Shown: piece by piece, positions 1-64,000 of the stretch
How the letters are laid out: each line of letters begins with the position of its first letter
Position numbering within the stretch: position 1 is the first letter of the stretch
Assembly (NCBI GenBank): GCA_038851075.1
Contig: JAWCLG010000003.1
Coordinates: 33,820-97,819 of the forward strand
From: Candidatus Hadarchaeales archaeon
GTDB taxonomy: Archaea > Hadarchaeota > Hadarchaeia > Hadarchaeales > Hadarchaeaceae
DNA: 64,000 nt
Direction: 5' to 3'
Position numbers and translations under genes: made by a program
Notes under the pieces: generated by a model
Database searches by the model: none
What the model was told of the DNA's origin: nothing
Seen by the model: the letters and a program-made list of their open reading frames with translations, nothing else

Positions 1-2
1 CT

Positions 3-344
3 GCTGTGGTGAGGGACCACCGCTCGAAGGAGATTCTGATGGTGGCATTCCAGGACCGCGAAGCCGTGCGCATGACTCTGACAACGGGACTCATGCACTA
101 CTGGAGCCGCTCCAGGAAAAAGCTGTGGCTAAAGGGGGAGGAATCAGGACACCACCAGAAACTGAAAACGCTCAAAGTCGACTGCGACGGTGATGCCGTA
201 TTGTACGACGTGGAGCAGATCGGCGCCTCATGCCACAGGGGATACTTCTCATGCTTTTACAGGGGGGTGAAGAGGGGAAAACTTGTAACGACCGCGAAAA
301 AAAAGTTTGACCCAGATGAAGTATACAGCAAAAATAAAAGGTAG
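3..344 (+). CDS. hisI: Phosphoribosyl-AMP cyclohydrolase (HisI), 5' end probably cut by the window edge
   Basis: The translation LMVAFQDREAVRMTLTTGLMHYWSRSRKKLWLKGEESGHHQKL...VDCDGDAVLYDVEQIGASCHRGYFSCFY matches the HisI core. The frame stays open to position 3, so the GTG at 6 may not be the true start. Confidence 0.85.
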   Translation, partial: AVVRDHRSKEILMVAFQDREAVRMTLTTGLMHYWSRSRKKLWLKGEESGHHQKLKTLKVDCDGDAVLYDVEQIGASCHRGYFSCFYRGVKRGKLVTTAKKKFDPDEVYSKNKR

Positions 345-349
345 ATCCG

Positions 350-1201
350 TTGAGTGCCGTCGAAGCGATTGAACTATCTTTCAGGAGAAGCCTTCCATCT
401 ATATCATCCGTCGTTCTCATATCAGCGCTGACAATGCTGCTTAGCACAGCATACTATATGACCGCAATAAGTCCGTCAGATTTTTCCGAGCTCCCAAAAA
501 CTAGGGAGTACGAAAACATGGCCCGAGCTGTAACGCGCATGGATCCATGGACAAGGACGCAGCAGTACTGGGCGAACAACATCACGGCGGGAGTGGCAGG
601 TGGTATCGGCTCACTTGTCTACACAGGGTTGAACATAACCGTATCGACCAGCCATTTTACGGGGATAGCCGTTACATATGTCAGCCACAGATACGGAGGG
701 GAAGCCGCGCTCGCATTTCTCGCGCAGATTTACCTTCATGGTCTCCTAGAACTGACTGGATTATACCTCATCGCTGCCGGTGGCCTGAGGCTGGCGTGGA
801 ACGTCTGGATTTTTGCCGCGGAGGCTACCTTAAAATATGGCTCCGGAAAGCCCCGCAAAAAAAATGAACCCCCGGCGCACACCAAGCTCAGGACGCCACT
901 GGTCGACTTTTTCGTGCTGTTTTTGCTCGGCATATTTATGATATTCCTCGCAGCTCCTATTGAAGCATATGTATCCTCTGAAGCCAGTATATTTTACGAG
1001 CAACCTGCCACAGCCATAGGGTTTCTGATTATGGTCGGAGCGATATATGGATCGATCGTAGCGCTTGGTCTAAAAGGTGTGAAAAACCAGACAGAGAAGA
1101 CCGTGAGATATCTCAGGTCAAAAAAGTTTTCACCGGTTCATGTCGCCTTCGTAGTTCTGTTGATATTCTTTGGGCTTGGAATTTTCAGGGTCATTAGTTA
1201 G
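350..1201 (+). CDS. Polytopic membrane protein, SpoIIM/DUF95-like
   Basis: 283-aa ORF with several hydrophobic segments. The YLHGLLELTGLYLIAAGGLRLAW stretch resembles the SpoIIM/DUF95 signature. The TTG start is uncertain. Confidence 0.45.
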   Translation: MSAVEAIELSFRRSLPSISSVVLISALTMLLSTAYYMTAISPSDFSELPKTREYENMARAVTRMDPWTRTQQYWANNITAGVAGGIGSLVYTGLNITVSTSHFTGIAVTYVSHRYGGEAALAFLAQIYLHGLLELTGLYLIAAGGLRLAWNVWIFAAEATLKYGSGKPRKKNEPPAHTKLRTPLVDFFVLFLLGIFMIFLAAPIEAYVSSEASIFYEQPATAIGFLIMVGAIYGSIVALGLKGVKNQTEKTVRYLRSKKFSPVHVAFVVLLIFFGLGIFRVIS

Positions 1202-2254
1202 GCCAGCTCCGGTGACCCTGATCCTGCCACTTACCCCGATCTTTCCCTCAACGTCAAACTTCACCCCGATAACCGTTTCCACCAACCGAATGTTTGTGAG
1301 CGTGTGCCTGGTGAGCTCAGAACACGTGACCTCAGAAGTTCCTTCTGCAATTGCCATGTAAGGCACAAGCTGATCTGCCATATATCTATCAATCGCACAA
1401 CCCGTACCCAGAGCAGATACAAGTTCATCGGCGGCCTCCCTGCCAACTTTTTCAGATGGCTTTCCCGGAGCTCCAAGGGCGTTAGCTCCGAGCAGGCCCC
1501 CTCTTTCTGTTTCCGCCCAGAGCGTTATTCCGGCGCCCGGTCCTAGATGCACATCATCAAACTGAGGATGACTCTCACTCCTTATGCTTACGTTTGAATA
1601 ACCTGCCTTGAGAAGAGCAATGCCGGCAGCGTGCGCGATTCTCCTGGAAACATCATCCGGGAGCCTGACGCTGTGAGACAATCCTGAAATTCTGACAACG
1701 CGCCCGCGCTCCGTCATTTTCAGAGCTCTCAGCATCCTGACTGGCTCCATCTTGGCCGTGATAACTCCTCCACCTCTCGGGTAATGTCCCCTCCTCAGGC
1801 AACTGACCTCAACACGATAACCCATCCTTCCGATAATGGGAAGCATCACGTTCTTCACGTAATCCACGGGTGGAGCTCTCGGATTATCCGTACCGCCCCT
1901 GATTTCGACCTCCACAGATCTCTCGGCAAATGCGGAGGCGATCATCAGGACCTGTAATACCAGCGTGGTGCTCCCGGCGGTCCCTATATCAACACGATGT
2001 TTTCCTCCGCGTATCCGACCCGGCTCGAAAGTGAGCTCCGTCGAACCGAGCTCGGCTCCTCTCACCTTTGCTCCAGAAAGCGAGGCCAGAGCCTCCACTC
2101 CGCTGAGATGCTGGTGCTGGAGTCCTGGATTGTCCCTTTTCACCCTTATGTTGTATATTCTAACAGGTCTCCTAGAAACCGCGCTCAGGGCCGTTGCGAC
2201 TCTCAGGACGGCACCGCCGCCCTCGCCCATTGAACCGTCGATCTCGATCATCAT
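1130..2254 (-). CDS. rtcA: RNA 3'-terminal phosphate cyclase
   Basis: The N-terminus MMIEIDGSMGEGGGAVLRVATALSAVSRRPVRIYNIRVKRDNPGLQHQHL is typical of RtcA over its full length. The 3' tail overlaps the convergent ORF by 72 nt. Confidence 0.9.
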   Translation of the reverse strand: MMIEIDGSMGEGGGAVLRVATALSAVSRRPVRIYNIRVKRDNPGLQHQHLSGVEALASLSGAKVRGAELGSTELTFEPGRIRGGKHRVDIGTAGSTTLVLQVLMIASAFAERSVEVEIRGGTDNPRAPPVDYVKNVMLPIIGRMGYRVEVSCLRRGHYPRGGGVITAKMEPVRMLRALKMTERGRVVRISGLSHSVRLPDDVSRRIAHAAGIALLKAGYSNVSIRSESHPQFDDVHLGPGAGITLWAETERGGLLGANALGAPGKPSEKVGREAADELVSALGTGCAIDRYMADQLVPYMAIAEGTSEVTCSELTRHTLTNIRLVETVIGVKFDVEGKIGVSGRIRVTGAGLTNDPENSKPKEYQQNYEGDMNR

Positions 2255-2300
2255 GAGAACCTACTCCACCGTAATATAAGACGGATACAAATATTCAATC

Positions 2301-2630
2301 GTGAGGTTCCAGGATACTGTACTGAAGCTTGTCAGGAAGGTCCCGAGGGGAAAGGTAACAACATACGGAGAAATTGCAAAAGCGCTCGGCAAACGTGCCG
2401 CTTACAGAGCGGTCGGGAACGCTCTATCCGGGAACCCATCCCCGCTGAAGATACCCTGCCATCGCGTGATACGCGGGGACGGCACGATAGGTGGCTACAT
2501 CTTTGGCACTCACGCGAAGCAGAGGATGCTCGAGAAGGAAGGCATTGAGGTAACAGACGGCAGGGTGGATCTCAAAAAATACATGTTCAGGTTCGATTCC
2601 CGAAAACAGCACAAACGCTACGTTCTGTAA
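2301..2630 (+). CDS. Short MGMT-family protein (methylated-DNA-protein-cysteine methyltransferase DNA-binding domain only)
   Basis: 109 aa with a PCHRVIRGDGTIGGY active-site-type motif and the helix-turn-helix part VTTYGEIAKALG. GTG start. Confidence 0.8.
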   Translation: MRFQDTVLKLVRKVPRGKVTTYGEIAKALGKRAAYRAVGNALSGNPSPLKIPCHRVIRGDGTIGGYIFGTHAKQRMLEKEGIEVTDGRVDLKKYMFRFDSRKQHKRYVL

Positions 2631-3130
2631 AGCCTGATCCTTGCGGGAGCACCTAGTTTCTTCAGCACACTGACAACCGAGCTTGGCACAAAGTCCTCCC
2701 ACGGCTTCCCCTCTGCCATATTTCTCCTGATCATTGCACCCTGATAGTCCCTGCGCTTGAAAAGCGGTTGGGCCCGCACCTCATACCCCTTTTCTTTGAA
2801 GAGTCTCTGCACCCAGGGATTTCCGGAGTAAACAACGGAAAATTTCGGCGTCAAAGATTCTACGTGGGCAACCCAGCGCCTGTCGTCATGTATGTCCGGA
2901 ATTCTAACGATCTTCACCCTTGATCTGTCGATGCCTGCCTCCTTCAGCGCCGCCGCCAGCATTTTCTCACGCTCAGCTGCTGTGAACGGATTCTCAAAGG
3001 TTTTGCCCTCCTGCGAGCTGCCTATGCCTACTATAAGCTCGTCCACCTCCGAAAGAATGTATTTGAAGGCCTCCACGTGTCCGAGATGTACCGGCTGAAA
3101 ACGTCCCACGAATATCCCTCTCCTTACCAT
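2618..3130 (-). CDS. nadM: Nicotinamide-nucleotide adenylyltransferase (archaeal NMNAT)
   Basis: MVRRGIFVGRFQPVHLGHVEAFKYIL is the (H/T)xGH nucleotidyltransferase motif of archaeal NMNAT. I chose the ATG at 3130 rather than the ORF-track start at 3217. Confidence 0.85.
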   Translation of the reverse strand: MVRRGIFVGRFQPVHLGHVEAFKYILSEVDELIVGIGSSQEGKTFENPFTAAEREKMLAAALKEAGIDRSRVKIVRIPDIHDDRRWVAHVESLTPKFSVVYSGNPWVQRLFKEKGYEVRAQPLFKRRDYQGAMIRRNMAEGKPWEDFVPSSVVSVLKKLGAPARIRLYRT

Positions 3131-3253
3131 CCCAACCCCCCAGAGATTACTCATCGTCTGAAATTTAACGCTGCTTACACAGAGGTGGACAACCGTAAAA
3201 AATCGGGCTTGGTGCAAACATTTATATTATGACGCTTAATTTATTAGACCTAA

Positions 3254-4327
3254 ATGAAACTGTTCACAGCCGGACCGGTTGCCTGCAGGCCCGAGGTTCT
3301 TGAGGTTATGGGGCGGCAGATGTTCAGCCATCGAAGCAAGGAGTATAAAGAGATACACAAGCAGACCGTTGAACGTCTCGCAAAATTCGTTGAAACAAAA
3401 GGACAGGTGTTTCTTTTCCCGAGCACGAGCTCCGGTGCTATGGAGGCGTGCGTGAGGAACTGCGTTGAAAAGAAAATGCTCGCCTGCATAAACGGTGACT
3501 TTGGGAAGAGATTCGCCAAAATTGGAGAGACCAACGGAAGGATTGTGGAAAAACTGGAGAGCAAGCTTGGAGACCCGACCATGCCTGAAGAGCTGGATGA
3601 AAAGCTCAAACAGGTGCCGGACGTCGAAGCGGTGTCCATCATATACAACGAGACAAGCATGGGGCTGATGAATTCCATCCCTGAGCTCGCAGAAGTGGTT
3701 AAAAAACACGGGAAACTGCTGTTCGTCGACGCCGTGAGCGCAATGGGTGGAGTCGATGTTAAAGTAGATGAGTGGGGCATCGATGTGTGCTTCGCGAGTT
3801 CCCAAAAGTGCTTCGGGATTCCTCCGGGTCTGACCATGGTTGCAGTTAGCGACAGGGCGATGAAGGTTTCTGAGGGAATGAAAAACAAGGGGTGGTACTT
3901 TGACTTTAAAGTGTTTGAAAAGTATCAAAAAGAGCAGAGCAGCACTCCGATGACATCGGTGATTCCGCAGGTCATGGCCCTGAACAAGGAACTGGAGATA
4001 ATTGAAAATGAGGGCGGCAAGGAGAGGAGATTTGAGCTTTACAGAAACCGGATGAACAGAATAATAAACGGAATTAAAAAGCTGGGGCTTTCGCTTTACC
4101 CCAAAACAGGATACGAAAGCGTGACCATCGCCTGCGTCAACGCTCCTCAGAACATCAGCGGGCTCAAAATCTATGAGGAGATGAGGAAGAAGGGATTTGA
4201 ACTCGCGAAGGGATACGGCGATCTCAAGGAGAGGACATTCAGAATAGGGAACATGGGATACATAACAATGAAAGATATCGATGAGATGCTCGCTGCTCTA
4301 GAAAACGTGCTGAAAACTAGCTCTTGA
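3254..4327 (+). CDS. Class V (PLP-dependent) aminotransferase, serine-glyoxylate/aspartate aminotransferase-like
   Basis: 357 aa. The [12 protein letters not shown] segment contains the PLP lysine context, and the overall layout is AGXT/class V-like. Confidence 0.8.
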
Positions 4328-4661
4328 GCTCTATCTCTATCGCAACTTCTTCAGGGATTTGAACCCGCATAAGCTGACGCAGGGCTCGCTCATCTGCCTG
4401 CATGTCAATGAGTCGCTTGTGAACCCTGAGCTCCCACCTGTCCCAGGTTATTGTTCCTTCAGCATCCGGCGATTTTCTGGTGGTTACCAGTATGCGCTTT
4501 GTCGGCAATGGTACTGGTCCGGATATCTTAACGCCGATTCTCTGGGCTATTCCTGAGATCTGACCGCAGACCTCCGACAGCTTTTCAGGGTCCGTGCTTG
4601 CGAGTTTTATTCTTGCCTTCTGCAAACTGCTCCCCTCTAACCCTAGTGAGCTGATGTGCAT
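4317..4661 (-). CDS. rps10: 30S ribosomal protein S10 (uS10)
   Basis: [17 protein letters not shown]...[40 protein letters not shown] matches uS10. It lies directly downstream of EF-1alpha, as in archaeal str clusters. Confidence 0.9.
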
Positions 4662-4672
4662 AAAAGAGTTGA

Positions 4673-5938
4673 TTATTTCTCTACCTTTACGAGGTCAACG
4701 CATACTCCGGCAGCGATTGTCATCCCCATGTCCCTGACGGCGAACCTGCTCAGCTGCGGTATCTCTGACGCCTTCTCGAGAACCATTGGTTTGGTCGGAA
4801 TAACTTTGACGGTCGCCATGTCACCCTTCTTTATATACTCGGGATTGGCCTGAGCGACCTCGCCCGTCTTCGGGTCGAGTTTCTGAGTTATCTCTGAAAT
4901 GGTGCAGGCCACCTGCGCGGTGTGTGCATGGAATACCGGAGTGTAACCGGCAGCCACTGTGGTCGGGTGCTGCAGGACCGCTATTCTTGCGGTGAACTCT
5001 TTAACAACTGTCGGCGGGTTGTTCGGATGACCAACTACATCTCCGCGCTTTATCGCGGCCTTGTCCACACCTCTCACGTTGAACCCTATGTTGTCTCCTG
5101 GCTCCGCCTGCGGTATGGATTCGTGATGCATCTCAATTGACTTTACATCGCCTCCGACACCAGCCGGCTCGAAGACTATCTTATCTCCGACCTTCAGTAT
5201 TCCAGTCTCGACTCTACCAACAGGGACTGTGCCAACACCCGTGATGGAGTAAACGTCCTGAACCGGGATCCTCAGCGGTTTGTCCGTTGGCTTTGGAGGA
5301 ACGGTAAAGTTATCAAACGCAGCGTACAAAGTCGGTCCCTTATACCAAGGCATCTTGGAACTCGGCTTGGTCACATTCTCCCCGTGAAACGCCGCCACTG
5401 GGACGTACAGGAATTTGTCGGCATTTCTGTATCCAACCGCCTTGAGGAGATCCATGACCTCTGATTTTATCTTTTCGTAAACCTCCTGCTTATAGTCAAC
5501 AAGGTCCATCTTGTTTATTGCCACAATGAGCTGACCGACTCCAAGAGTGAACGCCAGCGCGGCGTGCTCCCTGGTCTGCGGCATTATTCCATCGTCGGCG
5601 GCCACCACGAGAACCGCAGCATCCGCCTGGCTCGCTCCGGTTATCATGTTCTTTACGAAATCCCTGTGCCCAGGAGCGTCGATTATCGTGAAGTAATACT
5701 TTTCAGTTTCAAATTTTTTATGGGCCAGATCTATCGTCAGTCCCCTCTCCCGCTCCTCCTTCAAACCGTCCATGACCCAGGCGAACTTGAACGTCTTTCC
5801 TTTATCGCCCATCGCCTCAAACTTTTTAATTTCCTCTTCTTTAACAAGGCCCTTCTCATACAGGGTTCTGCCTGTAAGCGTGGACTTTCCATGATCCACG
5901 TGTCCTATCATCACCATGTTCAGGTGCGGTTTGGCCAT
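4673..5938 (-). CDS. tuf: Translation elongation factor 1-alpha (aEF-1alpha)
   Basis: [17 protein letters not shown] and NKMD GTPase motifs over a full-length 421 aa. Confidence 0.97.
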
Positions 5939-6005
5939 TTTTCACATCCTCCTTTTATCAGCCAATTCTCTTTTGCGCAACCCTTTTAAAAACCTTTGGT
6001 CTTAT

Positions 6006-6611
6006 TCACCTAGCACCTTTTGCTATCCGTTCCACCTCTTCTTTTCTGGAAACAGCGTAACTCTTCGTGTCATTTCCGGCTGCCAGAATTATCTCCTCGG
6101 CCAAACATTCCTCTATTGAGTTCTTGCTCGAAAATGAGGAAGAAAACGCTCCAGCCGCTATGTTTTTCAACGCAATGTCGAGCCTTCTCTGAGGTGCCGA
6201 GTCGACTGCCAGATAGTATGTTATTCCGCCGTAGCTTATTCTCGTTGTTTCCTCACGCGGCGCGGCGTTCTGAACCGCATCCACCAGAACCTGCAGCGGA
6301 TTCTTTTTGGTGCGCTCCGCTATCAACCTGAACGCTTTTTTCACTATATTGTACGCCCTGTGCTTTTTTCCGCAGGCACCGGCCCCCCTTATCACCTTGC
6401 CCCTTATTTTGCCGGTACCTGGACCGGACCGCATGAACTTCGCCATCAGGCGCTCAACTATCGTGGCCTTGGACTTTCCAAACTGCTTGCTGGAATGCCT
6501 GCCTCCACCGTGCGGAACCATGGTCGGGTCCAAGCGGATGTACCCCTTGAGCCCAAGATCTCTGACCTCAACTCCGTCCGCATCCCATTCTCCAAAATAC
6601 TTGAAACCCAA
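6006..6611 (-). CDS. rps7: 30S ribosomal protein S7 (uS7)
   Basis: Typical archaeal uS7 sequence and position between S12 and EF-1alpha. Confidence 0.95.
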   Translation of the reverse strand: MGFKYFGEWDADGVEVRDLGLKGYIRLDPTMVPHGGGRHSSKQFGKSKATIVERLMAKFMRSGPGTGKIRGKVIRGAGACGKKHRAYNIVKKAFRLIAERTKKNPLQVLVDAVQNAAPREETTRISYGGITYYLAVDSAPQRRLDIALKNIAAGAFSSSFSSKNSIEECLAEEIILAAGNDTKSYAVSRKEEVERIAKGAR

Positions 6612-6615
6612 ACTA

Positions 6616-7053
6616 TCACCTGGTCGGTTTTTCCTTCCTGCCCCTCACAAGTTCATTCAGCGAAACATTGTTAACCTTTATCACCTTATAACGAACACCC
6701 GGGATATCGCCGTACGCACCACCCTTCGCCCCGCCTATACCCTCAATTACGACCTCATCGTGCTCGTCTATGAAACCTATCGCTCCATCGCCGGGTGCAA
6801 ACGCTGTGACCTGGCGTCCGCTCTTCACAAGCTGAACCCTGACGCATTTCCTTATCGCGGAGTTCGGCTGCTTCGCCTCAACGCCGACCTTCTCAAGCAC
6901 TATCCCGCGGGCCTGCGGTGAACCCTCCAGAGGGTCCGCTTTCTCGTCTAGCCTCAGAACACGGCGCTTGTACTGTGCGCTCTTCCACCTGAACCCCTGT
7001 CGCTTGGACCGGACCTTTCTGGCCGCAAACTCACCTGCCGGCGATTTTCCCAA
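6616..7053 (-). CDS. rps12: 30S ribosomal protein S12 (uS12)
   Basis: [30 protein letters not shown] is the conserved uS12 core. Confidence 0.95.
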
Positions 7054-7092
7054 CTCATCACCCCAAACCTGTAATCACTACTCCCTTAAAAC

Positions 7093-7524
7093 TCATACAA
7101 GTACCACATCTGAAAGGTCAAAGTATCTCTGCGCAAGCTTTTTTAACCCCTGAATCTTCCTGCCCTTTGTTCCTATCGCCATGCCTCTGTCACTCTTATC
7201 CACGGCGACCCTCGCAATTTTTCTGCCGTCTTTCTCCTGAACGTTTATCTCAATTATCTTCGCCGGGCTGAGAAAACTTCTGAATAGGTCTTCCATGTTG
7301 TCCGAATGCTCGACCACGTAAACGCTCTTCCCGATGACATGCCTGGCCTTCTTTATCCTGTCGCCGTTCTTTCCAATAGCTAGCCCCAGATTCCCTCTCT
7401 TCACTACGAACAGAATGCACTTTCCATCGTCTGAGATAACGCAGTCGTGAAGCCTCGCCCCGGTTAGTCCCTCAAAAAGCGTTATGTATCTCATTTCCTC
7501 TGCTGTGAGTTTTATGCCGCTCAT
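7093..7524 (-). CDS. nusA: NusA-like transcription termination/antitermination factor (two KH domains)
   Basis: 143 aa with KH-type GxxG elements (AIGKNGDRIKKA, AIGTKGRKIQGL) and the conserved position between L30e and S12. Confidence 0.85.
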   Translation of the reverse strand: MSGIKLTAEEMRYITLFEGLTGARLHDCVISDDGKCILFVVKRGNLGLAIGKNGDRIKKARHVIGKSVYVVEHSDNMEDLFRSFLSPAKIIEINVQEKDGRKIARVAVDKSDRGMAIGTKGRKIQGLKKLAQRYFDLSDVVLV

Positions 7525-7530
7525 TGACCT

Positions 7531-8986
<1,456 letters not shown>

Positions 8987-11623
8987 TCACGAACCCCCGA
9001 GAACCTGCTCTATTATCTTGTTCACGTTTACCGCTTTACCCTTGTCACTTTTAGCCGGATCGACGCCGTCCTCTCCGTAAACGAACTGCACGATCGCGCC
9101 TCGATCATCTCTGACAGTTCCATCGTACTCAACTCTGAGGTCCTGCAGCGCATTTATAAGGCGTCTCTGCATGTATCCGCTCTGCGCGGTTCTGACGGCC
9201 GTGTCCACAAGACCCTCCCTTCCACCCATGGCATGGAAGAAGTACTCGATAGGCTTCAGGCCGTCCTTATAGCTCGATCTCACAAAACCCCTCGCTCTGG
9301 CTCCGAGATCATCCGGCATGAAATGCGGGAGAGGACGCCTCCTGTAGCCTCTGCTCAGCCTCTCACCGCGAACGGACTGCTGGCCGACGCATGCTGCCAT
9401 CTGCGTCAGGTTAAGCATGCTGCCCCTTGCTCCGGTTCTTGCCATTATCACTGCCGGGTTGGTCAAACCGAGGTGTTTCTCTGCAACTTTACCGGACGCA
9501 TCCCTGCTCTCCGCCAGAACCTCCATTATTCTCATCTCCAGGGTTTCCCTCAGGGAGCGCCCGGGAATCGGTTCGAGTTCTCCGGCGTTATATATCTCTA
9601 TGAGCCTGTTGACCTTCTCCTCAGCCTCGTCCAGTATTTCGCTTATTCTTTCCTTGGCCTCGGGAGGAATGTCCTCATCGTCTATACTCGTGGTGAACCC
9701 GAACATCATTGCCGCGGCTATGGACAGCCTCGTGACCCTATCCAGAAATTCTCTCGCCGCATCGGGACCAAGGTCCTTTATTATTCTGTCAAGAATTTCG
9801 CATCTGTCAAGCGCCTTAAAGCTCTTCGCGTCAACAACTCCGCTGACAAGCTCCCCATCCTTTATAACCACATAAGCATCGATATCACACTCGGTCTCCT
9901 TACACTTTGAACAGTTCTCGCATATCTTGGCCTTGAAGACCATGTTCAACCCCTTTGGCAAAAGCATGCTGAATATCTGCTTCCCGGTCCAGTACTCCTG
10001 TCCCTTTTCCCTGACGGCTGGCTTTGGCAAATCAGAGAATACCCCGGCGTAAGCCAGCAGCTGATGGGCCTGCTCCCTGTTCAGAAGAGTTCCCCTCCGG
10101 GTAAGCATGTAAGATCCAGTAATGTGGTCCTGTATACCGCCGATGATCGGCCCTCCAAATCTGGGGGAGAGTATGTGCTCCTGCACCCGCATCAGGACTC
10201 TTGCCTCAACCCTCGCTTCCTCCGTCTGCAAAACGTGCATGTTCATCTCATCTCCATCGAAGTCTGCGTTGTATGGCGGGCACACGCTAAGGTTCAGCCT
10301 GAAGGTCCTGCCAGGAAGGACCCTTACCTCATGCGCCATAATCGACATCCTGTGAAGAGACGGTTGTCTATTGAACAGCACGATGTCTCCATCCTTCAGA
10401 TGTCTCTCCACCACGTAACCAGCTTCAAGTTTTTCCGCTATTTCCTCCCTTTCAGCATATCGCAGGTCGTATCTCTTGCCGTCCGGGCCAATGACGCTGT
10501 TGGCCCCGGGATAAACGTCGGGGCCCCTCCTGATATAGTTCTTCATCTCTTCAATGTTGAAATCGGTGACCCTCTCAGGAACCGTCATCTCCTTGGCGAT
10601 GTTTTCAGGGACCCCCACCTCATTTATTCCGATGTTCGGGTCAGGAGAAACAACCGTGCGCGCTGAGAAATCAACCCTTTTTCCGGAGAGATTTCCTCTG
10701 AATCTTCCCTCCTTTCCCCTGAGCCGCTGCGCCAGAGTTCTCAGGACCCTTCCGGACCTGTGTCTGGCCGGCGGAACACCTGAAATGCTGTTATCAAAAT
10801 AGGTGATTACGTGATACTGCAGCAGCTCCCACAGGTCCTCCACTATCAGGTGAGGCGCACCGGCCTCTATGTTCTCAGCCAGGCGCTGGTTTATCCTTAT
10901 GATATCAACCAGCTTATGCGTGATATCATCCTCAGACCTAACTCCTGATTCCAGCGTTATGCTGGGTCTCACTGTTACAGGCGGAACGGGCAGGACGGTG
11001 AGGACCATCCACTCTGGTCTGGCAACCTTGGGGTCCACGCCCATCAGCAATGAGTCCTCGTCGCTCAGCTTTTCCAGTCTCTCCCTGACATCACTCTGCG
11101 TGAGCCTGTTTTTGCCCTCTATGAAAGTTGTTGGCTTTTCGAATTTTATTTTCGCCTGTTTCTCCCCGCAGTGGGGACACTTTTCTGCAACCGTGGCGAT
11201 TTTGAGAACCTGTTCTGAAACAGACCACCATTTGCCTCCGCTTCTCTTCAGCTCATCCATCTGGTTCTTGAATTCGTCCAGCTTTTCCTGGGATACCAGA
11301 ACCCTGTTGCATTCCTTGTTTCTGCATATCGCCCTGAGAAAGTCGTATATCACTTCAACGTATCCAACGTGAATCACCGGTCGGGCCAGCTCAACGTGCC
11401 CGAAGTGTCCCGGGCATTTCCCGGCCCTTGCTCCGCATGTTCTGCACCTGAGCCCTGGATCAACAACTCCCAGCCTCATGTCCATAAGTCCTTTCTCGAT
11501 CGGGTAACCCTCTTCGTCGTATGTGTCCGCCGTCACAATTTTTGTAACGGACATTTTTCTTATGTCATCGGGTGACATCAGCCCGAAGTTTATGCTGTCT
11601 ATAACTTTTGGAATCCTCATCAT
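8987..11623 (-). CDS. rpoA1: DNA-directed RNA polymerase subunit A'
   Basis: 878 aa with the catalytic NADFDGDEMN motif and an N-terminal zinc ribbon CRTCGARAGKCPGHFGH. Confidence 0.97.
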   Translation of the reverse strand: MMRIPKVIDSINFGLMSPDDIRKMSVTKIVTADTYDEEGYPIEKGLMDMRLGVVDPGLRCRTCGARAGKCPGHFGHVELARPVIHVGYVEVIYDFLRAICRNKECNRVLVSQEKLDEFKNQMDELKRSGGKWWSVSEQVLKIATVAEKCPHCGEKQAKIKFEKPTTFIEGKNRLTQSDVRERLEKLSDEDSLLMGVDPKVARPEWMVLTVLPVPPVTVRPSITLESGVRSEDDITHKLVDIIRINQRLAENIEAGAPHLIVEDLWELLQYHVITYFDNSISGVPPARHRSGRVLRTLAQRLRGKEGRFRGNLSGKRVDFSARTVVSPDPNIGINEVGVPENIAKEMTVPERVTDFNIEEMKNYIRRGPDVYPGANSVIGPDGKRYDLRYAEREEIAEKLEAGYVVERHLKDGDIVLFNRQPSLHRMSIMAHEVRVLPGRTFRLNLSVCPPYNADFDGDEMNMHVLQTEEARVEARVLMRVQEHILSPRFGGPIIGGIQDHITGSYMLTRRGTLLNREQAHQLLAYAGVFSDLPKPAVREKGQEYWTGKQIFSMLLPKGLNMVFKAKICENCSKCKETECDIDAYVVIKDGELVSGVVDAKSFKALDRCEILDRIIKDLGPDAAREFLDRVTRLSIAAAMMFGFTTSIDDEDIPPEAKERISEILDEAEEKVNRLIEIYNAGELEPIPGRSLRETLEMRIMEVLAESRDASGKVAEKHLGLTNPAVIMARTGARGSMLNLTQMAACVGQQSVRGERLSRGYRRRPLPHFMPDDLGARARGFVRSSYKDGLKPIEYFFHAMGGREGLVDTAVRTAQSGYMQRRLINALQDLRVEYDGTVRDDRGAIVQFVYGEDGVDPAKSDKGKAVNVNKIIEQVLGGS

Positions 11624-11632
11624 TCACATCAC

Positions 11633-14600
11633 CTACGCCCTGTCCCGCAGCTTCAGACGGGGAAGCATGCAAAGCGACTTTAGTTCGTCGAGAAGAAGTT
11701 TGAAAGCATACGACATTTCGACTCCATATATCTCCGAATCCTCTTCACAGAGCGGGCAGTAAGCACGGTCCCTCTTCAGGTCGTATACCGCCATGGCCCC
11801 GCACTTTCCGCAGACTAGGCCAGTGTACCTGTCCGAGGCATCGAGAAGCCTCTCCATGAGAAGCATCGCGGCTCCGTGTCCGATGAGGCAGTCACGCTCC
11901 ATTTCTCCGACCCTCAGACCTCCCTCCCTGGCTCTCCCCTCCGTGGGCTGGTGAGTAAGGACCTGAACCGGTCCCCTCGACCTAGCGTGTATCTTGTCCG
12001 CCACCATGTGGTGCAGTTTCTGATAATAACACACACCGATGAATATCTCTGCCTGGATCATCTCACCGGTCGTTCCGTTGTAAAGAACCTCCTTTCCGGT
12101 GTTCTTGAAACCGTGTGCCACCAGCATCTCACGGAGTTCCTTCTCAGGGACAGCCATGAAGGTGGTGCCTTCGATCCTTTGGCCTGCCATGGATCCGGCT
12201 TTACCTGCTATCATCTCAAGAAGCTGCCCTACTGACATCCTGGAGGGGAGAGCGTGGGGGTTTATGATGATATCTGGAACCGTTCCATCCTCAGAAAACG
12301 GCATGTCCGCGCCATTCATTATTATTCCCGCAACTCCCTTCTGACCGTGTCTCGACGCAAGCTTGTCCCCTATTTCTGGTATCCTTAGATCCCTGACCCT
12401 GACTCTGGCGAATTTGTTGCCCTCAGACGTAGTGCTCATGAGCACCATATCAACAATGCCCTCCTCACTCGGCCTTACCCTCACGGAACTCTCGCGTCTG
12501 CCGTGCTCAACCGGCAGTCCGAACTCATCAATCTCCTCAAGGAAACGCGGCGGGCTGGTCTTTCCAATCAGGACATCGTCGCCCCTCACCTCAACCTCAG
12601 GCATTGTTATTCCGTCATCACCGAGATTGCGATACTTGCTCGCGTCGGAGTATCCCCGAATGTCTTCGCCTGGTATTTCAAACTTGTCCATCTGTCCTCC
12701 GGGATACCTGCTCTCTTCAGCCTCGTATATCCTATAAAATGTGGTTCTGCCAAAACCTAGGTCGACCGCCTCCCTCTTGAGTATCAGCGCATCCTCCATG
12801 TTATATCCGCCATAGCATGCGATCGCAACGACCACATTCTGACCTGCAGGCCTGCGGTCGAATCCGACAAGATCCATTATCTTCGTTTTAACGAGGGGCA
12901 CCTGCGGATAGTGCATGAAGTGTCCACGCGTGTCAACCCTCCTGTGAATACTCGTGGTCATGACTCCAAGGGCCTGCTTTGCCATGTTTGCTCCGTATGT
13001 ATTTCTCGGAGACTGATTGTGCTCGGAGTAAGGAACAAGCGCCGCGCTTATACCGAGAATCACCAGTGGATGAAGCTCCAGGTGAGTGTGGCTCTCATTG
13101 AGCTCGTTCTCAAAGACCGCGATATGTGCGTTCTCCTCTTCCTCCGCGTCGAGATACTCAACGATTCCTCTTTCAATAAGCTCCCTCCATGACATGCCCC
13201 TCTTAACTTTTTCAAGAATATCTGGCGTCAGAAGTGACTTTCCCCTCTCAACGACTATAACGGGTCTCCTCACTCTGCCCGGATCCGTATTTATCTTCAC
13301 CTCGTTTGTGTCTTCACGGTATGCAACGTTGACCTGCTCATTTATCTCACCCTTTCTACGCATTTTCCTCAGCTCCGAAACCAGCTCTATTCCTCTGTCC
13401 GTTATGCCCACAAGTCTGCCGTTTATGTAGACGCTCTCCTTTTCTCCCCTCTCGCTCCCTTTCTCTATCCTTGTAACTCCAAGCTTGTAGAGAACGCGCT
13501 CGACCGCCCCATCATCAGTGCCTGTTGATATCTCCGCCAGTGTCGACAGGTTCTTGACGAGTCCGCAGTTCGGTCCCTCCGGAGTTTCACACGGACATAT
13601 TCTTCCCCAGTGGGTCGGATGTAAATCTCTGGCCTCGAAGTGCGGCTGACTCCTGCTAAGCGGGGAAACCACCCTCCTGAGGTGTGATATCGTGGCGATA
13701 TAATTGGTCCTGTCAAGAAGCTGGCTCACCCCGGTTCTTCCGCCTGGCCAGTTTCCGGTCGCCAGCGCGTGCCTGACTCTCTCTGTGAGAACATCCGCCC
13801 TGGCCGCAGTCCTGACGTTGAGCTCCCTGCCCCTGGCGTGGGCACGCTCGAGCTGATACTTTATGTCCCGTGTGAGATTCAGAAAAGCAAGCCTGAAAAC
13901 GTTCTCAAGAAGGTCTCCAGCCAGCTTCAGTCGCTTGTTTGCATAGTGATCCTTGTCATCCACATCACGCTTGCCGAGCGCCAGCTCTATCACAAGCTCC
14001 ACCATTCTTCCGAGATAATACGCCTTGCTTACCCTATCCTTAGGTTTTGATCCTATGTGTGGCAGGAGATACCTGTCCAGAACTTCCTTCGCACGCTGTA
14101 TTCGGTACTCTCGAGTCTGCCCTATTGCAACCCTCTTTCCTATTACATCAAGAGCCTCCTCCTGATTCCGGACCTCAACGGCCTCCTGAAGGTTCTCAAA
14201 AAGCTCTCTGACTATCTCCGGGTCCTTGGAAACCGCGTCCACGATCTCCCGGTCCTTCTCAACCCCGAGCGCACGCATCACCACAACAAAAGGTATCTGC
14301 CCTGGAACCGCAGGAAAGGAAACGCGCAGCAGTCCGTCCCTTTTTCTCTCAACAAGAACAAGAGCCCTGAATCCGCGATGAGTCGAGAAAACCTTCGCAA
14401 CCTCAGTTCCCATCCGCTCGTCACGCTCAACTAGGACTACATTCGAGGCCAGATCTTCCTGAGCGACAATCACCCTCTCTGAGCCGTTCACCACGAAGTA
14501 CCCGCCAGGATCGAGCGGGTCCTCCCCAACATTGATAAGCTGCTCCTCGGTCAGGCCATAGAGCTTGCATTTCTTGGACTTTAACATGACTGGAAGTTCT

Positions 14601-14944
14601 CCTATGTAAACATTCTCTGGCGGCCCTTCTCTGCCCTTCTCAACAACTGACATCTCGAGATAAATCGGGGCAGTATATGAAAGATTCCTCAGTCTGGCCT
14701 CTGACGGATAAACTGATGGATTTGAACCGTCCGCCTCCTTTATCGAGGGTGGATGTATGGTGACTTTTCCAAACTTCACGTAAACTCCAGGTATATCAAG
14801 CTCTATACCCGCGAGCTCATCAATTACCTGCTGTATTCCACGTTCCACGAAATCGTTGTAGGAATCGAGGTGCTGCCTGACGAGACCCTTTTCCTTTATA
14901 AATGCTTCAACAAGCGGCCATGTATCCAAACTTTCACCCCTCAA
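11633..14944 (-). CDS. rpoB: DNA-directed RNA polymerase subunit B (unsplit)
   Basis: Single 1103-aa ORF with the [13 protein letters not shown] and C-terminal zinc CGKCG...CPLC motifs. It is not split into B'/B''. Confidence 0.97.
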
Positions 14945-15176
14945 TCACGTATCTGTAAGCTATCGCTTTACCTGCGGTTTGACTTTTTCGAGTAATCTTC
15001 AAAACGTCTCCGGGTTTTGCTCCCACCGCCCTCGCTGCAGGGTCTGAGGCCTTGATCATTGGAAGCTGATAAGGAGTCACTTTATATCTCTGGAGGAGCT
15101 CTTCCACTTCCTTCTTTGACATCACCTCATGCTTTGGCACGAGCACGTGCCCCGTTATGTCTATTTCTTCCGTCAT
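14934..15176 (-). CDS. rpoH: DNA-directed RNA polymerase subunit H (Rpb5 homolog)
   Basis: 80 aa. [54 protein letters not shown] is the Rpb5 C-terminal domain. It lies at the head of the rpo operon. Confidence 0.85.
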
Positions 15177-15196
15177 GGTTTTACCCGCGTTCGCGA

Positions 15197-15271
15197 CGGG
15201 CCCGGCGGGATTCGAACCCGCGACACCCGGCTTAAAAGGCCGGTGCGCTGGCCAGACTGCGCTACGGGCCC
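15197..15271 (-). tRNA. tRNA-Lys (anticodon TTT), no intron, CCA not encoded
   Basis: Hand-folded cloverleaf on the minus strand: GGGCCCG TA GCGC AGTCTGGCCA GCGC A CCGGC CTTTTAA GCCGG GTGTC GCGGG TTCGAAT CCCGC CGGGCCC G. Confidence 0.9.
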
Positions 15272-15354
15272 CTATAAAGCGGCGTAAAATCCCCTTTTAT
15301 CTCTTTCGTGATTTTAAATCGCGTAAAGTGTTTTTAAGCTTTTCTGATGCCGGC

Positions 15355-16284
15355 TCACGAAATGGTGCCACCGCCGGAGCCGTCCATGGACAGGGTAGCA
15401 ACAACCCAGTCATAACCATACGTTGTCTCAAAAGATGTTTCTATTGTCTGATCTTCGTATCCGAAGGTGTGCCTGAACACTCTCTCCGTTCCCTCCGCTA
15501 TCCTTATCCTAACCGTGGCCTCTGTGTTTTCTTGGACCCCATTTGCCGAATAATATCTGACCTTGACAATGTAGTTGCCCGCCCTGGCGCTCTGCATGGT
15601 AAAGTGCTCCGGACCGTACCCGTTTACATCGTCCACATCAAGCTCGGCCCCCGGTATGCCACTTTTATTTCCATAATAGCAGTGATTCATGTCGGGATCC
15701 CACACATGGAGATCGACATCATTATAGTCTGTATTCCACGTTAACTGAATCCATATGTCCATCGGAGGGATATCCGCATACACTGTGAAGACATCGCTCT
15801 GCGCAGCGGTATTGCCTTGCAGGTCTCTCACGATTATCCTGAAGGTGTTGGCCCCCCTAGTTAAAACACGTGTTTCATAAAAAATCCATTCATCGCTCAC
15901 ATATGAAACCGGAATCTCCTCCTCCTGACCATTGAACACCAGATAAACAGTGCCAGCAAACTCCTGCGTGTTTCCGGCATCCGGATTTTCTACTGTGCCC
16001 GATATGCGCTGGATCCTCTGACCTGTAGTTCCACCGTTCGTGATCAGGTTTCCTTCGGCATCGTAAAGTCCTGTTATAACCGCGTTGCCGAAGCTTCCTC
16101 CTCCACCGCCACCGCTGCTCACTGCAACCAAAACAACGGTGACCGAAACTGAAACTACTATAATCACCACTATTACGGCAATGAGAACGGGTGCGAATCC
16201 ACTGTTTTCAATTTTAACCATTTCATCTATTATAGCAGTCATCAGGCACAATATAAACATATCCCCACGTTCGCGTTTTAGCAA
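15355..16284 (-). CDS. Signal-anchored secreted protein with a C-terminal YfaP/DUF2135-like domain
   Basis: An N-terminal hydrophobic anchor (PVLIAVIVVIIVVSVSVTVVLVAV) is followed by a Gly-rich linker. The segment DVDLHVWDPDMNHCYYGNKSGIPGAELDVDDVNGYGPEHFTMQSARAGNYIVKVRYY resembles the DUF2135 pattern (D-DLxVxxPxGxxxxY...D...GYGPE...G.Y.V.V.YY). Start uncertain. Confidence 0.5.
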   Translation of the reverse strand: MLKRERGDMFILCLMTAIIDEMVKIENSGFAPVLIAVIVVIIVVSVSVTVVLVAVSSGGGGGGSFGNAVITGLYDAEGNLITNGGTTGQRIQRISGTVENPDAGNTQEFAGTVYLVFNGQEEEIPVSYVSDEWIFYETRVLTRGANTFRIIVRDLQGNTAAQSDVFTVYADIPPMDIWIQLTWNTDYNDVDLHVWDPDMNHCYYGNKSGIPGAELDVDDVNGYGPEHFTMQSARAGNYIVKVRYYSANGVQENTEATVRIRIAEGTERVFRHTFGYEDQTIETSFETTYGYDWVVATLSMDGSGGGTIS

Positions 16285-16392
16285 AATTCAAGTATTCCAG
16301 CTCATTTTTTCGATATCAAAACTCAGAGATGAAAAACGCATTTAGCGATTCAGCGATTCTGTGCAATCAAATGAGTGGTGCCCGGGTTCAGG

Positions 16393-16492
16393 TGGCGCCC
16401 ATCGGCGGAGCGTTTAACTCCTTGGCCGGGATTTGAACCCGGGGCGGAGCCTCGACAGGGCTCCATGTTGGTCCGGTCTACACCACCAGGGC
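16393..16492 (-). tRNA. tRNA-Asp (anticodon GTC) with a 22-nt intron (16401..16422) in the 3' acceptor strand (position 68/69); CCA encoded
   Basis: Minus-strand fold: GCCCTGG TG GTGT AGACCGGACCA ACAT G GAGCC CTGTCGA GGCTC CGCC CCGGG TTCAAAT CCCGG CCA[AGGAGTTAAACGCTCCGCCGAT]GGGC G CCA. Removing the bracketed segment restores a perfect 7-bp acceptor stem. A BHB core is present (see finding). Confidence 0.8.
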
Positions 16493-16577
16493 ACCGGTTT
16501 GAACTTAAGTATGGGGACTTTAAACCTTTAACGCCGGAAACCACAAATTTTGCTCCAGAATAAATCGACATCTTAGT

Positions 16578-16700
16578 GGTTGGCAGCGTATCGGGCTTCC
16601 CGCCGGCTTGCGCACGGCAGTACAACCTCGATCGCTGGCGGGCTTAACTTCCGGGATCTGACGGGACCGGGTGTCACCCCGCCGCTATGGCCGCCAACCA
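16578..16700 (-). rRNA. rrf: 5S ribosomal RNA (ends +/- 2 nt)
   Basis: The minus strand reads GGTTGGCGGCCATAGCGGCGGGGTGACACCCGGTCCCGTCAGATCCCGGAAGTTAAGCCCGCCAGCGATCGAGGTTGTACTGCCGTGCGCAAGCCGGCGGGAAGCCCGATACGCTGCCAACC. Helix I pairs GGTTGGCGGC with GCTGCCAACC, and the loop C/helix III consensus CCCGGAAGTTAAGCC is present. Confidence 0.9.
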
Positions 16701-16741
16701 AGTATGAGGTCTTGTTCAGACCGGTTAAAAAGATTGTCGGA

Positions 16742-16859
16742 TGGTCCCGCGGGGGAGATTTGAACTCCCGACATGTCGGTTCCTATCTTTTTTGGGTCTC
16801 TGGCCCGCCTTCCATATGGCGAACAGCCGACCACTCTAACCAGGCTGAGTTACCGCGGG
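16742..16859 (-). tRNA. tRNA-Asn (anticodon GTT) with a ~40-nt intron in the anticodon loop (about 16781..16821); CCA encoded
   Basis: Minus-strand fold: CCCGCGG TA ACTC AGCCTGGTTA GAGT G GTCGG CTGTT[..40 nt..]A(A) CCGAC ATGTC GGGAG TTCAAAT CTCCC CCGCGGG A CCA. The exact splice junction is ambiguous by 1 nt (see finding). Confidence 0.8.
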
Positions 16860-16882
16860 ACCAATTAAGTTTCTTCTCTAAT

Positions 16883-16893
16883 TTCTTAAATAT
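16883..16893 (-). promoter_or_regulatory. Candidate TATA box for the tRNA-Asn/5S/tRNA-Asp unit
   Basis: The minus strand reads ATATTTAAGAAA, centred about 30 nt upstream of the tRNA-Asn 5' end. This is the expected spacing for an archaeal TATA element. Confidence 0.35.
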
Positions 16894-18002
16894 CATCCCA
16901 TGAACACGTGCAGTCTTCTCAGGGCGTCCAGTTTTTCTCTTTGCCCGATACCGGCAGATTTAACCGCATCTCCCAGAATTTCTATCGTTCTCTGATAAGT
17001 TATTTTGTCTACCGGGTATGGAACACCGTCCTTACCTCCATGTGCGAAGCTGAACTTTACAGGGTCTTTCCATGAGGGCGGTTTTCCGTAAATTAGATCG
17101 GAAACTAGCGCCAGCGCTCGCACGGCTTTTGGACCTATACCGCGGATGGCAACAAGCCCCTCGTAGTTCTCGGGCTGAAGCTCGTATGCTCTCTGCAAAG
17201 CCGCGAGCGTTTGCTCCGTCAGCTTAGTTATCGCGTGAGAGGTTGGCATCACAAGCTTCGGCACTTTGGGACTTCTTTGATCAAAATATTCATCGAGGGA
17301 GCGCTGTTCCGCCTCGCGCACGTATGGCAGCAAACGCTTCGGGTTGTCCCGAACCAAATCTACGCAGGTCTTGCGCGTTTCTTCACTATCCCGCGCGGTC
17401 ATGTCCAACACCACTTCCTCGCTTCGGTCACCAATGATTCCAGAGTGAGGTTCCTCCACGAAACTTTTCACCCCTTCGAAGAGCCAGTGGTAACGCCTGG
17501 CCATTTGCCCGTGCATCCCCTGCTGTATCACCGCCCAGTCTCCGTTCTCTGTGAAAATGAAAACGTGATGATAAAGCTGATAACCATCTTGGACGCAGGC
17601 GCTGTCGACCTTTGCAGCCATCCTGCTCGCATGCTTTAACCTATCGATCGTATGCGAGGAGAGGGAGAAAACATCACCGGCCCTTTCAATTTCCTCAGGC
17701 GTGAGTCTCGATGTTCTTCCCTTTCCTCCGCACACGGATATCCCAAGCTCCTCCGGTCTTATCGCCTCTTTCAGAGCCCCACAAACGGTCGTTGTAAGTC
17801 CGGAGGAATGCCAGTCAAAACCGAGGGTGCATCCAAGAGCCTGAAAGAAAAAAGGATCCCCGATTCTTCTCAAAAATTCCTCTTGACCATACTCAAGAAC
17901 TATCGCCCGACATATTGCTTCGCTAAGGCATTTCATTCTCTTGAAGAGCCACGGCGGACATCTCCCTCCGTGAAGGGGCAGTTCAGCGATACCGGATTTC
18001 AT
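16893..18002 (-). CDS. DUF763-family protein with a C-terminal helix-hairpin-helix motif
   Basis: MKSGIAELPLHGGRCPPWLFKRMKCLSEAI...FFFQALGCTLGFDWHSSGLTTT is the DUF763 N-terminal signature. AIRGIGPKAVRALA is HhH-like. I chose the start at M27 of the track ORF. Confidence 0.7.
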   Translation of the reverse strand: MKSGIAELPLHGGRCPPWLFKRMKCLSEAICRAIVLEYGQEEFLRRIGDPFFFQALGCTLGFDWHSSGLTTTVCGALKEAIRPEELGISVCGGKGRTSRLTPEEIERAGDVFSLSSHTIDRLKHASRMAAKVDSACVQDGYQLYHHVFIFTENGDWAVIQQGMHGQMARRYHWLFEGVKSFVEEPHSGIIGDRSEEVVLDMTARDSEETRKTCVDLVRDNPKRLLPYVREAEQRSLDEYFDQRSPKVPKLVMPTSHAITKLTEQTLAALQRAYELQPENYEGLVAIRGIGPKAVRALALVSDLIYGKPPSWKDPVKFSFAHGGKDGVPYPVDKITYQRTIEILGDAVKSAGIGQREKLDALRRLHVFMG

Positions 18003-18084
18003 CAGAAAGCACGTGTAGTTTGAAAAAGATAAATCTAATATCAAATAGGCTGTGGAACGCAGGTCCGCTGTTGAAAGCATGGAG

Positions 18085-18300
18085 TCATTTTGTTAGATGG
18101 TACCCAGCGGCCTTTTCACGCGCCACGCGCTTGGCGTACCCCTTCGCCACGAGCTCCATCAGCGCGTTGTTAACCATTCCTTTCGGAAGTTTTGCAGCGC
18201 GCATGACGTCGTCGGCCGTCTTCAGGGTCGTTGGCGCGGTGGCACCAAGCTTTTTCATGATGTCATACACTTTCTGGGCATTCGGAGTAAGATCCGTCAT
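18085..18300 (-). CDS. Small (71 aa) winged-helix-like DNA-binding protein
   Basis: The helix-turn-helix-like layout KVYDIMKKLG...TADDVMRAAKLPKGMVNNALMELVAKGYAKRV is followed by a basic wing. The family is not identified. Confidence 0.4.
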   Translation of the reverse strand: MTDLTPNAQKVYDIMKKLGATAPTTLKTADDVMRAAKLPKGMVNNALMELVAKGYAKRVAREKAAGYHLTK

Positions 18301-18351
18301 TTTCTACACCTCTGTTTTCATCGGTCCTGTAGAAATTTAAAACATTCGCTT

Positions 18352-19200
18352 TTAAGGTTTTACCATGTCCAAACTGATGTCAATGGCCGGCGCCCGCATT
18401 GTTATGTGACCGGAGGAAATTATATCCACCCCTGTCGATGCGAAAGCTGAAATATTTGATGGTTTTATTCCTCCTGAAGCTTCAAGGATAACATGTGATC
18501 TGAGGCCTTCTCTCTTGAGATCCGCAACCGCTTTCCTTATTTCTCCCGGCTTCATGTTATCAAACATTATTATATCTGCCCCGGCCCGGGCAGCTTCGAG
18601 AGCCTCCTTTCTTTTTCTGACTTCGACCTCAACCCTGAGCGAAGGGTAAGCTGCCTTTGCCTTTTTAACCGCCTCCGATATGCTTCCTGAAAAGCGAAGA
18701 TGACTGTCCTTTATAAGAACGTGATCGCTGAGCGTCCACCTGTGAGGAACCCCGCCACCGACAATAACCGCACGCTTGTCAAAGTAAGTGAGAAGTGGCG
18801 CTGTCTTTCTGGTGGCGGCAATCTTAACATTTTTTGATTTATTTCTGGCGAGTTCTACAAGGGCCCTCGTTGCCGTGGCTATCCCGCTCATCCGCATCAT
18901 GAGATTCAGCGCAGTTCTCTCGGCGGCAAGTATGCCTCTGGCAGGCCCTTCGACAACCGCAACCGTCTCTCCCGACTTGACTTTCTCACCGTCCTTTTTT
19001 CTCGGAAATGCTCTAACACCAAACATTCTGAATATCTCTACAACCTCCGCCAAACCAGCCAGAACTCCGTCCTCATGAACCACTATCTCCCCTCTGCCGA
19101 CAGCCCCAGCACCCACCAGTGCCTTTGAGGTCACGTCCCCAGATCCCAGATCCTCTCTTAGCATCTCCTCCAATTTTCTTCTTATTTTAGGTTCAACCAT
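18352..19200 (-). CDS. nadC: Nicotinate-nucleotide pyrophosphorylase (quinolinate phosphoribosyltransferase)
   Basis: 282 aa with the typical NadC layout (LAAERTALNLMMRMSGIAT...ATRKT...DNM...EASGGI). It overlaps nadA by 8 nt. Confidence 0.92.
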   Translation of the reverse strand: MVEPKIRRKLEEMLREDLGSGDVTSKALVGAGAVGRGEIVVHEDGVLAGLAEVVEIFRMFGVRAFPRKKDGEKVKSGETVAVVEGPARGILAAERTALNLMMRMSGIATATRALVELARNKSKNVKIAATRKTAPLLTYFDKRAVIVGGGVPHRWTLSDHVLIKDSHLRFSGSISEAVKKAKAAYPSLRVEVEVRKRKEALEAARAGADIIMFDNMKPGEIRKAVADLKREGLRSHVILEASGGIKPSNISAFASTGVDIISSGHITMRAPAIDISLDMVKP

Positions 19201-20131
19201 GTGAAATCCTCCTGGTCAGCCTTATCATTCTCTCGGTAGCAGCCCTCGCCCTTTTAGCTATATCGTCCGGAACCTTCACAACATGTTTAAAACCTGCGAG
19301 CGATTCGTAGATTTTCTCAAGTGTGGTTCTCTTCATCTGTTCGCAGATGGCGTTTTCCAGCGCAGGGATAAAATCCCTGTCCGGATAATCCCTTCTCAGC
19401 CTTTCTACCATACCGACCTCGGTTGCTATTATGAATCTCCTCGCCGGGGAAACCATGACTCTCTTCACCATCTGACTCGTGCTGCATATGTGGTCCGCGA
19501 GATCCTGCACCCCGGGTTCGCATTCGGGATGCACCAGAACTTCGGCATCAGGGTGCTCCTTTTTTTTCAGCATGATGTCCCCTGGGGAGAAAATTCTGTG
19601 GACGTAGCAGTAGCCATAGTCGGGCAGTGGAATTACCTTCTTTTTCGTGCGCTTCTGAACGAACCATGCAAGGTTGCGATCCGGACCAAACAAAACTTTA
19701 TCCTCATCAAGCGCGTTTACGACCTCAGCTGCATTTGCCGATGTGCAGGTGACATCAGCCACAGCGCGCGCCTCTGCGGATGTGTTTACGTAAAGAACCA
19801 CCGCGGCGTCTGGATGTTTTTTCTTTGCCTCACGAACGAGTTGAGCCGGAAGCTGAGCAGCCATGGGGCATTTCGCATCTGGATCCGTAATCAAAACATT
19901 CTTATCCGGGTTTAGGATTGCAGCTGTCTCCGCCATGAAATCAACGCCCGCGAAAACAATAACGTCTGCTTTGACCTCAGAAGATTTCATCGCAAGCTCA
20001 AGTGAGTCTCCGACGAAATCCGCAATATCCTGCACCTCGAGCCTCTGGTAATTATGCGCCAGGACAATTGCGTTTTTCTCCTCCTTGAGACTTGATATCC
20101 GACTGACCAGATCTCTCTTGTCCAAATTCAA
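19193..20131 (-). CDS. nadA: Quinolinate synthase
   Basis: 312 aa. ILAHNYQRLEVQDIADFVGDSLEL, AKCPMA, VLYVNTSAE and HPECEP are NadA signatures. Confidence 0.92.
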   Translation of the reverse strand: MNLDKRDLVSRISSLKEEKNAIVLAHNYQRLEVQDIADFVGDSLELAMKSSEVKADVIVFAGVDFMAETAAILNPDKNVLITDPDAKCPMAAQLPAQLVREAKKKHPDAAVVLYVNTSAEARAVADVTCTSANAAEVVNALDEDKVLFGPDRNLAWFVQKRTKKKVIPLPDYGYCYVHRIFSPGDIMLKKKEHPDAEVLVHPECEPGVQDLADHICSTSQMVKRVMVSPARRFIIATEVGMVERLRRDYPDRDFIPALENAICEQMKRTTLEKIYESLAGFKHVVKVPDDIAKRARAATERMIRLTRRISHG

Positions 20132-20169
20132 CCCTCAAAAAATAAGGTAGAGGAGAACGTATAAATGTC

Positions 20170-21024
20170 CTATGTGCCCACTCTGATGCTCTCTCCGATG
20201 TTCTTCAGGGTACGTATTGCCGAAAGCGCTGCAAGATAGCTTGTCCTGCGGCTCTCCGGAAACGGAAGATTATGGGCTTGGGTAAAAAGAGATCCGAATT
20301 TTCCTCTGACCCAGATTTCATGAACATTTCGGCTGATTGTCGGATCTGCGACCACACGCACCCTCGTCCTGTCAAATCCTATGCCGGCCAGACTCAGGGT
20401 CGCTGCCACATTGACACTTGCCGGAAACGCCTTGACCGCCTCCCTGGCTGGACCTTCGAACACGATCTTGGGCGACTTTAAACCTTTCACGGATATCCTG
20501 CGGCTCTTCAGATAATCGCTGTAGGCAAGCGCTGAGGGCGGTTTTCTCGTCACAAGCAGGACTTTCTCTATGCCCCCAATCTGGCTGGCCTTAATTCCGT
20601 CTATACCGAGGATAGCTCCCGAAGGGATGTAAACCCTCCTGCCCTTCGCGTCTGCCATCTTTCTCACCCTGCTGAGAAGCTTTTCATCAGAAAATGCTCC
20701 GACGCTCATCACCATCAAATTTTTTCCGCTTTTCAGCACGTCCAGCGAATACTGTCTGACTGCTTCTTGAGACGCGGCCTCAACGACAAGGTCCAGATTC
20801 CTGTCAGAGTATATGTCTCCAGCCGTATTCGCGATCTTCGGCTTTTTTCTCAATTTTTTTGCAAGAGCATCCGATTTTTCAGGTACTATGTCGTAGAGCC
20901 AGCTGAGCCTGACACCTCCAATAACGCCGCTGTCAACAGCCTTTGCCAGAAGCGTGCCTATCGCACCGCATCCTATTATCGCGATCCTGATATGTACCCC
21001 CTCCAAAAAACTAGACACGGACAA
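20170..21024 (-). CDS. nadX: L-aspartate dehydrogenase
   Basis: A Rossmann motif IAIIGCGAIG sits at the N-terminus. The gene has NadX-like length and operon context with nadA and nadC. The start may be an internal GTG/ATG slightly downstream. Confidence 0.8.
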   Translation of the reverse strand: MSVSSFLEGVHIRIAIIGCGAIGTLLAKAVDSGVIGGVRLSWLYDIVPEKSDALAKKLRKKPKIANTAGDIYSDRNLDLVVEAASQEAVRQYSLDVLKSGKNLMVMSVGAFSDEKLLSRVRKMADAKGRRVYIPSGAILGIDGIKASQIGGIEKVLLVTRKPPSALAYSDYLKSRRISVKGLKSPKIVFEGPAREAVKAFPASVNVAATLSLAGIGFDRTRVRVVADPTISRNVHEIWVRGKFGSLFTQAHNLPFPESRRTSYLAALSAIRTLKNIGESIRVGT

Positions 21025-21054
21025 GGTATAATTGTTTTGAGCAGCGTGGAACGT

Positions 21055-22584
21055 TCAGGAGTAATTCTGAAGCGACTGAACGGTGGCTGGGCTTTTGGCT
21101 GCTCCATTTCCTTTAAACGGATTTATCCCCTCGTCCATGAGCCTGAGGTAGGGCTTGAGAGCACGTTTTAAAACCCGGATTATTCCATCCTTGAAAATAA
21201 TGCCCTTGAGCCCTCTTCCACCAAGATAGTCCTCAGCAAGCTTATCCACCCACCTGAAATCGTGGCGTATGCAGGCCGCCATCAGCTGCCAATGATCTGG
21301 TCTCATGTCTTTAGCAAGGAAAAACTTCTCGTTACCGAGTCCTCCCAGAGGCACCATGAAAAGCGGGACTACGAGGGACATGTAATCGTCAATTCTGTCC
21401 AACAGCTCGATGGTTTTCGCCGTATCCTCGGGAGTCTCTCCGGGAAGCCCCATTATGAGCGTGCAGCAGGGCACCCATCGATTGTCCGCAAGAACCTTGT
21501 GCGCTTCGACGACGACCTCCGGCCACTCCTCCGGTTTAAACGGCAGGGCTTTTCCGCGCATGTGCTTTTCAACTATTCTGGGTGATCCCGTTTCAAGCCC
21601 AACCTGACCGGAGATATAGGAGAGATCCTCGTCGGCCGAGGCGATCATCTCAGTTATTCTTTCGATCAGGCCGGGATTCGCCATAACTGAAGAAAATGCA
21701 AAATGAGATATCCAAACATGAGGGGTCAGCTTCAGGGCCTCTGAAAACAGTCTTATTACTCTCTCCTCGTTTGGGACAAGTCCATCGGCGCCGTACCTCA
21801 GCGTATCCTCGGCATGCAGCAATGCGCCCTCTGCCCCTCCAGCGAGGTTTATCTTTATCTCCTCCGTGATCTTCTCTATGGGCCTGCACCTGAGCTGTTT
21901 AAGGGTCGGAACGCAGAAATGACACCCTTTTCCGCACCCACGTGCGATTTCAACCAGACCGCACACCGTGGGGTTCCTTATATTGGGTATCTTCTCCAGC
22001 GGGACCACTTCACCGTGAACCACGCGTGGCACATCTTTTCCCTCCACAGCCCTGCGGAACATCTCGACTCCTGTTATTTCGCCCTCCCCAACGACGACGC
22101 AGTCTATTCCCATCTTAACGGCTATTTTTTCATCTGCCACCTGCCAGGCCCCCGGTCCGCCCACAATGACTTTGGCACCGCTGGACCTGAGAGCCGGGTC
22201 CATGATCAGTTTTCTGAAGAAAAGCGCTGAATACGTCTCTCTGCCGATTATGCTGCTGAAAGTAGAGGAAGCAGGGCCCAGGCCTAGCGGGTCATTCGCT
22301 GTGATCCCAACAACCTTCGTGTCCGGGCCTATAACTTTATCGAGATGCTCGGGATGGGCCACCTTTACATCGAAACCCTGCTCTAAGAGGGCCGCCTCCA
22401 TTTTTCTCAAACCGCAAGGGGCGCGCTTTGCTATCCCATTTTCCTTAGGGACCGAAGGACACAGAATTTTTTTGTACAGCCACTCGTCGAGCAAAGTCGG
22501 AGCGCAGGCCGCAAACCCTAAAAATATTCCCCCACCGTACTCTGACATCAGCGAACGGTCGGCAGTGAGGACTATCTGGCTCAT
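21055..22584 (-). CDS. B12-binding-domain radical SAM protein
   Basis: The CGKGCHFCVP motif fits CxxxCxxC. The N-terminal IVLTADRSLMSEYGGGIFLGF...APCGLRKMEAAL pattern is typical of the archaeal B12/rSAM family (MJ_1487/MJ_0865-like, from memory). Confidence 0.8.
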   Translation of the reverse strand: MSQIVLTADRSLMSEYGGGIFLGFAACAPTLLDEWLYKKILCPSVPKENGIAKRAPCGLRKMEAALLEQGFDVKVAHPEHLDKVIGPDTKVVGITANDPLGLGPASSTFSSIIGRETYSALFFRKLIMDPALRSSGAKVIVGGPGAWQVADEKIAVKMGIDCVVVGEGEITGVEMFRRAVEGKDVPRVVHGEVVPLEKIPNIRNPTVCGLVEIARGCGKGCHFCVPTLKQLRCRPIEKITEEIKINLAGGAEGALLHAEDTLRYGADGLVPNEERVIRLFSEALKLTPHVWISHFAFSSVMANPGLIERITEMIASADEDLSYISGQVGLETGSPRIVEKHMRGKALPFKPEEWPEVVVEAHKVLADNRWVPCCTLIMGLPGETPEDTAKTIELLDRIDDYMSLVVPLFMVPLGGLGNEKFFLAKDMRPDHWQLMAACIRHDFRWVDKLAEDYLGGRGLKGIIFKDGIIRVLKRALKPYLRLMDEGINPFKGNGAAKSPATVQSLQNYS

Positions 22585-22667
22585 GATTTATCCTCCAGCA
22601 ATATGTACTTTTTATTACATACAAGCGTAGAGATACATTATATATAATCGTTTCCTAAAAAACAACG

Positions 22668-22961
22668 ATGCCCATGAGGCCAAAGTTTACAGCGAGAGCA
22701 TCAAACCTTTTCGGAATACGCGGTTGCGGGAGACGGATCATGGAGCTCTTAGAAGAGAGAAGAAGCGGGCTCACGATCACGGATCTGCTGAAGCTAACAA
22801 AAAGATCTGAGCGAAGCATCAGGAAACACATCAAAAGGCTGAAGGAACTCAATTTGATAAAAACCGTTGAGACAAAAACAGAAAACAACCGCAGAGCCCA
22901 CCTTTACGTTTCATCCTCTCCGGATGAAGTAATTCTATCTCTAAAAAGACTGTTGGGTTAA
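22668..22961 (+). CDS. Small wHTH transcriptional regulator (ArsR/TrmB-like)
   Basis: ELLEERRSGLTITDLLKLTKRSERSIRKHIKRLKELNLIKTVE is a classic winged-helix segment. The true start is possibly the ATG at 22740. Confidence 0.55.
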   Translation: MPMRPKFTARASNLFGIRGCGRRIMELLEERRSGLTITDLLKLTKRSERSIRKHIKRLKELNLIKTVETKTENNRRAHLYVSSSPDEVILSLKRLLG

Positions 22962-22988
22962 AGATCAGGTCTTTTACGGAGGGAAACA

Positions 22989-25241
22989 GTGGAGAGGAGA
23001 TTGTCTGAAATCGCCATCAAAAGGCCATCCCTAACCGTGCTCACCGTGATTCTTGTCACCGTCATCATGACATACGGATTAAGCAAAGTTTCAATGACGA
23101 CCGAGTTCAAGGAATTTTTACCAAGCGAATCACCCGCCGTCATCACAACCGAGGAGTTTGAAAACAAGTTCGGAAGTGCAACTGAGCTCATCCTCGTAAG
23201 GGGCGAAAATGTTCTTGAACCTAGGGTATTTCGTGCAATGCTTGACCTCGAGAACCTGATAAAGACGGAAATCGATAACTATGTGGCAAACACGACCTCC
23301 TACGCCAGCCTTCTGGCAGAGGGTATTCCCGGAGTTATTGATGAGACTCCGGACTCCAGTCTGGAACTCATTATAACAAGCGCGTTTTCTGGCCAACAGG
23401 CTCCTAGGATGAAGGGCTTTGTAAATGACAACCGAACTGTGGCTCTCATCACAGTGTCAACATCTCCTGGAATGTCAAAAGATGAACGAAACAAAAAAAC
23501 AGAGACCTTCGTGAAGCTCGTGATGGAATTTGATGAAAACAGGGATGAGGTCGAACTGGAGGTTACCGGAGACCTAGTCGTTAGCAACGAAATTTACGGG
23601 CTCATGAACAGAGATAATAAAGTCCTGATTCCGGCTGCAGCTGTTCTCGTCCTTGTCATCCTGATCCTGACATTCAAGAGATTTTCAGACATAGGTATAT
23701 CGCTACTAACCGTCGGACTCAGCGCACTTTATGCGGTTGGGACAATGGGACTTCTCGAGATGAAATTTACGATGATTCACGTCGCGCTGATACCCCTTAT
23801 CCTCGGCCTCGGTATCGATTACTCGATCCACATGCTGAACAGATACTATGAGGAACTCGGAAAAAACGGATCGTGCAAAAAGGCCGTCAGCTCCTCAATA
23901 AGAACCACCGGGCTGGCGGTTGTCCTCGCTGCGTTGACAACCATTATCGGTTTTGGATCCTTCATGGCCTCCGAACTTCCTGCCATAGGAACGCTGGGCG
24001 TGTTCGCCGGACTTGGAATAGGGTTCTCATTTCTGCTGGCCACATGCTTCTTGCCGGCCGTACTTGTTCTCCGCGGAGATAGACCAAGAGAAATAAAGAA
24101 AGCGGAGAGAGGCAGAACAATCGACAGGGTGCTCGGCAAGGCCGCCAGAGCATCTGAGACCCATGGAAAATTCCTTGTATGCGCGGCTGTTCTGGTCACT
24201 CTCCTGTGTGCGTTCTGGGCATCCGACGTTTCAACAGAAATGTCCTTCAAAACTTTCCTGCCGTCAGATGTTCCATCCATGGTCGCGCTGGACCATCTCT
24301 CAGATGAATTTGGAGGCAGATATGTGATGGTTGTGCTGGTCCACGGTGACTGCAGGGACCCGAAAGCTCTCCATGACATTTTCATGGTGGAAAACGCGGC
24401 TGCGGAAAGAAGCGAGATTATAACTGGCACGCTCAGCATCGCCGGCACCGTGAAAACCATGGCACAGCAGATATACGGAGACGTGCCGCTTGAAAATCTC
24501 ACAGAGGAGCAAATAGATTCGCTCATAGCGCTTATAGAAAACGAGGAGCTGTCAAAACTCGTCAAGGATAACACATCGGTCATATACTTCTACATCAACG
24601 CAAAAACCGACAAAGAGATGGCCAGGGCAAGCGGGGTCGTGAGGGATGTTATAATGGAGGAAAACCGTGCTGTCGAGATGACCGTTAAAGGGAAACCAGC
24701 GGTTGGAGGACTGCCAGTCATAATTGGGGATATATCGGAGTCAATCTCATCGGGAATGATGAGAACCACAATTATTTCAATTCTGCTATGCCTTTTGGTC
24801 ATCGTGCTTGCCCTGAAGTCCGCTGTTCTGGGAATAATTGCGCTGATGCCACTTGTTCTGACAATGGTCTGGGAATTCGGTGCCCTGAAATTCATGGGAT
24901 GGTCGCTGGACATTCTCACAATGGGGATATCGTCACTTGTGATAGGGGTCGGAATAGACTATGGAATACACATAGTGCACAGATTTTTGGAGGAGAGGAG
25001 AAAAGGCGGTGAAAGAGCGGCCAGCGTGCATCTCGCGGTAACGCATGTAGGGAGGGCGATTGCAGCTGCGGCCGCTACGACGGTCGGAGTATTCGGCGTT
25101 CTTGCGCTATCGCGCATGCCCGCCGTGGCGAGATTCGGAACGCTGACCGCGCTGCTGATACTGTTCGCATTTATAGCCGCAATCCTTGTCATGCCCTCAA
25201 TGCTGTCTCTCTGGACAAAAAGAAAGGAAGGTCGTGGCTGA
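22989..25241 (+). CDS. RND-superfamily exporter (MMPL/HAE3-like), 12-TM with two extracytoplasmic loops
   Basis: 750 aa with two homologous halves. Each half has a large loop followed by a TM bundle, and the GLGIDYSIH / GVGIDYGIH motifs are typical of MMPL/HAE3. Confidence 0.8.
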   Translation: MERRLSEIAIKRPSLTVLTVILVTVIMTYGLSKVSMTTEFKEFLPSESPAVITTEEFENKFGSATELILVRGENVLEPRVFRAMLDLENLIKTEIDNYVANTTSYASLLAEGIPGVIDETPDSSLELIITSAFSGQQAPRMKGFVNDNRTVALITVSTSPGMSKDERNKKTETFVKLVMEFDENRDEVELEVTGDLVVSNEIYGLMNRDNKVLIPAAAVLVLVILILTFKRFSDIGISLLTVGLSALYAVGTMGLLEMKFTMIHVALIPLILGLGIDYSIHMLNRYYEELGKNGSCKKAVSSSIRTTGLAVVLAALTTIIGFGSFMASELPAIGTLGVFAGLGIGFSFLLATCFLPAVLVLRGDRPREIKKAERGRTIDRVLGKAARASETHGKFLVCAAVLVTLLCAFWASDVSTEMSFKTFLPSDVPSMVALDHLSDEFGGRYVMVVLVHGDCRDPKALHDIFMVENAAAERSEIITGTLSIAGTVKTMAQQIYGDVPLENLTEEQIDSLIALIENEELSKLVKDNTSVIYFYINAKTDKEMARASGVVRDVIMEENRAVEMTVKGKPAVGGLPVIIGDISESISSGMMRTTIISILLCLLVIVLALKSAVLGIIALMPLVLTMVWEFGALKFMGWSLDILTMGISSLVIGVGIDYGIHIVHRFLEERRKGGERAASVHLAVTHVGRAIAAAAATTVGVFGVLALSRMPAVARFGTLTALLILFAFIAAILVMPSMLSLWTKRKEGRG

Positions 25242-25311
25242 CCACGCAGTTTGACTCGAGCAATCCGAAAATTGCTTAAGCAAAAGCGGATAATTATTTG
25301 AAGGGAGCCTC

Positions 25312-26883
25312 ATGAAGACCATAGCGGATGAGCTGTTCAAGGAGTTCAGAGAACACAGCGTCAGCGAGTTTTTCAGGAAAAACGCGGCGATGTTGGGCTA
25401 CACCGGAAAGATAAGGTCGCTCACAACCATCGTGCATGAAGGTGTGACGAACAGCATCGACTCCGCAGAGGAGTCGAGCATACTGCCCAAGATTTACGTC
25501 GCTATAAAAAGAGTTGATGATGATCCAGAGCACCTCAAGGTTATTATAGAGGACAATGCCTCCGGAATACCAGAGCAATATATCCCCGATGTCTTCGGGA
25601 AGATGCTTGCGGGAACGAAGCTCCACCGCCACATGCAGCAGCGCGGACAGCAGGGGATCGGCGTGAGCGGAGCGTGCATGTTCGCCCAGATCACCAGCGG
25701 AAAACCGGCGACCGTGATTACATCAACAGGAAACGGTGAAACAACGCGAATGGATGTGATGATCGATGTCGACAAGAACAGGGGCAAGGTCCTGAAAAGC
25801 GAAAAAATTAAGGGCAAATGGCGTGGCACAAGAATTGAACTTGAAGTCAAAGAAGTTGCATACATGCGCTCCAGATACGGTCCATTCAACTACCTCAGGA
25901 TGACTGCAATAGCCAATCCACACGTGCACATAACATTTGTGGAGCCAGATGGAGTAATGACCGTTTTCGAGAATGCCGTTGACAAAATACCTGACCGCCC
26001 TAAACCCATGCCGCTTCATCCATGGGGCATAATGGCGGATGACCTGCTCATGCTCGCCAAGAGAACCAAAGCGAGAACACTGGTGACTTTCCTGTCAACC
26101 GAACTCTCCAGGGTCAGTAAGAATAAAGCGGAGGAGACCTGCAGCATTGCCGGAGTATCACCTGATAAAAAACCCCTCGAGCTCACATGGGAAGACGCCG
26201 AGCGGATAGTTTCCGCTTTCAAAAGGGTTAAACTGCTCGCACCGCCAACATCCGGACTCCGGCCGATCGGTGCATCAGATGTGGAAAAAGGAATAAAAAA
26301 GATACTCAATCCGGAATTCGTTTACGCGTCCACCCGGCCTCCGAGGGTTTACCGCGGGGGTCTGCCATTCATTGTCGAGGCTGGGATCGCGTACGGAGGA
26401 AACGCGGGGAAAACTGCGGAAGGGAAGAACGAAGATGGAGAAGGGGAAACTGGAATGGATTTAATAAGGTTCGCTAACCGCGCGCCGCTCGTGTTCGACC
26501 AAGGAGGATGTGCGATAACCGCCGCGGTCAAAAACATAGACTGGAGGAGATACGGCGTGGATCCAGACAACGCGCCCATCACGCTGTTCGTCAATGTCTC
26601 GTCGGCATATGTCCCGTACACCTCCGCCGGTAAACAGTCTATAGCTGATGAGCCGGAGGTTATTGAGGAGATAAGGGCGGCGATAATGGAGGTTGCAAGG
26701 GAACTCAGAAAATATCTCTACCGCAAGATAAGGTCCAGGGAAAAACAGGAGCGCGCTGGGGTGTTCGAGCGCTACCTGCCGGTCATCGCAAAAAAAGCCG
26801 CAAGACTGGCAGGTGTGAACGAGCCGAACATCAAACCTCTCCTGAAAAAAATAACCGGTGTGGAATATGACGAAGAAAGATAA
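25312..26883 (+). CDS. top6B: DNA topoisomerase VI subunit B
   Basis: GHKL ATPase motifs ([32 protein letters not shown]) and full length. Confidence 0.95.
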
Positions 26884-27973
26884 ACCGGAAAACGTCCACG
26901 CAAGAAAAACTATCGAAAAGCTAGCAGAGCTCGGAAAAACTGTTCTGAGCGATATAGAGAAGGCACAGCCGCCCAAGCTAAAGATACCATCACGGAGCAC
27001 ATCGAACATAATATACGACGAGAAAAACAGATACTTCGTGCTAGGTCCACGCTACGGCATACGCACAGCGGCCAGCATGAAACAGGTGAAAAAGTTCGCA
27101 CAGCTGCTATGCACTGCGGAGTTTGCCAAAGAGCTCATCGAAAGCTCCAAGTTTGCCACACTGAGGGAGATGTATTACACTGCGGAGGGCTGGGAGACCG
27201 GTCCGTTCCGTGATCAGGGCGAGTCCGATCTAATGGTTGAGGACCTTGAAGCCGTTTTCGGAATAAAGAGGGAGAGCATGGGGCTTGTTCCTGAAGAGGA
27301 CGGTGCGGCGGTATACGGCCAGATCACCGTGAGGGAAGGCGACGCTGTGATTGACGCCACGAAAGCAGGTCGGGGGGGTTACACCATACCTCCTACGATA
27401 GACGATGTGGAGTTCCTGAAGTGCAAAGCGAGGCGCGTCATTGCCATAGAAACTATGGGTATGTACCACAGGTTCGTTCAGGAGGAAGCGTGGAAAAAAT
27501 TCGACGCGCTCATAGTGGGGCTGAAAGGTCAGGCCGCGAGGGCGACGAGGAGATTCCTAAAAAGAGTCAACGAAGAATTAAAGTTGCCTGTATATCTCTT
27601 CTGCGACGGAGATCCGTTCGGATACCACATAGGGATGGTTGTGATCTCAGGCAGCGCGAAACTGGCCTATATAAACCACGAACTCGCAGTGCCCGATGCC
27701 AAGTACATCGGCGTAACGGCAAGCGACATCATAAAGTACGATCTGCCCACCGACAAGCTACGCGAGCTCGACATGGCCCGTCTAAAACAGCTGCTAAAGG
27801 ACCCGAGATACAACACGGAGTTCTGGCAGGGTGAAATAAAGAAGATGATGGAGCTCGGCAAAAAAGCTGAGCAGCAGGCTTTTGCAAAATACGGCCTGGC
27901 ATACGTGGTCAAGGAGTACCTGCCCGCGAAGCTTAAGGAAGTAGAAGGTCAGGAATTCTTGGGCAAATCCTGA
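26867..27973 (+). CDS. top6A: DNA topoisomerase VI subunit A (Spo11 homolog)
   Basis: The catalytic Tyr region [11 protein letters not shown] and the Toprim segment [13 protein letters not shown]...[12 protein letters not shown] are present. I chose the ATG at 26867, overlapping the top6B end. Confidence 0.95.
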
Positions 27974-27974
27974 T

Positions 27975-29831
27975 TCATTTTGATAGATCTATGACAACGT
28001 AGTAAAGGTTTCCCTCAACTTTGTACCTCATCGGATGACCGCACTTTTTAAATATGTGCATCATCTTGGCGTTGTTCACAGCGACCCAAGCGATGAAGCT
28101 CTTGATTCCTTTTTTTGCAGCTATTTCCGTCAGATAATTCAAAAGCCTTGTCCCGAGCCCCCTGTTCTGCCAGTCGTCTCTCACAAGAAATGAAACCTCT
28201 GCAGTGTCAGTCCCTGGAATCTTAACGTAACTTCCAATCCCGACCATCGCCTCAACACCATTTTGCTCGATGACCGCAACTATGGCCATCTCATTTTCAT
28301 AATCCACGGTGACATATGGCCAAACCCTTTTTATTGGCATTGACTTCAGAGACCCAAGAAAACGGGTGTTCACGCTTTCCTTCGAAAGAGCGTAGAAAAG
28401 ATGCTGTTTAAGTGTCGCGTCGGAGGTTTTTATCGGTCTCAGGAGAACACGGGTTCCGTCCTGCAAAGACACCACTCTCTTTAGATCATCAGGATATTCT
28501 GCATCAGGGAAAGGAAGGACCTCCTCGGGCACTAACTTTTTTTCCTTTGCCCATTCCAAGAGGTGATTTCTGAACTTTGGATGTGCCACGTTAATAAGCG
28601 CAAGCGCACGCTCTTTAATCGTCTTTTCCCTCAATGAAGCCACGCCGTATTCGGTGATAACAAAGTCCACGTCTCCCCTCGTCAGCACCACCCCTGCCCC
28701 CTCGCTCAGCGTGGGTTTTATTCTTGAATACTCCCCCTCCTTCGCGGTAGAAGGAAATACCGTTATCGCTTTGCCTCCTCTTGACCTGATTGCTCCACGA
28801 ACAAAATCTGCCTGTCCCCCAAGTCCGCTGTAAAACCTGTAACCTATGGAGTCTGCACAAACCTGCCCCGTCAGATCCACCTCAAGCGCCTGATTTATCG
28901 CGACCATCTTATCATGCTGGCTTATCACGAAAGGATCGTTAACGTAATCAGACTCATAGAATTCCACCATCGGATTGTTGTCTATAAAGTCATAGAGCCT
29001 GCGCGTTCCCATCGCAAAGGAAGCGATGATCTTGCCTTTGTTTATTGTCTTTTTCTCGCAGGTGACCACTCCCTCCTCGACAAGATCAACCACGCCCTCC
29101 GTGAGCAGCTCGGTGTGTATTCCAAGGTCCTTTTTACCTTTAAGCGCCCCAAGAATTGCATTTGGAACCGTTCCGATACCAACCTGAAGCGTTGACCCGT
29201 CATCGATAAGATCCGAAACATACTTTGCAATCCTATCGGAGACTATATCTCCCTCCGAAGGCTGAAGTTCCAGAATGGGCTCATCGTGTTCAACGAATGC
29301 ATCAATCTCAGAAACGTGAACAAAGCTGTCGCCCAGAACCCTAGGCATGTGCCGGTTGACCTGGGCTATTACCAGCTTCGCGACCTTTGTGGCTGTTTTG
29401 GTTATCTCAACTGAAACTCCCAAGCTGCAAAACCCGTGCTCATCTGGAGGAGTAACTTGTATCAAAGCCACATCTATTGGAACCATGCCCCTTAAAATGA
29501 GTTTAGGGAGCTCTGAAAGAAAAACCGGAGTATAATCCGCCCTGCCTTCGGCCACGGCTTCTCTTGCATTAACTCCAACAAAAAAGGCGTTTAACCTGAA
29601 CCTTTCAGAATATCTCGGCTCAGCATAGGGCGCAACTCCAAGTGTATGAACGTGCAGAATTTCATTGTCTGAAAGATGATCTGCTTTTTCAACAAGACCC
29701 CTCACGAGATACTGTGGCTCTCCGCACGCTGACCCTATGAATATATGGTCCCCGGTCTTTACCATGCCTAGGGCCTCAACGAGACTCATTTTTCTCCTTT
29801 CATATGATTCCAGATTGTCACGAGAATCCAA
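27975..29831 (-). CDS. Acetyl-CoA hydrolase/CoA-transferase family domain fused to a C-terminal GNAT acetyltransferase domain
   Basis: The N-terminal ~460 aa carry YSGLGGQADFVRGA, the 4-hydroxybutyrate/acetate CoA-transferase signature. The C-terminal ~150 aa carry VRDDWQNRGLGTRLLNYLTEIAAKKG, the GNAT motif A (Q/RxxGxG/A). Confidence 0.8.
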   Translation of the reverse strand: MDSRDNLESYERRKMSLVEALGMVKTGDHIFIGSACGEPQYLVRGLVEKADHLSDNEILHVHTLGVAPYAEPRYSERFRLNAFFVGVNAREAVAEGRADYTPVFLSELPKLILRGMVPIDVALIQVTPPDEHGFCSLGVSVEITKTATKVAKLVIAQVNRHMPRVLGDSFVHVSEIDAFVEHDEPILELQPSEGDIVSDRIAKYVSDLIDDGSTLQVGIGTVPNAILGALKGKKDLGIHTELLTEGVVDLVEEGVVTCEKKTINKGKIIASFAMGTRRLYDFIDNNPMVEFYESDYVNDPFVISQHDKMVAINQALEVDLTGQVCADSIGYRFYSGLGGQADFVRGAIRSRGGKAITVFPSTAKEGEYSRIKPTLSEGAGVVLTRGDVDFVITEYGVASLREKTIKERALALINVAHPKFRNHLLEWAKEKKLVPEEVLPFPDAEYPDDLKRVVSLQDGTRVLLRPIKTSDATLKQHLFYALSKESVNTRFLGSLKSMPIKRVWPYVTVDYENEMAIVAVIEQNGVEAMVGIGSYVKIPGTDTAEVSFLVRDDWQNRGLGTRLLNYLTEIAAKKGIKSFIAWVAVNNAKMMHIFKKCGHPMRYKVEGNLYYVVIDLSK

Positions 29832-29940
29832 CCTAACCCCCTCCTAACTGATAAATCGGGTGAAATATCAACCTACCGCTATCCTGCTTCCGAGGATAAT
29901 TAAATAATACTCGGACGCCATCCTTTCAGGGGGAAAAAAT

Positions 29941-32037
29941 ATGGGCATGGAGTATATGCTCAGTCCTAAATCGGTTGCAGTCATAGGTGCAAGCAGGGAA
30001 CCCGATAAAGTCGGCTACAGAGTGCTGAAGAACATTGTCGAAGGTGGGTTTGGCGGCGGAGTATATCCAGTCAATCCCAATGCGGAAGAGATACTTGGCC
30101 TGAAATGTTTCAAAAATGTAGTCGATGTTCCTGATGATATCGACCTTGCGATAATATCGGTCCCGGCAAAAATAGTTCCATCTGTTGCAAGAGAATGCGG
30201 AAACAAGGGTGTGAAGGGGCTCGTCGTCATATCAGCTGGGTTTGGAGAAACCGGTGCCGAAGGTCTCAGGCTTGAGAGGGAACTGGCTAACACGTGCAAG
30301 GAGTATGGAATGCGCCTTCAGGGACCAAACTGTCTGGGAACGATAAACACCAGATTGAGGCTGAACGCCACATTCTCCAAGACCACTCCAATAAGTGGAA
30401 AGGTCGCGCTGTTATCACAGAGCGGTGCTCTAGGAAGCGCCATGCTGAACTGGGCGCTTGACAAAGGTGTGGGTTTCACCAACTTTGTGAGCTTGGGAAA
30501 TGAGGTTGACCTGACTGCTGCTGACTTTCTAGAGATGCTTGAAAACGATGATTCCACCAAAGCGATTGGGATGTATATCGAGGGGGTTAAGGACGGGCGA
30601 AGATTCATTAAAATATGCAGGAAAGTTTCACGCAAGAAACCGATCATCGTTCTCAAATCCGGAACGACAGAAACCGGAATAAAAGCCGTTTCGTCTCACA
30701 CCGGGTCCCTTGCAGGGTCGGATGTCGCATTTACTGCGGCCTGTAAAAAGGCAGGCCTCATAAGAGTCCTCAGCCTGGAGGATCTCTTCGACCTGATCAG
30801 GGGATTTGGGTCATTCCATCTAGTGAACAGCAGTGGAGTTCTGATTGTCACAAATGGTGGAGGCCCTGGCGTTCTGGCAGCCGATACATGCGAGATGGAA
30901 TCTCTCACGGTCCCGTTGCTTGATCAGGAGATCTATATGAAACTGAGAGAAATGCTTCCGCCACACGCCACAGTGCACAACCCGGTCGACGTCCTCGGAG
31001 ATGCCGATGACGGGCGCTACAAAAATGCCCTTGAGGTCTCTTTATCTAGCACGAAAATAGGCGGAGCCATAGTCATTGTAACTCCACAGGCGATGACCCC
31101 GCTGAGGGATATAGCACGCGCTCTGGCCGAGGTGAGGAAAATCTATCCCGATAAAATAATTCTGCCAGTCTTTATGGGAGTGTCCGGAGAGCCAATCGAT
31201 ATTTTGAAGAACAACGGCCTCCCGAACTACGAGTTTCCCGAATCAGCGGTAAAGGTGATGAGCAGGATGCATCAGTATACTCAATACCGTGCTGAACGGG
31301 AAGAACCGCCCGCAACTTTTGACGATTTCGATTACTCCAGAATTAAAAGCATCATAAGCCGGGTGAAAGAAAGCGGAAGAACCGCTATGACCGTAGATGA
31401 GTGTATCGATGTCGCTAAAGCATGCAATATAAATGTGCCAGAAATTGCCATAGCGAGGAATGCAGAAGAGGCTGTTGAGATTGCCGAGCGAATTGGCTAT
31501 CCAGTAGTGATGAAGGTGATCTCTCCAGACATCTTGCACAAGACAGACATCGGAGGGGTCAAACTCAACGTTAACGGAGCAAACGATGTAAGAAAAAATT
31601 ATGAACTTATGATGAGAAAAATAAAAACAGTACTCCCAGAAAGCAGGATATCTGGAGTGATGATCTACCGGATGGCTCCTCAAGGAAAAGAGATCATAAT
31701 AGGTGCAGTCAGGGATGCTCAGTTTGGGCCAATCCTCATGTTCGGGCTAGGAGGGATATATGTTAACTTTCTAAAAGATGTGGCATATGCAATGTGTCCA
31801 ATATCATTGAATGAAGCCAGTGAACTCGTCAAAGAAACAAAAGCTTATACTCTGCTGAGAGGGGTCAGGGGCGAACCTCCATCGGACACCGCATCTGTTA
31901 TTGACACCATACTTAGAATTTCCCATCTAATCAGCACCTTCGACGATATACTTGAGATAGAGATAAATCCGACTTTTGTTTACGGGGAGGGGAAAGGATG
32001 TCTTGCAATAGATATAAGAGCAGTGGTCTCTCAGTAA
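29941..32037 (+). CDS. acd: ADP-forming acetyl-CoA synthetase (fused alpha+beta, NDP-forming acyl-CoA synthetase family)
   Basis: N-terminal CoA-binding segment VAVIGASREPDKVGYRVLKNI, succinyl-CoA-synthetase-like ligase domain with SHTGSLAG (phosphohistidine loop), and C-terminal ATP-grasp domain. Confidence 0.9.
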   Translation: MGMEYMLSPKSVAVIGASREPDKVGYRVLKNIVEGGFGGGVYPVNPNAEEILGLKCFKNVVDVPDDIDLAIISVPAKIVPSVARECGNKGVKGLVVISAGFGETGAEGLRLERELANTCKEYGMRLQGPNCLGTINTRLRLNATFSKTTPISGKVALLSQSGALGSAMLNWALDKGVGFTNFVSLGNEVDLTAADFLEMLENDDSTKAIGMYIEGVKDGRRFIKICRKVSRKKPIIVLKSGTTETGIKAVSSHTGSLAGSDVAFTAACKKAGLIRVLSLEDLFDLIRGFGSFHLVNSSGVLIVTNGGGPGVLAADTCEMESLTVPLLDQEIYMKLREMLPPHATVHNPVDVLGDADDGRYKNALEVSLSSTKIGGAIVIVTPQAMTPLRDIARALAEVRKIYPDKIILPVFMGVSGEPIDILKNNGLPNYEFPESAVKVMSRMHQYTQYRAEREEPPATFDDFDYSRIKSIISRVKESGRTAMTVDECIDVAKACNINVPEIAIARNAEEAVEIAERIGYPVVMKVISPDILHKTDIGGVKLNVNGANDVRKNYELMMRKIKTVLPESRISGVMIYRMAPQGKEIIIGAVRDAQFGPILMFGLGGIYVNFLKDVAYAMCPISLNEASELVKETKAYTLLRGVRGEPPSDTASVIDTILRISHLISTFDDILEIEINPTFVYGEGKGCLAIDIRAVVSQ

Positions 32038-32053
32038 GGAGGTGGGCTGAAGC

Positions 32054-33112
32054 ATGACCGTTTCCTCGATATACGTAATTTCTCCGGCGGAATGCTCAGG
32101 AAAAACCAGCATCATAGTTTCCATGGCCATCAAAGCGAGGGAACTCGGAAAAAGCGTCGGGTATTTCAAGCCGATAGGATACAGATCTCCGGTGGAACAG
32201 ACCGAAGAGCACATTGACGACGATGCAAAAAATATTAAGGAGATACTCGGCCTTGAAGAAGAACCAGATGTCCTGTGTCCAGTCGTTATCGACAAACAAG
32301 ATTTTTTGAAGAATATCTCGCAAAAAAATGAAATAAGAAAAAGAATAATCGAATGCTATAAAAAAGTATCTAAAGGAAAAGATCTGCTGCTCATCGAGGG
32401 TCCCCACTCAATTTCAGGGGGAATATCTATCGACTGCGCAGCACCGGATCTAGCCAGAGAGTTTGGCTCAAGAATAATAGTGGCAGCAAACGCAGAAAAC
32501 GACTCATTTATGGAGGAGCTTCTACTTACCGTAAAATTCTGCGAGAGGTACAGTATAACTCCTGCAGGAGCGATACTCAACAAGGTTTCAGATTACTATT
32601 CTGAAGTGGAGAGCGCGGTGAAATCTATTCTCGAAAAAGAGGGAATCGAGCTGCTGGGATCTATACCAAAGAACGAGATACTCGGCTCACCCCGGGTTCT
32701 TGAGATAGTCGACTCTATTGGCGGAGATATCATCGCAGGAAGAGAGGGTTTGGGCAACATCGTCCAAAACCTGATGATCGGGGCAATGTCTCTGGAAAGC
32801 GCGATGAAACATTTCCGCAAGAGCACAAAAAAGCTCGTGATAGTCGGCGGGGACAGAACCGACATCATCTCGGCGGCTCTGGAAACGGGGGCCTCCGCGG
32901 TTGTCGTCACCGGAAATCTCTACCCGAGTGTAAAGATACTGCCAAAAGCGGACGAGCTTAAAACACCGGTGCTGCTTGTCCCATATGACACCTACACGGC
33001 GCTTAGCATGATTCAAAAAATAGTTGGGAAGATAAAACCCAATGACAGAGCTAAAATTGACGTCATAAAAAAATTTGGAGCAAACATCAACTTGGATAAA
33101 ATCATGAACTAG
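32054..33112 (+). CDS. Pta-N-terminal-like protein: DTBS/CobQ-type P-loop domain plus DRTGG domain
   Basis: The SGKTSI P-loop with YFKPIG is followed by the DRTGG signature VIVGGDRTDIISAALETGASAVVVTG. Confidence 0.7.
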   Translation: MTVSSIYVISPAECSGKTSIIVSMAIKARELGKSVGYFKPIGYRSPVEQTEEHIDDDAKNIKEILGLEEEPDVLCPVVIDKQDFLKNISQKNEIRKRIIECYKKVSKGKDLLLIEGPHSISGGISIDCAAPDLAREFGSRIIVAANAENDSFMEELLLTVKFCERYSITPAGAILNKVSDYYSEVESAVKSILEKEGIELLGSIPKNEILGSPRVLEIVDSIGGDIIAGREGLGNIVQNLMIGAMSLESAMKHFRKSTKKLVIVGGDRTDIISAALETGASAVVVTGNLYPSVKILPKADELKTPVLLVPYDTYTALSMIQKIVGKIKPNDRAKIDVIKKFGANINLDKIMN

Positions 33113-35567
33113 AAAACTTTCTGGTACCAGCCCCTATCTCCCTGACAATCCTTCCAACGTTTTCTCTCGGATTGGACGAGTTATAAATCGCGCTTCCCGC
33201 TATGCATATGTCGGCTCCAGCGGCGACCACATCTCCAGCGACGCCTTCCTTTATGCCTCCGGCGACGGCCAGCAGAAAGTCTCCGGCAACTTTCTTTGCC
33301 TCCGATATGAGCTGCGCCTGTTCATATATTCCCCTGCCCTTCAGCTGCTCGCTTATTCCCCTGTGGATGCAGAAGATAACCCTGTTTTCATGACCCCCAA
33401 GGAGTTCCTTCAGCTCTCTCATAACATGCAACGGGTTCAAACAGTCTATGAAATCCACGAGAACCGCTCTGTCCCATCTTGTGGCCTCGCTGATCGCCTC
33501 CATTACCTTGGTCTTGCCCCCGATGGCCAGTACAGCTGACACGTCGGCCCCTGCTCTGAACGCTATTCTGGCTTCCAAGTTACCTACGTCCATGGTCTTC
33601 AGGTCAGCTACAATTATGGCATCCGGAGCGACCTTTCTGAGCGCCGGGATAAGACGATCGACTCCATGCCTTTTGACTGCTGGTGTGCCAGCCTCGATGA
33701 TACGTGCACCTCCAAGGTAAGCATCCTTCGCAACTGAGGAGATCGTTTCAATGTCTGAGTCCATATCCAGAGCGACCTGAAGCGCGGGAAGAGAGAGCCT
33801 CTCGATGGGGCTCAGAACGACCTCAAACTTCCTGGCAAACTGAACCCTCCTCAACCGCACTGGTTTCGGAACACCCTTGGTGCTCCATTCCCTCTCGGAA
33901 TAATAAGCTCTGATAAGCCCCCTAAGATCAATGCCAAAATCTCCCGGAAGCCTGTCATCCCCGGGCCCAAATTTTTCTCTGATGTTGAAAAGACGCTCTG
34001 TGTCATAAATGCGTGACCCGACATCGTGGAGATACTCTCCGGTCCACAGCATACCCGTGACCGCGGTCAGCGCCTTTGCCACATCGTCAAGCTCATAGTC
34101 AAGCGTTGCGAAAAGCGCGAATCCATGGTACTTGCATCCGATCATTGAATCGTAAACCGCAAAAGCATCCTGCATTCTCCTCACCAGCCTTGCCTTTCCC
34201 CTGTCTGATCTCGGGTCCACAAACTCCGGATTACTCAGTATCTCTGGTCCAATGGTATACGCACGGAGGTGACACGCCCCCCTATTTGATGTCGCATAAG
34301 CGAGTGCTATCCCTCTCGCGCCTCTTGGATCATATGCCGGAAGTTCAAGTCCCTTCACGATCGGTGCCAGCAGCCCCTTTACCCTCCCGATTTTTGCAAG
34401 TCCAAACGAATACTTTGACCTTCCACCCGCTATCTCCCTGATAAGTCTCCTCGCATCCTCGATTCCTTTTATTTCTTCAGCCTTCCTTGCGTATCCCAGA
34501 ATTCCGCCGACAGAAATCGCATCAAGACCCAGCTCATCGCACATCCTGTTGAGCTCCGAGATCTGTTCGTACTCATAAAATCCTGAATTCGGACCCAGCA
34601 TCACGATATTCTCGAACTCCGCGCCCTTACCCTCCCGCCCTCCGACATTGACCCATCTGCCGCAGGCCGTGGGACACGCGAAACAAGCGGTCTTTCTGAC
34701 GAGATATTTCTCCCGCACCGTCTCTCCGGAAAACGCGTCCACGTCATCAAAACTCAACCTTCTTCCAGAGAAGTTATCGTTTGGGAGCATGCCCGCGGCT
34801 GTTATCCTGTGAACCAGCAGCGCGGTTCCAAATCTGGCCAGGCTTCCATCGATTCCTGTGATGGGGTGCGTCTCAACTATCTTTCTGATCTTTTTCAGTA
34901 CTTTTTCAAACTCCCCGGGGTGCTCAACCCTTACCTTTTGGGTACCTCTCACAACCACCGCCTTCAGCCGCTTTGATCCCATAACCGCGCCCATACCGCA
35001 CCTTCCCGCAAATCCCTCCCTGCCGCCCTTTCCGGCGGTGTAAACGCACGCCATTCTCGCCAGATTTTCACCTGCAGGACCTATCGTCGCCACCCATGAA
35101 CCACCGTGTGAATTAAGAAGCTCGCTGCCAGCTTCCACCGTGCTTTTGCCCCAGAGTTCCCCTGCATCCTCAATCGAGACATTTTCACCATCCACTGAGA
35201 GATAAACGGGCTTTTTGGAGGCGCCTTCAAAAACGATACCGTCAAAGCCGGCCATCTTCAGGAAAGCACCGAACGACCCGCCCATCAGCGAATCCGCCAC
35301 GGTCCCTGTCAAAGGAGACTTTGAACAAACAGCGGTTCTGCCGGCTCCCGGATACGGAGTTCCGGTGAGGGGCCCTGTCATGAACACTATCCTGTTTACA
35401 GGACTCAGCGGATCGGTTCCGGGAGCAAGCTCATCGTAGAGCAGCTTTGCGGCGTACCCCCTTCCGCCAAGATAGTTGTAAGCCACCGAGAGGTCCAGCT
35501 TCTCAACTTCTGTTCGCCCTTCTGTGAGGTCAACGCGCAGAATCCTTCCCGCATAACCCCCGACCAT
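33102..35567 (-). CDS. Fusion protein: aldehyde:ferredoxin oxidoreductase (AOR family, tungstopterin) N-terminal ~590 aa plus 3-hexulose-6-phosphate synthase-like (OMPDC superfamily) C-terminal ~226 aa
   Basis: The AOR part has MVGGYAGRILRVDLTEG...YNYLGGRGYAAKLLY and the Cys cluster context CFACPTACGRW. The C-terminal part starts at LPALQVALDMD (nt 33782 downward) and continues with ADLKTMDVG and AVAGGI...AGSAIY, as in HPS. It is one uninterrupted ORF. Confidence 0.85.
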   Translation of the reverse strand: MVGGYAGRILRVDLTEGRTEVEKLDLSVAYNYLGGRGYAAKLLYDELAPGTDPLSPVNRIVFMTGPLTGTPYPGAGRTAVCSKSPLTGTVADSLMGGSFGAFLKMAGFDGIVFEGASKKPVYLSVDGENVSIEDAGELWGKSTVEAGSELLNSHGGSWVATIGPAGENLARMACVYTAGKGGREGFAGRCGMGAVMGSKRLKAVVVRGTQKVRVEHPGEFEKVLKKIRKIVETHPITGIDGSLARFGTALLVHRITAAGMLPNDNFSGRRLSFDDVDAFSGETVREKYLVRKTACFACPTACGRWVNVGGREGKGAEFENIVMLGPNSGFYEYEQISELNRMCDELGLDAISVGGILGYARKAEEIKGIEDARRLIREIAGGRSKYSFGLAKIGRVKGLLAPIVKGLELPAYDPRGARGIALAYATSNRGACHLRAYTIGPEILSNPEFVDPRSDRGKARLVRRMQDAFAVYDSMIGCKYHGFALFATLDYELDDVAKALTAVTGMLWTGEYLHDVGSRIYDTERLFNIREKFGPGDDRLPGDFGIDLRGLIRAYYSEREWSTKGVPKPVRLRRVQFARKFEVVLSPIERLSLPALQVALDMDSDIETISSVAKDAYLGGARIIEAGTPAVKRHGVDRLIPALRKVAPDAIIVADLKTMDVGNLEARIAFRAGADVSAVLAIGGKTKVMEAISEATRWDRAVLVDFIDCLNPLHVMRELKELLGGHENRVIFCIHRGISEQLKGRGIYEQAQLISEAKKVAGDFLLAVAGGIKEGVAGDVVAAGADICIAGSAIYNSSNPRENVGRIVREIGAGTRKFSSS

Positions 35568-35615
35568 GTTACCACAAACTAATTATCGGTAGAATAAATA
35601 ACATCTTGGGGCACT

Positions 35616-36470
35616 ATGAAGGTAACTGCGAACAGCATCCGGGAGATGAAATCCAAGGGAGAAAAGCTGGTGATGGTTACCGCATACGACTTTCCCACAG
35701 CGGCAATTCTTGATGCGGCTGGAGTCGACTCGATACTCGTTGGTGACTCTGTCGGGAACGTGGTACTCGGATACAGAGACACCCTCCGGGTCACTGTGGA
35801 GGACATGATCCATCACCTGAAAGCCGTTTCGAGGGGAACTGAAAGAGCGCTTGTGGTTGGAGACATGCCATTTATGTCGTATCAGGCCAGCGAAGAGGAT
35901 GCTGTGAGGAACGCGGGCAAGCTGTTCAAACAGGGGGGAGCCGAGGCCGTCAAGGTTGAGGGTGGTGGCCCGATAATCAGAAGAATCCGGGCCATAGTTG
36001 AATCCGGAATGCCCGTTATGGGACACCTCGGCCTGACGCCCCAGTGGTATCACCAGTTCGGAGGGTTCAAAGTACAGGGAAAGACAGGATCAACCGCGAG
36101 GCAGATACTGGATGACTCGGTGAAGATCGAGAGAGCTGGAGCCTTTGCACTTGTCCTCGAGTGTATTCCGTGGCAGCTGGCCAAGCTGATAACCGAAAAG
36201 CTGGAAATCCCTACCATAGGAATAGGGGCCGGACCTTACTGCGATGGACAGGTGCTCGTGCTTCACGACCTGATCGGGATGTCCGATGCCCAGCACAAAT
36301 TCTCCAAGACCTACGCGGACGTGAGGGGCATCATATCCAAGGCGGTGTCCGAGTTCAGAAACGACGTGAGATCGGGAAAGTTTCCGACGCTCGCTCAGAG
36401 CTACGAGATGCCTAGGGAAGAAATGCGAAAGATGCTCTCGGAATTCAGGAAGAAAAGAAAACATTCTTAA
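35616..36470 (+). CDS. panB: 3-methyl-2-oxobutanoate hydroxymethyltransferase (ketopantoate hydroxymethyltransferase)
   Basis: LVMVTAYDFPTAAILDAAGVDSILVGDSVGNVVLGY and GHLGLTPQ are PanB signatures. Confidence 0.92.
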   Translation: MKVTANSIREMKSKGEKLVMVTAYDFPTAAILDAAGVDSILVGDSVGNVVLGYRDTLRVTVEDMIHHLKAVSRGTERALVVGDMPFMSYQASEEDAVRNAGKLFKQGGAEAVKVEGGGPIIRRIRAIVESGMPVMGHLGLTPQWYHQFGGFKVQGKTGSTARQILDDSVKIERAGAFALVLECIPWQLAKLITEKLEIPTIGIGAGPYCDGQVLVLHDLIGMSDAQHKFSKTYADVRGIISKAVSEFRNDVRSGKFPTLAQSYEMPREEMRKMLSEFRKKRKHS

Positions 36471-36564
36471 TTCATCCTTTTTTGACCCAGGAAGGACTTA
36501 TGATGCGGTAGGGTTAAATACACCTGAAAATAGGAATAAACAGTTAAAAATGGAGGTGTGCTGA

Positions 36565-36729
36565 ATGGCATACGTGGTTAAATCTGCGGTCCGGACGTTG
36601 CTGAAGGACGTTCGCGCGAGCGGTGACTTTTTCAAGGGACTCGACGCCCTTGTGGCTGAGAGCTGCAAAAAAGCAATTGCCCGCGCAAAGGCCAACGGGA
36701 GAAAAACCGTCCGGGGCTGTGACCTGTAA
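36565..36729 (+). CDS. Small (54 aa) DUF1931-like / histone-fold-like protein, absent from the ORF track
   Basis: The ATG at 36565 is preceded by GGAGGTG (36552..36558). The translation is MAYVVKSAVRTLLKDVRASGDFFKGLDALVAESCKKAIARAKANGRKTVRGCDL. The ...ERAKANGRKTV..DL ending recalls the DUF1931 family (from memory). Confidence 0.55.
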   Translation: MAYVVKSAVRTLLKDVRASGDFFKGLDALVAESCKKAIARAKANGRKTVRGCDL

Positions 36730-36750
36730 ACGGTCATATAAATTTAATTT

Positions 36751-37140
36751 TTATTTTACTCTTTCAATTTTTCTTCTTCCAAGAGCCTGAATGTACTCTA
36801 CTTCCACTCCCTCTTTCACGTCGCCTCTCAGGTTTATGGGAATCGGGAGCTCAAAAGTTTCGTACGTTGCTAGGTCCATGAGCTGTGCATTGTTCGAGAC
36901 GATGGCAAGCACCTGGGCCGAACCCCTTTCTATTATTGGAACTTCAACCTTTGCGCTGGTCGGTTTCACTATTGTCCGCTTCTGGGAGTCAAAAAGACCA
37001 ACCGCATCGATCTTTGCCTTTGCGTGACCGTGTTTTCCCGGAGCTGAGGTCGAGTATCCCACTATCCTGCAAGGTTCATCATCGATAATTATGAAACGTC
37101 CCTCCTTCAGCTTTCCGACCTCGGTCATCTCCTTTGACAT
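36751..37140 (-). CDS. eif5a: Translation initiation factor 5A (aIF5A)
   Basis: The hypusine loop STSAPGKHGHAKAKI is present. I chose the start at the second ATG (MSKEMTEV...). Confidence 0.9.
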   Translation of the reverse strand: MSKEMTEVGKLKEGRFIIIDDEPCRIVGYSTSAPGKHGHAKAKIDAVGLFDSQKRTIVKPTSAKVEVPIIERGSAQVLAIVSNNAQLMDLATYETFELPIPINLRGDVKEGVEVEYIQALGRRKIERVK

Positions 37141-37261
37141 TTTCGCACCTTTTAACATGTGCTCCCGGAGTTTAAAAATTTTGGTAAAATGCGATTTTTG
37201 AAGATTGAAGAGGGGCGGCTAAGATATAATATGCCTTCAGCAGAGTTTAAGTGGTGGTCAG

Positions 37262-38065
37262 ATGAAGGTCGGTCTTATCGTGAAAACGGAAATCCCGGGA
37301 TCCGTGGAACTCGCAAAGAGAGTCATCTCGATGCTGCCAAAGGATGGCGTGATCCTGGACGGAAAAATAGCGAAAAAGCTCGGAAAAAAACCCGGAAGGA
37401 GATGCGAGTTCAGGGAGGCAGATGCCGTGGTAACAATAGGTGGAGATGGGACCGCGCTGTTGGCCCAATCAATCGCTCCGAACGTGCCGCACCTGGGGAT
37501 AAATATCGGGGAGAGAGGATTTCTGGCAGAGGTTTCTCCGAATGATGCTGCAAAGGCGATCAGACTTTTGAAATCGGGCAAACTTGAAATCGGAAAACGC
37601 GAGAGGTTGAGCTGCTCGGTTATGGGTAGAAAGGTATCGGATGCCCTGAACGATGTTGTTGTGGTCTCTGCAGAACCTGGAAAAGCCGTGACCCTCAGGG
37701 CAGAGGTTGACGGCAGAGAGGTATTTGAAGTAAAAGGAGATGGGATGCTCATATCAACGCCAACAGGGAGCACGGCCTATGCCTACGCAGCCGGAGGGCC
37801 TGTACTGGACCCCAGAGTCCCCGCCTTTGTGCTGGTCCCAATATGTCCGTCCTTTCCCAGAGTTTCACCTGTTGTAGTGCCGATGTCAAGCACTGTAGAG
37901 ATAACAGTGAAAGGGCACGGAAGAAAAGCCTGGGTGATTGTCGACGGCAGGCGCGTGCACTGCGCAGGACCACGTGACCGAATAAGGCTGAATAGATCTG
38001 GGACTCCGGCGCTTTTTTTTAGGTGGGAAGAGTTCTATCGAAAAGTGAGGGAGAAACTGCGTTGA
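37262..38065 (+). CDS. nadK: NAD kinase
   Basis: The GGDGT motif (VVTIGGDGTALLA) and STPTGSTAYAYAAGGP are present. Confidence 0.88.
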   Translation: MKVGLIVKTEIPGSVELAKRVISMLPKDGVILDGKIAKKLGKKPGRRCEFREADAVVTIGGDGTALLAQSIAPNVPHLGINIGERGFLAEVSPNDAAKAIRLLKSGKLEIGKRERLSCSVMGRKVSDALNDVVVVSAEPGKAVTLRAEVDGREVFEVKGDGMLISTPTGSTAYAYAAGGPVLDPRVPAFVLVPICPSFPRVSPVVVPMSSTVEITVKGHGRKAWVIVDGRRVHCAGPRDRIRLNRSGTPALFFRWEEFYRKVREKLR

Positions 38066-38550
38066 CTGGAAAAGTGCTGGTGCTGGACACCTCGGCTGTG
38101 ATAGCCGGGTTCGTGCCTGGGCTGGCAAAGGCAGAGCAGGTCACCGTGAGCGAGGTCATGGACGAGGCAAAAGACCTCTGCTCGAAACTCGAACTGGAAA
38201 CCGCAATCATCACGGGCGGTCTGAAAATTATTGAGCCGTCTCCTGAATCCATCCGCGAGGTCGTTGTTAAGGTCGGAGAAACCAGAGACATGGTTTCGCC
38301 AACCGACATGAAGCTGGTTGCGCTTGCGCTTGAACTCAAGGACAGGGGAGCCGAGATAGTCACTGACGACTATGCCATACAAAACCTGGCCACAATTTTC
38401 GGAATACCATATCGCAAAATCGCAATGCCCGGAATAAAGGAGGTTCTGAGGTGGGAGTTCGTCTGTAACGGGTGTGGAAGAAGATATCCCGTCGACATGA
38501 GGACGTGTCCCGAGTGTGGCTCGTCGCTGACCAGAAAGGCAAAACGATGA
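38062..38550 (+). CDS. nob1: Nob1-like endonuclease (PIN domain plus C-terminal zinc ribbon)
   Basis: The PIN start is VLVLDTSAVIAG and the zinc ribbon is CNGCGRRYPVDMRTCPECG. The likely TTG start at 38062 overlaps the nadK stop (TTGA). The track start 38023 is an alternative. Confidence 0.75.
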   Translation: MTGKVLVLDTSAVIAGFVPGLAKAEQVTVSEVMDEAKDLCSKLELETAIITGGLKIIEPSPESIREVVVKVGETRDMVSPTDMKLVALALELKDRGAEIVTDDYAIQNLATIFGIPYRKIAMPGIKEVLRWEFVCNGCGRRYPVDMRTCPECGSSLTRKAKR

Positions 38551-38586
38551 GTATTTTTATCAGGATGAGCAATATCTGATGGTTGA

Positions 38587-39300
38587 ATGAGAGTTATCGC
38601 CGCATCTTTCACGCCGATCATCGGTAAGGGGGAAAAGACCGCGCTGGAGAAACTGAAAAACAATTCCCAGCGCGTTTTTGACACTGTTAAAAAAGCCGGG
38701 GAGCTTCTGAAAACATACTTTCTAGAGAAGAACATGGAGAAGGCCGAGACTATCGGAAAAGAGGTATCAAGAATGGAAACCGAGGCAGACAGGGGAAGAA
38801 GAGAATTCATGGAGGTTCTCCACAGTGGGGCCTTCCTTCCGGCGCTCAGAGGGGATCTGGCGAGGCTTGCGGAGTCTCTGGACAGGGTTGCTGACGTGGC
38901 AGAGGGGATGATGCGGGACCTCCTCCTCAGAAGAAGATTGATGGATGCGGTTCTCGAGGCTGAGCGCAGGAATCAAAAAGTAAGAGAGCTCTGGGATAAC
39001 ATTTCAAAGATGGTGGAGCTCACGGAAAAGACCGTCAGCGTGATGTGCGAATCGATAAACCTGCTCGACAAAAACATGAACACCGCGATTGAAAAGGCGA
39101 AGGAAGTTGACAGGCTTGAGCATGAGGTCGATATAATCGAACATGATATCCTGCGAAACATCTACGCGCTAGAAAACACATTCGACCCGGTCAGCATATA
39201 CCAGCTCGCAAGCGTGATCAACAGATACGAAAACGTGACGGACAGGGCGGAGGATGTCGGAGATCTGGTTGCAATTCTTGTATATTCTTTCAGGGCGTGA
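38587..39300 (+). CDS. DUF47/PhoU-like phosphate-transport regulator family protein
   Basis: 237-aa all-helical protein with paired E..D/ExxxD repeats (ETEADRGRREF..., LEHEVDIIEHDI), as in TIGR00153/DUF47. It is adjacent to a PiT transporter. Confidence 0.7.
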   Translation: MRVIAASFTPIIGKGEKTALEKLKNNSQRVFDTVKKAGELLKTYFLEKNMEKAETIGKEVSRMETEADRGRREFMEVLHSGAFLPALRGDLARLAESLDRVADVAEGMMRDLLLRRRLMDAVLEAERRNQKVRELWDNISKMVELTEKTVSVMCESINLLDKNMNTAIEKAKEVDRLEHEVDIIEHDILRNIYALENTFDPVSIYQLASVINRYENVTDRAEDVGDLVAILVYSFRA

Positions 39301-39315
39301 ACTTATCTAACCATA

Positions 39316-40293
39316 TCACATCAGACCCAGCGTAAACAACCCTAAGATGGATGCCAGAGCCATCGACGCTGCGGGCACAAGTATCCACACCGCAATTATT
39401 CTCCTCATGCTGCCTAGATTCACGGTTGATACTCCTCTGGAAAGGCTGGCTCCTATCAACCCCCCAACGAAAGCCTGCGTTGTTGACACTGGGATTCTCA
39501 TCTGCACGAATGACCACACGACCACAACGGTACTGAGCTGTGCGGAAAATGCCGTAAAGGCGTCGAGCCTCGTTATTCTGCTCCCAACAGTCCTCATGAC
39601 CTTAGTGCTGTACGTCAGGGCTCCAAAAACCGCTCCCGCCCACCCGAGCACTCCTGCCAACAGAAAGGCGCTCGGCCATCCCTCTCCCGATAAAAAAGGA
39701 TAAAAAAGCCCCGTTGACGCGCCAAGGTCGTTCGCTCCAAACACGTATGCCGTGAGGGCGCTGCTGAGGACCAGCCCGACCAGCATGAAGTGGCTTATGC
39801 CGGAGATGGACGCTATCCTCAAAGTCGCTGAAACGGTTGCCTTCCTCACAAGAAAGGCTCCGGCTGCGGAAAGCAGCGGACTCAGGCACCACGAAACAAG
39901 GACTGCGATGAAGAGACCGGTGTTTATCCATATGCCAGTGCCCGGACAAGCTAAAATGACCACGATTCCAAAACCCATAACCGCACCGACCACCGCCTGG
40001 GAAACCGAAACTGGCATTCCAATAAGAGTGGCCGAAGTCACGGCCACCACGGCCGATATCATCGAAATAAGCGCGAAGAGTGAAAAGCCTGCGATCTGAC
40101 CCTCAAACCCACCCACCAGACCCTCGCCAACTGTGCTCATGTTTTTCCATCCTTCAACCGAGACCCCGAGGGCAAGAAAAACTGTGAATATTATTAGAGC
40201 GTGCCTTCGCGAAAGCATTCCGCATCCCGCAACGGCTCCAACGCATCCGGAAGAATTGTTTGCACCTAGCACCCATGCCGCGTATAGGCCCAC
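39316..40293 (-). CDS. Inorganic phosphate transporter, PiT (PHO4) family
   Basis: Duplicated GANN/GANDxxxxxG signatures (VLGANNSSGCVG, VFGANDLGASTG) in a polytopic membrane protein. Confidence 0.85.
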   Translation of the reverse strand: MGLYAAWVLGANNSSGCVGAVAGCGMLSRRHALIIFTVFLALGVSVEGWKNMSTVGEGLVGGFEGQIAGFSLFALISMISAVVAVTSATLIGMPVSVSQAVVGAVMGFGIVVILACPGTGIWINTGLFIAVLVSWCLSPLLSAAGAFLVRKATVSATLRIASISGISHFMLVGLVLSSALTAYVFGANDLGASTGLFYPFLSGEGWPSAFLLAGVLGWAGAVFGALTYSTKVMRTVGSRITRLDAFTAFSAQLSTVVVVWSFVQMRIPVSTTQAFVGGLIGASLSRGVSTVNLGSMRRIIAVWILVPAASMALASILGLFTLGLM

Positions 40294-40366
40294 TATAACT
40301 GCCGCAAAGCTCAGAAGCTCTATCAGCTGCTCACCAATGTGGATTTGGGCATCATCTAAAAAGAGC

Positions 40367-40891
40367 CTATATCTTGACTATCTCCACGTCCATGTTATCA
40401 AGGTCGACAATCGCCACCGTTCTTTCCCCGGACAGATAACCGCAGACCTCTCCTGGATTCACGCACAATGTTTTCCCGGGTTTTACATCTACCCGGTGTG
40501 TGTGTCCTCTGACCACCAGATCGAACGAACCGGAGTTCACGCACAGGTCCACCAGCTCTTCACCGGAACCATGGAGAAGCGCAATCCTCTTGCCGTTTAA
40601 CCTGAGCACTGCAAAGCTTCCAAGCGGTTTCAGTCCAAGCTCAGACATCCTTGCCTCTATCGTTTTCTTATCTCCTTCATTGTTGCCCCACACATAGTGT
40701 AGCTTCGCCTTTAGCTTTGCAAAGCATGCCACGACAAAGGGTGAAACCAGGTCGCCGGCATGCAGAACGTGGTCCACCCCACTGGAGTTGAATATCTCAA
40801 CCGCACGATCAACCGCATTTACGTTGTCGTGGGTGTCCGCCATCAATCCTATCTTCACGCAAATCCCATTCGAATAATTTTCTTTTCCCAT
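40367..40891 (-). CDS. MJ0936/YfcE-family metallophosphoesterase
   Basis: The motifs ADTHDN, HAGDLVSP, GNNEGD, LLHGS and GHTH occur in the canonical order. Confidence 0.8.
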   Translation of the reverse strand: MGKENYSNGICVKIGLMADTHDNVNAVDRAVEIFNSSGVDHVLHAGDLVSPFVVACFAKLKAKLHYVWGNNEGDKKTIEARMSELGLKPLGSFAVLRLNGKRIALLHGSGEELVDLCVNSGSFDLVVRGHTHRVDVKPGKTLCVNPGEVCGYLSGERTVAIVDLDNMDVEIVKI

Positions 40892-42049
40892 TTATATTGT
40901 TTTAACACATTCAAGAACTATTTTACCTGCGAGCTCCAAGGCATCTGCTGAGATCTTATCCGGCAGGTCTGTTTCCGTATGGATATAAGGATGAACCCAT
41001 CCGATTGAGTTCGGCCTTCCTATGATTTTACCGATAAACCTGCCCAACCTGTCACCCTTCTGCGGTACTCTTGTGAGGGTTGTGGATCTTACTCCATTTT
41101 TGAGCAGCGGAATGTGATCGTGGTTCGAAAACGCTGCCCAGATATAGGCCGGTGACTGTCCGTTCCTTCTTACGATTTCCTCGAGCAACACGTTGATCTT
41201 CTGATCGGTTTTAACCTGGCGGAAAACACCATTGCCCTCCACTACGGCGAATCTATCACCCGTACCAAGAGTATCGAGGTTCAGGACAACGTCTCCGTTC
41301 TGAATATGTCTCCTTTGGATACTTTTAGATCCCACCAGCCCCTGCTCCTCCGCTCCAAAGGCCACGAATCCCACCTCCCTATCCAGATTTTCCTCTCCAG
41401 AAAGTGCGCGCGCGCATTCAAGCATGACCGCCACACCGGAGGCGTTATCGTTTGCACCAGGAGCCCCTCTACCACTGATTCCGATAAGAGGGACTAAGAG
41501 TGAGAAGAGGACCACCGGTGCCAGCACGACCCATACTATCCACGGTATGTCGAGTGGGGAGAGAAGCCTGAGGATCAGAAGCGCTGAAATAAGGGCGAGC
41601 AGCGGAACAAACGTAAATTTACGGAAGAGAAGCAACTTCCTGTTTCTAATGCACGGAGCGGTATCATAATGAGCTGAAATTATCACTCTCTTTTTTGGCT
41701 CTGGTACTTTTTTGAAGGCGATTATATTCGCGCTCTCCGCGGCCGGAAGAACACTTTTCAGTGAAAAAACTGTTACTAGTGAAGCAATCCAGATCAACAG
41801 ACCGATGAGCGGTTGAAGAAGTAACGCAAAGATAAATGATGCCGACAGAATCAATCCGGATGCACTCAGTGTGCTGACACGCCCCGTGAATTCAAACCAC
41901 TGCACATCGACCTGCAACCCGCACTCCCTGAACTTCCTTACTATGTACTCCACTGCCAGTCTCTCCCCGCGCGTACCAGATACCCTTGGCCCTATCTCAT
42001 AGGCCAGCTTGTCTATATGCTCGAACGCGTTCTTTACCTCAAACTCCAT
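40892..42049 (-). CDS. M28-family metallopeptidase with hydrophobic hairpin insertions
   Basis: M28 metal-ligand motifs are present: ISAHYDTAP, GANDNASGVAVMLECARAL and FVAFGAEEQGLVGS. Two long hydrophobic stretches interrupt the domain (see finding). Confidence 0.75.
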   Translation of the reverse strand: MEFEVKNAFEHIDKLAYEIGPRVSGTRGERLAVEYIVRKFRECGLQVDVQWFEFTGRVSTLSASGLILSASFIFALLLQPLIGLLIWIASLVTVFSLKSVLPAAESANIIAFKKVPEPKKRVIISAHYDTAPCIRNRKLLLFRKFTFVPLLALISALLILRLLSPLDIPWIVWVVLAPVVLFSLLVPLIGISGRGAPGANDNASGVAVMLECARALSGEENLDREVGFVAFGAEEQGLVGSKSIQRRHIQNGDVVLNLDTLGTGDRFAVVEGNGVFRQVKTDQKINVLLEEIVRRNGQSPAYIWAAFSNHDHIPLLKNGVRSTTLTRVPQKGDRLGRFIGKIIGRPNSIGWVHPYIHTETDLPDKISADALELAGKIVLECVKTI

Positions 42050-42100
42050 GAAGATCGCTCCTTTCCTGAAAGTTAATAGTATGAACTCCTAATTTTCAAT

Positions 42101-42202
42101 TGCGGGGGTAGCCAAGCCAGGTCAACGGCGCCAGTCCCTATGGGCGAAACTCAAGATCTGGTCTCCTAGGAGTTCGGGGGTTCGAATCCCCTCCCCCGCA
42201 CC
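42101..42202 (+). tRNA. tRNA-Leu (anticodon CAA), class II, with a 14-nt intron (42134..42147) in the 5' strand of the anticodon stem (30/31); CCA encoded
   Basis: Fold: GCGGGGG TA GCC AAGCCAGGTCAAC GGC G CCAG[TCCCTATGGGCGAA]A CTCAAGA TCTGG TCTCCTAGGAGTT(C) GGGGG TTCGAAT CCCCT CCCCCGC A CCA. Removing the bracketed 14 nt restores the CCAGA/TCTGG stem. A BHB core was verified by hand. Confidence 0.8.
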
Positions 42203-42244
42203 ATTGGTTCATGGAAAAATCCGTAAATCTTGGGCATCCAAAAC

Positions 42245-44563
42245 TTAAATCGTCCACCTGACGTTGTCCACGTAGAAGGTCACTGAAGGCTTGACCACGG
42301 TTATGAGGAAAGGTCCAAATACCCTCGATAAATCCGCTGATCCAAATGTGGAACTCGGGATAACTATCTCCTGCCACGTGTTCGTATTGTCCCATCCTTG
42401 ATAACTCAGATAAGTCGTATATTTCCTGCCCCCAACATTTCCTATCGTCTGTATCTCTATCTTCAGGTCCTCCGGTGTCTTTACCCAGAACTTTAGATAG
42501 TTATAATCGGAGAAATCAACCGTGTAATCGGTGTTGTCACTGCGATAAAAGACTCCCCACCCTGCGTAGTTCACGTGTCGATTACCGTCCCAGTTAGCAC
42601 CGCTGGCCGTCTTGAAGCATTTTGTGCCCTCCGGAGGGGTCTCGCCCGCATAACTGTTGTCAAAAGACCCGGCAGGCCCACCCCAGTCAGCACCGCTCCA
42701 GACCCAGATAACCGAGCCGCTCGGGCAGACGATGGAATCGCTGTAAATTATCATGTCCTGAAAGATTCCTATTTTAAGCTTGAACTGAGCCGCGGCCGTC
42801 TTTCCATCAGATCCGGTCCCCACGATGTTTATGTAATGCGTTCCGAATTCGGCCCCTGGACCAGCGGTAATCGTGACACTCGTGGTAAACGGAGGCACGC
42901 CGAGACCGTTTTCAAATTCCACCGTCACACCTGAGGGAACATTTTCGGCTGACAGCGAAACTGTATTACTATAGCCACCGCTCGAGAACAATCTAAGTGT
43001 TAATCTGATGGTGCCTTCACCAGAGATGCTTCCGGAGCTCGGACTCGCCGACATGCTGAACTCAGATACCGCGCTGGCCGACCACGAATTCTTGAGAACA
43101 TAATACGCCTCTCTGGGTGTCTTTTCGTAGGTTCCGGTAGAGGTGCTAGTTATGCCCCACCACTCCTCGTTCATGTTATTTCTGCCGGCAACATGATCGT
43201 AGTAAGCCGCATTTGCCCATTGCCCGGTCTTGTCATGAACTCCGGAATTTCCTCCCTTCCACCACTCGTCGCACCACTCGAAAACCGTGCCACCCCAGCA
43301 TATTCCTCCCCCGGTGTGCAGCTCCGCCTCGATATCATTCCACATTGATATTATGTAACTGGCCTGAGAACTCTGATCCTCTTCCATATTTCGAATATCA
43401 AGCGCATCGCATCCCCACTCCGTCATTATAATCGGTTTGTTTGTTCTGGTTCTGTATTCCAAAAACAGTCCACCGAATGAAGAGCCTCTGTAGGAGTTAA
43501 TCCCCCAGGCATCGAGCGCTGACAGGGTGGCATCATCGGAACCTATCTCCGCGTTTCCAATATCGCCCATCCGATCGCCTTCTATTATTATAAACGGGTG
43601 ATTCGGGTCAATTGCCTTGGTGGCCAGCGCGGTCTCTCTGACCAAGGTGAACCATCCGCTCTTGTAAGGGGTGTTCATTGCAACCTCGTTACCGAAAGCC
43701 CACATGAGGACTGCAGGGTGATCCTTCCATTTGCTAACCATCGTTGTAAAAACCGTTTTAGCTGAATCCCTGCTTGACTGGTTTGAAAAGTTTATATTGT
43801 GATCGACCCAGTAGCCCATTATAACCTTCAGACCATTTCTGTAGGCCGCGTCCAGAGCCTCCTTGGTTGCATTTCTTGCGTCATAGGTCCTTATCGTGTT
43901 AGCACCCATCTCCCTTATCATGGGGAAATCTGACTCGTAAATCGCGGAGTTACTCCACCAGTTGTATCCTGCGCCCTGCCCGACAGGTGTGGGGGAGTAG
44001 CAGACGCCTTTAATCACAAATGGTTCTCCGTCCACAAGAATCTGGTAGCCGTTGATAGTCACCTCAGAACGCGGCATGTTCTCGACAAGCGTCACATCAT
44101 AAAAAGATTCCAGAACATCTCCGGTAAGCGAATAAACTATATCGACTCTCACCACAGTTCCGTTCTCGAACTGGGTCTGACGTCTAGCCGTCAACTTGGA
44201 GCCAGAGGTGAAAACGCCTGATCCTTCAGATACTGTGAGCTCATCTCCAGAGATACCAAAAGCGTTTCCAGAATTGTCGGTCAGCATTATCCTCAGTGAA
44301 CTTAGATTTACATTATCCCCTCCGGCGTGGAATATTTCAAGTACCACCTCCCCGGCAACTATAGCCGCACTTTCAAGCTCGATTTCCAGAGAAGGTGCTG
44401 AAACTGTAGTCACGTCTCTTCCCCGGTACGTGACCAAAAAAATGGCACCGATTACAACCGCTATGAGAACGGACCCAGCTGCAGCGGACTTCACTTTACC
44501 AGAAGGTCCGCCCTTTTTCAGTATAACGGTCTTACTTTGCTTTTTTCCAGCCAAAGCAACCAT
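42245..44563 (-). CDS. Signal-anchored clan GH-A (beta/alpha)8 glycosidase-like protein plus Ig/PKD-like domain plus C-terminal 'module A' beta-sandwich
   Basis: The N-terminal anchor is AAGSVLIAVVIGAIFLV. The catalytic-type motifs are FVIKGVCYSP...ANTIRTY, HPAVLMWAFGNEV (NE acid/base) and PIIMTEWGCDA (nucleophile Glu). The C-terminal ~160 aa are homologous to the C-termini of the 46241 and 49528 ORFs. Confidence 0.7.
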   Translation of the reverse strand: MVALAGKKQSKTVILKKGGPSGKVKSAAAGSVLIAVVIGAIFLVTYRGRDVTTVSAPSLEIELESAAIVAGEVVLEIFHAGGDNVNLSSLRIMLTDNSGNAFGISGDELTVSEGSGVFTSGSKLTARRQTQFENGTVVRVDIVYSLTGDVLESFYDVTLVENMPRSEVTINGYQILVDGEPFVIKGVCYSPTPVGQGAGYNWWSNSAIYESDFPMIREMGANTIRTYDARNATKEALDAAYRNGLKVIMGYWVDHNINFSNQSSRDSAKTVFTTMVSKWKDHPAVLMWAFGNEVAMNTPYKSGWFTLVRETALATKAIDPNHPFIIIEGDRMGDIGNAEIGSDDATLSALDAWGINSYRGSSFGGLFLEYRTRTNKPIIMTEWGCDALDIRNMEEDQSSQASYIISMWNDIEAELHTGGGICWGGTVFEWCDEWWKGGNSGVHDKTGQWANAAYYDHVAGRNNMNEEWWGITSTSTGTYEKTPREAYYVLKNSWSASAVSEFSMSASPSSGSISGEGTIRLTLRLFSSGGYSNTVSLSAENVPSGVTVEFENGLGVPPFTTSVTITAGPGAEFGTHYINIVGTGSDGKTAAAQFKLKIGIFQDMIIYSDSIVCPSGSVIWVWSGADWGGPAGSFDNSYAGETPPEGTKCFKTASGANWDGNRHVNYAGWGVFYRSDNTDYTVDFSDYNYLKFWVKTPEDLKIEIQTIGNVGGRKYTTYLSYQGWDNTNTWQEIVIPSSTFGSADLSRVFGPFLITVVKPSVTFYVDNVRWTI

Positions 44564-44617
44564 CTCCTAACTACCGCCGTGAACGCATTTATTGTTTTCC
44601 AATCTTAATGTACACTT

Positions 44618-46219
44618 TCATCTTCTGGTTTTGGCCCCAGGCCTGGCTCTACTGGCAGTTGATTTGAACAGTATCTTCTGCAGAACCCCTAAATACCACA
44701 GCAGCGCAAGAGCTGCAACTATCCCAACCGCCACCAGAACCGGCACGATGGGTGAAGGCCCACCTCTCAGCGAACCGGAAGTGGACAGCTCCTCAGACAC
44801 AATAACGTTAACTCCGTCTGAAGCCTCGAAATGATAGGAGTACGCACCAGGAGGAAGATCCACAGAAACCGCGTAGGTTTTTCCATCTGCATATCTTGTA
44901 TCTGACGGATTTTCCTCTGTCATATCGTAAGTAGAGCCATTCACTTGAACCCTTATGTACTCCGGCGCATCGTCATCAAGATCTGAATATGTGACGAGAA
45001 AAGTAAACGTGAGAGGGCCGCCCCTGTTATCCACTATCGCTCTGCCGTACCGGAGAACAGGACTGCTCGAAATTCCTCCCCACCTATCGCGGAGTTCACT
45101 GTACACCTTTCTCGGAACTATCACATCTGGACCCGAGCCGTTGTCCAATATCTTCATTATCCCCCACCACTCCTCGTTTAGAAATCCATCTGGACTGGAC
45201 GGGAAATCGTAACCTCCAGTATCGTGACTTGAAGAATTCCCGCACTTGTACCACTCGTCGGAATATGACATGAGCGATCCTCCGAACGTAATGCCTCTGT
45301 TATAATAATCCTGAATGCTGTCCCAGAGCGATGCATCGTAAAATGCCTGCGTATCCTCGTCCTCCTGACCGCTGATCTCGTCCCAGGCATCGATTCCGTA
45401 CTCGGAGACCCATACTGGCTTTGAGCTCTTTGACTGATATGCGCTGAAGACTCCTACGAAATCTGTGCCTCCCTGATAAACCGCAATGCCCCACGCGTCA
45501 AGGTAATCCATAGAAGCGTCATCGGAGCCAAGGGATGAATCACCTATCGTTGCCAGTTCCCCGTTCGATGTCGTGACCGGGTGATAATTGCTTCCCTCAA
45601 CCTCATATGCGGCTCTTGCCATCTCATTGAGCAGCGAATACCATGCCCTGAGGTTATCGTTGCCGTTCACCTGGAGATTTACCTCGTTGCCGATCGCCCA
45701 CATCAGTACCGCAGGGTGATCCTTATATCTGGACACGTAATCCCTGAACTCGCTTATGTAGTGTTCTCTGACGGTTGACGAGGATAAATCCAGGCTGGGG
45801 TTTATGGTGAATCCCATTATAACGTATATCGGGTGGTCTCCTTCATTATACGCCGCGTCCAGAAATTCTCTGCTGGTAACGTTGGTCCAAGTGCGAATTG
45901 TGTTGCACCCCATTACCCGAAGTGCCAGAAAATCCCTGTTGTAAATCTCAGGTTTGCCGTAAAAATCGAACGCCCATCCAGAACCTATCGGGATAGGGGA
46001 GTATCCAACTCCCTTCATGATAAAAGACTGCCCGTTCACCAGAAGCTGGTTCCCTGAGAACCTGACTGGACCGGTGCTCTGCGGCTTTGCTAAACCGTTA
46101 AGCGTCGGTGTCGAGGTGCCCACCTGTAGACCACATGCTAACTCAACACCGAATACGATAGCGAGGAAAATCCCCAATACTGCACCCAGAACTGCGATTT
46201 TTGACTTCATCGCAACCAT
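44618..46219 (-). CDS. Secreted clan GH-A glycosidase-like paralog with a C-terminal TM anchor
   Basis: It carries the same motif set as the upstream paralog: FIMKGVGYSP...CNTIRTW, HPAVLMWAIGNEV and KPVWVSEYGIDAW. It has an N-terminal signal peptide, a C-terminal beta-rich domain, then GGPSPIVPVLVAVGIVAALALLWYLGVL followed by a basic tail. Confidence 0.7.
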   Translation of the reverse strand: MVAMKSKIAVLGAVLGIFLAIVFGVELACGLQVGTSTPTLNGLAKPQSTGPVRFSGNQLLVNGQSFIMKGVGYSPIPIGSGWAFDFYGKPEIYNRDFLALRVMGCNTIRTWTNVTSREFLDAAYNEGDHPIYVIMGFTINPSLDLSSSTVREHYISEFRDYVSRYKDHPAVLMWAIGNEVNLQVNGNDNLRAWYSLLNEMARAAYEVEGSNYHPVTTSNGELATIGDSSLGSDDASMDYLDAWGIAVYQGGTDFVGVFSAYQSKSSKPVWVSEYGIDAWDEISGQEDEDTQAFYDASLWDSIQDYYNRGITFGGSLMSYSDEWYKCGNSSSHDTGGYDFPSSPDGFLNEEWWGIMKILDNGSGPDVIVPRKVYSELRDRWGGISSSPVLRYGRAIVDNRGGPLTFTFLVTYSDLDDDAPEYIRVQVNGSTYDMTEENPSDTRYADGKTYAVSVDLPPGAYSYHFEASDGVNVIVSEELSTSGSLRGGPSPIVPVLVAVGIVAALALLWYLGVLQKILFKSTASRARPGAKTRR

Positions 46220-46240
46220 CCGGGAGAATGAAATAAACTA

Positions 46241-47170
46241 CTAGCTCTTAACCCAATTAACCCAGTCAACATACCATTCAACATTAGGATTGCTGCCAGC
46301 CGTCGATATCATGAATGGACACCATATATACTGAAAGTCAACGTTCCTGAAGGCGCTCTTCGGGATAGTTATCTTCTCCCAGCCCCCGGTATTGGCCCAT
46401 CCATAGTTACCAATCCATACTTGGTTTGACTTTATACCTTTGTTGTCAGTAGTCAAATTCCAGCTCTGGAGCTCAACATGCAGATTCACGGGACTCTTTA
46501 CATAGAACTCTAAGGTGTCAACACCAGACAAGTCTATATAATGGGTTGCTGAGGGATCAATACCTCCTGGCATGCTGGAATTTGCCCCGACAAACACTCC
46601 CCATCCCGCGTACGCATTAGACTCCGGACCGTTTCGGGTGTACCAACAGGAAACTCCCTCAGGTATCCCGGAAACACCGGTATACTGCCCTTCAACATAA
46701 GGAGCGGTTAGACCGTACTCTCCCTCCTGTGGCCAAACAAATGCATCCACCTGAAGACCCAACTCCGGCAAAAGCCCGGCATCATTGAAAACCGCTATGT
46801 ACTCCCCAGCCGTACCGCCACCAACGGTTATGCTCCTTGAATAGGTATCACTCTGACCACCGCTAGATGTAACCGTCAATGTAACGGTATAGGTACCGGC
46901 AGAGAACTGGTGTGTTGGATTTCGGTCCGTGCTCGTGTTTCCGTCTCCAAAGTCCCATGACCATGAAACAATATCTCCGGTGGAAGTATCCGTGAACGCG
47001 ACATTCTGTCCAGCCTGCGGGTTAGAAGGGCTGTATGTGAAACTTGCATTCAGTCCACTTGGAGTACTTCCACCACCAGATGACAGAATCAAAGCAGCTG
47101 CGATAACTACAATTATAATTACCACGAGAATGATCACGACCGGAAGATTTAGCTTCCTTCCCCCACCCAT
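46241..47170 (-). CDS. Signal-anchored PKD-domain protein with C-terminal 'module A'
   Basis: The PKD signature is FTYSPSNPQAGQNVAFTDTSTGDIVSWSWDFGDGNTSTDRNPTHQFSAGTYTVTLTVT. The C-terminus carries AYAGWGVF...LEFYVKSP.NLHVELQ...GWEKITIPKSAF...WYVDWVNW. Confidence 0.65.
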   Translation of the reverse strand: MGGGRKLNLPVVIILVVIIIVVIAAALILSSGGGSTPSGLNASFTYSPSNPQAGQNVAFTDTSTGDIVSWSWDFGDGNTSTDRNPTHQFSAGTYTVTLTVTSSGGQSDTYSRSITVGGGTAGEYIAVFNDAGLLPELGLQVDAFVWPQEGEYGLTAPYVEGQYTGVSGIPEGVSCWYTRNGPESNAYAGWGVFVGANSSMPGGIDPSATHYIDLSGVDTLEFYVKSPVNLHVELQSWNLTTDNKGIKSNQVWIGNYGWANTGGWEKITIPKSAFRNVDFQYIWCPFMISTAGSNPNVEWYVDWVNWVKS

Positions 47171-47213
47171 CTCATCAGAGATAGTCCCACCTGTCTAATA
47201 GTAGGAAAACCGG

Positions 47214-47222
47214 TATTTAAAA
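47214..47222 (-). promoter_or_regulatory. Candidate TATA box of the 47170->42245 transcription unit
   Basis: The minus strand reads TTTTAAATA about 45 nt upstream of the ATG at 47170. An AGGTGGG Shine-Dalgarno-like element lies between them. Confidence 0.5.
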
Positions 47223-47230
47223 GCCTTTTG

Positions 47231-47253
47231 TCAATTTTTGGTCTGATTTTGAA
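47231..47253 (-). promoter_or_regulatory. Copy of the locus-specific YCAAAATNAG direct-repeat motif (candidate operator)
   Basis: The minus strand reads TTCAAAATCAGACCAAAAATTGA, versus GTCAAAATTAGCCCAAAATTAGG at 56246. It lies 9 bp upstream of the candidate TATA box. Confidence 0.55.
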
Positions 47254-47308
47254 AAATTGCAAAACAGGATATGCGTCTCATACCTCAGATTTGAAACATC
47301 AGTGCCAC

Positions 47309-48466
47309 TTACGGCTCATAAAAAATGTCGTCCAGATAAATCGTGGCTCCACCAGGATTGCTGGTGCTATTTGTAACCCAGCAGAACCCTCCGATAACGT
47401 TGCTAAGATCCTTCCCGCTGAGATTTATTGTGTACTGTCTCCAGTTATCAGAAAGCACTATCACGCCGGTTGAGACTGCAGGATAAATTGAATCACTATA
47501 TTCTTTTCCAGTTTCGCGTATTCCTCCGACCTTAAACTCCGCCTTCTCACCGCCGTTCTTCCCTCTTGCCCAGAATGTCAGCTTTGTCGTTCCAGTAAGA
47601 TCCTGACCGGCATAGTCTCCCCAGTTTCCTTCGGGATATTGCCAGTATATGCCAGACCATACTGAAGTTCCAGACGGGGTATATACTATCTTTATGCAGG
47701 TGTCGCCAGAGTGGGGATTATCTGTGGAAGAGGGGTCGTACTGTATATCCCCGATGACACCCATCCACCCAGAGGGTATGAACATGTCCTCCACAGAGTA
47801 AGTGGGTAACGAACTTATGGTGATCCTTTTGATTGCATTATCCATCAATCCGGAATTATCTATCACAGTGAGAACCACGCTGTAACTTCCAGGAGCACTG
47901 TAGGTGTGAGTGACCTCTCTGCCGGACCCGGTTGTACCATCTCCGAAATTCCAGCTGTAGCCAACGATAGATCCGTCCTCGTCATTGGAATTCTCTCCGC
48001 TGAAGAACACCTCCTCCCCCACCATTGCTGTGGAAGGTCCTGAAATTCTGGCCTCCGGTGGCTTTTCACTCGTACTTACGGTTATTCTGAAGGAAGATGT
48101 GACCTGACCACCTTTTCCATCCCTGACGGTAACCGTGATGTTGTATACTCCTGCTGACGGGGGAGTCCATACCAGTGTGTTTTCTGTATTCGAACTTATC
48201 TGCGGATCCTGCGAACAGCTCCACGTATAGGATAAGGTGTCCCCATCGAAATCTATCGCTTTCACTCCAATTGTAACTGGGGTCCCCGCCTGCGCTCTGT
48301 TATCCGGAGGAGCCTGCACCGACTGTATCTGCGGCGCTCTGTTCGTTGAAAATGTCGGGCCAAAAAAGGCAAGAACGATTCCTATTGAAACACCAATTAC
48401 GATACTCAAAACGACTAACAAAAGATAATTTCTCTGGTGTGGCATACTTTCCATATACTCCGTCAA
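47309..48466 (-). CDS. Signal-anchored protein with two PKD/Ig-like domains and C-terminal 'module B'
   Basis: The PKD signatures are YTWSCSQDP... and VGYSWNFGDGTTGSGREVTHTYSAPGSYSVVLTVID. The C-terminal SGWMG...GDTCIKIVY...WSGIYWQYPEGNWG...KLTFWARGKNGGEKAEFKVGG...GGFCWV...ATIYLDDIFYE is homologous to the GH26 protein C-terminus. Confidence 0.65.
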   Translation of the reverse strand: MTEYMESMPHQRNYLLLVVLSIVIGVSIGIVLAFFGPTFSTNRAPQIQSVQAPPDNRAQAGTPVTIGVKAIDFDGDTLSYTWSCSQDPQISSNTENTLVWTPPSAGVYNITVTVRDGKGGQVTSSFRITVSTSEKPPEARISGPSTAMVGEEVFFSGENSNDEDGSIVGYSWNFGDGTTGSGREVTHTYSAPGSYSVVLTVIDNSGLMDNAIKRITISSLPTYSVEDMFIPSGWMGVIGDIQYDPSSTDNPHSGDTCIKIVYTPSGTSVWSGIYWQYPEGNWGDYAGQDLTGTTKLTFWARGKNGGEKAEFKVGGIRETGKEYSDSIYPAVSTGVIVLSDNWRQYTINLSGKDLSNVIGGFCWVTNSTSNPGGATIYLDDIFYEP

Positions 48467-48960
48467 AACTTTTCACCACAGTTAAATTACTGAACTAAGT
48501 TTAAATATATTTTCAAAGATGTATGCAAAATTTTGGTCTCATACCACTGATGGGCTCTTGTCCTCAAGCAGAGCATTACTTCTCGGGCCCCCAACCAAAT
48601 GAAGAGGCTCGGCATGACCGCGGTACAGGCGCTCTTAAAAAACTAAACGGCATCGCTAGGTGATGCTGGCCAAACTCACAGCCGCGAACTCCCGCCTAAT
48701 TTTCTGCGGGACCCAAGGCGAAATTTATTTTTATGCACATTTGACTATTCTGGGGATTCAGATTAAGATAGAAGTCGCGAAAAAATCGTGGCTTACAAAT
48801 GATAAGATACGGCTGAAGTTGGTGTAAGAGTTTCAAGATTGAGGTAAAACTTCAACACCCTTTTAATTTGCACACTTCGGATTTTCTATTAGAACACCAA
48901 CAGCCGGACTCACATGTAAGTCAAATAAGGTAATAATAAAGAAAACAAAATATCTGGGGT

Positions 48961-49485
48961 ATGTGGATGAAGGAACTTTTTAACTCTAAATTCGAGGAAA
49001 TAAAACAGTTCCTAACCGAAACATTCAAGATCGCTGCAATTTTTTCAATCGTTTTCTTTTCAATTCATATATCCTTAATTATAGCACTCCACAACAATAA
49101 CCCTGCCTTTGTTGTTACATCAAACAGCATGTTACATCAAAACGAATCCTGGAGAGATTACTACACTGCGATGGGTATAGACACTTCAAATTTCCCCATC
49201 CAAGGAGGATTCGCACGTGGCGATATTTTATTGGCCGAAGGGGTTAACCCAAACAACATTGCGGTTGGTGACGTGATAATCTTTGAAGCCAGCGGCACCG
49301 AAATCGCGCACAGAGTTGTTGAGATAAGCTTCTCAGATAACAAACCTAAATTCAAAACAAAGGGCGATGCAAATATGTATTCTGCATGGTCTGAATCCTC
49401 AATTTTTCCAGAAAACATAAAGGGCAGAGTAGTTTTTGTACTCCCAAAGATTGGACATATCTTCCTTTGGTTAAGCGGAAAATAA
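48961..49485 (+). CDS. Signal peptidase I, archaeal/ER (S26B, Sec11/SipW) type
   Basis: N-terminal TM helix, then box B TSNSM (Ser), GDILL and GDVIIF, box D IAHRVV (His instead of Lys) and box E KGDAN. There is an unusual ~25-aa insertion between box B and GD. Confidence 0.75.
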   Translation: MWMKELFNSKFEEIKQFLTETFKIAAIFSIVFFSIHISLIIALHNNNPAFVVTSNSMLHQNESWRDYYTAMGIDTSNFPIQGGFARGDILLAEGVNPNNIAVGDVIIFEASGTEIAHRVVEISFSDNKPKFKTKGDANMYSAWSESSIFPENIKGRVVFVLPKIGHIFLWLSGK

Positions 49486-49527
49486 ATCAGCACGACTGAA
49501 TTCTTATGCGTTCGCAACTGCCCAAAC

Positions 49528-50169
49528 TTAATAGCGAGTCCACCGGATATAATCAATGTAAAAAGTGACTGGAAAAACTGGTGTGCCTCCGTAAATCGTG
49601 CACATAAAAGGAGAAGTAACATTACTCAAATTGCTGGTGAAATCTGAAACCGGAATGGATATCTCCTGCCATTCAAAATCGCCGTTCCACCCGTAAGCAC
49701 TAATCCATTTGGAACATTTCATATCGGATGCGGTTATCTCAATCCTCAGATCTTTTCGAGTCAGGACCCAGAACTTCAGATGCCCTCCAGCATAAGGTGA
49801 CATGTCGCGCCCGTCCCAGAAGTAGCCCCAACCCGCTGAGTCCGAAGTTATGGTCTTAAAACATATCTGACCCTCAGGAACTCCAATTTCCCCACATTGT
49901 GAATTGAAGTAGCCTTCTCCCCACGTGTATATATGGCTGTTTGGACCCCAGCCTGCAAATCCTGCGTCGCTGTAAATCACAAACTCTTCAGGAGACGATG
50001 GTTCTGTGACATTAACTGTAAGAATTCCTCTGCCCACGATTATTGATGCAGCTGTATAACTCACTGTCAAAGACACGGCGAATACTAAAACTAGAAAAAG
50101 AAAACGGCCTAAAGACCTGAATGCCCCACGACCCCAGTCAGTTTTTTTTGCCAAACTCTTTGCCTCCAC
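49528..50169 (-). CDS. Signal-anchored stand-alone 'module A' protein
   Basis: 213 aa, consisting of an anchor plus FVIYSDAGFAGWG...PEGQICFKT...AGWGYF...LKFWVLTRKDLRIEI...WQEISIPVSDF...FYIDYIRW. This aligns with the C-termini of the 42245 and 46241 ORFs. Confidence 0.55.
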   Translation of the reverse strand: MEAKSLAKKTDWGRGAFRSLGRFLFLVLVFAVSLTVSYTAASIIVGRGILTVNVTEPSSPEEFVIYSDAGFAGWGPNSHIYTWGEGYFNSQCGEIGVPEGQICFKTITSDSAGWGYFWDGRDMSPYAGGHLKFWVLTRKDLRIEITASDMKCSKWISAYGWNGDFEWQEISIPVSDFTSNLSNVTSPFMCTIYGGTPVFPVTFYIDYIRWTRY

Positions 50170-50194
50170 TATTATATTTGCTTCCTCCTACAAT

Positions 50195-50230
50195 AAAAAA
50201 TAATTCAAAGCGGGAGATGAACTCTCCCGC
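50195..50230 (-). terminator. Hairpin plus oligo-T terminator-like element downstream of the 50253..50753 ORF
   Basis: A perfect 8-bp stem GCGGGAGA/TCTCCCGC with a 5-nt loop lies at 50210..50230. On the minus strand it is followed by TTTGAATTATTTTTT. Confidence 0.5.
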
Positions 50231-50252
50231 CGCTTGCATTGGGCAATCCCGC

Positions 50253-50753
50253 CTATTCCTGGTTGACGTCAAAGTACAGCGTTGACTGGAAGCCCTGCCC
50301 CACAGTATTGTAGTGGCCGACCTGTACCTTGAGTATAATGTAGCTGTTTCCACCGATGCTGAAGGTTCCATGAGACTGACCACCACTGTAGAGATCAGTT
50401 CCATCTAGTTTCCACACGTTCATCCATACTCTATCACCGCCGCCTGAGACGAACAGATTCGACATCACTGAGCTTCCGGTGTTCCTCAATTTGACATAGC
50501 AGGTCGCACTGGTTCCCTGGGGGATCTGCACGCTTGTTATCTCCTGGGTTGCATTCTGGTCGCTGTAGAATTTGACTTCTATAGCAGTGGGTGGCGCAAC
50601 AACCGTAATGCCAAGCGTTCCTTGACCAACTACCACGGATGCGGCCACATAACTGCCAGCTGCTGCAATTGCTATAAGGCTAACAAGAAGTGCTCCCACG
50701 ATCGCCCGAGAGGTGCCCCTTGCGCTGCTTTCCAGCAACCATTCATCACTCAT
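50253..50753 (-). CDS. Small signal-anchored beta-rich protein of unknown family
   Basis: 166 aa with a strong GGAGGT Shine-Dalgarno 8-10 nt upstream. After the TM segment, the motif SYVAASVVVGQGTLGITV is shared with the 49528 ORF (SYTAASIIVGRGILTVNV). Confidence 0.45.
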   Translation of the reverse strand: MSDEWLLESSARGTSRAIVGALLVSLIAIAAAGSYVAASVVVGQGTLGITVVAPPTAIEVKFYSDQNATQEITSVQIPQGTSATCYVKLRNTGSSVMSNLFVSGGGDRVWMNVWKLDGTDLYSGGQSHGTFSIGGNSYIILKVQVGHYNTVGQGFQSTLYFDVNQE

Positions 50754-50818
50754 TTTCTTTTACCTCCTTTTTTATTTTTTCGATTAAGTCTATGATAAAA
50801 ACATTTAATATGAGTTTA

Positions 50819-50880
50819 CCCTAATTTTGAGCTAATTTTGACAATTTTGGTTAATTTTGAAATAGTTTTGACGATTTCGA
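50819..50880 (-). promoter_or_regulatory. Phased array of about 5 YCAAAATTA half-sites (11-bp period) upstream of the 50753 start
   Basis: The minus strand reads CGTCAAAACTAT TTCAAAATTAA CCAAAATT GTCAAAATTAG CTCAAAATTAG GG. The last 24 nt differ at one position from GTCAAAATTAGCCCAAAATTAGGG at 56247..56270. Confidence 0.6.
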
Positions 50881-50935
50881 GTTTATCTAAAAACTTACCC
50901 AGCGCTCTTTGAAATAAATTTCCAGACACAAAAAA

Positions 50936-53365
50936 TTAACCCATCAAGACTCTCACAGAGTGTACCTTCCCATCTCGATGAGGCATTATAATATTGCCCT
51001 CCAGCTCCTCCCCATCAACGTGAATTTCCTTCACTCCACGCTGTACTCCACTTGGGTTTTCAATGGATATGTTATACGACGCCCCCCTGAAAGGCCTCGT
51101 TATCGAACATTTTTTCCATTTTGATGGTATACATGGGTCAATTCTAAGACCCTGATAATCTGGTTTTACACCTAGCATGTGCTCACACATGACTTGAAAA
51201 CTCCATCCTGCAGTTCCAGTTACCCATGTATATGCGCCTCGGCCCGAATCGTAAGGGTGCTCTGGCCCGATAAGATACTCTGCGAAAACATAAGGTTCCG
51301 CCTTGTATCGTCTTTGCTCCTGTTTGCAGGGCATTATCTTGCAGAGACGCCTATATGCAACATCTCCTCTGCCAAGCATGCAATCTGCAGCTATCATAAA
51401 CGCGTTTGCGTGACAAAATATCGCAGCGTTTTCCTTTGTTCCTCTGGCAAACGCTGTTATCCTCCCTATTCTAGGGTCTGTAGAAGTGTACGCAGGATAG
51501 AAAAGCACCAGACCGTTATCCTTCTCTAGATATTTATCAACCGAAGCAGTCAATTTTTTGATTCTCTCTGGCGGGACCACTCCGGAAAGTATCGCCCAGG
51601 ACTGTGGATTCAGATATATTTTTCCTTCTTTATTTGCGGATGAACCAAAAGGCTCTCCATCATCGGTGAAACCCCTCAAATACCACTCTCCGTCCCAGCC
51701 CACTTTGTTTATCCTTCGCGTCATTTCGTCAGCCTTTTTTATTAGATCGGTGGAGATTTCCTTTTCATTGATTAGAACCGCGAGATCTGCCGCTATCTTA
51801 AGAGATCTTACAAGCGCCATTGCAAGCCAGACGCTTTCCCCAACACCCCTCCTGCCAACCATATCCAGAGCATCGTTCCAGTCCGCCTCCCCGATTCTTG
51901 GCAAACCATGATCACTAACATCGTTGAACGTGTAGTTCAGCTGGGCTAGCATATGCTCGAATATAGTTCCTTCTCCGTCCTCAGTGGCTCCTTTGTGCCA
52001 GTTAGGATCCCTTATCGTTCCACCCATCCTCCATGCGTCCCTTAGCCAAGGTGCTTTTTGCATGAGAAAATTAACGTCTCCTGTCTCCTTCACGTAGGAC
52101 GCCACGGAAGGGGTGAACCATATCGGATGATCCTTGTACGGCTTCTGCGGGAACGGTCCATAAGTATCAGACCACCCCGGAGCGCATGTGCCATCTCTCC
52201 TTATTATTGAAGCTATTTTCAATAATTTTTCTCTGGCATGAAGTACATCTACTGCGAGCAGGGCTTGGGCATCCTGACAGGAATCGCGGTATCCTCTACC
52301 TCCCTGCCCCTCGTGGTAGTATGATGGAGATCTGCTCCAGTAATTGCATACGTAAAGTTGGTATTTCGTCCATATGTTAGCCATGATGTCAAAATCAGAG
52401 TCTGGAGTGCTGACAGCTATTTTACCTAGACGCTCTCTCCAAGTTTTTTTGACCTCATCCAGCTCACTTTCCACATTTTTTAAGTCATAGTATTTTTTAA
52501 GTGTCATAACCGCTTTTTCCTCGCCTTCGGTTTCACCCACAACAAAAACTATAATCCTCTCTTCTCCGGGAGCAAGCGCAATGTTATGCTGCAAGACACC
52601 GATAGCTTCATTGCCCTCGCAAAGGCTCTGGTTGCATTTTCCTCTGAAAATCGACTCGGGCTTTTCCTCGTTATTATAAAGTCCCAAGAACTTATGTTTA
52701 TGACAGTCCCAACCATCGACCTTAGATGGTGTTCCAATGAAAGCGATCAGCGGATTCGATGAAACTGGCAGTTGCTCGTAGACCGCCTGCCCGAAAACCA
52801 GCGTCTTTTTGGCAAAAATAGCGTTCGCATTTTTTTCAAACCATGCTCTATTATACAGTATTGCTATGTTGTGGAAGTTCATCTCAACGTTGTCCCCAAG
52901 CATCCACTCAAGATAGCTGAACACGCTTAAATTCCGTTTTTTCTTTGATTTGTTTTTTATTCTTACCCTCCATATTTCACATGTATCTACTCTGGGGACG
53001 AAGTAGGTTACCTCACCATATATGCCCCCTGAGGATGAGGAGATAACCTGATACCCTAAACCGACCCTAGCTTCAAATTTATCTAAAGCCCTCCTCAAAG
53101 GTTGCCAAGTTATGCTAAAAACTTCTCCGCTGTCTCTATCTCGAATAAAAACATAACGCCCCGGTCTGTCCGTCCATAGATCCCTGCCCACCCAATAAAG
53201 TATTCGATCTGTTTTTGGGTCTTTATAAAAGCTGTACCCGCCACCTGTGTGCGATATAACCGCGCAATACTTCTCGTTCGTCAAAAAATTTACCCATGGG
53301 GCAGGGAGATCCGGTCTGTTTATAATATATTCATAATTATCTTTGCTAAATCTCCCATATTTCAT
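50936..53365 (-). CDS. GH94-family glycoside phosphorylase (cellobiose/cellodextrin/chitobiose/laminaribiose phosphorylase-like), cytoplasmic
   Basis: MKYGRFSKDNYEYIINRPDLPAPWVNFLTNEKYCAVISHTGGGYSFYKDPKTDRILYW is the characteristic GH94 N-terminus. The protein is ~809 aa with no signal sequence. I chose the start at M13 of the track ORF. Confidence 0.88.
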   Translation of the reverse strand: MKYGRFSKDNYEYIINRPDLPAPWVNFLTNEKYCAVISHTGGGYSFYKDPKTDRILYWVGRDLWTDRPGRYVFIRDRDSGEVFSITWQPLRRALDKFEARVGLGYQVISSSSGGIYGEVTYFVPRVDTCEIWRVRIKNKSKKKRNLSVFSYLEWMLGDNVEMNFHNIAILYNRAWFEKNANAIFAKKTLVFGQAVYEQLPVSSNPLIAFIGTPSKVDGWDCHKHKFLGLYNNEEKPESIFRGKCNQSLCEGNEAIGVLQHNIALAPGEERIIVFVVGETEGEEKAVMTLKKYYDLKNVESELDEVKKTWRERLGKIAVSTPDSDFDIMANIWTKYQLYVCNYWSRSPSYYHEGQGGRGYRDSCQDAQALLAVDVLHAREKLLKIASIIRRDGTCAPGWSDTYGPFPQKPYKDHPIWFTPSVASYVKETGDVNFLMQKAPWLRDAWRMGGTIRDPNWHKGATEDGEGTIFEHMLAQLNYTFNDVSDHGLPRIGEADWNDALDMVGRRGVGESVWLAMALVRSLKIAADLAVLINEKEISTDLIKKADEMTRRINKVGWDGEWYLRGFTDDGEPFGSSANKEGKIYLNPQSWAILSGVVPPERIKKLTASVDKYLEKDNGLVLFYPAYTSTDPRIGRITAFARGTKENAAIFCHANAFMIAADCMLGRGDVAYRRLCKIMPCKQEQRRYKAEPYVFAEYLIGPEHPYDSGRGAYTWVTGTAGWSFQVMCEHMLGVKPDYQGLRIDPCIPSKWKKCSITRPFRGASYNISIENPSGVQRGVKEIHVDGEELEGNIIMPHRDGKVHSVRVLMG

Positions 53366-53607
53366 TTTCAGCCACTCTCCTTTTTTTGATCTATTTCTCA
53401 CAGATTAAATCAGTACAGGATAAAAATATAACCCATAGTGCACAGTTTTAGAGTACTGGGGCAGTAAATTGCACAAACATGAGAAAAACCCGTTGATCAT
53501 GTTTTTTCACTGCCTCGCAGGCGACCTGCAGGCTACGCTCGAACTTGCTCAGCCTGTTTATCCTGAGACAAATGGTCTACGGTGGTTCAACCCTTATCCT
53601 CACATAA

Positions 53608-53621
53608 GGTCAAAGTTATGC
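53608..53621 (+). promoter_or_regulatory. Degenerate copy of the locus motif upstream of the 53669 ORF
   Basis: GGTCAAAGTTATGC versus GGTCAAAATTAGCC, about 50 nt upstream of the ATG and in the same orientation relative to the gene. Confidence 0.3.
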
Positions 53622-53668
53622 AACGTATCATTTTTATAGCAACATACTTAAAGATATTATGAAAACAT

Positions 53669-54571
53669 ATGGATAACGTTCAAGAGTGGTTAGAACCAAC
53701 AAAAAAAATACCTACTGCAATAGTAACTGTTATAATTTTGATTATTTGTGTTGCCTCTGCTTTTACAGTTATAATCATTTTCACACCAAAAGCTGCAGAC
53801 AATGGTTCCACAGGTAGTGGTGGAGGTAATGGAACGGCAAGCCAAAATATGCCACCTACGGCCATGTTTACTTACTCACCGAGTTCCCCAACTGTGGACG
53901 ACGATGTATTCTTCATTAATATGTCCACTGACATCGATGGCACAATCATAAGCTACAGCTGGAACTTTGGGGATGGAAATACAAGCACGGATCAAAATCC
54001 CATTCACAAATATTCTACAGCTGGTACTTACTCTGTTAGACTCACCGTAACAGACAACGGTGGGAAAACGGGGGATTATGAGAAATCAATAACTATTGGA
54101 GGAACCGGAGAAAACGTCTTCCAAGACTTCGAGTTAAACAACGGCACACCAGGAGCATATTTCTATAACGCTTGGAGAGCAAGCTCCGCATTTGAAACAA
54201 ATATAGTGCAGGGAGGGATCAGATCTGTGAAGTTTGTGGTACCCCCACCAGATAATCAGAATAATGGCGCCACTCTCGGGATAAATGTCGCCTCACCAAC
54301 TGGGACAATCGACCTCACTAATGCAACGAATATTTCACTATGGGTTTATGATACTCAAGGGAACAATACCATAGAACTCAAACTTAAAGACAAAAATGGA
54401 ACCCTCGGTCCAGGCATTTGGTCAAGCTTGTCGTCTGTATGGAACACTTGGACAAAGATAACTTGGAACATCAGCGAATATCAGGGTGTCGATATGAGCC
54501 AGATCGCAGCAATAGAACTTTATGAGTGGAATGGGGGCACATACTACTTTGATACTATTGCATACAAATGA
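53669..54571 (+). CDS. Signal-anchored PKD-domain protein with a C-terminal CBM-like beta-sandwich (third type)
   Basis: The PKD signature is FTYSPSSPTVDDDVFFINMSTDIDGTIISYSWNFGDGNTSTDQNPIHKYSTAGTYSVRLTVTD. The C-terminus carries TNISLWVYDTQGNNTIELKLKD...WTKITWNISEY...YYFDTIAY. Confidence 0.6.
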   Translation: MDNVQEWLEPTKKIPTAIVTVIILIICVASAFTVIIIFTPKAADNGSTGSGGGNGTASQNMPPTAMFTYSPSSPTVDDDVFFINMSTDIDGTIISYSWNFGDGNTSTDQNPIHKYSTAGTYSVRLTVTDNGGKTGDYEKSITIGGTGENVFQDFELNNGTPGAYFYNAWRASSAFETNIVQGGIRSVKFVVPPPDNQNNGATLGINVASPTGTIDLTNATNISLWVYDTQGNNTIELKLKDKNGTLGPGIWSSLSSVWNTWTKITWNISEYQGVDMSQIAAIELYEWNGGTYYFDTIAYK

Positions 54572-54856
54572 TGCATCCCTACGATTCTAACGTCTTTACA
54601 TTTCACCAGTATTTATTAAAAGCTACGCCAAACCCGATTATTCGCCGCAAACTTTGGTAGAAAAATAATCACGACACCTTCACACGAATCAGCTACATAT
54701 TTACAAAAATAAAACTGGAAAATTCATGTATACAAGACACTTCAAAAAAACCTGTCGTCCCCTATTTGAAATAGCTCCACCAATCAGGATGTTTTTTTCA
54801 TGGATTCGGTTTTATGAACCAGATTGTACTAAAAAGAGACCGGGAAGGCATCCGGC

Positions 54857-56098
54857 CTAATATTTTACCTGGCTTTTTACATGAGTAACGTTTCTAATAT
54901 TTTTTATCTCTTGCAAGATTGAAGGTGACTTTTCAAGAGCCACGCCCTTCATTATTTTTATATCATCCAACATGTGCCAATTGGTCTGACCGCCAGTGCT
55001 GGCTGAAAATCCGATTCCGTCATACGCTCGTTCTATTTTTCCGCTCCATTCCAGAACTTTATTCTCATCGATATGGACTGTCACAGCAGAGTCCTCAACT
55101 ATAACTTTTACATAGTGCCATTTAGAATCGACAACCCTGGGCTCTTCCACGTACTCAAGGTGATTTTTTGGATGGTTTTTGATAAGCGCAAGATGAGGAT
55201 ATGGAGGATCTCCGTAATCTACGTTTTGTACTCCATCAAACTCTATCCCATATCCTGGAATTGGAGCAACTCCAGACACAAAACCCAAGTTTCCACCGTC
55301 ACACGGCCAATAGTTTTTTTTCTTGTAAAACATGAAAACAAAACCATCGCCTCCACTACCGCCTCCGATCTTGTATTTGAAATCCGCAATGAATGGAGAT
55401 TTTATTCCTTTTTTAAGCCACATTATCCCGGCCTGCCATTCCTGATTTTTTGTGAGAACAACACATTTTTTAGAAATGTCATAATATGCATCGCGCACCA
55501 TAATCCACATCCTCTTATTAATATTGGTAGACTTTGCCTCAAGCAAAGATTGTACGTCAACTGTACCGCTTGAGATGTTGTTGATTATGTTTGTGTAGTT
55601 TATACGCAGCACTGGGGTTTCTCTTAATTGGAACGTTTCAAGTGTACAGACTCTTTTCATAAAATACTCGGAAAAAGATTCATTTTCTTTTGAGGATAAT
55701 ATATCTGGATCCTCCTCAGCCTTTGGGATGTATTTCAGATATGTGAGAAGATCGTTTATTTCCATTTCCTTAAACTCGCCATTTAGATCCTTGACTTTTA
55801 TTATTTCTCTGCCCAGCCTTTCTTTTATAGTTCGATATGCTGAAAGTCCCTCATCAGTAAGGAAATAAACATTCTTAAATCTGCCAGTGCTTCTTGAGAA
55901 TTTTCTGTCGTGCGCGACCAGTTTATTTTTTTCCAGTTCCTTTATGGTTGTTGATATTCGCTCCAGAGACATATTAATATTTTCAGCGATACCTGCTTGT
56001 GTCAAAGAATGAGGAAACTCATCATTATAACTCCTGACGATATCCCTATTGTCACCTAGATAGATGATTATCTTTTCATCTAACCGTATGGTTAACAT
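54857..56098 (-). CDS. Putative transcription regulator: N-terminal winged helix plus C-terminal L-type (legume-like) lectin / ConA-like domain
   Basis: The N-terminus LTQAGIAENINMSLERISTTIKELEKNKLVAHDR...YFLTDEGL is wHTH. The C-terminus aligns to L-type lectin blocks: GDGFVFMF (ADGxAFF), GGNLGF, GYGIEFDGVQN...DPPYPHLALIKN (VAVEFDT.QN..DP...HIGIDVN) and GIGFSASTGGQTNWHML (VGFSAxTG....H.I). There is no signal peptide or TM segment. Confidence 0.65.
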   Translation of the reverse strand: MLTIRLDEKIIIYLGDNRDIVRSYNDEFPHSLTQAGIAENINMSLERISTTIKELEKNKLVAHDRKFSRSTGRFKNVYFLTDEGLSAYRTIKERLGREIIKVKDLNGEFKEMEINDLLTYLKYIPKAEEDPDILSSKENESFSEYFMKRVCTLETFQLRETPVLRINYTNIINNISSGTVDVQSLLEAKSTNINKRMWIMVRDAYYDISKKCVVLTKNQEWQAGIMWLKKGIKSPFIADFKYKIGGGSGGDGFVFMFYKKKNYWPCDGGNLGFVSGVAPIPGYGIEFDGVQNVDYGDPPYPHLALIKNHPKNHLEYVEEPRVVDSKWHYVKVIVEDSAVTVHIDENKVLEWSGKIERAYDGIGFSASTGGQTNWHMLDDIKIMKGVALEKSPSILQEIKNIRNVTHVKSQVKY

Positions 56099-56175
56099 TA
56101 CACCCCTATTTTAATATATATTTCTCTCTTTTATTTAAATATTTTTCGCTTTAAAGTTTTTTAATTATTTTTTTT

Positions 56176-56185
56176 TAATTTTGGG
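56176..56185 (-). promoter_or_regulatory. Inverted half-site of the locus motif on the regulator side of the divergent promoter region
   Basis: The plus strand TAATTTTGGG equals CCCAAAATTA on the minus strand, so it is co-oriented with the regulator gene. Confidence 0.35.
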
Positions 56186-56244
56186 ATTTTTAAAAACCTT
56201 AAATTTCTAATTATTTAAAAAAATAATTTTTTTAATATCACTAT

Positions 56245-56270
56245 TGGTCAAAATTAGCCCAAAATTAGGG
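56245..56270 (+). promoter_or_regulatory. Locus motif copy 1 (candidate operator) in the regulator/GH26 divergent region
   Basis: TGGTCAAAATTAGCCCAAAATTAGGG contains two YCAAAATTAG units 11 bp apart. Confidence 0.6.
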
Positions 56271-56286
56271 CGTATTTACCAAAAAC

Positions 56287-56308
56287 TGGTCAAAATTAGC
56301 CCAAAATT
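56287..56308 (+). promoter_or_regulatory. Locus motif copy 2, exact 22-bp direct repeat of copy 1
   Basis: TGGTCAAAATTAGCCCAAAATT is identical to 56245..56266. The start-to-start spacing is 42 bp. Confidence 0.6.
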
Positions 56309-56369
56309 TACAAGGGTTAACATCCCTATTAAAAGCAAGTAGCAGTTGCTCGCGTCAGAATTCCCAAAG

Positions 56370-56377
56370 TTTAAATA
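56370..56377 (+). promoter_or_regulatory. Candidate TATA box of the GH26-ABC operon
   Basis: TTTAAATA matches the archaeal TTTAWATA consensus and is preceded by the purine-rich CCAAAG. It lies only ~19-31 nt from the possible starts (TTG 56396, GTG 56408), which suggests a leaderless or very short-leader mRNA. Confidence 0.5.
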
Positions 56378-56395
56378 AAAACAGGGACACCAGTA

Positions 56396-57976
56396 TTGAG
56401 GATTATCGTGGTAAACAAAAAAATCGTCTTGGCTACCGGGCTTTCGATAGCCGCGGTGATTATCGCTGTCTTCTTCATTCTTAACTTAGAAAAAAGGTGG
56501 TGGATCGAGGAAACCCGAGAAGATCAGGTTTACTTCGGTGCTTTCGTGCCCGGTGTTGAGGCATCAATTAAACTTCTTGATCAGCTTGAGAGCACTATCG
56601 GACAAAAGCTAACGATAATAAACACATTCCTGCCATCCAGCGCTGATTTTCCGGCCGAGTTCTGCGAACGCATAATCTACCACGGAGCAATACCCATGAT
56701 AACTTGGATGCCCCAGCCCAGAGACCCGAGCACCGAACACGGCAGAGTGCTGGACAGCATCGCCGGGGGCAACTGGGACAGTTATATAAGAAAATGGGCC
56801 GTGGATGCAAGAAACTTCGGTAAACCGGTGTACATTAGATGGGGGCATGAGTTCAACGGATACTGGTACCCCTGGAGCGTCCCAGCGAACGAAAACAGCC
56901 CCGATAAATTTGTGGCGGCATGGAAGCACGTTCACGACATATTTGCCAGAGAGGGTGCAACAAACGTCCAGTGGGTATGGTGCCCGTACCTGCGCAGCAA
57001 CCCTGATGAGGCGTGGAACGATCCACTGCTCGCATATCCGGGTGACGAGTACGTGGACTGGATCGGAATCGATGAGTACAACTGGGGATCAAGCTTCATA
57101 TGGAGCAACTGGCTTGAGTTCAGCGAGATCTTCTCGAACAAGGTGAGGATATTCAGCACGCACTTTCCGACAAAACCGATAATGATCGCCGAGGTCGGGT
57201 GTACCGAGGAAAATGAGCTACCGGGTCAGACGAAAGCCCAGTGGGTGAGAAACATGCTGGACTCTCTAAAGTGGATGACTCCAATACGTGCTGTTGTTTG
57301 GTTCAACTCATTTAAGGAAACAGACTGGCGCATGGAGTCGAGCGAAAGTTCTCTGGATGCTTTTAAAGAGATTTTTAGGGATGCGTACATAGCAGACGAT
57401 GCGAGAGGTCTCTGGAAGATCCCTGATAACTTCAGATCTGACCCGAACATATGGCCCACTTCAACAGTAAGGGCGGAGATGCCGTTCTACGTTTACGGAG
57501 ACAACGGTGGAAACTTTGCTGCCTCTGGGTGGATGGGGGACTACCAATCCATGACCCTTTCAGAGTACTGTACGGAAACCCCAGCTGTAGGAGACACCTG
57601 CATGAAGGTAAAGTACGACATAACAACCAGCAGGAAGGTCTGGGCAGGAATCTACTGGCAGAACCCGCCCAACAACTGGGGTAACGAAGATGGAGGATAT
57701 GACCTCTCAGATGCAACAAAGTTAGTATTCTGGGCCAGGGGCGAAAACGGAGGGGAAATTGTGAACTTCAAAACAGGCGGTATAAGCGGCAGTTACCCGG
57801 ACTCGGCTTTCGTCGTGCTCGGAACAATAACCCTGTCAAAAGAATGGCGAGAGTATGAGATTGACCTCAGGGGACACGATCTGTCATACATATCCGGTGG
57901 GTTTGTTTGGGTCGCCAAACAGGACCAGAACCCCAAGGGGTGCACGATATACCTAGACGAGATAAGATATGAATAA
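56396..57976 (+). CDS. Signal-anchored GH26-like glycosidase (mannanase/lichenase family) plus C-terminal 'module B'
   Basis: GH26 blocks are present: YIRWGHEFNGYWYPW (acid/base Glu), YPGDEYVDWIGIDEYNW and PIMIAEVGC (nucleophile Glu). The C-terminal ~160 aa are homologous to the 47309 ORF C-terminus. The start may be the GTG at 56408. Confidence 0.8.
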   Translation: MRIIVVNKKIVLATGLSIAAVIIAVFFILNLEKRWWIEETREDQVYFGAFVPGVEASIKLLDQLESTIGQKLTIINTFLPSSADFPAEFCERIIYHGAIPMITWMPQPRDPSTEHGRVLDSIAGGNWDSYIRKWAVDARNFGKPVYIRWGHEFNGYWYPWSVPANENSPDKFVAAWKHVHDIFAREGATNVQWVWCPYLRSNPDEAWNDPLLAYPGDEYVDWIGIDEYNWGSSFIWSNWLEFSEIFSNKVRIFSTHFPTKPIMIAEVGCTEENELPGQTKAQWVRNMLDSLKWMTPIRAVVWFNSFKETDWRMESSESSLDAFKEIFRDAYIADDARGLWKIPDNFRSDPNIWPTSTVRAEMPFYVYGDNGGNFAASGWMGDYQSMTLSEYCTETPAVGDTCMKVKYDITTSRKVWAGIYWQNPPNNWGNEDGGYDLSDATKLVFWARGENGGEIVNFKTGGISGSYPDSAFVVLGTITLSKEWREYEIDLRGHDLSYISGGFVWVAKQDQNPKGCTIYLDEIRYE

Positions 57977-58016
57977 CACCACAAGTATTAAAAGAAAACC
58001 CGATGAAGGAGAAGAG

Positions 58017-59411
58017 ATGAAAATGATGATGATTTCCTTCAGGAAAGAGAACAGGGGAGTATCAAAAACACTCCCTGTGATAATTATTATTGCAATAGCG
58101 GTGTTCGGAATTCTTATTTATAGAAGCCTGGGCGGCGGTGCCGAAATGCGCTGGTGGACCGTTCACTCAGGCGCATGGGGGCACTCTGAATGGCACACGT
58201 ATTCCCTTGAAGAATACGACAAGCTTTACGGACACCTTATTGAAAGAACCGACTATGACAATCCAAACTTTAAATCTTCAATACTCAACGCAATGCTCGC
58301 TGGTGACCCGCCGGAGATATGGCATTCCTGGGGGGGGACCCAGCTGAAGAACTTTGTTGAGATGGGGTACGTTGAAGACCTGACCGACCTGATGAATGAG
58401 AGCTGGGCACTGGATATACTTCCCCTCGAAAGCCGCGATAAGCTGATATGGAACTCCACCTGGAACGGAAAAAACTATGGATTTCCATACAGCGTTGGAG
58501 TTATCCAGATATACGTTAACAAAGACCTGTTCGATTCGTGCGGCATAGATTTGCCATCAGTTGAAAACGATGAAACATGGACATGGAGTCAGTTCATTGA
58601 CGCGATACAGACACTTAAAAATCACGGGATAACTCCAATAACGATCGCGGGGACTGAGACATGGCAGCTCTCATTCTGGTATATGTACCTTGTAGACCGA
58701 ATTGGAGGACCGGAGTACTTCACCAAAACGCTGAACCGCTATCCGGGATACTCCTTTGAAGACAATGTGTTCTTGGAGGCTGCCAGAAAGTGCAGGGAGC
58801 TCGTGGAGATGGGTGCATTCCAGCAGACATTCATGGCGGACGGATACGACAAGGCCATAACGATGTTCTCCCAGGGACAGGCCGCAATGTACCTTCAGGG
58901 CTCCTGGGAGATAAAAACTATGAAAACTTACTATAATCAGAACCTGAACGTTGACGTTATCAGGTTCCCCCTCATGGACAACAGCGCCAACGGCGACCCG
59001 CACTCAATTGTTGTGAACGTTCAGGACTACTTCTGCGTCTCATCAACTACGAAGAACAAGGAGGCAGCGTTCAACTTCATAAGGCTGCTTGGCAGAGAGG
59101 ACGTGATTAGAAAATTTGTTGAAAAGGCCGGGGATATATGCGTGTTCGACTCCAGAGTCGGGGGAGGAGTAGACATTCCATCCTCGCTCTACGAGCCGGT
59201 GATCAACAAGCAAATCGAAGAGTTCAACAACTCCACCCATACACAGATGCCCTGGGATCAGTACTCTCCGCAGCAGTTCGCACAGAAGCACCTAGAGTGC
59301 ATGAAGAGGCTCTTCGATGGCACGTGGACTCCAGAGAAGGTGGCCCAAGAGCATGAAACAATAGCCCAATCCCTGAAAACGAGTGGTTACCTGCCGGTCT
59401 CATATGGATGA
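58017..59411 (+). CDS. ABC transporter sugar-binding protein (solute-binding family 1), signal-anchored
   Basis: An N-terminal anchor is followed by a typical family-1 SBP layout (PEIWHSWGG...NGKNYGFPYS...AAMYLQGSWE). I chose the start at MKMMM (58017). Confidence 0.85.
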   Translation: MKMMMISFRKENRGVSKTLPVIIIIAIAVFGILIYRSLGGGAEMRWWTVHSGAWGHSEWHTYSLEEYDKLYGHLIERTDYDNPNFKSSILNAMLAGDPPEIWHSWGGTQLKNFVEMGYVEDLTDLMNESWALDILPLESRDKLIWNSTWNGKNYGFPYSVGVIQIYVNKDLFDSCGIDLPSVENDETWTWSQFIDAIQTLKNHGITPITIAGTETWQLSFWYMYLVDRIGGPEYFTKTLNRYPGYSFEDNVFLEAARKCRELVEMGAFQQTFMADGYDKAITMFSQGQAAMYLQGSWEIKTMKTYYNQNLNVDVIRFPLMDNSANGDPHSIVVNVQDYFCVSSTTKNKEAAFNFIRLLGREDVIRKFVEKAGDICVFDSRVGGGVDIPSSLYEPVINKQIEEFNNSTHTQMPWDQYSPQQFAQKHLECMKRLFDGTWTPEKVAQEHETIAQSLKTSGYLPVSYG

Positions 59412-59429
59412 TGCCGGAAGTGGGGTAAT

Positions 59430-61193
59430 GTGAAGAGAAACTTTTTACCCTACATCTTCATTTTACCTGCACTTGTCCTATTTCTGATGTTCTTCATATT
59501 CCCGAATGCCTACGTTTTCTATTTGTCGATGCACGAACTTGGTCCGAGCGGTGAGGCGCAGGAAAACTGCCTTACCAGCATTTACCCTCGATACCTGAAT
59601 GAGAACAACTTCTATCGGGCAGAGTTTGATATAAAATCCGGAATTTTTTGCCTGATGAGGATATACGAAGGAAACGAAGAAACTCTCATTTCTGACGGTT
59701 TTTCATCTGGTAGGGTCGGAACCTGGTACAAATTAAGGGTTGAGGTGATAAAAAAGGACAACGTCGATACGATAAGATCTTGGATAATCGGAATTGAGAA
59801 CGGATATAAAATCTTTGAAAACTCGTGCGCTCCGCTGAACCACGGCGGACTTGCCCTGTCAGCATATTTCAACAGGGATTTTACTGTGGTCTGGGACGAT
59901 CTCCGGATGATGGAATATCTCGAAGATAAGCCGAATGTGGCTTTTGGCGAAGAAACAAGTTCAGACATTGAAAACTGGGAAAGGAGCAGAACCATTGAAA
60001 TCGAGGGAACTGGTAAAGCACTGGAAAACTATCCGATCCAGTTCGATATTGAATGGCAGACAGACATGAGGGCTGACTTTGGAGATATCCGGTTTACGGG
60101 GGAAAATGGAGCCGAATTTCTGGACTACTGGATCGAGAGGTACTCGCGCGGTCAGCTTGCAACCGTCTGGGTGAAAATCCCATTATTGCCGGAGAACGGT
60201 ACCGCAATCAAAGTTCACTACGGCAACCCTGAGGCAACTTCATCAAGCGAGATTCGGAAAACTTTTGTATTCGGGGACGATTTCGAAGACGCCGCCTGGA
60301 CGAACGCCCACTTTGAGATGTCCGAATGTGAAGGGTGCTCGCAAGTGGCTGAAAACGGAGAATATGTGATGATGGGCAATGCTGGGTCTCTTGTGTTCAC
60401 CAATATAAACCTCCCAGAAATTCCTGAAAACATTGTTTTGGAGGTAAACGTGAAGTTGAAGAAGGTAGGCACAAGAGAATTTGGTCTTTCGTTCGTCGGG
60501 GCAAAAAATTTCTTGGAGCTATTCTCAGACAACATGTTTCTGATGTCTCTGCTTCTGGTCGCAGGCATAGCGATACAGTCCATAGTGGTGCAGGTCCCCG
60601 CGGGTCTGGGGCTCGCTCTTGCGCTGAGGAACATCAGGGGATCCCGCACTTTCCTAACCATATTCTTCCTCCCGATGACAATATCCCTCGTCACACTCTG
60701 CCTTATGTGGAAGTACCTCATATTCAGTCCTCAGGGCATTCTTAACTCAACCTTTGGGATGAGCCTCGACCCGACCAAAGATGCGTTCACGCTCTTCCTC
60801 GCGGTGAACATCATCGCGGACTGGATATATATTGGACTTTACACTGTGATGTTCAACAGCGCCATGAAAAGCATACCAAAATCTGTTTTTGACGCCGCCA
60901 AGGTCGATGGGCTCTCAGGATTCAAAACCCTTAGAAAGATAGTGATACCTGCCCTGAAGAACATCATTCTGGTATCGATAATAATGTGCATCTCCGGGAC
61001 TTTCAAAACATTTGACACGTGGTGGGTGCTGGGAGGAGGTCCGACCGCCCCGCTTCATCTGCCCTCAACCTATCTGGTGACAAAAATAGGGTCCGGTCTA
61101 ATAGGATATGCCTCAGCCATAGCTGTGATCAGTTTCTTCATATGTCTGGTCATAGTGCTAATCCAGCTGAAGGCGATGAAGGTGAAGGTATGA
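59430..61193 (+). CDS. ABC sugar permease (MalF/UgpA type) with a ~330-aa extracytoplasmic DUF2341/LamG-like insertion after TM1
   Basis: TM1 is YIFILPALVLFLMFFIFPNAYVFYLSM. The insertion contains ADFGDIRFTGENGAEFLDYWIERYSRGQLATVWVKIPLLPENGTAIKVHYGNPEA, a DUF2341 signature. The normal permease core then resumes at FVGAKNFLELF and carries the EAA-type loop AAKVDGLSGFKTLRKIVIP. Confidence 0.85.
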   Translation: MKRNFLPYIFILPALVLFLMFFIFPNAYVFYLSMHELGPSGEAQENCLTSIYPRYLNENNFYRAEFDIKSGIFCLMRIYEGNEETLISDGFSSGRVGTWYKLRVEVIKKDNVDTIRSWIIGIENGYKIFENSCAPLNHGGLALSAYFNRDFTVVWDDLRMMEYLEDKPNVAFGEETSSDIENWERSRTIEIEGTGKALENYPIQFDIEWQTDMRADFGDIRFTGENGAEFLDYWIERYSRGQLATVWVKIPLLPENGTAIKVHYGNPEATSSSEIRKTFVFGDDFEDAAWTNAHFEMSECEGCSQVAENGEYVMMGNAGSLVFTNINLPEIPENIVLEVNVKLKKVGTREFGLSFVGAKNFLELFSDNMFLMSLLLVAGIAIQSIVVQVPAGLGLALALRNIRGSRTFLTIFFLPMTISLVTLCLMWKYLIFSPQGILNSTFGMSLDPTKDAFTLFLAVNIIADWIYIGLYTVMFNSAMKSIPKSVFDAAKVDGLSGFKTLRKIVIPALKNIILVSIIMCISGTFKTFDTWWVLGGGPTAPLHLPSTYLVTKIGSGLIGYASAIAVISFFICLVIVLIQLKAMKVKV

Positions 61194-62077
61194 AAACCGA
61201 ATTCGAGAAGGAATGGCACGGTAAAAAGATACTGAAATACGCCGTCCTGGTGATTTTCGCCGCGATAATACTTGTTCCCATAATTATGCTCGTGGTGGAA
61301 TCACTGAAAACCGGTGAAGAGTTCGTCAAGAATCCCCTGTCCCTTCCATCAAATCCGCAGTTCTCAAACTACATCGACGCCTGGAGAGGTGAGACCACAA
61401 CAATGGTCCCGGGACAAAAAATCAATCTCGGGATAGGAATCGAAGATGGTTTCATAAACAGTCTCATAGTGGTGATTGCTTCCGTTTTTATAATTCTGGG
61501 CATAGGGCCGCTCGCCGCATACGCACTTTCATCCCTTGACCTGAGAGGAAGACGAGCATATTTCTACGTTTTTATGAGCGGCATGTTCATCGGAGGACCT
61601 GCGCTGCCTGCCCTCTGGATGCTGACAAACATGCTCGGCATTTACAACACATATCTGGCGCTGATACTCCCATATGTAGCCGGGGCCCTGCCGTTCACCA
61701 TCCTGATAATGTGGTCGTATTTTAAATCCACCTCAAGGTCCCTGTACGAGGCCGCAAAGATAGACGGTCTCTCCCAGTTCAAAACTTATTACAAAGTGAT
61801 GCTTCCAACCGCCATGCCCGCGCTCATGACGGTAGCCATACTGCAGACAATATGGATATGGAACGAATTTTTGCTATCGCTTGTGCTAATACAGAACCCC
61901 AACTTTTACACAATCCCCAGGGCGGTTTACTTCTTCTCAACCGCGGCCACCAAAGGACCGGGCTGGGGGATATTCTTCGCCGGAGTTCTGCTGGCAGCCC
62001 TTCCCACAGTGATAGCATACTTGCTGTTCTCTGAACAGATAAAGAGAGGCATGAGCATGGAGGTCTTCAAGGGCTGA
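61190..62077 (+). CDS. ABC sugar permease (MalG/UgpE type)
   Basis: The ATG at 61190 overlaps the upstream stop (ATGA). The EAA loop EAAKIDGLSQFKTYYKVMLP is present. I rejected the track ORF's 57-aa N-terminal extension. Confidence 0.9.
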   Translation: MKTEFEKEWHGKKILKYAVLVIFAAIILVPIIMLVVESLKTGEEFVKNPLSLPSNPQFSNYIDAWRGETTTMVPGQKINLGIGIEDGFINSLIVVIASVFIILGIGPLAAYALSSLDLRGRRAYFYVFMSGMFIGGPALPALWMLTNMLGIYNTYLALILPYVAGALPFTILIMWSYFKSTSRSLYEAAKIDGLSQFKTYYKVMLPTAMPALMTVAILQTIWIWNEFLLSLVLIQNPNFYTIPRAVYFFSTAATKGPGWGIFFAGVLLAALPTVIAYLLFSEQIKRGMSMEVFKG

Positions 62078-62089
62078 GCGAAGGAACGC

Positions 62090-63199
62090 TCAGGCCACCA
62101 TCACTCCTCCGGGCTCATCAAAAAACCTGACGCATTCCATACTGAGGGTCAGATAAACCGTGCTTCCAACGTCCTTCCCGAAATCGGGGCGAACCACTGC
62201 AGTCATCTTCGTCCCACCAGCGTCCAGCTCCAGATATTTAACGTTGCCCATCTGCTGAGAGAAATAAACCTTGGCCGGCATGGCCCCCCTCATCCTCTTT
62301 TCGCTCACCTGAATATGCTCCGGTCTTATTCCGATGGTTATCTTCGAGCCTGAGATGCTTCTCTTTAACGCGCGCCACAGCGGCAAAGGTATCAACAGAC
62401 TGAAATCACCAGTCGCCTCAAAGAACACTTTTCCTCTCCTTCTTACCAGATCTCCGGTCACGAAATTTATTTTTGGACTGCCTATGAACTCCGCTATAAA
62501 CTTGTTAGCGGGACAATCATATATTGTCTTTGGCCTGTCCAGCTGGAGCAGCTTTCCGTCCTTAAGCACCGCAACCCTGTCAGCAAGTACCATCGCCTCG
62601 GCCTGATCATGTGTTACGTACACGGTTGTTGTCTTCAACTTATTATGCAACTTCTTGAGCTCTGTTCTCATGGAAACCCTAAACAACGCGTCCAGGTTTG
62701 AAAGCGGCTCATCCATAAGATAAATGGATGGGTTTCTGACGATCGCCCTCCCAAGAGCCACCCTCTGTTGCTGCCCTCCGCTCAGCGCAGTGGGCCTTCT
62801 TCTAAGCAGGTGCGTTATCTGAAGTATTTCTGCGGTCTTTGTCACCCTCTCAACTATTTCTTCCTTTGGGACTTTGTCGACCTGAAGACAGAGGGCCATG
62901 TTATCAAAAACCGTCATGTGCGGGTAAAGGGCGTACTCCTGAAAAACCATTGCCACGTTTCTTTCCTTGGGCTCGAGATCGTTGACGCACTTTCCGTTGA
63001 ACAGTATTCTGCCCTTGGTTGGCTTTTCTAGACCGGCAATCAACCTCAATGCGGTGGTCTTGCCGCAGCCTGACGGGCCGAGAAAAACCATGAACTCTCT
63101 ATCCTTTATTTCTAGATCTAGGTTATCGACAGCCTTCACGCTGCCGAACTCCTTGCACAGATGTTCAAGCTCAACTTCTACCATTTTTGACCATTCCAT
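62090..63199 (-). CDS. ABC transporter ATP-binding protein (MalK/UgpC type with C-terminal TOBE-like domain)
   Basis: Walker A GPSGCGKTT, signature LSGGQQQRVALGRA, Walker B IYLMDEPLS. The start is possibly M6 (63184). Confidence 0.92.
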   Translation of the reverse strand: MEWSKMVEVELEHLCKEFGSVKAVDNLDLEIKDREFMVFLGPSGCGKTTALRLIAGLEKPTKGRILFNGKCVNDLEPKERNVAMVFQEYALYPHMTVFDNMALCLQVDKVPKEEIVERVTKTAEILQITHLLRRRPTALSGGQQQRVALGRAIVRNPSIYLMDEPLSNLDALFRVSMRTELKKLHNKLKTTTVYVTHDQAEAMVLADRVAVLKDGKLLQLDRPKTIYDCPANKFIAEFIGSPKINFVTGDLVRRRGKVFFEATGDFSLLIPLPLWRALKRSISGSKITIGIRPEHIQVSEKRMRGAMPAKVYFSQQMGNVKYLELDAGGTKMTAVVRPDFGKDVGSTVYLTLSMECVRFFDEPGGVMVA

Positions 63200-63304
63200 C
63201 TTGGGTAGTGATGTATAAAAAATTAGTCCACATCAACTAAAGCAGGTTATTGCTTGAGCGGTGCCCTATTTTATAACCCTTCCACATTCTTTATGGTGCT
63301 GCAC

Positions 63305-63880
63305 ATGATGGAAGAGGTCCTCAGGACGTTTCTTTCACTTTTTGTTATCATGGGGCCGTTTGCCAGCATACCCGTGTTCATGTCGGTAGTCAGGAGGGTA
63401 AAAAATAGAGGCAGGACTGCCGTTGCTTCACAGGCGGTGGGAATTGCCGCCGCTGTTCTCTTCACTTTCCTGTTCGTGGGAGAGTACATCCTGCAGGCGT
63501 TCATGATAGACATGAACTCCCTCAGGGTCGGTGGAGGAATCATACTCGCGGTGCTCGGCATAGAACTCGCGCTGGGATTCTCAGTAGCCGGGGTGAAAAG
63601 AAAGTACTCCCCTGCTGTGGTTCTGATCGGCACTCCGCTCCTTACCGGTCCCGGCGTGATAGTGACCACCATGATATTCGTAAGCGAGTACGGACACCTG
63701 ATAACCGCGCTCGGTGCGATAGCAGCGCTGTTCCTCAGCTGGGTACTTCTGTGGCTATCAGCTAAGCTCATGAAGGTGGTAGGTGAACCTGGCCTTGAGA
63801 TAGTGTCCACGGTCACCGGAATACTTCTAGTGGCGGTGGCGGTGAACTTCATCATCACCGGGCTCGGAAACCTCCTCTGA
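63305..63880 (+). CDS. MarC-family (UPF0056) integral membrane protein
   Basis: The start FLSLFVIMGPFASIPVFMS and the six-TM layout are typical of MarC. I chose the start at MMEEV. Confidence 0.75.
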   Translation: MMEEVLRTFLSLFVIMGPFASIPVFMSVVRRVKNRGRTAVASQAVGIAAAVLFTFLFVGEYILQAFMIDMNSLRVGGGIILAVLGIELALGFSVAGVKRKYSPAVVLIGTPLLTGPGVIVTTMIFVSEYGHLITALGAIAALFLSWVLLWLSAKLMKVVGEPGLEIVSTVTGILLVAVAVNFIITGLGNLL

Positions 63881-63932
63881 GAAACCTATTTAGGCTGTGC
63901 TGAAAATGATGTCAAGTGTCTGGGTGGTAAAC

Positions 63933-64000
63933 ATGCCGGCACCAACAGGTCCGACAAACCCGGTGCTCCGCAGGCTGATAAGGGAGCTTAGAAAGTCCGG
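63933..64000 (+). CDS. rpl18e: 50S ribosomal protein L18e (eL18), 5' fragment running off the window
   Basis: MPAPTGPTNPVLRRLIRELRKS matches the conserved GPTNP.L..LI..L.K start of archaeal L18e. A GGTGGT element lies upstream. Confidence 0.55.
   Translation, partial: MPAPTGPTNPVLRRLIRELRKS

Follow-up and report, generated by a model that had tools for sequence, protein, structure and literature searches.

A winged-helix and L-type lectin fusion protein encoded at a putative beta-glucan utilization locus of Candidatus Hadarchaeales

Sugar-responsive one-component regulators are well known. In the Thermococcales, TrmB and TrmBL1 (Tgr) are cytoplasmic one-component proteins that pair an N-terminal winged helix with a C-terminal sugar-binding domain, and their genes adjoin a cluster encoding a sugar ABC transporter and glycoside hydrolases; TrmBL1 activates transcription when its site lies upstream of the BRE/TATA elements. 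AraC combines a cupin jelly-roll arabinose sensor with a C-terminal AraC-type HTH, and in the RsgI anti-sigma factors of Clostridium thermocellum a carbohydrate-binding module (CBM) senses external polysaccharide, and the signal is relayed through the membrane to a sigma factor. Arrays of direct repeats are bound by MalT-type proteins following ligand-driven oligomerization, and PhoB/OmpR-type winged helices bind pho boxes, which are direct repeats with a unit of 7-8 bp and a period of 11 bp. For proteins with a MarR-like winged helix-turn-helix (wHTH), the usual target is a palindrome bound by a dimer and not a direct repeat.

We analysed a 64,000-nucleotide stretch of a Candidatus Hadarchaeales contig (hereafter the window), in which a complete open reading frame encodes a 413-aa protein that is 100% identical to NCBI MEM2878247.1, a 'hypothetical protein' of a Ca. 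Hadarchaeales MAG. The existence of a protein fusing a wHTH to an L-type lectin domain was confirmed (Table 1). It meets the criterion for a one-component regulator, in that DNA-binding and ligand-binding domain types are present in a single soluble polypeptide encoded beside genes of the pathway presumed to be sensed. The interpretation offered in a preliminary description of this DNA is supported overall, every part of it that could be tested computationally having held.

Table 1. Features of the locus, with nucleotide positions given relative to the window.
Feature	Position	Strand	Details
wHTH-lectin gene	54857..56098	-	complete ORF, ATG start, 413 aa
N-terminal module, aa 1-125	55724..56098	-	winged helix with extra elements
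Linker, aa 126-189	55532..55723	-	joins N-terminal module and lectin domain
L-type (legume-like) lectin beta-sandwich domain, aa 190-385	54944..55531	-	Pfam, Foldseek, homologs
Binding-site loops, aa 249-302	55193..55354	-	alignment to peanut lectin (PNA)
Low-confidence C-terminal tail, aa 386-413	54860..54943	-	variable or absent among homologs
Array 1	56245..56310	+	five 11-bp-phased units, CAAAATTA towards GH26
Array 2	50819..50877	-	four to five phased units, 76-106 nt upstream of 166-aa gene
Array 3	47233..47251	-	two units, 70-81 nt upstream of PKD gene
GH26 + CBM-like enzyme	56396..57976	+	first gene of divergent GH26-SBP-permease operon
Sugar ABC transporter, SBP and permeases	57969..62077	+	downstream of GH26
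Solute-binding protein (SBP)	57969..59411	+	sugar ABC transporter
Permease ORF with DUF2341 insertion	59430..61193	+	sugar ABC transporter
Second permease ORF	61019..62077	+	sugar ABC transporter
MalK-type ATPase	62090..63199	-	sugar ABC transporter
GH94 phosphorylase	50936..53401	-	cellobiose phosphorylase 3QDE, E = 1.9e-144
166-aa and 213-aa anchored/secreted proteins	49528..50753	-	downstream of array 2; function unknown
Putative operon downstream of array 3	42245..47170	-	PKD protein and two glycosidases
PKD protein	46241..47170	-	putative operon after array 3
GH158-like TIM-barrel glycosidase	44618..46219	-	putative operon after array 3
Second GH-A-type glycosidase	42245..44563	-	putative operon after array 3

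Domain organization, predicted location and distribution of the fusion protein

The preliminary description had read the N-terminal ~100 residues as a wHTH, and structural modelling agreed with this assignment. The AF2 model of the N-terminal module had a pLDDT of 87.5, and its best fold matches in the PDB, retrieved with Foldseek, were MarR-family regulators, including DNA-bound MepR, with further matches to SlyA, ZitR, MexR, YodB and AbfR2. The modelled elements comprise H34-41, the H3 recognition helix (aa 45-57) and the wing (aa 61-80), after which follow a helix (82-96), a beta-hairpin (99-113) and a short helix (114-123); MarR-type dimerization helices are absent from the model. Support from sequence was sub-threshold only, as all N-terminal Pfam and NCBIfam wHTH matches fell short of their thresholds (PadR, E = 0.011; MarR_2, E = 0.071; HTH_Crp_2, E = 3.5e-4), no above-cut-off Pfam match conferred membership of MarR, MarR_2 or PadR, and profile matches to PDB entries had E-values of 0.012 or worse. 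The N-terminus is, as modelled, a MarR-like wHTH fold with a recognition helix and beta-wing. Its most conserved residues are invariant and belong to the recognition helix (S44, E46, R47, S49 and T50) and the wing (R69, G72, R73, F74 and Y78).

A profile built from aa 1-128 retrieved 1194 representatives, 208 of them with E-values of 1e-10 or lower, and in every relative listed (the best 150 of the 1194) the module was N-terminal, the match starting within the first 64 residues. Homology was detected to archaeal wHTH-STAND NTPase proteins (E-values down to 6e-31; also P0026), with nine of ten sampled relatives carrying ATPase_2, AAA_16 or NB-ARC domains, with or without TPR, and no Pfam match to an ATPase domain was found in the query itself. 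Judged from these profile matches, the wHTH module is one of a large family whose other members are fused to STAND NTPases. Its N-terminal position and its fusion elsewhere to STAND NTPase/TPR sensors fit a DNA-binding output domain. The linker that follows is predicted to be disordered at aa 127-162, and carries both a 22-aa insertion specific to the window protein (aa 130-151, nt 55646..55711) and a conserved YxLKE / (T/N)YTNI motif.

The C-terminal ~200 residues had been proposed to form an L-type lectin domain from aa 200 onwards; the fold assignment stood, whilst the start of the domain was relocated to near aa 190. The translation contains the blocks GDGFVFMF, GGNLGF, GIEFDGVQN..DPPYPHLALIKN and GIGFSASTGG..NWH, and the Pfam family PF18483 (Lectin_L-type_dom) matched aa 190-375 with an E-value of 1.4e-18, the match spanning positions 3-209 of the 215 in the model. 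At 67.9 bits it does not reach the curated gathering cut-off of 78.3, so that homology is asserted here by E-value and not by the curated threshold; all homologs carry precomputed PF18483 matches, and weaker Pfam matches of the C-terminal half were to Lectin_legB and Lectin_leg-like. In Foldseek searches the AF2 model matched peanut lectin (2PEL, E = 2e-9) and the legume-lectin domain of M. jannaschii (7ELV, TM 0.71) with a probability of 1.0, and other matches included Emp46/47, VIP36 and ERGIC-53, nearly all of the top 50 PDB matches being L-type lectins. Confidence in the modelled lectin domain was only moderate, and the binding loops at aa 266-278 had a pLDDT below 50. A GH16-like enzyme was also considered as a reading of the beta-sandwich and was rejected, as GH16 appeared only lower in the fold list and the conserved residues mapped to lectin metal and sugar positions; this rejection was made without a search for GH16 catalytic motifs.

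Alignment to PNA placed E286, D288, N292, D297 and H302 opposite E121, D123, N127, D132 and H137, the Mn2+/Ca2+ ligand set of that lectin. Residues D251, G269 and N292 aligned with PNA D83, G104 and N127, an Asp / Gly (backbone) / Asn triad whose sugar contacts are documented (10.1101/2020.06.20.162875). All seven residues of the metal and sugar sites are present, and all are invariant in 15 family members and across the extracellular relatives, five of the seven being metal ligands. The equivalent of the legume-lectin specificity loop holds an invariant NWH motif. Within the family, identity is 61-70% in the lectin domain versus 34-48% in the DNA-binding domain, and this better conservation indicates that the lectin domain is under selection. 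From alignment and model together, the C-terminus is a genuine L-type lectin fold with its metal and sugar sites intact, carbohydrate binding itself being inferred.

The absence of a signal peptide or transmembrane segment, already remarked upon in the preliminary description, extended to the whole fusion family. No hydrophobic segment was detected in the query (maximum Kyte-Doolittle 19-residue mean of 0.77) or in any of the 29 members of the family (maximum of at most 0.91), in contrast to 97 of 114 lectin-only relatives that possess such a segment (signal or TM); the lectins closest to the fusion family are either secreted or anchored in the membrane. From this lack of export signals, the fusion protein is predicted to be cytoplasmic. 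No match to the wHTH profile was obtained among the 114 lectin-only proteins. A wider spread of the fusion had been suspected from lectin relatives of 340-380 aa, including some from Nitrososphaerales, which looked like fusions by length, and was discounted when all ten of those inspected were found to have a signal peptide or membrane anchor.

The fusion is rare, being represented by ~15 sequence clusters at 90% identity among 5.8 billion, and by only one representative in a search of a 1.84-billion library with the N-terminal profile. All named carriers are Candidatus Hadarchaeales. A genome-contig search with the family alignment gave, among the matches listed, only a lectin-only relative from Actinoplanes, which does not bear on the spread of the fusion. 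In keeping with the novelty claimed for this architecture, no prior description of it was found in the searchable literature (subscription journals lying outside its coverage), nor of any sugar-responsive one-component regulator with a sensor of the L-type lectin fold. In the literature that was found, prokaryotic L-type lectin domains are treated only as surface adhesins.

Gene neighbourhood and promoter repeat arrays

As previously proposed, the wHTH-lectin gene is divergent from the GH26-ABC transporter operon, in which the GH26 gene is followed by those for the SBP and permeases. Across nine distinct loci, including that of the window, it is clustered with GH94 and/or GH26, SBP, permease and MalK genes; the GH158-like gene is also among the genes of the conserved cluster, and in other loci the GH94 gene lies directly downstream of the wHTH-lectin gene. 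The 166-aa and 213-aa proteins are retained in homologous loci, the latter having a CBM-like C-terminus, and the other small genes of the cluster encode anchored beta-rich proteins. No second regulator gene conserved in the cluster was found; a 123-aa gene considered for that role encodes an S26 signal peptidase. No known RNA families were detected at the locus, with a 5S rRNA and tRNAs present only elsewhere in the window.

The assignment of the GH26 enzyme as mannanase-like had to be revised, since it was found closest to CelH/Lic26A of C. thermocellum, a beta-1,3-1,4-glucanase (E = 3e-44, versus about 1e-5 for mannanases). With a GH94 enzyme that is cellobiose/chitobiose-phosphorylase-like and a GH158-like enzyme also present, mannan is the less likely substrate, and the enzymes point to beta-glucan or cello-oligosaccharides, the exact sugar being inferred.

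The promoter regions of the locus contain a direct repeat, TAATTTTG, in an 11-bp phase, with a unit consensus of (G/C)N(C/T)TAATTTTG(G/A). The repeated candidate operators noted earlier were confirmed by their enrichment. Eight occurrences of TAATTTTG were observed in the window against 2.4 expected, and nine of the dimer pattern against 0.74 expected, the latter all within the three intergenic regions that had been named (56150..56400, 50760..50935 and 47171..47308). Array 1, in the divergent intergenic region, precedes the GH26 start by 94-147 nt, and one 22-nt sequence, TGGTCAAAATTAGCCCAAAATT, occurs in it twice without a mismatch, at 56245 and at 56287. The position of array 2 is kept upstream of an orthologous 164-aa gene in loci L001 and L006. 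In array 3 the proximal unit begins 19 nt ahead of a TTTAAATA box, and both L001 and L004 have a near-identical array at a similar position. In the locus promoters the arrays immediately precede the TATA-like boxes, which were located by pattern, the organism being archaeal.

The dimer motif recurs at orthologous positions in L001, L004, L006, L007, L009 and L010; local shuffling, applied to five of them, gave means of 0.03-0.43. Overall the repeat is conserved in eight loci, and arrays adjoin the wHTH-lectin gene in seven of the eight distinct loci with usable upstream sequence. A total of 48 units were collected across loci in 14 arrays of 2-7 units each, predominantly 11 bp apart. The motif was absent from the window's own GH94 promoter region (53402..53668), and none was seen in L005. 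The invariant residues of the recognition helix and wing match an invariant DNA motif. The repeats are rich in phased T-tracts, and part of their conservation could reflect DNA curvature or a factor encoded elsewhere.

A putative oligosaccharide-sensing regulator and its alternatives

On balance we lean, without great assurance, towards a cytoplasmic one-component, oligosaccharide-sensing regulator of a beta-glucan regulon, with the wHTH acting on the repeats and the lectin domain as sensor. This reading draws on what was observed here, namely the identity of the two domains, the missing export signals, the invariant site residues and the conservation of both neighbourhood and arrays, and on the lack of another conserved regulator gene. 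The MarR-like winged helix would bind the 11-bp-phased direct repeats upstream of the TATA-like boxes, an interaction that is inferred, and its target promoters would be those of the GH26-ABC transporter genes, the 166/213-aa genes and the PKD-GH158-like operon, and in other genomes that of GH94. The lectin domain, through its Ca/Mn site and Asp-Gly-Asn triad, would bind an imported breakdown product of beta-glucan; the likely ligand, likewise inferred, is one delivered by the adjacent ABC transporter, either cellobiose or a short oligosaccharide of the cello-, laminari- or mixed-linkage type. Ligand binding would alter either the DNA occupancy or the oligomerization of the regulator. Several of its subunits probably line up head-to-tail along a single face of the helix, and lectin-lectin contacts may keep them together. 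The sign of regulation can only be inferred; the location of the arrays, ahead of the TATA-like boxes and not over or after them, tips the balance slightly towards activation over repression. More tentative, and somewhat short of an even prospect, is the proposal that a legume-type lectin, of a fold familiar from secreted and luminal proteins, was recruited into the archaeal cytoplasm as a ligand-sensing and oligomerizing activator module, in which oligosaccharide and metal drive cooperative head-to-tail assembly of winged helices on the 11-bp-phased repeats next to the BRE/TATA and so turn on a beta-glucan regulon. The canonical lectin site requires Ca2+ and Mn2+, whereas low levels of free Ca2+ are expected in the cytoplasm. 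Experimental evidence for DNA or sugar binding is lacking, which counts against the regulator reading, as do the sub-threshold lectin and wHTH scores, the moderate confidence of the lectin model, the use of direct repeats in place of palindromes, and the absence of the motif from the window's GH94 promoter region and from L005. The sugar-sensor reading is further weakened in that most conserved site residues are metal ligands, possibly kept for folding alone.

Through their sheets, legume lectins assemble into dimers and tetramers, and the protein could be a DNA-binding regulator in which the lectin domain serves merely as an oligomerization or scaffold module that allows several wHTH domains to sit on the phased repeats, control being exerted through abundance or through a partner such as MalK. 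Direct-repeat arrays of 2-7 units at 11-bp spacing need multimeric head-to-tail binding, the N-terminal module lacks the MarR dimerization helices, and its relatives use STAND oligomerization domains; nevertheless a pure scaffold would not require the invariant, complete sugar triad and metal site shared with extracellular lectins, and we regard this explanation as unlikely though not to be set aside. Scaffold and sensor roles of the lectin domain are not mutually exclusive. In plants, ATP is bound by the L-type lectin receptor kinase DORN1, and through a non-carbohydrate signal (a nucleotide, or Mn2+/Ca2+ at the conserved metal site) the regulator could similarly link the glycan locus to the energy or metal status of the cell. 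Such a signal would suit the preponderance of metal ligands among the invariant site residues and the invariant NWH of the specificity-loop equivalent, the role of which is unknown, yet the strictly conserved placement in a beta-glucan uptake and catabolism cluster suggests a glycan, and the Asp and Gly through which sugar hydroxyls are contacted have been kept, leaving only a slim chance for this interpretation.

It is also conceivable, though distinctly improbable, that the protein is no transcription factor at all but a cytoplasmic glycan-binding factor using its winged helix for contacts with protein or RNA, in which case the TAATTTTG arrays would be sites for another regulator or would act as promoter elements of curved DNA. 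That the wHTH sequence matches are all below family thresholds, that the repeats are phased T-tracts and that binding data are absent would permit this. Opposed to it are the fold matches to DNA-bound regulators, the invariance of precisely the recognition helix and wing, the homologous modules that head STAND signalling proteins, and the status of the wHTH-lectin gene as the sole conserved regulator-like gene in the cluster, with adjacent arrays at all but one of the usable loci. Non-classical export or surface exposure as an extracellular lectin, with the wHTH representing a mis-called N-terminus, would bring the protein into line with its closest lectin relatives, all of which are secreted or anchored; it is scarcely credible given a module that is conserved from its first residues, has a consistent start in 15 clusters and folds confidently without a hydrophobic segment.

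If the sensing regulator that we favour were confirmed, the function of the lectin fold would extend to intracellular signal sensing, a second class of archaeal sugar regulator structurally unrelated to TrmB would be established, and STAND and lectin sensors would be seen to have been swapped on one DNA-binding module. It would also supply a compact switch that responds to oligosaccharides, is probably thermostable and has a defined operator, usable as a biosensor. Were the activator-assembly proposal true, this would be the first lectin-based one-component regulator, the lectin functionally replacing the STAND NTPase sensor. The hypothesis is directly testable, since protein and candidate operators are specified and the candidate ligands are few and named.

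Comparison with known regulators and lectins

The fusion protein resembles TrmB and TrmBL1 in joining an archaeal wHTH to a domain of sugar-binding type, and in the position of its gene beside those for an ABC transporter and glycoside hydrolases. That its sensor fold would differ from that of TrmB had been anticipated, and no Pfam match to the TrmB family (PF01978, PF11495) was obtained in the query even at E-values up to 10; where TrmB has its effector-binding domain, the putative sensor here has the beta-sandwich fold of an L-type lectin and a metal site, and the operator candidate is an 11-bp direct-repeat array as opposed to the TGM palindrome. With AraC and RsgI it would share the principle of a beta-sandwich carbohydrate-binding module controlling the transcription of glycan-utilization genes, but differs in joining the lectin fold directly to a DNA-binding domain, predictably inside the cell. 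Direct repeats with an 11-bp period recall PhoB/OmpR and suggest head-to-tail binding of winged helices on one DNA face, although the fusion protein has neither a receiver domain nor a sequence relationship to these proteins, and its wHTH fold is MarR/PadR-like.

Its fold is that of peanut lectin, ERGIC-53/VIP36 and 7ELV (Foldseek E-values of 2e-9 to 9e-9, TM up to 0.71), and it has the same Mn/Ca ligand set and Asp-Gly-Asn sugar triad as the legume and other L-type lectins. Those lectins are extracellular or luminal and unfused to DNA-binding domains, whereas the fusion protein has a wHTH and no export signal and carries Gly-Asp ahead of the key Asp, where Ala-Asp is usual; its family has YWP and NWH loop motifs of its own. 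With the archaeal wHTH-STAND NTPase(-TPR) proteins, which are MalT-like signalling ATPases, it shares a homologous N-terminal module of ~125 aa; the lectin domain, however, entirely replaces the STAND NTPase/TPR sensor, and the fusion protein contains no ATPase motif.

Domain composition and location of the wHTH-lectin protein

The gene lies exactly where the preliminary description had placed it, and every sequence block quoted there is present in the product. NCBI MEM2878247.1, annotated as a 'hypothetical protein' from a Candidatus Hadarchaeales MAG, is 100% identical to it. The L-type lectin fold claimed for its C-terminal domain was upheld by profile searches, in which residues 190-375 matched Pfam PF18483 (Lectin_L-type_dom; E=1.4e-18) with near-complete model coverage, the score of 67.9 bits being below the curated cut-off of 78.3 bits; Lectin_legB and Lectin_leg-like matched more weakly. 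PDB searches with the single sequence and with a profile retrieved peanut lectin, Griffonia lectin IV and the archaeal legume-lectin domain 7ELV of M. jannaschii. A full-length AlphaFold2 model built from 15 family members (mean pLDDT 69) had a lectin domain of moderate confidence, with poorly modelled binding loops, and a disordered linker; its PDB fold matches were nearly all L-type lectins (2PEL, E 2e-9; 7ELV, TM 0.71), followed by Emp46/47, VIP36 and ERGIC-53.

In the profile alignment with peanut lectin, residues E286, D288, D297 and H302 correspond to E121, D123, D132 and H137, which are Mn2+/Ca2+ ligands, and D251, G269 and N292 correspond to D83, G104 and N127. The latter three contact sugar hydroxyls in peanut lectin (10.1101/2020.06.20.162875). 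All seven query residues were observed to be invariant in the 15-member fusion family (7/7); amongst extracellular relatives, D251 and the four ligand positions are also invariant, N292 is nearly so and the G269 position is variable. Identity within the family is 61-70% for the lectin domain versus 34-48% for the N-terminal module. Given these profile and fold matches, the invariant residues and the higher conservation of the lectin half, the assignment to L-type lectins by fold and site, from sequence and model, can be regarded as solid. The canonical site appears functional, sugar binding itself being inferred.

Matches of the N-terminal domain were all sub-threshold, both to profiles (HTH_Crp_2, PadR, MarR_2, Lrs14 and MarR_EPS) and in the PDB (ST1889, MJ223, MepR and a Lrs14-like protein). 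Residues 1-128 alone gave a confident AlphaFold2 model (pLDDT 87.5, pTM 0.75) comprising H2 (34-41), H3 (45-57), a long wing (61-80), a helix (82-96), a beta-hairpin and a final helix, the top PDB matches of which were MarR-type regulators (DNA-bound MepR, SlyA, ZitR, MexR, YodB, AbfR2 and Pex), in agreement with the wHTH read earlier from sequence. Invariant residues are concentrated in the recognition helix (S44, E46, R47, S49, T50) and wing (R69, G72, R73, F74, Y78).

The absence of a signal peptide or TM segment, also noted previously, extends to the whole family: no hydrophobic stretch was detected in 29/29 fusion proteins (max KD19 <=0.91), unlike most lectin-only relatives, of which 97 of 114 carry a signal or TM-like segment, the remainder being mostly fragments. 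On these sequence grounds a cytoplasmic location is expected. Two segments of the window protein have no counterpart in any homolog: 22 aa inserted in the disordered linker (aa 130-151) and a C-terminal tail of 28 aa.

Full-length fusions form ~15 clusters at 90% identity, the named members all being Hadarchaeales, and a search of an exhaustive 1.84-billion-protein library with the N-terminal profile gave only one lectin fusion representative (P0011). The N-terminal module alone has 1194 representatives and is N-terminal in 150/150 listed matches; of ten relatives sampled, nine have a STAND NTPase (ATPase_2, AAA_16 or NB-ARC) after it, and TPR occurs in five, DUF835 in one. A lectin-only profile search gave 190 matches, and amongst 143 lectin-containing proteins compared, including the best 120 of these, both modules were combined only in Hadarchaeal proteins. 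The picture is of an output module, inferred to bind DNA and normally heading MalT-like STAND sensors, which in a Hadarchaeal lineage gained a lectin domain from a clade of archaeal surface lectins. The ~125-aa wHTH-hairpin module (P0027-P0175) is itself a large family, also occurring alone at 120-170 aa; since no Pfam family reached its curated cut-off over the module in the window protein or ten relatives scanned, it may have no Pfam family of its own.

Gene neighbourhood and predicted substrate

The claimed divergent linkage was confirmed, in that the regulator gene and a GH26-SBP-permease operon diverge from a shared intergenic region; GH94, PKD/CBM proteins, GH-A TIM-barrel glycosidases and MalK are encoded nearby. 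In homologous loci from other genomes (L001-L003, L004, L005, L006, L007, L009 and L010; regulator protein identity 45-53%), GH26, SBP, permease and MalK genes were close by wherever contig reach was sufficient. GH94 is co-oriented and directly downstream of the regulator gene in L001-L004, L009 and L010, lies 459 bp from it in L005, and is separated from it by a small DUF5678 gene in L007; the downstream ORF of L006 is cut by the contig end and its identity was not determined. No other conserved regulator gene was found in the cluster. Judged from sequence similarity to solved structures, the enzymes point to beta-glucan as substrate. Reading GH26 as a mannanase by family name was set aside as less likely, as the beta-1,3-1,4-glucanase Lic26A is far closer.

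Features of the window and closest solved structures of cluster proteins
Feature	Position	Strand	Remarks
tRNA-Lys	15197..15271	-	flanks 5S rRNA; within 15197..16698
tRNA-Asp	16417..16493	-	flanks 5S rRNA; within 15197..16698
5S rRNA	16578..16698	-	within 15197..16698
99-nt tRNA	42102..42200	+	left edge of glycan cluster
772-aa glycosidase	42245..44563
ORF	44618..46219		GH158, E 1.5e-14
PKD protein	46241..47170
Dimer matches	47233-47251
PKD protein	47309..48466
Cluster core	48000..58000
Trio member	48961..49485	+
Trio member	49528..50169	-
Trio member	50253..50753	-
Dimer matches	50811-50870
Regulator-GH94 interval	53402..54856
Inverted PKD/CBM gene	53669..54571	+
wHTH-lectin gene	54857..56098	-	ATG start, 413 aa
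C-terminal tail	54860..54943	-
Linker insertion	55646..55711	-
Dimer matches	56165-56309
GH26	56396..57976	+	C. thermocellum CelH/Lic26A, E 3e-44 (mannanases only ~1e-5)
ABC permease	59430..61193	+
GH94			cellobiose phosphorylase 3QDE, E 1.9e-144
SBP			xylo-oligosaccharide-type binding proteins, E 2e-38

Several further features were observed. GH26 shares its C-terminal CBM-like domain with the second PKD protein (47309..48466). A conserved trio, also present in L001 (8159..9731), comprises an S26/SipW-like signal peptidase and two small proteins of 166 and 213 aa, which match no Pfam family and have an RG plus a hydrophobic anchor at the N-terminus; the 213-aa protein probably ends in a CBM, given the homology of its C-terminal domain to the C-termini of the first PKD protein (46241..47170) and the 772-aa glycosidase. 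An array of TAATTTTG lies upstream of the 166-aa gene, and the trio may be devoted to processing glycan-binding proteins of the surface. In the permease, a significant DUF2341 match (aa 216-290, E 1.7e-17) comes before the BPD_transp_1 membrane domain; the permease orthologues in L001 and L004 have only 341 aa, and in the extracellular relative P0019 a DUF2341 likewise stands before the lectin domain. The GC content of the cluster core (0.40-0.46 versus 0.50-0.53 elsewhere in the window) suggests a horizontally acquired island. The 99-nt tRNA, called by Rfam (39.4 bits), was missed by ARAGORN and for that reason probably contains an intron.

Repeat arrays at cluster promoters

The 'repeated candidate operators' of the preliminary description are real as repeats: the dimer TAATTTTGNNNTAATTTTG, with <=3 mismatches, has 9 matches in the window versus 0.74 expected, all nine within three intergenic regions. 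There are 8 copies of the octamer TAATTTTG in the 64 kb versus 2.4 expected, all of them between 50.8 and 56.3 kb, and the 22-nt TGGTCAAAATTAGCCCAAAATT is exactly duplicated at 56245 and 56287. At orthologous positions, arrays were observed upstream of both the regulator gene and its divergent neighbour (164-aa or GH26 gene) in L001, L004, L006, L007, L009 and L010 (local-shuffle expectation per locus 0.03-0.43, five of the six having been shuffled); L001, L004 and L009 also have them in the short regulator-GH94 spacer, and L001 and L004 ahead of the orthologous PKD gene, whereas none was seen in L005. The consensus from 48 units in 14 arrays is (G/C)N(C/T)TAATTTTG(G/A), with 11-bp spacing predominant. 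Relative to the start codon the units occupy positions -55 to -150, and in the direction of the target gene their sequence reads CAAAATTA; in PKD-gene promoters the proximal unit begins 18-19 nt upstream of a TATA-like box. The motif was not found upstream of the window GH94. This motif-free region and the inverted PKD/CBM gene, which sets the window apart from most other loci, resemble the outcome of a local rearrangement, through which GH94 may have been uncoupled from the regulon.

Proposed mode of action and known systems

Our proposal is that the protein acts in the cytoplasm as a one-component regulator: its winged helices would be bound head-to-tail on the phased repeats, and its lectin domain would sense, metal-dependently, an imported di- or oligosaccharide derived from beta-glucan. 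Sensing would alter DNA occupancy or oligomerisation, and the lectin domain possibly supplies multimerisation, as STAND domains do in relatives. What the analysis establishes is the identity of the domains, the missing export signals and the conservation of the binding site, of gene order and of the motif. Every binding event is inferred, there being no binding data; cytoplasmic Ca2+ availability is uncertain, palindromes are the usual targets of MarR-like folds, and DNA curvature alone could conserve phased T-tracts. In TrmBL1 and other archaeal activators, sites upstream of TATA go with activation, and by analogy the placement of the arrays favours activation here, repression via BRE occlusion not being excluded.

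The searchable literature, where PF18483 appears only in an adhesin context, yielded no account of a DNA-binding domain joined to an L-type lectin; we place the fusion among one-component regulators. The family is small, confined to an uncultivated order and functionally untested, but a cytoplasmic sensory role for a lectin, if true, would surprise specialists and is directly testable. In its proposed working the protein is like TrmB-type sugar regulators, although the Pfam search did not place it in the TrmB family. It shares a homologous DNA-binding module with wHTH-STAND proteins, without their NTPase, and fold and site both mark its sensor as a true L-type lectin. AraC has a cupin sensor and RsgI anti-sigma factors have extracellular CBM sensors; both offer precedents, in concept, for a beta-sandwich that senses sugar to control transcription.

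Follow-up and report, generated by a model that had tools for sequence, protein, structure and literature searches.

Analysis of a 64-kb stretch of Hadarchaeales DNA (the window) showed that the intergenic region between a candidate regulator gene and the divergent GH26 gene carries an exact 22-bp direct repeat made of 11-bp units. Related arrays keep the 11-bp register, point in one direction relative to their target genes, are conserved among Hadarchaeales lineages, are restricted, in the DNA examined, to glycan promoters and are linked to the regulator gene. Because the array always lies beside the gene of a hitherto undescribed wHTH-lectin regulator, the 22-bp repeat is most likely, judged from sequence comparison, the binding site of that adjoining regulator. 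The reading preferred here, to which a probability of roughly 60% is given, is that of a polar array of operators upstream of the promoter, on which the sugar-sensing regulator encoded next to it would sit head-to-tail, with activation as the probable outcome.

Repeat Modules in the Regulator/GH26 Intergenic Region

The 22-mer TGGTCAAAATTAGCCCAAAATT occurred in two exact copies on the + strand, at 56245-56266 and 56287-56308, with 42 bp from start to start, exactly where the first-pass annotation had placed two identical 22-mers. In 100 dinucleotide-preserving shuffles, no match to TGGTCAAAATTAGCCCAAAATT was obtained with 3 mismatches tolerated. Copy 1 (56245..56266) consisted of the units GTCAAAATTAG and CCCAAAATTAG, 11 bp apart, and was directed at GH26; it was the best match in the window (29.4 bits) to a PWM that had been trained on the other lineages only and was then run over the 64 kb. 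Copy 2 (56287..56308) consisted of GTCAAAATTAG and CCCAAAATTTA and scored 26.5 bits. The end of its second unit was TTTAC instead of TTAG.

The 20-bp spacer between the two copies itself held a unit, the degenerate fifth unit TACCAAAAACT (56277..56287, + strand), whose CAAAA core at 56280 lay 11 bp ahead of the core at 56291. The module starting at 56277 scored 19.9 bits. The 3+2 layout of the units in this array was also present in the related loci L133 and L129. The 22-mer showed no dyad symmetry. The units were strictly direct, head-to-tail and exactly 11 bp apart, which does not suit the picture of a dimer on inverted half-sites.

As annotated before, the - strand carried one inverted unit at 56176..56185, CCCAAAATTA, which reads TAATTTTGGG on the + strand. 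It was directed at the regulator gene, at about -75 from the inferred transcription start of that gene, and its 10-mer occurred twice in the 64 kb (0.16 expected), both times in the regulator/GH26 intergenic region. Because the alignment showed that the corresponding positions of L133, L129, and L006 lacked its CAAAA core, the inverted unit was regarded as a weak candidate site. Of the 45 modules scoring at least 17 bits, 44 faced away from the regulator gene, toward a target gene lying downstream. Both observations weaken the case for the autoregulation that had been suggested.

Other Arrays in the Window

A five-unit array, GTCAAAACTAT TTCAAAATTAA CCAAAATT GTCAAAATTAG CTCAAAATTAG, was located on the - strand at 50820..50873 (TRF period 11; PWM 25.6 bits). 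It abutted GGGTAAAC-TCA-TATTAAAT upstream of the genes of a 166-aa and a 213-aa secreted protein, and it included a third near-copy of the 22-mer with 2 mismatches at 50823-50844(-). In L001, L007, L008, L130, and L131, orthologous arrays lay upstream of orthologs of 156-176 aa.

A three-unit array, TTCAAAATCAG ACCAAAAATTG ACAAAAGGC, was located on the - strand at 47223..47254 (PWM 24.2 bits), directly abutting the TATA TTTTAAATA (47214-47222) and upstream of a PKD / GH5-like / GH5-like operon (46241..47170, 44618.., 42245..). In L001 (15030) and L004 (12525), the PKD ortholog was likewise preceded by this module. The three-unit array at 47223-47254(-), the near-copy at 50823-50844(-), and the fifth unit at 56277-56287 were additions to the first-pass annotation.

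A candidate single palindromic unit, GACCAAAATTTTG (48524..48536, - strand), was found about 25 bp upstream of the TATA-like ATATATTTAAA, before the PKD gene at 47309..48466(-); since only one unit was present, this candidate was considered weak. In the PWM scan, the GH94 gene of the window was without a strong module. An RNA element was also considered and was dropped because Rfam gave no match in 46-57 kb.

The Candidate Regulator

The candidate binder was encoded on the - strand at 54857..56098 and was composed, according to Pfam, of a MarR-like wHTH domain (residues 1-125), a linker, and an L-type lectin domain (residues ~190-385). No membrane segment was evident by eye. The AF2 model had a pLDDT of 88 for the DNA-binding domain; for the full-length protein the pLDDT was 67 overall, the lectin domain being only moderate. 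Foldseek matched the N-terminus to MarR/YodB-like folds including MepR-DNA complexes (MepR, SlyA, and ZitR, E ~3e-4 to 1e-3, TM ~0.5) and the C-terminus to legume-lectin folds. The Pfam matches of the DNA-binding domain to MarR_2, PadR, and Crp-like families were weak, at or below the cut-off; MarR_2 scored 30 bits against a cut-off of 27 bits in homolog P0002, and 16 bits in the window protein. The domain had an extra beta-hairpin and helix at residues 98-123, and outside these regulators the wHTH module was found as the N-terminal part of archaeal STAND ATPase-TPR proteins.

Among 15 homologs, SLER[VI]ST in the recognition helix and GRF[RK]N in the wing were nearly invariant, which matches the invariance of the DNA core. 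Together with the confident wHTH model, the MarR-like fold, and the lectin fold of the sensor domain, this makes the wHTH-lectin protein a plausible binder. A literature search on lectin-domain transcription factors in archaea and on the regulation of glycoside hydrolases in Hadarchaeota found nothing relevant.

Core Promoters and Predicted Mode of Action

GH26 (56396..57976, + strand; Pfam) is the first gene of the target operon, and its true start is probably the GTG at 56408. It shared 70% identity with the divergent gene in L006 and was followed by an ABC sugar transporter, with the SBP at 57969 and the permeases up to 62077. The inferred GH26 core promoter (56363..56380, + strand) consisted of a BRE-like CCCAAAG and the TATA TTTAAATAAAA at 56370, which mirrored the TATA of the regulator gene. 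The alignment showed AAAGTTAAATAARAAC at the homologous place in L133 and L006; this conservation in the orthologous loci supports the TATA candidate that had been proposed at 56370. The inferred regulator core promoter (56129..56149, - strand) consisted of the BRE GCGAAAAA and the TATA TATTTAAATA, and CGAAAAATATTTAAGT was found at the homologous place in L133 and L129, 34-36 bp ahead of the regulator start codon.

Modules 1 and 2 were located 62 bp upstream of the GH26 TATA, with their cores at about -98 to -151. This gap exceeded that of typical archaeal activator sites and differed from the arrangement of the 50.8- and 47.2-kb arrays, which abut their TATA. An alternative GH26 promoter nearer copy 2, GGGTTAAC-N5-TATTAAAA at 56314-56336, resembled the 50.8-kb promoter; it is considered just possible, since neither L133 nor L006 has kept it.

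The sites of archaeal activators lie upstream of BRE/TATA (PMC5937170), and for TrmBL1 the position of the site relative to BRE/TATA decides between activation and repression (PMC4706686). As the repeats lie upstream of a conserved TATA, this position rule would predict activation. The earlier argument for activation from the site position is therefore retained as far as the upstream location is concerned, but it is weakened by the distance, which is greater than that of the TATA-abutting arrays.

The two 22-mers make up the middle of a polar array composed of 11-bp units, YCAAAAT(T)AG, which are paired as 22-bp modules (T-C-AAAATTAG + C-C-AAAATT). From these arrangements we infer the binder, its stoichiometry, its ligand, and the sign of regulation as follows. 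Arrays of this kind would define the promoters of a Hadarchaeales regulon for the use of beta-mannan/beta-glucan. The predicted regulon comprises the operon of GH26 and the ABC transporter, GH94, the PKD/GH5-like operon, the 164/217-aa secreted pair, and MalK. Molecules of the adjacent one-component regulator may line up head-to-tail along one side of the helix, each protomer on an 11-bp unit of its own, so that a 22-bp module would take a pair and each promoter would have two such modules. The cytoplasmic lectin domain would bind an imported manno- or cello-oligosaccharide, which would control DNA binding or oligomerisation. Since the array lies upstream of BRE/TATA and is directed at the target gene, the bound regulator would help to recruit TBP/TFB and thereby activate transcription. 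The phased A4T2 tracts probably bend the DNA too, which would assist activation.

The arrays may instead be real operators that follow another logic, with a sugar-released repressor or a dual regulator (which might, e.g., coat the A/T-rich region and so occlude BRE/TFB), or with a TF encoded elsewhere, and this is regarded as unlikely but as the most serious of the alternatives. In its favor, the last, degenerate units of the arrays overlapped the BRE position at 47223-47231 and 50813-50820, and in L001 and L004 a degenerate module overlapped the GH26 TATA and start. MarR-like folds usually belong to repressors, and most of the characterised TrmB-type sugar regulators are repressors (PMC4706686). 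The unit core YCAAAA also resembles the BRE of the clade (CGAAAAA, CCAAAG) and the Pyrococcus BRE consensus VRAAA (PMC5937170). However, the strong conserved units always lay upstream of BRE/TATA, and none was found downstream of a TATA in the window, which speaks against repression. The linkage of array and regulator gene stayed constant through several gene-order rearrangements, which favors the wHTH-lectin protein over a TF encoded elsewhere.

Register, Polarity, and Specificity of the Motif

Same-strand CAAAA cores at distances of 11, 22, and 33 bp were found 44, 17, and 8 times, respectively, against about 0.05 expected, while only 2 pairs of CAAAA had a spacing of 10 bp. The arrays had between 2 and 7 direct units, and TRF detected arrays of period 11. 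The PWM scores at the three window promoters were 29.4, 26.5, 25.6, 24.2, and 19.9 bits, whereas the maximum in 100 composition-preserving shuffles was 17.2 bits. PWM matches above the shuffle level were present in the 64-kb window only in three intergenic regions of the glycan locus.

The window contained 27 AT-rich segments. Units in 11-bp register were present only in the three array segments, three further segments had one or two isolated units each, and no arrays were found among the housekeeping genes at 1-42 kb. A similar motif density across AT-rich intergenic DNA would, by the criterion of the first-pass annotation, refute its reading; this was not observed within the DNA examined, because multi-unit arrays were confined to the three glycan-locus promoters. 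The restriction to glycan genes held throughout the window and throughout about 110 kb from related loci. A scan of genome contigs with the degenerate pattern YCAAAATTAGNYCAAAATT gave isolated chance matches in bacteria and archaea outside this group, with no Hadarchaeales among the matches listed; these loci served as a negative control, and their 854 kb contained 8 extra matches that scored 17 bits or more.

Static DNA bending is classically recognised by A-tracts that recur at about the helical period, and the CAAAAT(T) A-tracts upstream of these promoters were phased at 11 bp, near the helical repeat. Intrinsically curved DNA (phased A4T2), serving as a protein-independent promoter enhancer or as a chromatin-positioning signal, would thus resemble the arrays, but it is an improbable explanation of them. 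The spacing was exactly 11 bp, and 10 bp was almost absent. Positions outside the A-tract were conserved as well (5' YC, 3' TTAG, and an alternation of TC and CC), with C directly 5' of 108 of 222 A4 tracts, compared with 25 of 94 in the other AT-rich segments, and within each genome the two copies were identical over 20-22 bp. The arrays were also strictly polar and belonged to one regulon beside one regulator gene, whereas the other AT-rich promoters of the window were without arrays.

Conservation among Hadarchaeales Lineages

The 22-bp module recurred in nine other Hadarchaeales lineages, whose regulators were 44-59% identical. In every case its neighbour was the gene of a wHTH + L-type-lectin ortholog, and in every case it was directed at a target gene; the target genes were GH26/ABC transporter, GH94, PKD/GH5-like, the 164-aa secreted protein, and MalK. 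The top 7-mer upstream of the regulator was CAAAATT in 10 out of 10 lineages. Two identical 20-mers, TCAAAATTAGACCAAAATTA, were found in each of L133 and L129, whose regulators were only 72% identical. A four-way alignment showed that the modules and the two core promoters were conserved and that the spacer had diverged. In each genome the motif was present at 3-4 separate promoters, and its orientation relative to the gene was always the same. No array was found in the short upstream DNA examined in L005, and a protein search of metagenome contigs yielded one short uninformative locus. The motif is thus a phylogenetic footprint in 10 lineages beside the wHTH-lectin ortholog, a comparison of sequences that agrees with the earlier claim that the sites are functional.

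A repeat without function that arose by tandem duplication in place, as a minisatellite of 11/22/42 bp, or that is a remnant of a small mobile element or mini-CRISPR-like repeat, would fit the period-11 arrays detected by TRF and the copies that are identical within a genome and differ at one position between genomes (GCCC vs GACC), as recent duplication or gene conversion gives, but it is highly implausible, as the motif was kept at orthologous promoters despite the divergence of the regulators and flanking intergenic DNA that could not be aligned, was repeated at separate promoters with an unchanging orientation toward the gene, and was accompanied by glycan enzymes and a transporter, with no terminal inverted repeats, transposase, or cas genes.

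Comparison with Known Regulatory Systems

The window regulator resembled TrmB/TrmBL1 of Thermococcales in being an archaeal one-component protein with an N-terminal wHTH and a C-terminal, here predicted, sugar-sensing domain. The genes of TrmB/TrmBL1 lie beside ABC sugar transporters and glycoside hydrolases and control them, and the gene studied here has the same kind of neighbours and is predicted to control them. Unlike TrmB, the window protein had no TrmB Pfam domain (PF01978; the best match, E=0.003, was in homolog P0002 only and below the cut-off), and its C-terminal sensor had a legume-lectin fold. The TGM operator of TrmB is palindromic (TATCAC-N5-GTGATA), whereas the array here is a polar direct repeat. 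TGM itself was rejected as a reading of the window: only 2-mismatch matches were found, at chance level (5 vs 1.9 expected), and the one at 56236 was not conserved in L133, L129, and L006.

The 50.8- and 47.2-kb arrays occupied the position of the TFB-RF1 and Ptr2 sites, just upstream of BRE/TATA. In activation of the TFB-RF1/Ptr2 type, TFB/TBP is recruited to weak promoters, and TFB-RF1 controls an ABC transporter too (PMC5937170). In contrast to the short palindromes of those regulators (TCTG-N5-CAGA for TFB-RF1), the arrays here are built of direct 11-bp units, and the one at GH26 stands apart from its TATA.

The winged-helix proteins of the OmpR/PhoB type are bound head-to-tail on direct repeats of 11-bp period upstream of the promoter (pho box), which leads to activation. 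The 11-bp direct repeats upstream of the promoter here are alike in mode and not by homology, since OmpR/PhoB is a bacterial two-component family with Trans_reg_C, whereas the window regulator had no Pfam match to a receiver or Trans_reg_C. A comparable fusion, of a sugar-binding beta-sandwich with a DNA-binding domain, is found in AraC, whose direct half-sites araI1-I2 are separated by two turns of the helix. As in araC-araBAD, the regulator gene and the sugar operon diverge here, but the AraC-type HTH differs from the MarR-like wHTH, the domains follow each other in another order, the sensor has another fold, and AraC comes from another domain of life. MarR/HxlR (YodB)/PadR-like proteins were the best structural match of the DNA-binding domain, a likeness at the level of the fold only. 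MarR-like wHTH proteins normally bind palindromic operators as dimers, whereas direct repeats are present here.

Significance for Hadarchaeales

The Hadarchaeota are almost entirely uncultured, and to our knowledge nothing is known about gene regulation in this group. Their genomes suggest that sugars and amino acids are the livelihood of most Hadarchaeota (PMC10811742). The arrays provide a testable regulatory module, composed of an 11-bp unit, a 22-bp module, at least 3 target promoters per genome, and a candidate regulator with a lectin-fold sensor, and any Hadarchaeales MAG can be searched with the motif to predict its regulon. A polar operator grammar of direct repeats is thereby added to the archaeal repertoire, which is mostly palindromic. 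If the repeats are merely the binding sites of a local regulator, they still allow a clean comparative-genomics inference of a regulon, with no conceptual surprise.

A further and more tentative proposal, given slightly less than even odds, is that the protein represents a new class of sugar-sensing TF that evolved in Hadarchaeales, in which a MarR-like wHTH fused to a cytoplasmic legume-type lectin would form a head-to-tail polymer on polar 11-bp arrays, and the array length (2-7 units) and the distance to BRE/TATA would set the promoter output. A lectin-fold sensor was not found among the characterised archaeal sugar regulators in the literature search. If this proposal is true, the lectin fold would sense a ligand inside the cell, and the operators would follow a direct-repeat, filament-like grammar as opposed to the palindromic one typical of archaeal regulators.

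Structure of the repeat and related arrays

The 22-mer TGGTCAAAATTAGCCCAAAATT, noted by the first-pass annotation between the divergent regulator and GH26 genes, was confirmed as an exact direct repeat at 56245-56266 (copy 1) and 56287-56308 (copy 2), with a start-to-start distance of 42 bp. Dinucleotide-preserving shuffles of the window gave zero 22-mer matches, with up to 3 mismatches tolerated. Each copy consisted of two units of the YCAAAATTAG type at an 11-bp offset, GTCAAAATTAG and then CCCAAAATTAG (alternative ending TTTAC), together forming a 22-bp module. A degenerate fifth unit, TACCAAAAACT, was located between the copies at 56277-56287, exactly 11 bp ahead of the next core. The inverted CCCAAAATTA was present at 56176-56185, and this 10-mer occurred twice in 64 kb, both times in the regulator/GH26 intergenic region. 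The inverted-repeat grammar first proposed was not borne out, the units being direct repeats, and the element was far larger than the interval originally assigned to it and regulon-wide.

A 2-mismatch copy of the 22-mer was found at 50823-50844(-) within a five-unit array (50820-50873), which was directly followed by GGGTAAAC-TCA-TATTAAAT, a Shine-Dalgarno sequence, and the ATG of a 166-aa gene. A three-unit array, TTCAAAATCAG ACCAAAAATTG ACAAAAGGC, at 47223-47254(-) abutted TTTTAAATA 5' of a PKD/GH5-like operon. A single palindromic unit, GACCAAAATTTTG, was located at 48524-48536(-), approximately 25 bp upstream of the TATA-like ATATATTTAAA; it preceded the PKD-domain gene 47309..48466(-), which may be a weak extra member of the regulon. 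Similar palindromic CAAAA(A)TTTTG junctions occurred at distal array ends in the related loci L130 and L131.

Specificity of the arrays

Specificity was assessed in the 64-kb window and about 110 kb of related Hadarchaeales loci. The top 7-mer was CAAAATT in 10/10 lineages. In 4.4 kb of intergenic regions from these lineages, same-strand CAAAA cores were spaced by 11, 22, and 33 bp 44, 17, and 8 times, respectively, against about 0.05 expected, and by 10 bp twice; 44 of the 45 modules of at least 17 bits in all loci aimed at the downstream target gene, away from the regulator. Both counts include non-independent sites (L001-L003 and L131/L132 are near-duplicates, and L001/L004 are close relatives). 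A C directly 5' of A4 tracts was found in 108/222 cases, compared with 25/94 in other AT-rich segments.

A 24-bp PWM built solely from non-window lineages scored 29.4 bits at 56246, 26.5 at 56288, 25.6 at 50843, 24.2 at 47254, and 19.9 at 56277, while the maximum of 100 local-composition shuffles was 17.2 bits. The other window matches of at least 12 bits were three weaker ones, at 50832 (12.8 bits, a flanking module in the 50.8-kb array) and within coding sequence (13.9 and 14.6 bits). Phased units were present in only 3 of 27 AT-rich window segments (56.0-56.3, 50.7-50.95, and 47.2 kb); elsewhere in the window a single 11-bp CAAAA pair was found.

Gene neighbourhood

The operon divergent from the regulator encoded two permeases and a solute-binding protein in addition to GH26, and a MalK-type ATPase gene was close by; the upstream genes encoded GH94, PKD-domain proteins, two GH5-like enzymes, and a small secreted-protein pair. 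The first permease, 59430-61193(+), carried DUF2341 (residues 216-290) N-terminal to BPD_transp_1, and for its 341-aa ortholog in L001 BPD_transp_1 was the sole domain listed. The secreted/membrane-anchored pair (164-166 aa and 213-217 aa; window 49528-50753(-), L001 8533-9731(-)) was conserved, had no Pfam family, and was a core array target in most lineages. The L001 217-aa protein gave weak hits to CIA30 (E=0.008) and a galactose-binding-domain-like family (E=0.09), a possible sign of a carbohydrate-binding module.

Housekeeping genes occupied the window's first 42 kb (RNA polymerase, EF-1alpha, NAD synthesis, topoisomerase VI, ACS, and AOR). There, 33102-35567(-) was one 821-aa ORF combining AFOR_N and AFOR_C (residues 7-575) with an OMP-decarboxylase/HUMPS-family domain (595-806), which may represent an AOR/FOR fused to hexulose-phosphate synthase, coupling formaldehyde release and oxidation.

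Comparison with related loci

Regulator homologs of 44-59% identity were mapped onto contigs, and the gene set of the related loci was constant while the gene order varied. In the window, L133, L129, and L006 (GH26 identity 70%), the regulator was divergent from GH26 and each intergenic region held two module copies; TCAAAATTAGACCAAAATTA occurred twice each in L133 and L129, 31 bp apart, and the two modules of L006 were 28 bp apart. The homologs P0002 and P0004 were only 72% identical, and the 20-mers of their loci were identical. Conservation in the four-way alignment was confined to the modules, CGAAAAATATTTAA as BRE/TATA of the regulator, and the GH26 TATA AAAGTT(T)AAATAARAAC, the spacer varying in both length and sequence. 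TATCACTATTGGTCAAA at 56236-56252(+), overlapping the 5' edge of copy 1, was a 2-mismatch, chance-level match to TGM (the TrmB-type operator of Thermococcales) and was missing from L133, L129, and L006. The core of the inverted unit at 56176 was likewise not kept in these three loci. This unit is unusual in the source genome, but given the lack of conservation the autoregulation proposed earlier is no more than a possibility.

In L001-L004, L007, L008, L130, and L131, the regulator was divergent from the 166-aa ortholog (47% identity in L001), at which 4-7-unit arrays were aimed. In L004, about 840 bp (6680-7520) had no called gene where the 164/217-aa pair was expected, and the pair seems to have been lost; the array normally driving it was retained at 7335-7371, adjoining the regulator. 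Additional modules were found in related loci 5' of the GH94, PKD, SBP, and MalK genes. In the GH94 module, the first unit overlapped the last codons of the regulator (for example CAC CAA AAT TAA = HQN*) at L001 11126-11149, L004 8625-8648, L129 1876-1899, and L007 6238-6261, so the variable regulator tails (…HQN*, …SQN*, …HQKHPKN*) are encoded by a cis-element.

Regulator protein

The regulator (54857..56098(-), 413 aa) began with a winged helix, recognized by weak Crp/MarR/PadR-type Pfam hits, which a linker connected to an L-type lectin domain (PF18483) at the C terminus; inspection by eye showed no membrane segment. AF2 modelled the first 126 residues confidently (pLDDT 88), with MarR-like repressors (MepR-DNA complexes among them) and YodB as nearest solved folds. 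The C-terminal domain structurally matched legume lectins, including the M. jannaschii lectin domain 7elv. The window protein had about 22 additional aa inserted in the linker (residues ~127-150) and a C-terminal tail (385-413) longer than in all 14 homologs, both with pLDDT <50.

At E<=1e-3, about 138 representative relatives were retrieved for the DNA-binding module (residues 1-126, 55721-56098(-)), which is formed by the wHTH, a beta-hairpin, and a helix. In the 10 checked by Pfam, mostly closest hits, it was N-terminal in STAND-type ATPase proteins of 250-1100 aa (ATPase_2/AAA_16/NB-ARC, most with TPR repeats). The joining of this module to a lectin domain appears to be a recombination specific to Hadarchaeales. 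The recognition helix SLER[VI]ST and wing GRF[RK]N were nearly invariant family-wide; because they match the invariant YCAAAAT core, and given the properties of the arrays, we infer that the regulator is the array binder.

Promoter positions and mode of control

Since the regulator was 100% identical to a Candidatus Hadarchaeales MAG protein, archaeal BRE/TATA logic was appropriate, and transcription starts were placed ~26 bp downstream of the TATA centre. For both the 50.8-kb and 47.2-kb promoters, CAAAA cores were then at about -48 and -59, with more units farther upstream in the former; the GH26 cores were at about -98 to -151, counted from the start set by the conserved TATA at 56370. An identical 11-mer, TTTAAATAAAA, was present in both divergent core promoters, at 56129-56139(-) and 56370-56380(+), in mirror orientation and 230 bp apart.

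As the strong units are upstream of BRE/TATA, activation is predicted by the position rule for archaeal regulators (PMC5937170; TrmBL1 case, PMC4706686). Repression or dual control may apply instead, because a degenerate unit sits over the BRE position in the 50.8-kb and 47.2-kb promoters and the GH26 TATA of L001 and L004 is overlapped by a degenerate module. Neither DNA curvature alone nor a neutral minisatellite would show the register, conserved non-A positions, polarity, regulon restriction, persistence through gene-order changes, and linkage of the arrays. A4T2 tracts probably also bend DNA, and bending may be part of the mechanism.

Discussion

The core of the operator-array interpretation was backed by comparative evidence. 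The exact register, conserved non-A positions, and polarity are properties of a transcription-factor operator array, as are restriction to one regulon within the DNA covered, survival of gene-order changes, and constant linkage to one regulator gene. In function, the system is akin to archaeal sugar regulators of the TrmB/TrmBL1 type and to upstream activators like TFB-RF1, and in binding grammar to direct-repeat recognition by PhoB/OmpR or AraC. The regulator belongs to none of these families (Pfam found no TrmB, Trans_reg_C, or AraC domain), the TGM operator of the TrmB system is absent, and only a generic MarR-like fold is shared with MarR. A literature search found no lectin-domain transcription factor in archaea and no work on regulation in any Hadarchaeota. 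The regulator would occupy successive 11-bp units head-to-tail, and an oligosaccharide bound by the lectin domain would modulate this occupancy. The arrays and the regulator would be classed as an operator array with a one-component sugar regulator, a kind already known.

Follow-up and report, generated by a model that had tools for sequence, protein, structure and literature searches.

Extracytoplasmic domains on transporter membrane subunits

To our knowledge accessory extracytoplasmic domains are rare on the membrane subunits of ABC importers. The textbook case is the P2 loop of MalF, a feature that has been called unique to maltose import.

In the E. coli maltose importer MalFGK2-E, P2 comprises residues 91–276, between TM3 and TM4 of the eight-TM subunit MalF, and folds as a single Ig-like domain of ~186 aa with proven binding of MalE (PMC6906923). 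SugA (from the LpqY-SugABC systems of M. smegmatis/M. tuberculosis), UgpA, the archaeal GlcT and AlgM1 share a BPD_transp_1 core of six TM segments, the FxGxxNF motif ahead of TM2, the EAA loop and an operon with genes for an SBP, a second TMD and a MalK-type ATPase, and in these the loop in question is only 8–10 residues long. Importers of the OpuA/GlnPQ type, and a Bdellovibrio MalE-MalF fusion cited in PMC6906923, also carry an extracytoplasmic ligand-handling domain covalently on a type I TMD; these domains are true SBP folds, are terminal and replace the free SBP. DUF2341 has been tied to pilus-tip adhesins and exoproteins (PMC4858521, PMC10133366, PMC11809585), and it is found at the N-terminus of the A subunits of the MotA/ExbB-like "generic ion transporters" (GIT), likewise on an energised membrane machine and outside the cytoplasm (PMC12505986).

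The permease described here, from a Hadarchaeales MAG, has something in common with all of these. As in MalF, a large domain outside the cytoplasm occupies this inter-helix loop of the first CUT1 TMD, and the cores are homologous, but the host is an archaeon, the permease has six TM segments, and the P2-position loop carries a wholly different, larger module of two domains and ~316 aa, without sequence similarity to P2 and of independent origin. Its core, motifs and gene neighbours are those of SugA, UgpA, GlcT and AlgM1. Unlike the OpuA/GlnPQ type it keeps a separate SBP gene, and the fold of its extra domain is unrelated to SBPs; unlike the GIT A subunits, which belong to a proton channel and in which permutation is unreported, it is an ABC TMD with DUF2341 inserted within a loop and not at a terminus.

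The permease gene, its loop and its topology

Within the window (the whole stretch of DNA that was analysed, 64,000 nt) positions 59430–61193 of the forward strand constitute a single intact ORF specifying 587 aa, the product being identical to an NCBI protein entered as [quoted passage not shown]. Its GTG lies 18 nt past the stop codon of the SBP gene, with the purine-rich sequence GGAAGTGGGG just before it. The parts of the gene are as follows.

59430–61193, forward strand: fused permease gene, GTG start, TGA stop at 61191–61193
59442–59537 (aa ~5–36), forward strand: TM1, preceded by a cytoplasmic N-terminus, hydropathy peak 2.63, helix 6–36 in the AF2 model
59538–60485 (aa 37–352, ~316 aa), forward strand: extracytoplasmic insert, all-beta and compact, between TM1 and FVGxxNF
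59571–59945 (aa 48–172), forward strand: N-piece of the insert, assigned to the C-terminal half of the sandwich (IYPRY...WYKLRV...WDDLRMMEY...P)
59946–60254 (aa ~173–275), forward strand: DUF2341 structural domain, seven strands
60255–60479 (aa 276–350), forward strand: C-piece of the insert, assigned to the N-terminal half of the sandwich (TFVFGDDFE...ENGEY...PENIVLEVNVKLKKVG)
60486–61190 (aa 353–587), forward strand: permease core with the FVGAKNF motif and TM2–TM6, from PF00528, the SugA/MalF/AlgM1 alignments and hydropathy
60891–60950 (aa 488–507), forward strand: EAA-type coupling motif DAAKVDGLSGFKTLRKIVIP, in the loop that joins core TM4 to TM5 on the cytoplasmic side

The initial annotation had described a MalF/UgpA-type permease with a large DUF2341 insertion after TM1, and profile searches bear this out: PF10102 [DUF2341] matches aa 216–290, within the insert (E 1.7e-17, 64 bits against a cut-off of 23.4), and PF00528 [BPD_transp_1] matches aa 389–579 (E 1.1e-14, 55 bits against a gathering threshold of 26.4). 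The former match (60075–60299) extends into the first strand of the sandwich. The motifs from which the insertion had been recognized are all present, namely ADFGDIRFTGENGAEFLDYWIERY, VWVKIPLL and HYGN, followed by FVGAKNFLELF, and the limits first given (59535–60515, aa 36–362) were essentially right, being refined here to aa 37–352.

Among TMDs of solved structure, phmmer aligned the permease with SugA [7cad, 2e-15], MalF [2r6g, 2e-6] and AlgM1 [7e-6]. The SugA core (residues 62–292) pairs with aa 353–582 and SugA TM1 (23–53) with aa 6–36; the latter alignment, to 7cad_A, is colinear but weak (0.4 bits, i-Evalue 1.2e+03) and alone is not significant. Between TM1 and the core there are 8 residues in SugA as against ~316 here, and the ordinary permeases at L004, L007 and L009 have ~10 residues in the loop which holds the insert. 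The NCBIfam profiles for GlcT, UgpA and MalF, as well as the SugA structure, cover the fused permease only from aa ~347–356 on, and since the equivalog scores fall far under their cut-offs (GlcT, 81 bits against 360) it does not qualify as an equivalog of a named permease. The protein is classified as the first TMD of a CUT1-type (MalF/UgpA/SugA-like) type I ABC importer, with SBP-dependent, ATP-driven sugar uptake as its predicted function.

The insert faces the cell exterior. Six hydropathy peaks correspond to six TM segments with both termini in the cytoplasm, the distribution of positive charge agrees with the positive-inside rule, with MKR at the N-terminus, the EAA loop at aa 488–507 is cytoplasmic, and the order of the parts is colinear with SugA and MalF. 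The full-length AF2 model has low confidence in the TM core. The coupling motif, defined as EAA---G---------I-LP (PMC6906923), here reads D488-A-A-KVD-G494-LSGFKTLRK-I504-V-I-P507 and is invariant in six orthologues.

Homology to MalF restarts at MalF residue ~259–264, and a comparison of aa 37–352 with MalF and PDB chains gave no match, MalF aligning only from residue 259 onward. By these alignments the insert shares the loop of P2, core TM1–TM2 corresponding to TM3–TM4 of MalF: the two are equivalent in position and unrelated in origin. It had been proposed that the insertion is functionally analogous to, much larger than and unrelated to P2; the size (~316 as against 186 aa, PMC6906923) and the lack of relationship are as claimed, while analogy understates the case, the loop being the same one.

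Because the sequence derives from a MAG one might suspect a mis-assembly or frameshift by which two genes, one for DUF2341 and one for a permease, have been fused, or else a neutral, functionless insertion, and the insert does diverge faster than the core (pairwise identity among orthologues 54% and 82%, respectively). Against this, six orthologues with 58–74% identity, all with PF10102 and PF00528, were recovered from mutually independent samples and assemblers (NCBI, ENA, JGI, Logan), each as one continuous frame without stops or frameshifts. The insert has TM1 before it and the remainder of the permease after it, an arrangement that no simple gene fusion yields. The fold predicted for the insert by AF2 is confident, and its dN/dS is ~0.19, compared with 0.11 for the core, as calculated from a single orthologue pair with unsaturated dS. 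We consider an artefact or a relic very improbable indeed. In four of the orthologues (loci L001/L002, L010, L011/L012) the same operon is found: GH26 lichenase-like enzyme, SBP, fused permease, second permease and ATPase. The initial annotation had named two outcomes that would count against it, a fusion artefact and a cytoplasmic insertion; neither holds, given the shared architecture and operon in the first case and the topology in the second. What we see is a genuine, conserved domain insertion in a Hadarchaeota permease, ~316 residues standing in place of the usual 8–10.

In scans of GTDB genomes and JGI metagenomes by full-length alignment, the Hadarchaeota contig already known was recovered, and otherwise only permeases of the ordinary kind and DUF2341 proteins that are unrelated. 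Three apparent further fusions (L004, L007, L009) were rejected, their long matches being neighbouring ordinary permease pairs, as were P0012 and P0013, permeases of 588 and 660 aa with N-terminal or internal extensions unrelated to DUF2341. An exhaustive HMMER search gave 17,581 DUF2341 relatives at E<=1e-3; the best 150 of these all score at least 188 bits and are mostly multi-repeat giants, so that a distant permease with one DUF2341 module might score below them, and among ten of the shorter relatives in that set (342–898 aa), checked with Pfam, there was no permease. Only one small orthogroup of the DUF2341-permease fusion was found in all, and we found no literature on it.

A DUF2341-sandwich module in permuted order

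In a 27-sequence alignment the DUF2341 motifs D-x-R-F, Y-W-x-E, W-V-K-x-P and Y-G-N are near-invariant. Among the matches listed, the relatives of DUF2341 comprise giant surface proteins with many repeats, pilin-N proteins and L-type lectin or Laminin_G_3 proteins. The free-standing DUF2341 plus sandwich proteins (P0114, P0028 and giant exoproteins) are homologous to the insert over both of its domains, with up to 42% identity (E 1e-44), and have its conserved motifs; whereas their modules are contiguous, secreted or anchored and often in tandem, the permease has a single permuted period inside a polytopic subunit.

The permutation is apparent from the order of the matches. With the single-module protein P0114, blastp aligned aa 183–363 of the permease to residues 42–228 [1.5e-44] and the N-piece to residues 216–338 [2e-13], which is to say in swapped order, while with the two-module protein P0028 aa 54–341 aligned colinearly to residues 217–514 [1.4e-42]. 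In free-standing relatives DUF2341 precedes the sandwich. In the insert the order is the C-terminal half of the sandwich, a natural inter-module linker (the 3' end of the N-piece), DUF2341 and the N-terminal half of the sandwich, directly after which comes the pre-TM2 helix. When the sandwich is re-permuted it aligns end-to-end with natural sandwiches, and the artificial junction is gap-free (alignment A4). The AF2 model of the insert by itself has a pLDDT of 91.9 and a pTM of 0.88, from which the insert reads as one rigid unit.

Judged by these alignments the insert is one period of a tandem [DUF2341 + sandwich] array, cut within the sandwich, and its two beta-rich flanks are, on the alignments and the model, the halves of a single beta-sandwich of ~200 aa permuted around DUF2341. 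Since the cut falls inside the sandwich, the new N- and C-termini would leave from neighbouring strands of one hairpin, with short linkers to TM1 and TM2. As to origin, we might suggest permutation by duplication, a register-shifted internal segment having been taken from a tandem-repeat surface protein; a search of the 64-kb window for a second DUF2341 module as a possible donor found none. This seems a clean natural case in which circular permutation makes adjacent termini and thus enables the insertion of a domain into a polytopic membrane protein, of relevance to protein evolution and to the engineering of transporters with built-in binding domains. That the flanks are circularly permuted halves of one sandwich, and that the loop used by P2 has been elaborated independently in archaea, are new findings.

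ConA/LamG-like beta-rich stretches had been described on both sides of DUF2341. The flanks are indeed beta-rich, and an affinity of the sandwich to LamG/ConA has moderate support (81–89% in hhalign, weak Foldseek matches), but there is one permuted sandwich and not two domains. By hhalign the sandwich matches the Laminin_G/L-type-lectin region of P0141 at 80.7% and the post-DUF2341 domain of P0087 (aa 194–400) at 88.9%; as the P0087 domain is unannotated, the latter value shows a shared DUF2341-sandwich module and not LamG membership. The top Foldseek matches for the full-length model were 1ajk (prob 1.0, TMt 0.41), which is a circularly permuted GH16 glucanase, and ConA (E~5e-3); the insert-only model, which is the better one, gave weak matches only, and TM-scores against PDB and BFVD were <0.45 with high RMSD, the permutation itself hampering any alignment of the sandwich that depends on sequence order. 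Pfam searches with the native and re-permuted sandwich (E<=1) gave no match, CBM, LamG and lectin families included, nor did Pfam detect a known CBM family in the insert or re-permuted sandwich, and a PDB profile search with the insert and un-permuted sandwich (E<=10) was likewise without a match. We assign no firm fold. ConA and the engineered permuted GH16 lichenase (1ajk) resemble the insert as beta-jelly-roll sandwiches which tolerate circular permutation; their structural scores with it are weak, sequence similarity is lacking, and the permutation of ConA is post-translational whereas that of the insert is genomic and encloses an extra domain.

Operon context and the proposed role of the module

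The genes surrounding the fused permease are the following.

56396–57976, forward strand: GH26 enzyme, membrane-anchored, upstream; closest to C. thermocellum Lic26A (lichenase), E 3e-44
57969–59411, forward strand: SBP (SBP_bac_1) with an N-terminal TM anchor; nearest to xylo-oligosaccharide and other beta-oligosaccharide binders
61190–62077, forward strand: second permease (MalG/GlcU-like), its ATG overlapping the stop of the fused permease (ATGA)
62090–63199, reverse strand: MalK-type ATPase (ABC_tran + OB_MalK + TOBE_2), convergent

The convergent arrangement of the ATPase gene is kept in the orthologous loci, where the SBP gene always stands directly upstream of the fused permease. A GH94 protein encoded nearby resembles cellobiose phosphorylase [2e-144]. 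The similarity of the GH26 enzyme to Lic26A, of the SBP to beta-oligosaccharide binders and of the GH94 protein to cellobiose phosphorylase is the reason for our proposing a beta-glycan substrate. Mannan, suggested by the Pfam label of the GH26 protein, was rejected, this protein being far nearer to the lichenase than to mannanases. A PKD-domain gene is a conserved neighbour in two loci, some orthologous contigs lacking it or not covering it.

As candidate roles the initial annotation had named the capture of oligosaccharides and the docking of the SBP or of surface enzymes. We favour a role in glycan handling because the relatives of the module are surface proteins, adhesins and lectin-domain proteins, and because the nearest free-standing homologue found, P0114 (Chloroflexota, MDY6834662.1), is encoded within a Pel-like exopolysaccharide locus, a single example. 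The module would form a binding platform just over the outer face of the transporter, most likely for beta-glucan or other beta-glycan chains or long oligosaccharides. Substrate might thereby be held beside the GH26 lichenase-like enzyme and the SBP, both of them membrane-anchored, with cleavage products caught and imported instead of being lost, and the GH94 enzyme would then phosphorolyse the imported sugars. Taken jointly, the insertion, the permuted module and a beta-glycan-capturing platform at the mouth of the transporter are to us the best explanation, held tentatively and with slightly more doubt than belief; its functional part is what we infer. The stronger proposal, that the transporter is itself a glycan-capture device in which a permuted adhesin module tethers beta-glucan, making a compact Sus-like "selfish" unit for binding, cleavage and import, we regard as possible but doubtful.

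The main rival is docking in the manner of P2. The insert would bind the cognate membrane-anchored SBP, poised over the translocation pathway, without binding glycan, and may in addition tell the ATPase whether the SBP is occupied. It sits in precisely the P2 loop of MalF, where P2 binds MalE with a Kd of 7–22 uM and remains bound throughout the transport cycle (PMC6906923), the short linkers on both sides keep the module near the TMD surface, and the SBP gene is always immediately upstream. However, the insert has neither sequence nor fold relation to the Ig-like P2, its DUF2341-sandwich homologues are found in adhesins, in proteins associated with pili and in giant exoproteins, all with no SBP partner, most CUT1 importers manage without a domain of this kind, in archaea too, and the SBP has a TM anchor of its own that already holds it at the membrane. 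We judge docking rather unlikely.

One might also envisage a scaffold or spacer which recruits the GH26 enzyme or the PKD protein (a mini-cellulosome), or which contacts the S-layer and so positions the transporter. The GH26 gene and, in two loci, the PKD-domain gene are conserved neighbours, and DUF2341 on the GIT A subunits (PMC12505986) suggests a general module for interaction with the envelope, but the PKD gene is missing from, or not covered by, some of the orthologous contigs; such a role is improbable.

The beta-glycan reading offers a testable model of how organisms that lack an outer membrane may couple the processing of glycans at their surface physically to import, and gives DUF2341, widespread (>17,000 cluster representatives) and uncharacterised, a setting in a putative beta-glucan utilisation operon. 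If glycan capture is true, this permease would be the first among CUT1 TMDs to have a carbohydrate-binding domain as an integral part, DUF2341-sandwich modules would gain a first biochemical function, and permutation by duplication would have been used naturally to make a domain insertable in a membrane-protein loop.

Two further points weigh against the glycan reading. The place of the insert in the P2 loop, with MalF as precedent, argues for SBP docking no less readily than for glycan capture. The GH26 protein has at its C-terminus an extra beta domain of ~190 aa, without annotation, which could itself act as a CBM, and this counts against the insert as the glycan binder.

Architecture and topology of the fused permease

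The insert-bearing membrane subunit of this CUT1-type importer is specified by the following features:

59430..61193 (+), fused permease ORF, a single uninterrupted frame of 587 aa
59538..60485 (+), insert (aa 37–352), ~316 residues between TM1 and the permease core

Pfam identified PF10102 [DUF2341] at aa 216–290 (E 1.7e-17) and PF00528 [BPD_transp_1] at aa 389–579 (E 1.1e-14), both well over the gathering threshold, and membership of the insert in DUF2341 is firm. The archaeal GlcT, UgpA and MalF NCBIfam profiles align only from aa ~347–355 on. SugA of LpqY-SugABC (7cad) pairs in two pieces, its TM1 (23–53) with aa 6–36, weakly and colinearly, and its core (62–292) with aa 353–582 (E 2e-15), so that 8 residues in SugA correspond to ~316 here. 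In ordinary permeases taken from genomes TM1 is followed after ~10 residues by FVGxxNY. These alignments bear out the DUF2341 insertion that the initial annotation placed at 59535–60515, and refine its limits. The GTG start of the fused permease lies 18 nt past the stop codon of the substrate-binding protein (SBP) gene and is preceded by a purine-rich stretch, while at its 3' end the TGA stop (61191–61193) and the start ATG of the second permease share the tetranucleotide ATGA (61190..61193), which suggests translational coupling of the two. The start listed first for the second permease (61019, GTG) almost certainly lies too far upstream.

Hydropathy indicates six TM segments (aa ~5–27, 366–387, 408–426, 452–473, 504–525 and 556–578). 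Both ends of the protein are positively charged (N-terminal MKR, C-terminal KAMKVKV), and the K/R-rich loop at aa 474–503 contains the start of an EAA-type coupling motif (D488-A-A...G494...I504-V-I-P507) extending into TM5; such motifs contact the ATPase in the cytoplasm (PMC6906923). These features place the 338-residue TM1–TM2 loop outside the cytoplasm, in agreement with the original proposal. The loop is acidic (54 D/E versus 30 K/R) and contains a single N-glycosylation sequon.

TM3–TM8 of MalF correspond to the six-TM core, and the insert therefore lies in a loop positionally equivalent to P2; the MalF alignment begins at MalF residue ~259–264. P2 (residues 91–276, between TM3 and TM4) is Ig-like and binds MalE with a Kd of 7–22 uM (PMC6906923). 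As had been anticipated, the insert is much larger (~1.7 times) and is unrelated to P2 in sequence and fold.

Circular permutation of the insert

In free-standing relatives a signal or anchor is followed by DUF2341, 'TF(V/I)FGDDF...' and a beta-sandwich ending '...(F/Y)D(D/N)(F/L)RVR.Y...EP...G.E'. In the fused permease the C-terminal sandwich motifs lie ahead of DUF2341 and the N-terminal ones behind it. Against P0114, a single-module protein of 342 aa from Chloroflexota, BLASTP paired permease residues 183–363 with 42–228 (42% identity, E 1.5e-44) and, in swapped order, 51–175 with 216–338 (E 2e-13); against the two-module protein P0028, residues 54–341 matched 217–514 colinearly (E 1.4e-42). 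A sandwich re-permuted computationally, with aa 276–350 joined to aa 48–172, aligned end to end with the uninterrupted sandwiches that occur naturally in P0114, P0028 and another relative, P0008, the junction being essentially gapless ('...EVNVKLKKVGTRE/LTSIYPRY...' versus '...EVMVKPLKGGAAH/INPRY...', the slash marking the joint). The swapped, colinear and re-permuted alignments show the insert to be a single circularly permuted module, equivalent to one repeat unit of a tandem DUF2341-sandwich protein opened within the sandwich. It retains the connection of the natural repeat from last strand through linker and DUF2341 to first strand, its new termini lying at one hairpin and joined to TM1 and TM2 through short linkers. 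Permutation by duplication is an established concept that predicts just such an arrangement, and the permutation makes the module insertable into a loop.

The AlphaFold2 model of the insert (27-sequence alignment; mean pLDDT 91.9, pTM 0.88) is all-beta, with 10, 7 and 6 strands in the N-piece (aa 48–172), DUF2341 and the C-piece (aa 276–350), consistent with one rigid unit; in the full-length model confidence is limited to the insert owing to the shallow alignment. Homology together with the pTM points to direct contact between the sandwich halves. The beta-rich stretches noted on both sides of DUF2341 are thus present, but as halves of one permuted sandwich rather than as separate domains.

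Their description as ConA/LamG-like is plausible but not established. The sandwich, its un-permuted form included, gave no Pfam match and no PDB sequence match. With hhalign its C-terminal strands matched the Laminin_G/L-type-lectin region of the DUF2341 relative P0141 (81%), and the whole sandwich matched the domain behind DUF2341 in a further relative, P0087 (89%); since the latter region carries no Pfam annotation, this supports a shared module and not LamG membership. Foldseek with the full-length model recovered the circularly permuted GH16 1,3-1,4-glucanase 1ajk (prob 1.0, TMt 0.41) and concanavalin A. The better, insert-only model gave weak matches, which is unsurprising given that the domain is discontinuous and permuted and the aligner order-dependent. 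Matches in BFVD were viral DUF2341 proteins and tail-fibre or receptor-binding proteins.

Distribution and conservation

HMMER, run exhaustively with the insert profile against 1.84 billion cluster representatives, yielded 17,581 relatives. Among the best 150 of these, which go down to ~188 bits, so that any distant single-module fusion with a lower score would fall outside, the representative of this orthogroup (P0004) was the only permease-sized whole-profile match, the remainder being surface proteins with multiple repeats, the longest of 7,867 aa. None of 10 shorter matches checked was a permease, no further fused loci emerged when GTDB genomes and JGI metagenomes were scanned, and a literature search found no description of such a permease. 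The protein is a type I ABC importer transmembrane subunit with an accessory extracytoplasmic domain, a rare and undescribed architecture with a clear evolutionary mechanism.

NCBI lists a protein identical to the fused permease, derived from a Candidatus Hadarchaeales MAG. The initial annotation had allowed for an assembly or frameshift artefact; the PF10102 plus PF00528 architecture recurs in five further clusters (NCBI, ENA, JGI and Logan assemblies), aligned end to end at 58–74% identity, and three other loci keep the operon of GH26 enzyme, SBP, fused permease, second permease and convergent MalK-type ATPase. An artefact or relic is extremely improbable. A simple fusion of two genes is ruled out, since it could not place TM1 before the insert and the remainder of the permease after it. 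Mean pairwise identity among orthologues is 54% for the insert versus 82% for the core, the insert evolving faster. A single pair has an unsaturated dS, and its dN/dS values are 0.19 in the insert and 0.11 in the core. The insert is under purifying selection.

Possible function and genomic neighbourhood

DUF2341-sandwich modules occur in pilus-associated and adhesin-like proteins (PMC4858521), in giant exoproteins (PMC11809585) and fused to MotA/ExbB-like channels (PMC12505986), and a DUF2341 gene of the Methanococcus maripaludis Epd locus was hit in a transformation screen (PMC10133366). P0114, the nearest free-standing homolog, is encoded where a Pel-like exopolysaccharide locus ends (L015 1..9029, Chloroflexota MAG JAXHVC010000129.1). 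Together with the viral receptor-binding contexts, the adhesin, exoprotein, channel and Pel-locus settings favour a ligand-binding platform. Our preferred reading is that the insert may capture beta-glycan chains or oligosaccharides at the transporter mouth, beside the anchored GH26 enzyme and SBP. Its loop position would equally suit P2-like docking of the SBP, the main rival, which we consider less likely; a scaffold or envelope role seems unlikely. The Pel-like cluster comprises GlmS, a DUF3492+GT4 PelF-like gene, PelG and three sugar-nucleotide epimerases/dehydratases, then P0114 and, downstream, an 857-aa ORF with no Pfam match.

Other features of the neighbourhood are:

50936..53401 (-), GH94 phosphorylase, nearest cellobiose phosphorylase (3qde, E 1.9e-144), ~6 kb upstream
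53669..54571 (+), PKD-domain protein, membrane-anchored, with a C-terminal beta domain
54857..56098 (-), lectin-like HTH protein of 413 aa without a TM segment
57410..57976 (+), C-terminal domain of the GH26 enzyme, ~190 aa, without annotation
33102..35567 (-), AFOR-OMPdecase ORF of 821 aa (AFOR_N, AFOR_C and a C-terminal OMPdecase/HUMPS-family domain)

The membrane-anchored GH26 enzyme is closest to the Clostridium thermocellum lichenase Lic26A (E 3e-44) and far from mannanases. The SBP, also anchored, is closest to proteins binding xylo-oligosaccharides and other beta-oligosaccharides (E 2e-38). With the GH94 phosphorylase, which probably completes this route of beta-glucan utilisation in the cytoplasm, these affinities indicate that the substrate is most likely beta-linked gluco- or xylo-oligosaccharides released at the cell surface.

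The C-terminal beta domains of the PKD protein and GH26 enzyme are weakly similar (E 0.005), and both may be copies of one novel module of CBM-like type; orthologous locus L001 likewise has a PKD gene ahead of the operon. The protein at 54857..56098 has an N-terminal HTH with a weak Crp-like match and, at its C-terminus, an L-type-lectin beta-barrel (PF18483, E 1.4e-18, under the gathering score). Its gene is divergent from and adjoins the GH26/ABC operon, with a local GC of 0.34–0.39 versus ~0.49. The protein could be a regulator that senses sugars through a lectin-like domain in the cytoplasm. Accessory genes of the orthologous loci differ between lineages; in one from a hydrocarbon metagenome (L010 7004..10483) the ATPase is followed by another SBP and by a gene resembling GH2 beta-galactosidase. 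In the AFOR-OMPdecase ORF the OMPdecase/HUMPS-family domain occupies aa 594–805 (E 3e-21), and the product may combine a formaldehyde/aldehyde oxidoreductase with a domain resembling hexulose-phosphate synthase, which would be an unusual architecture.
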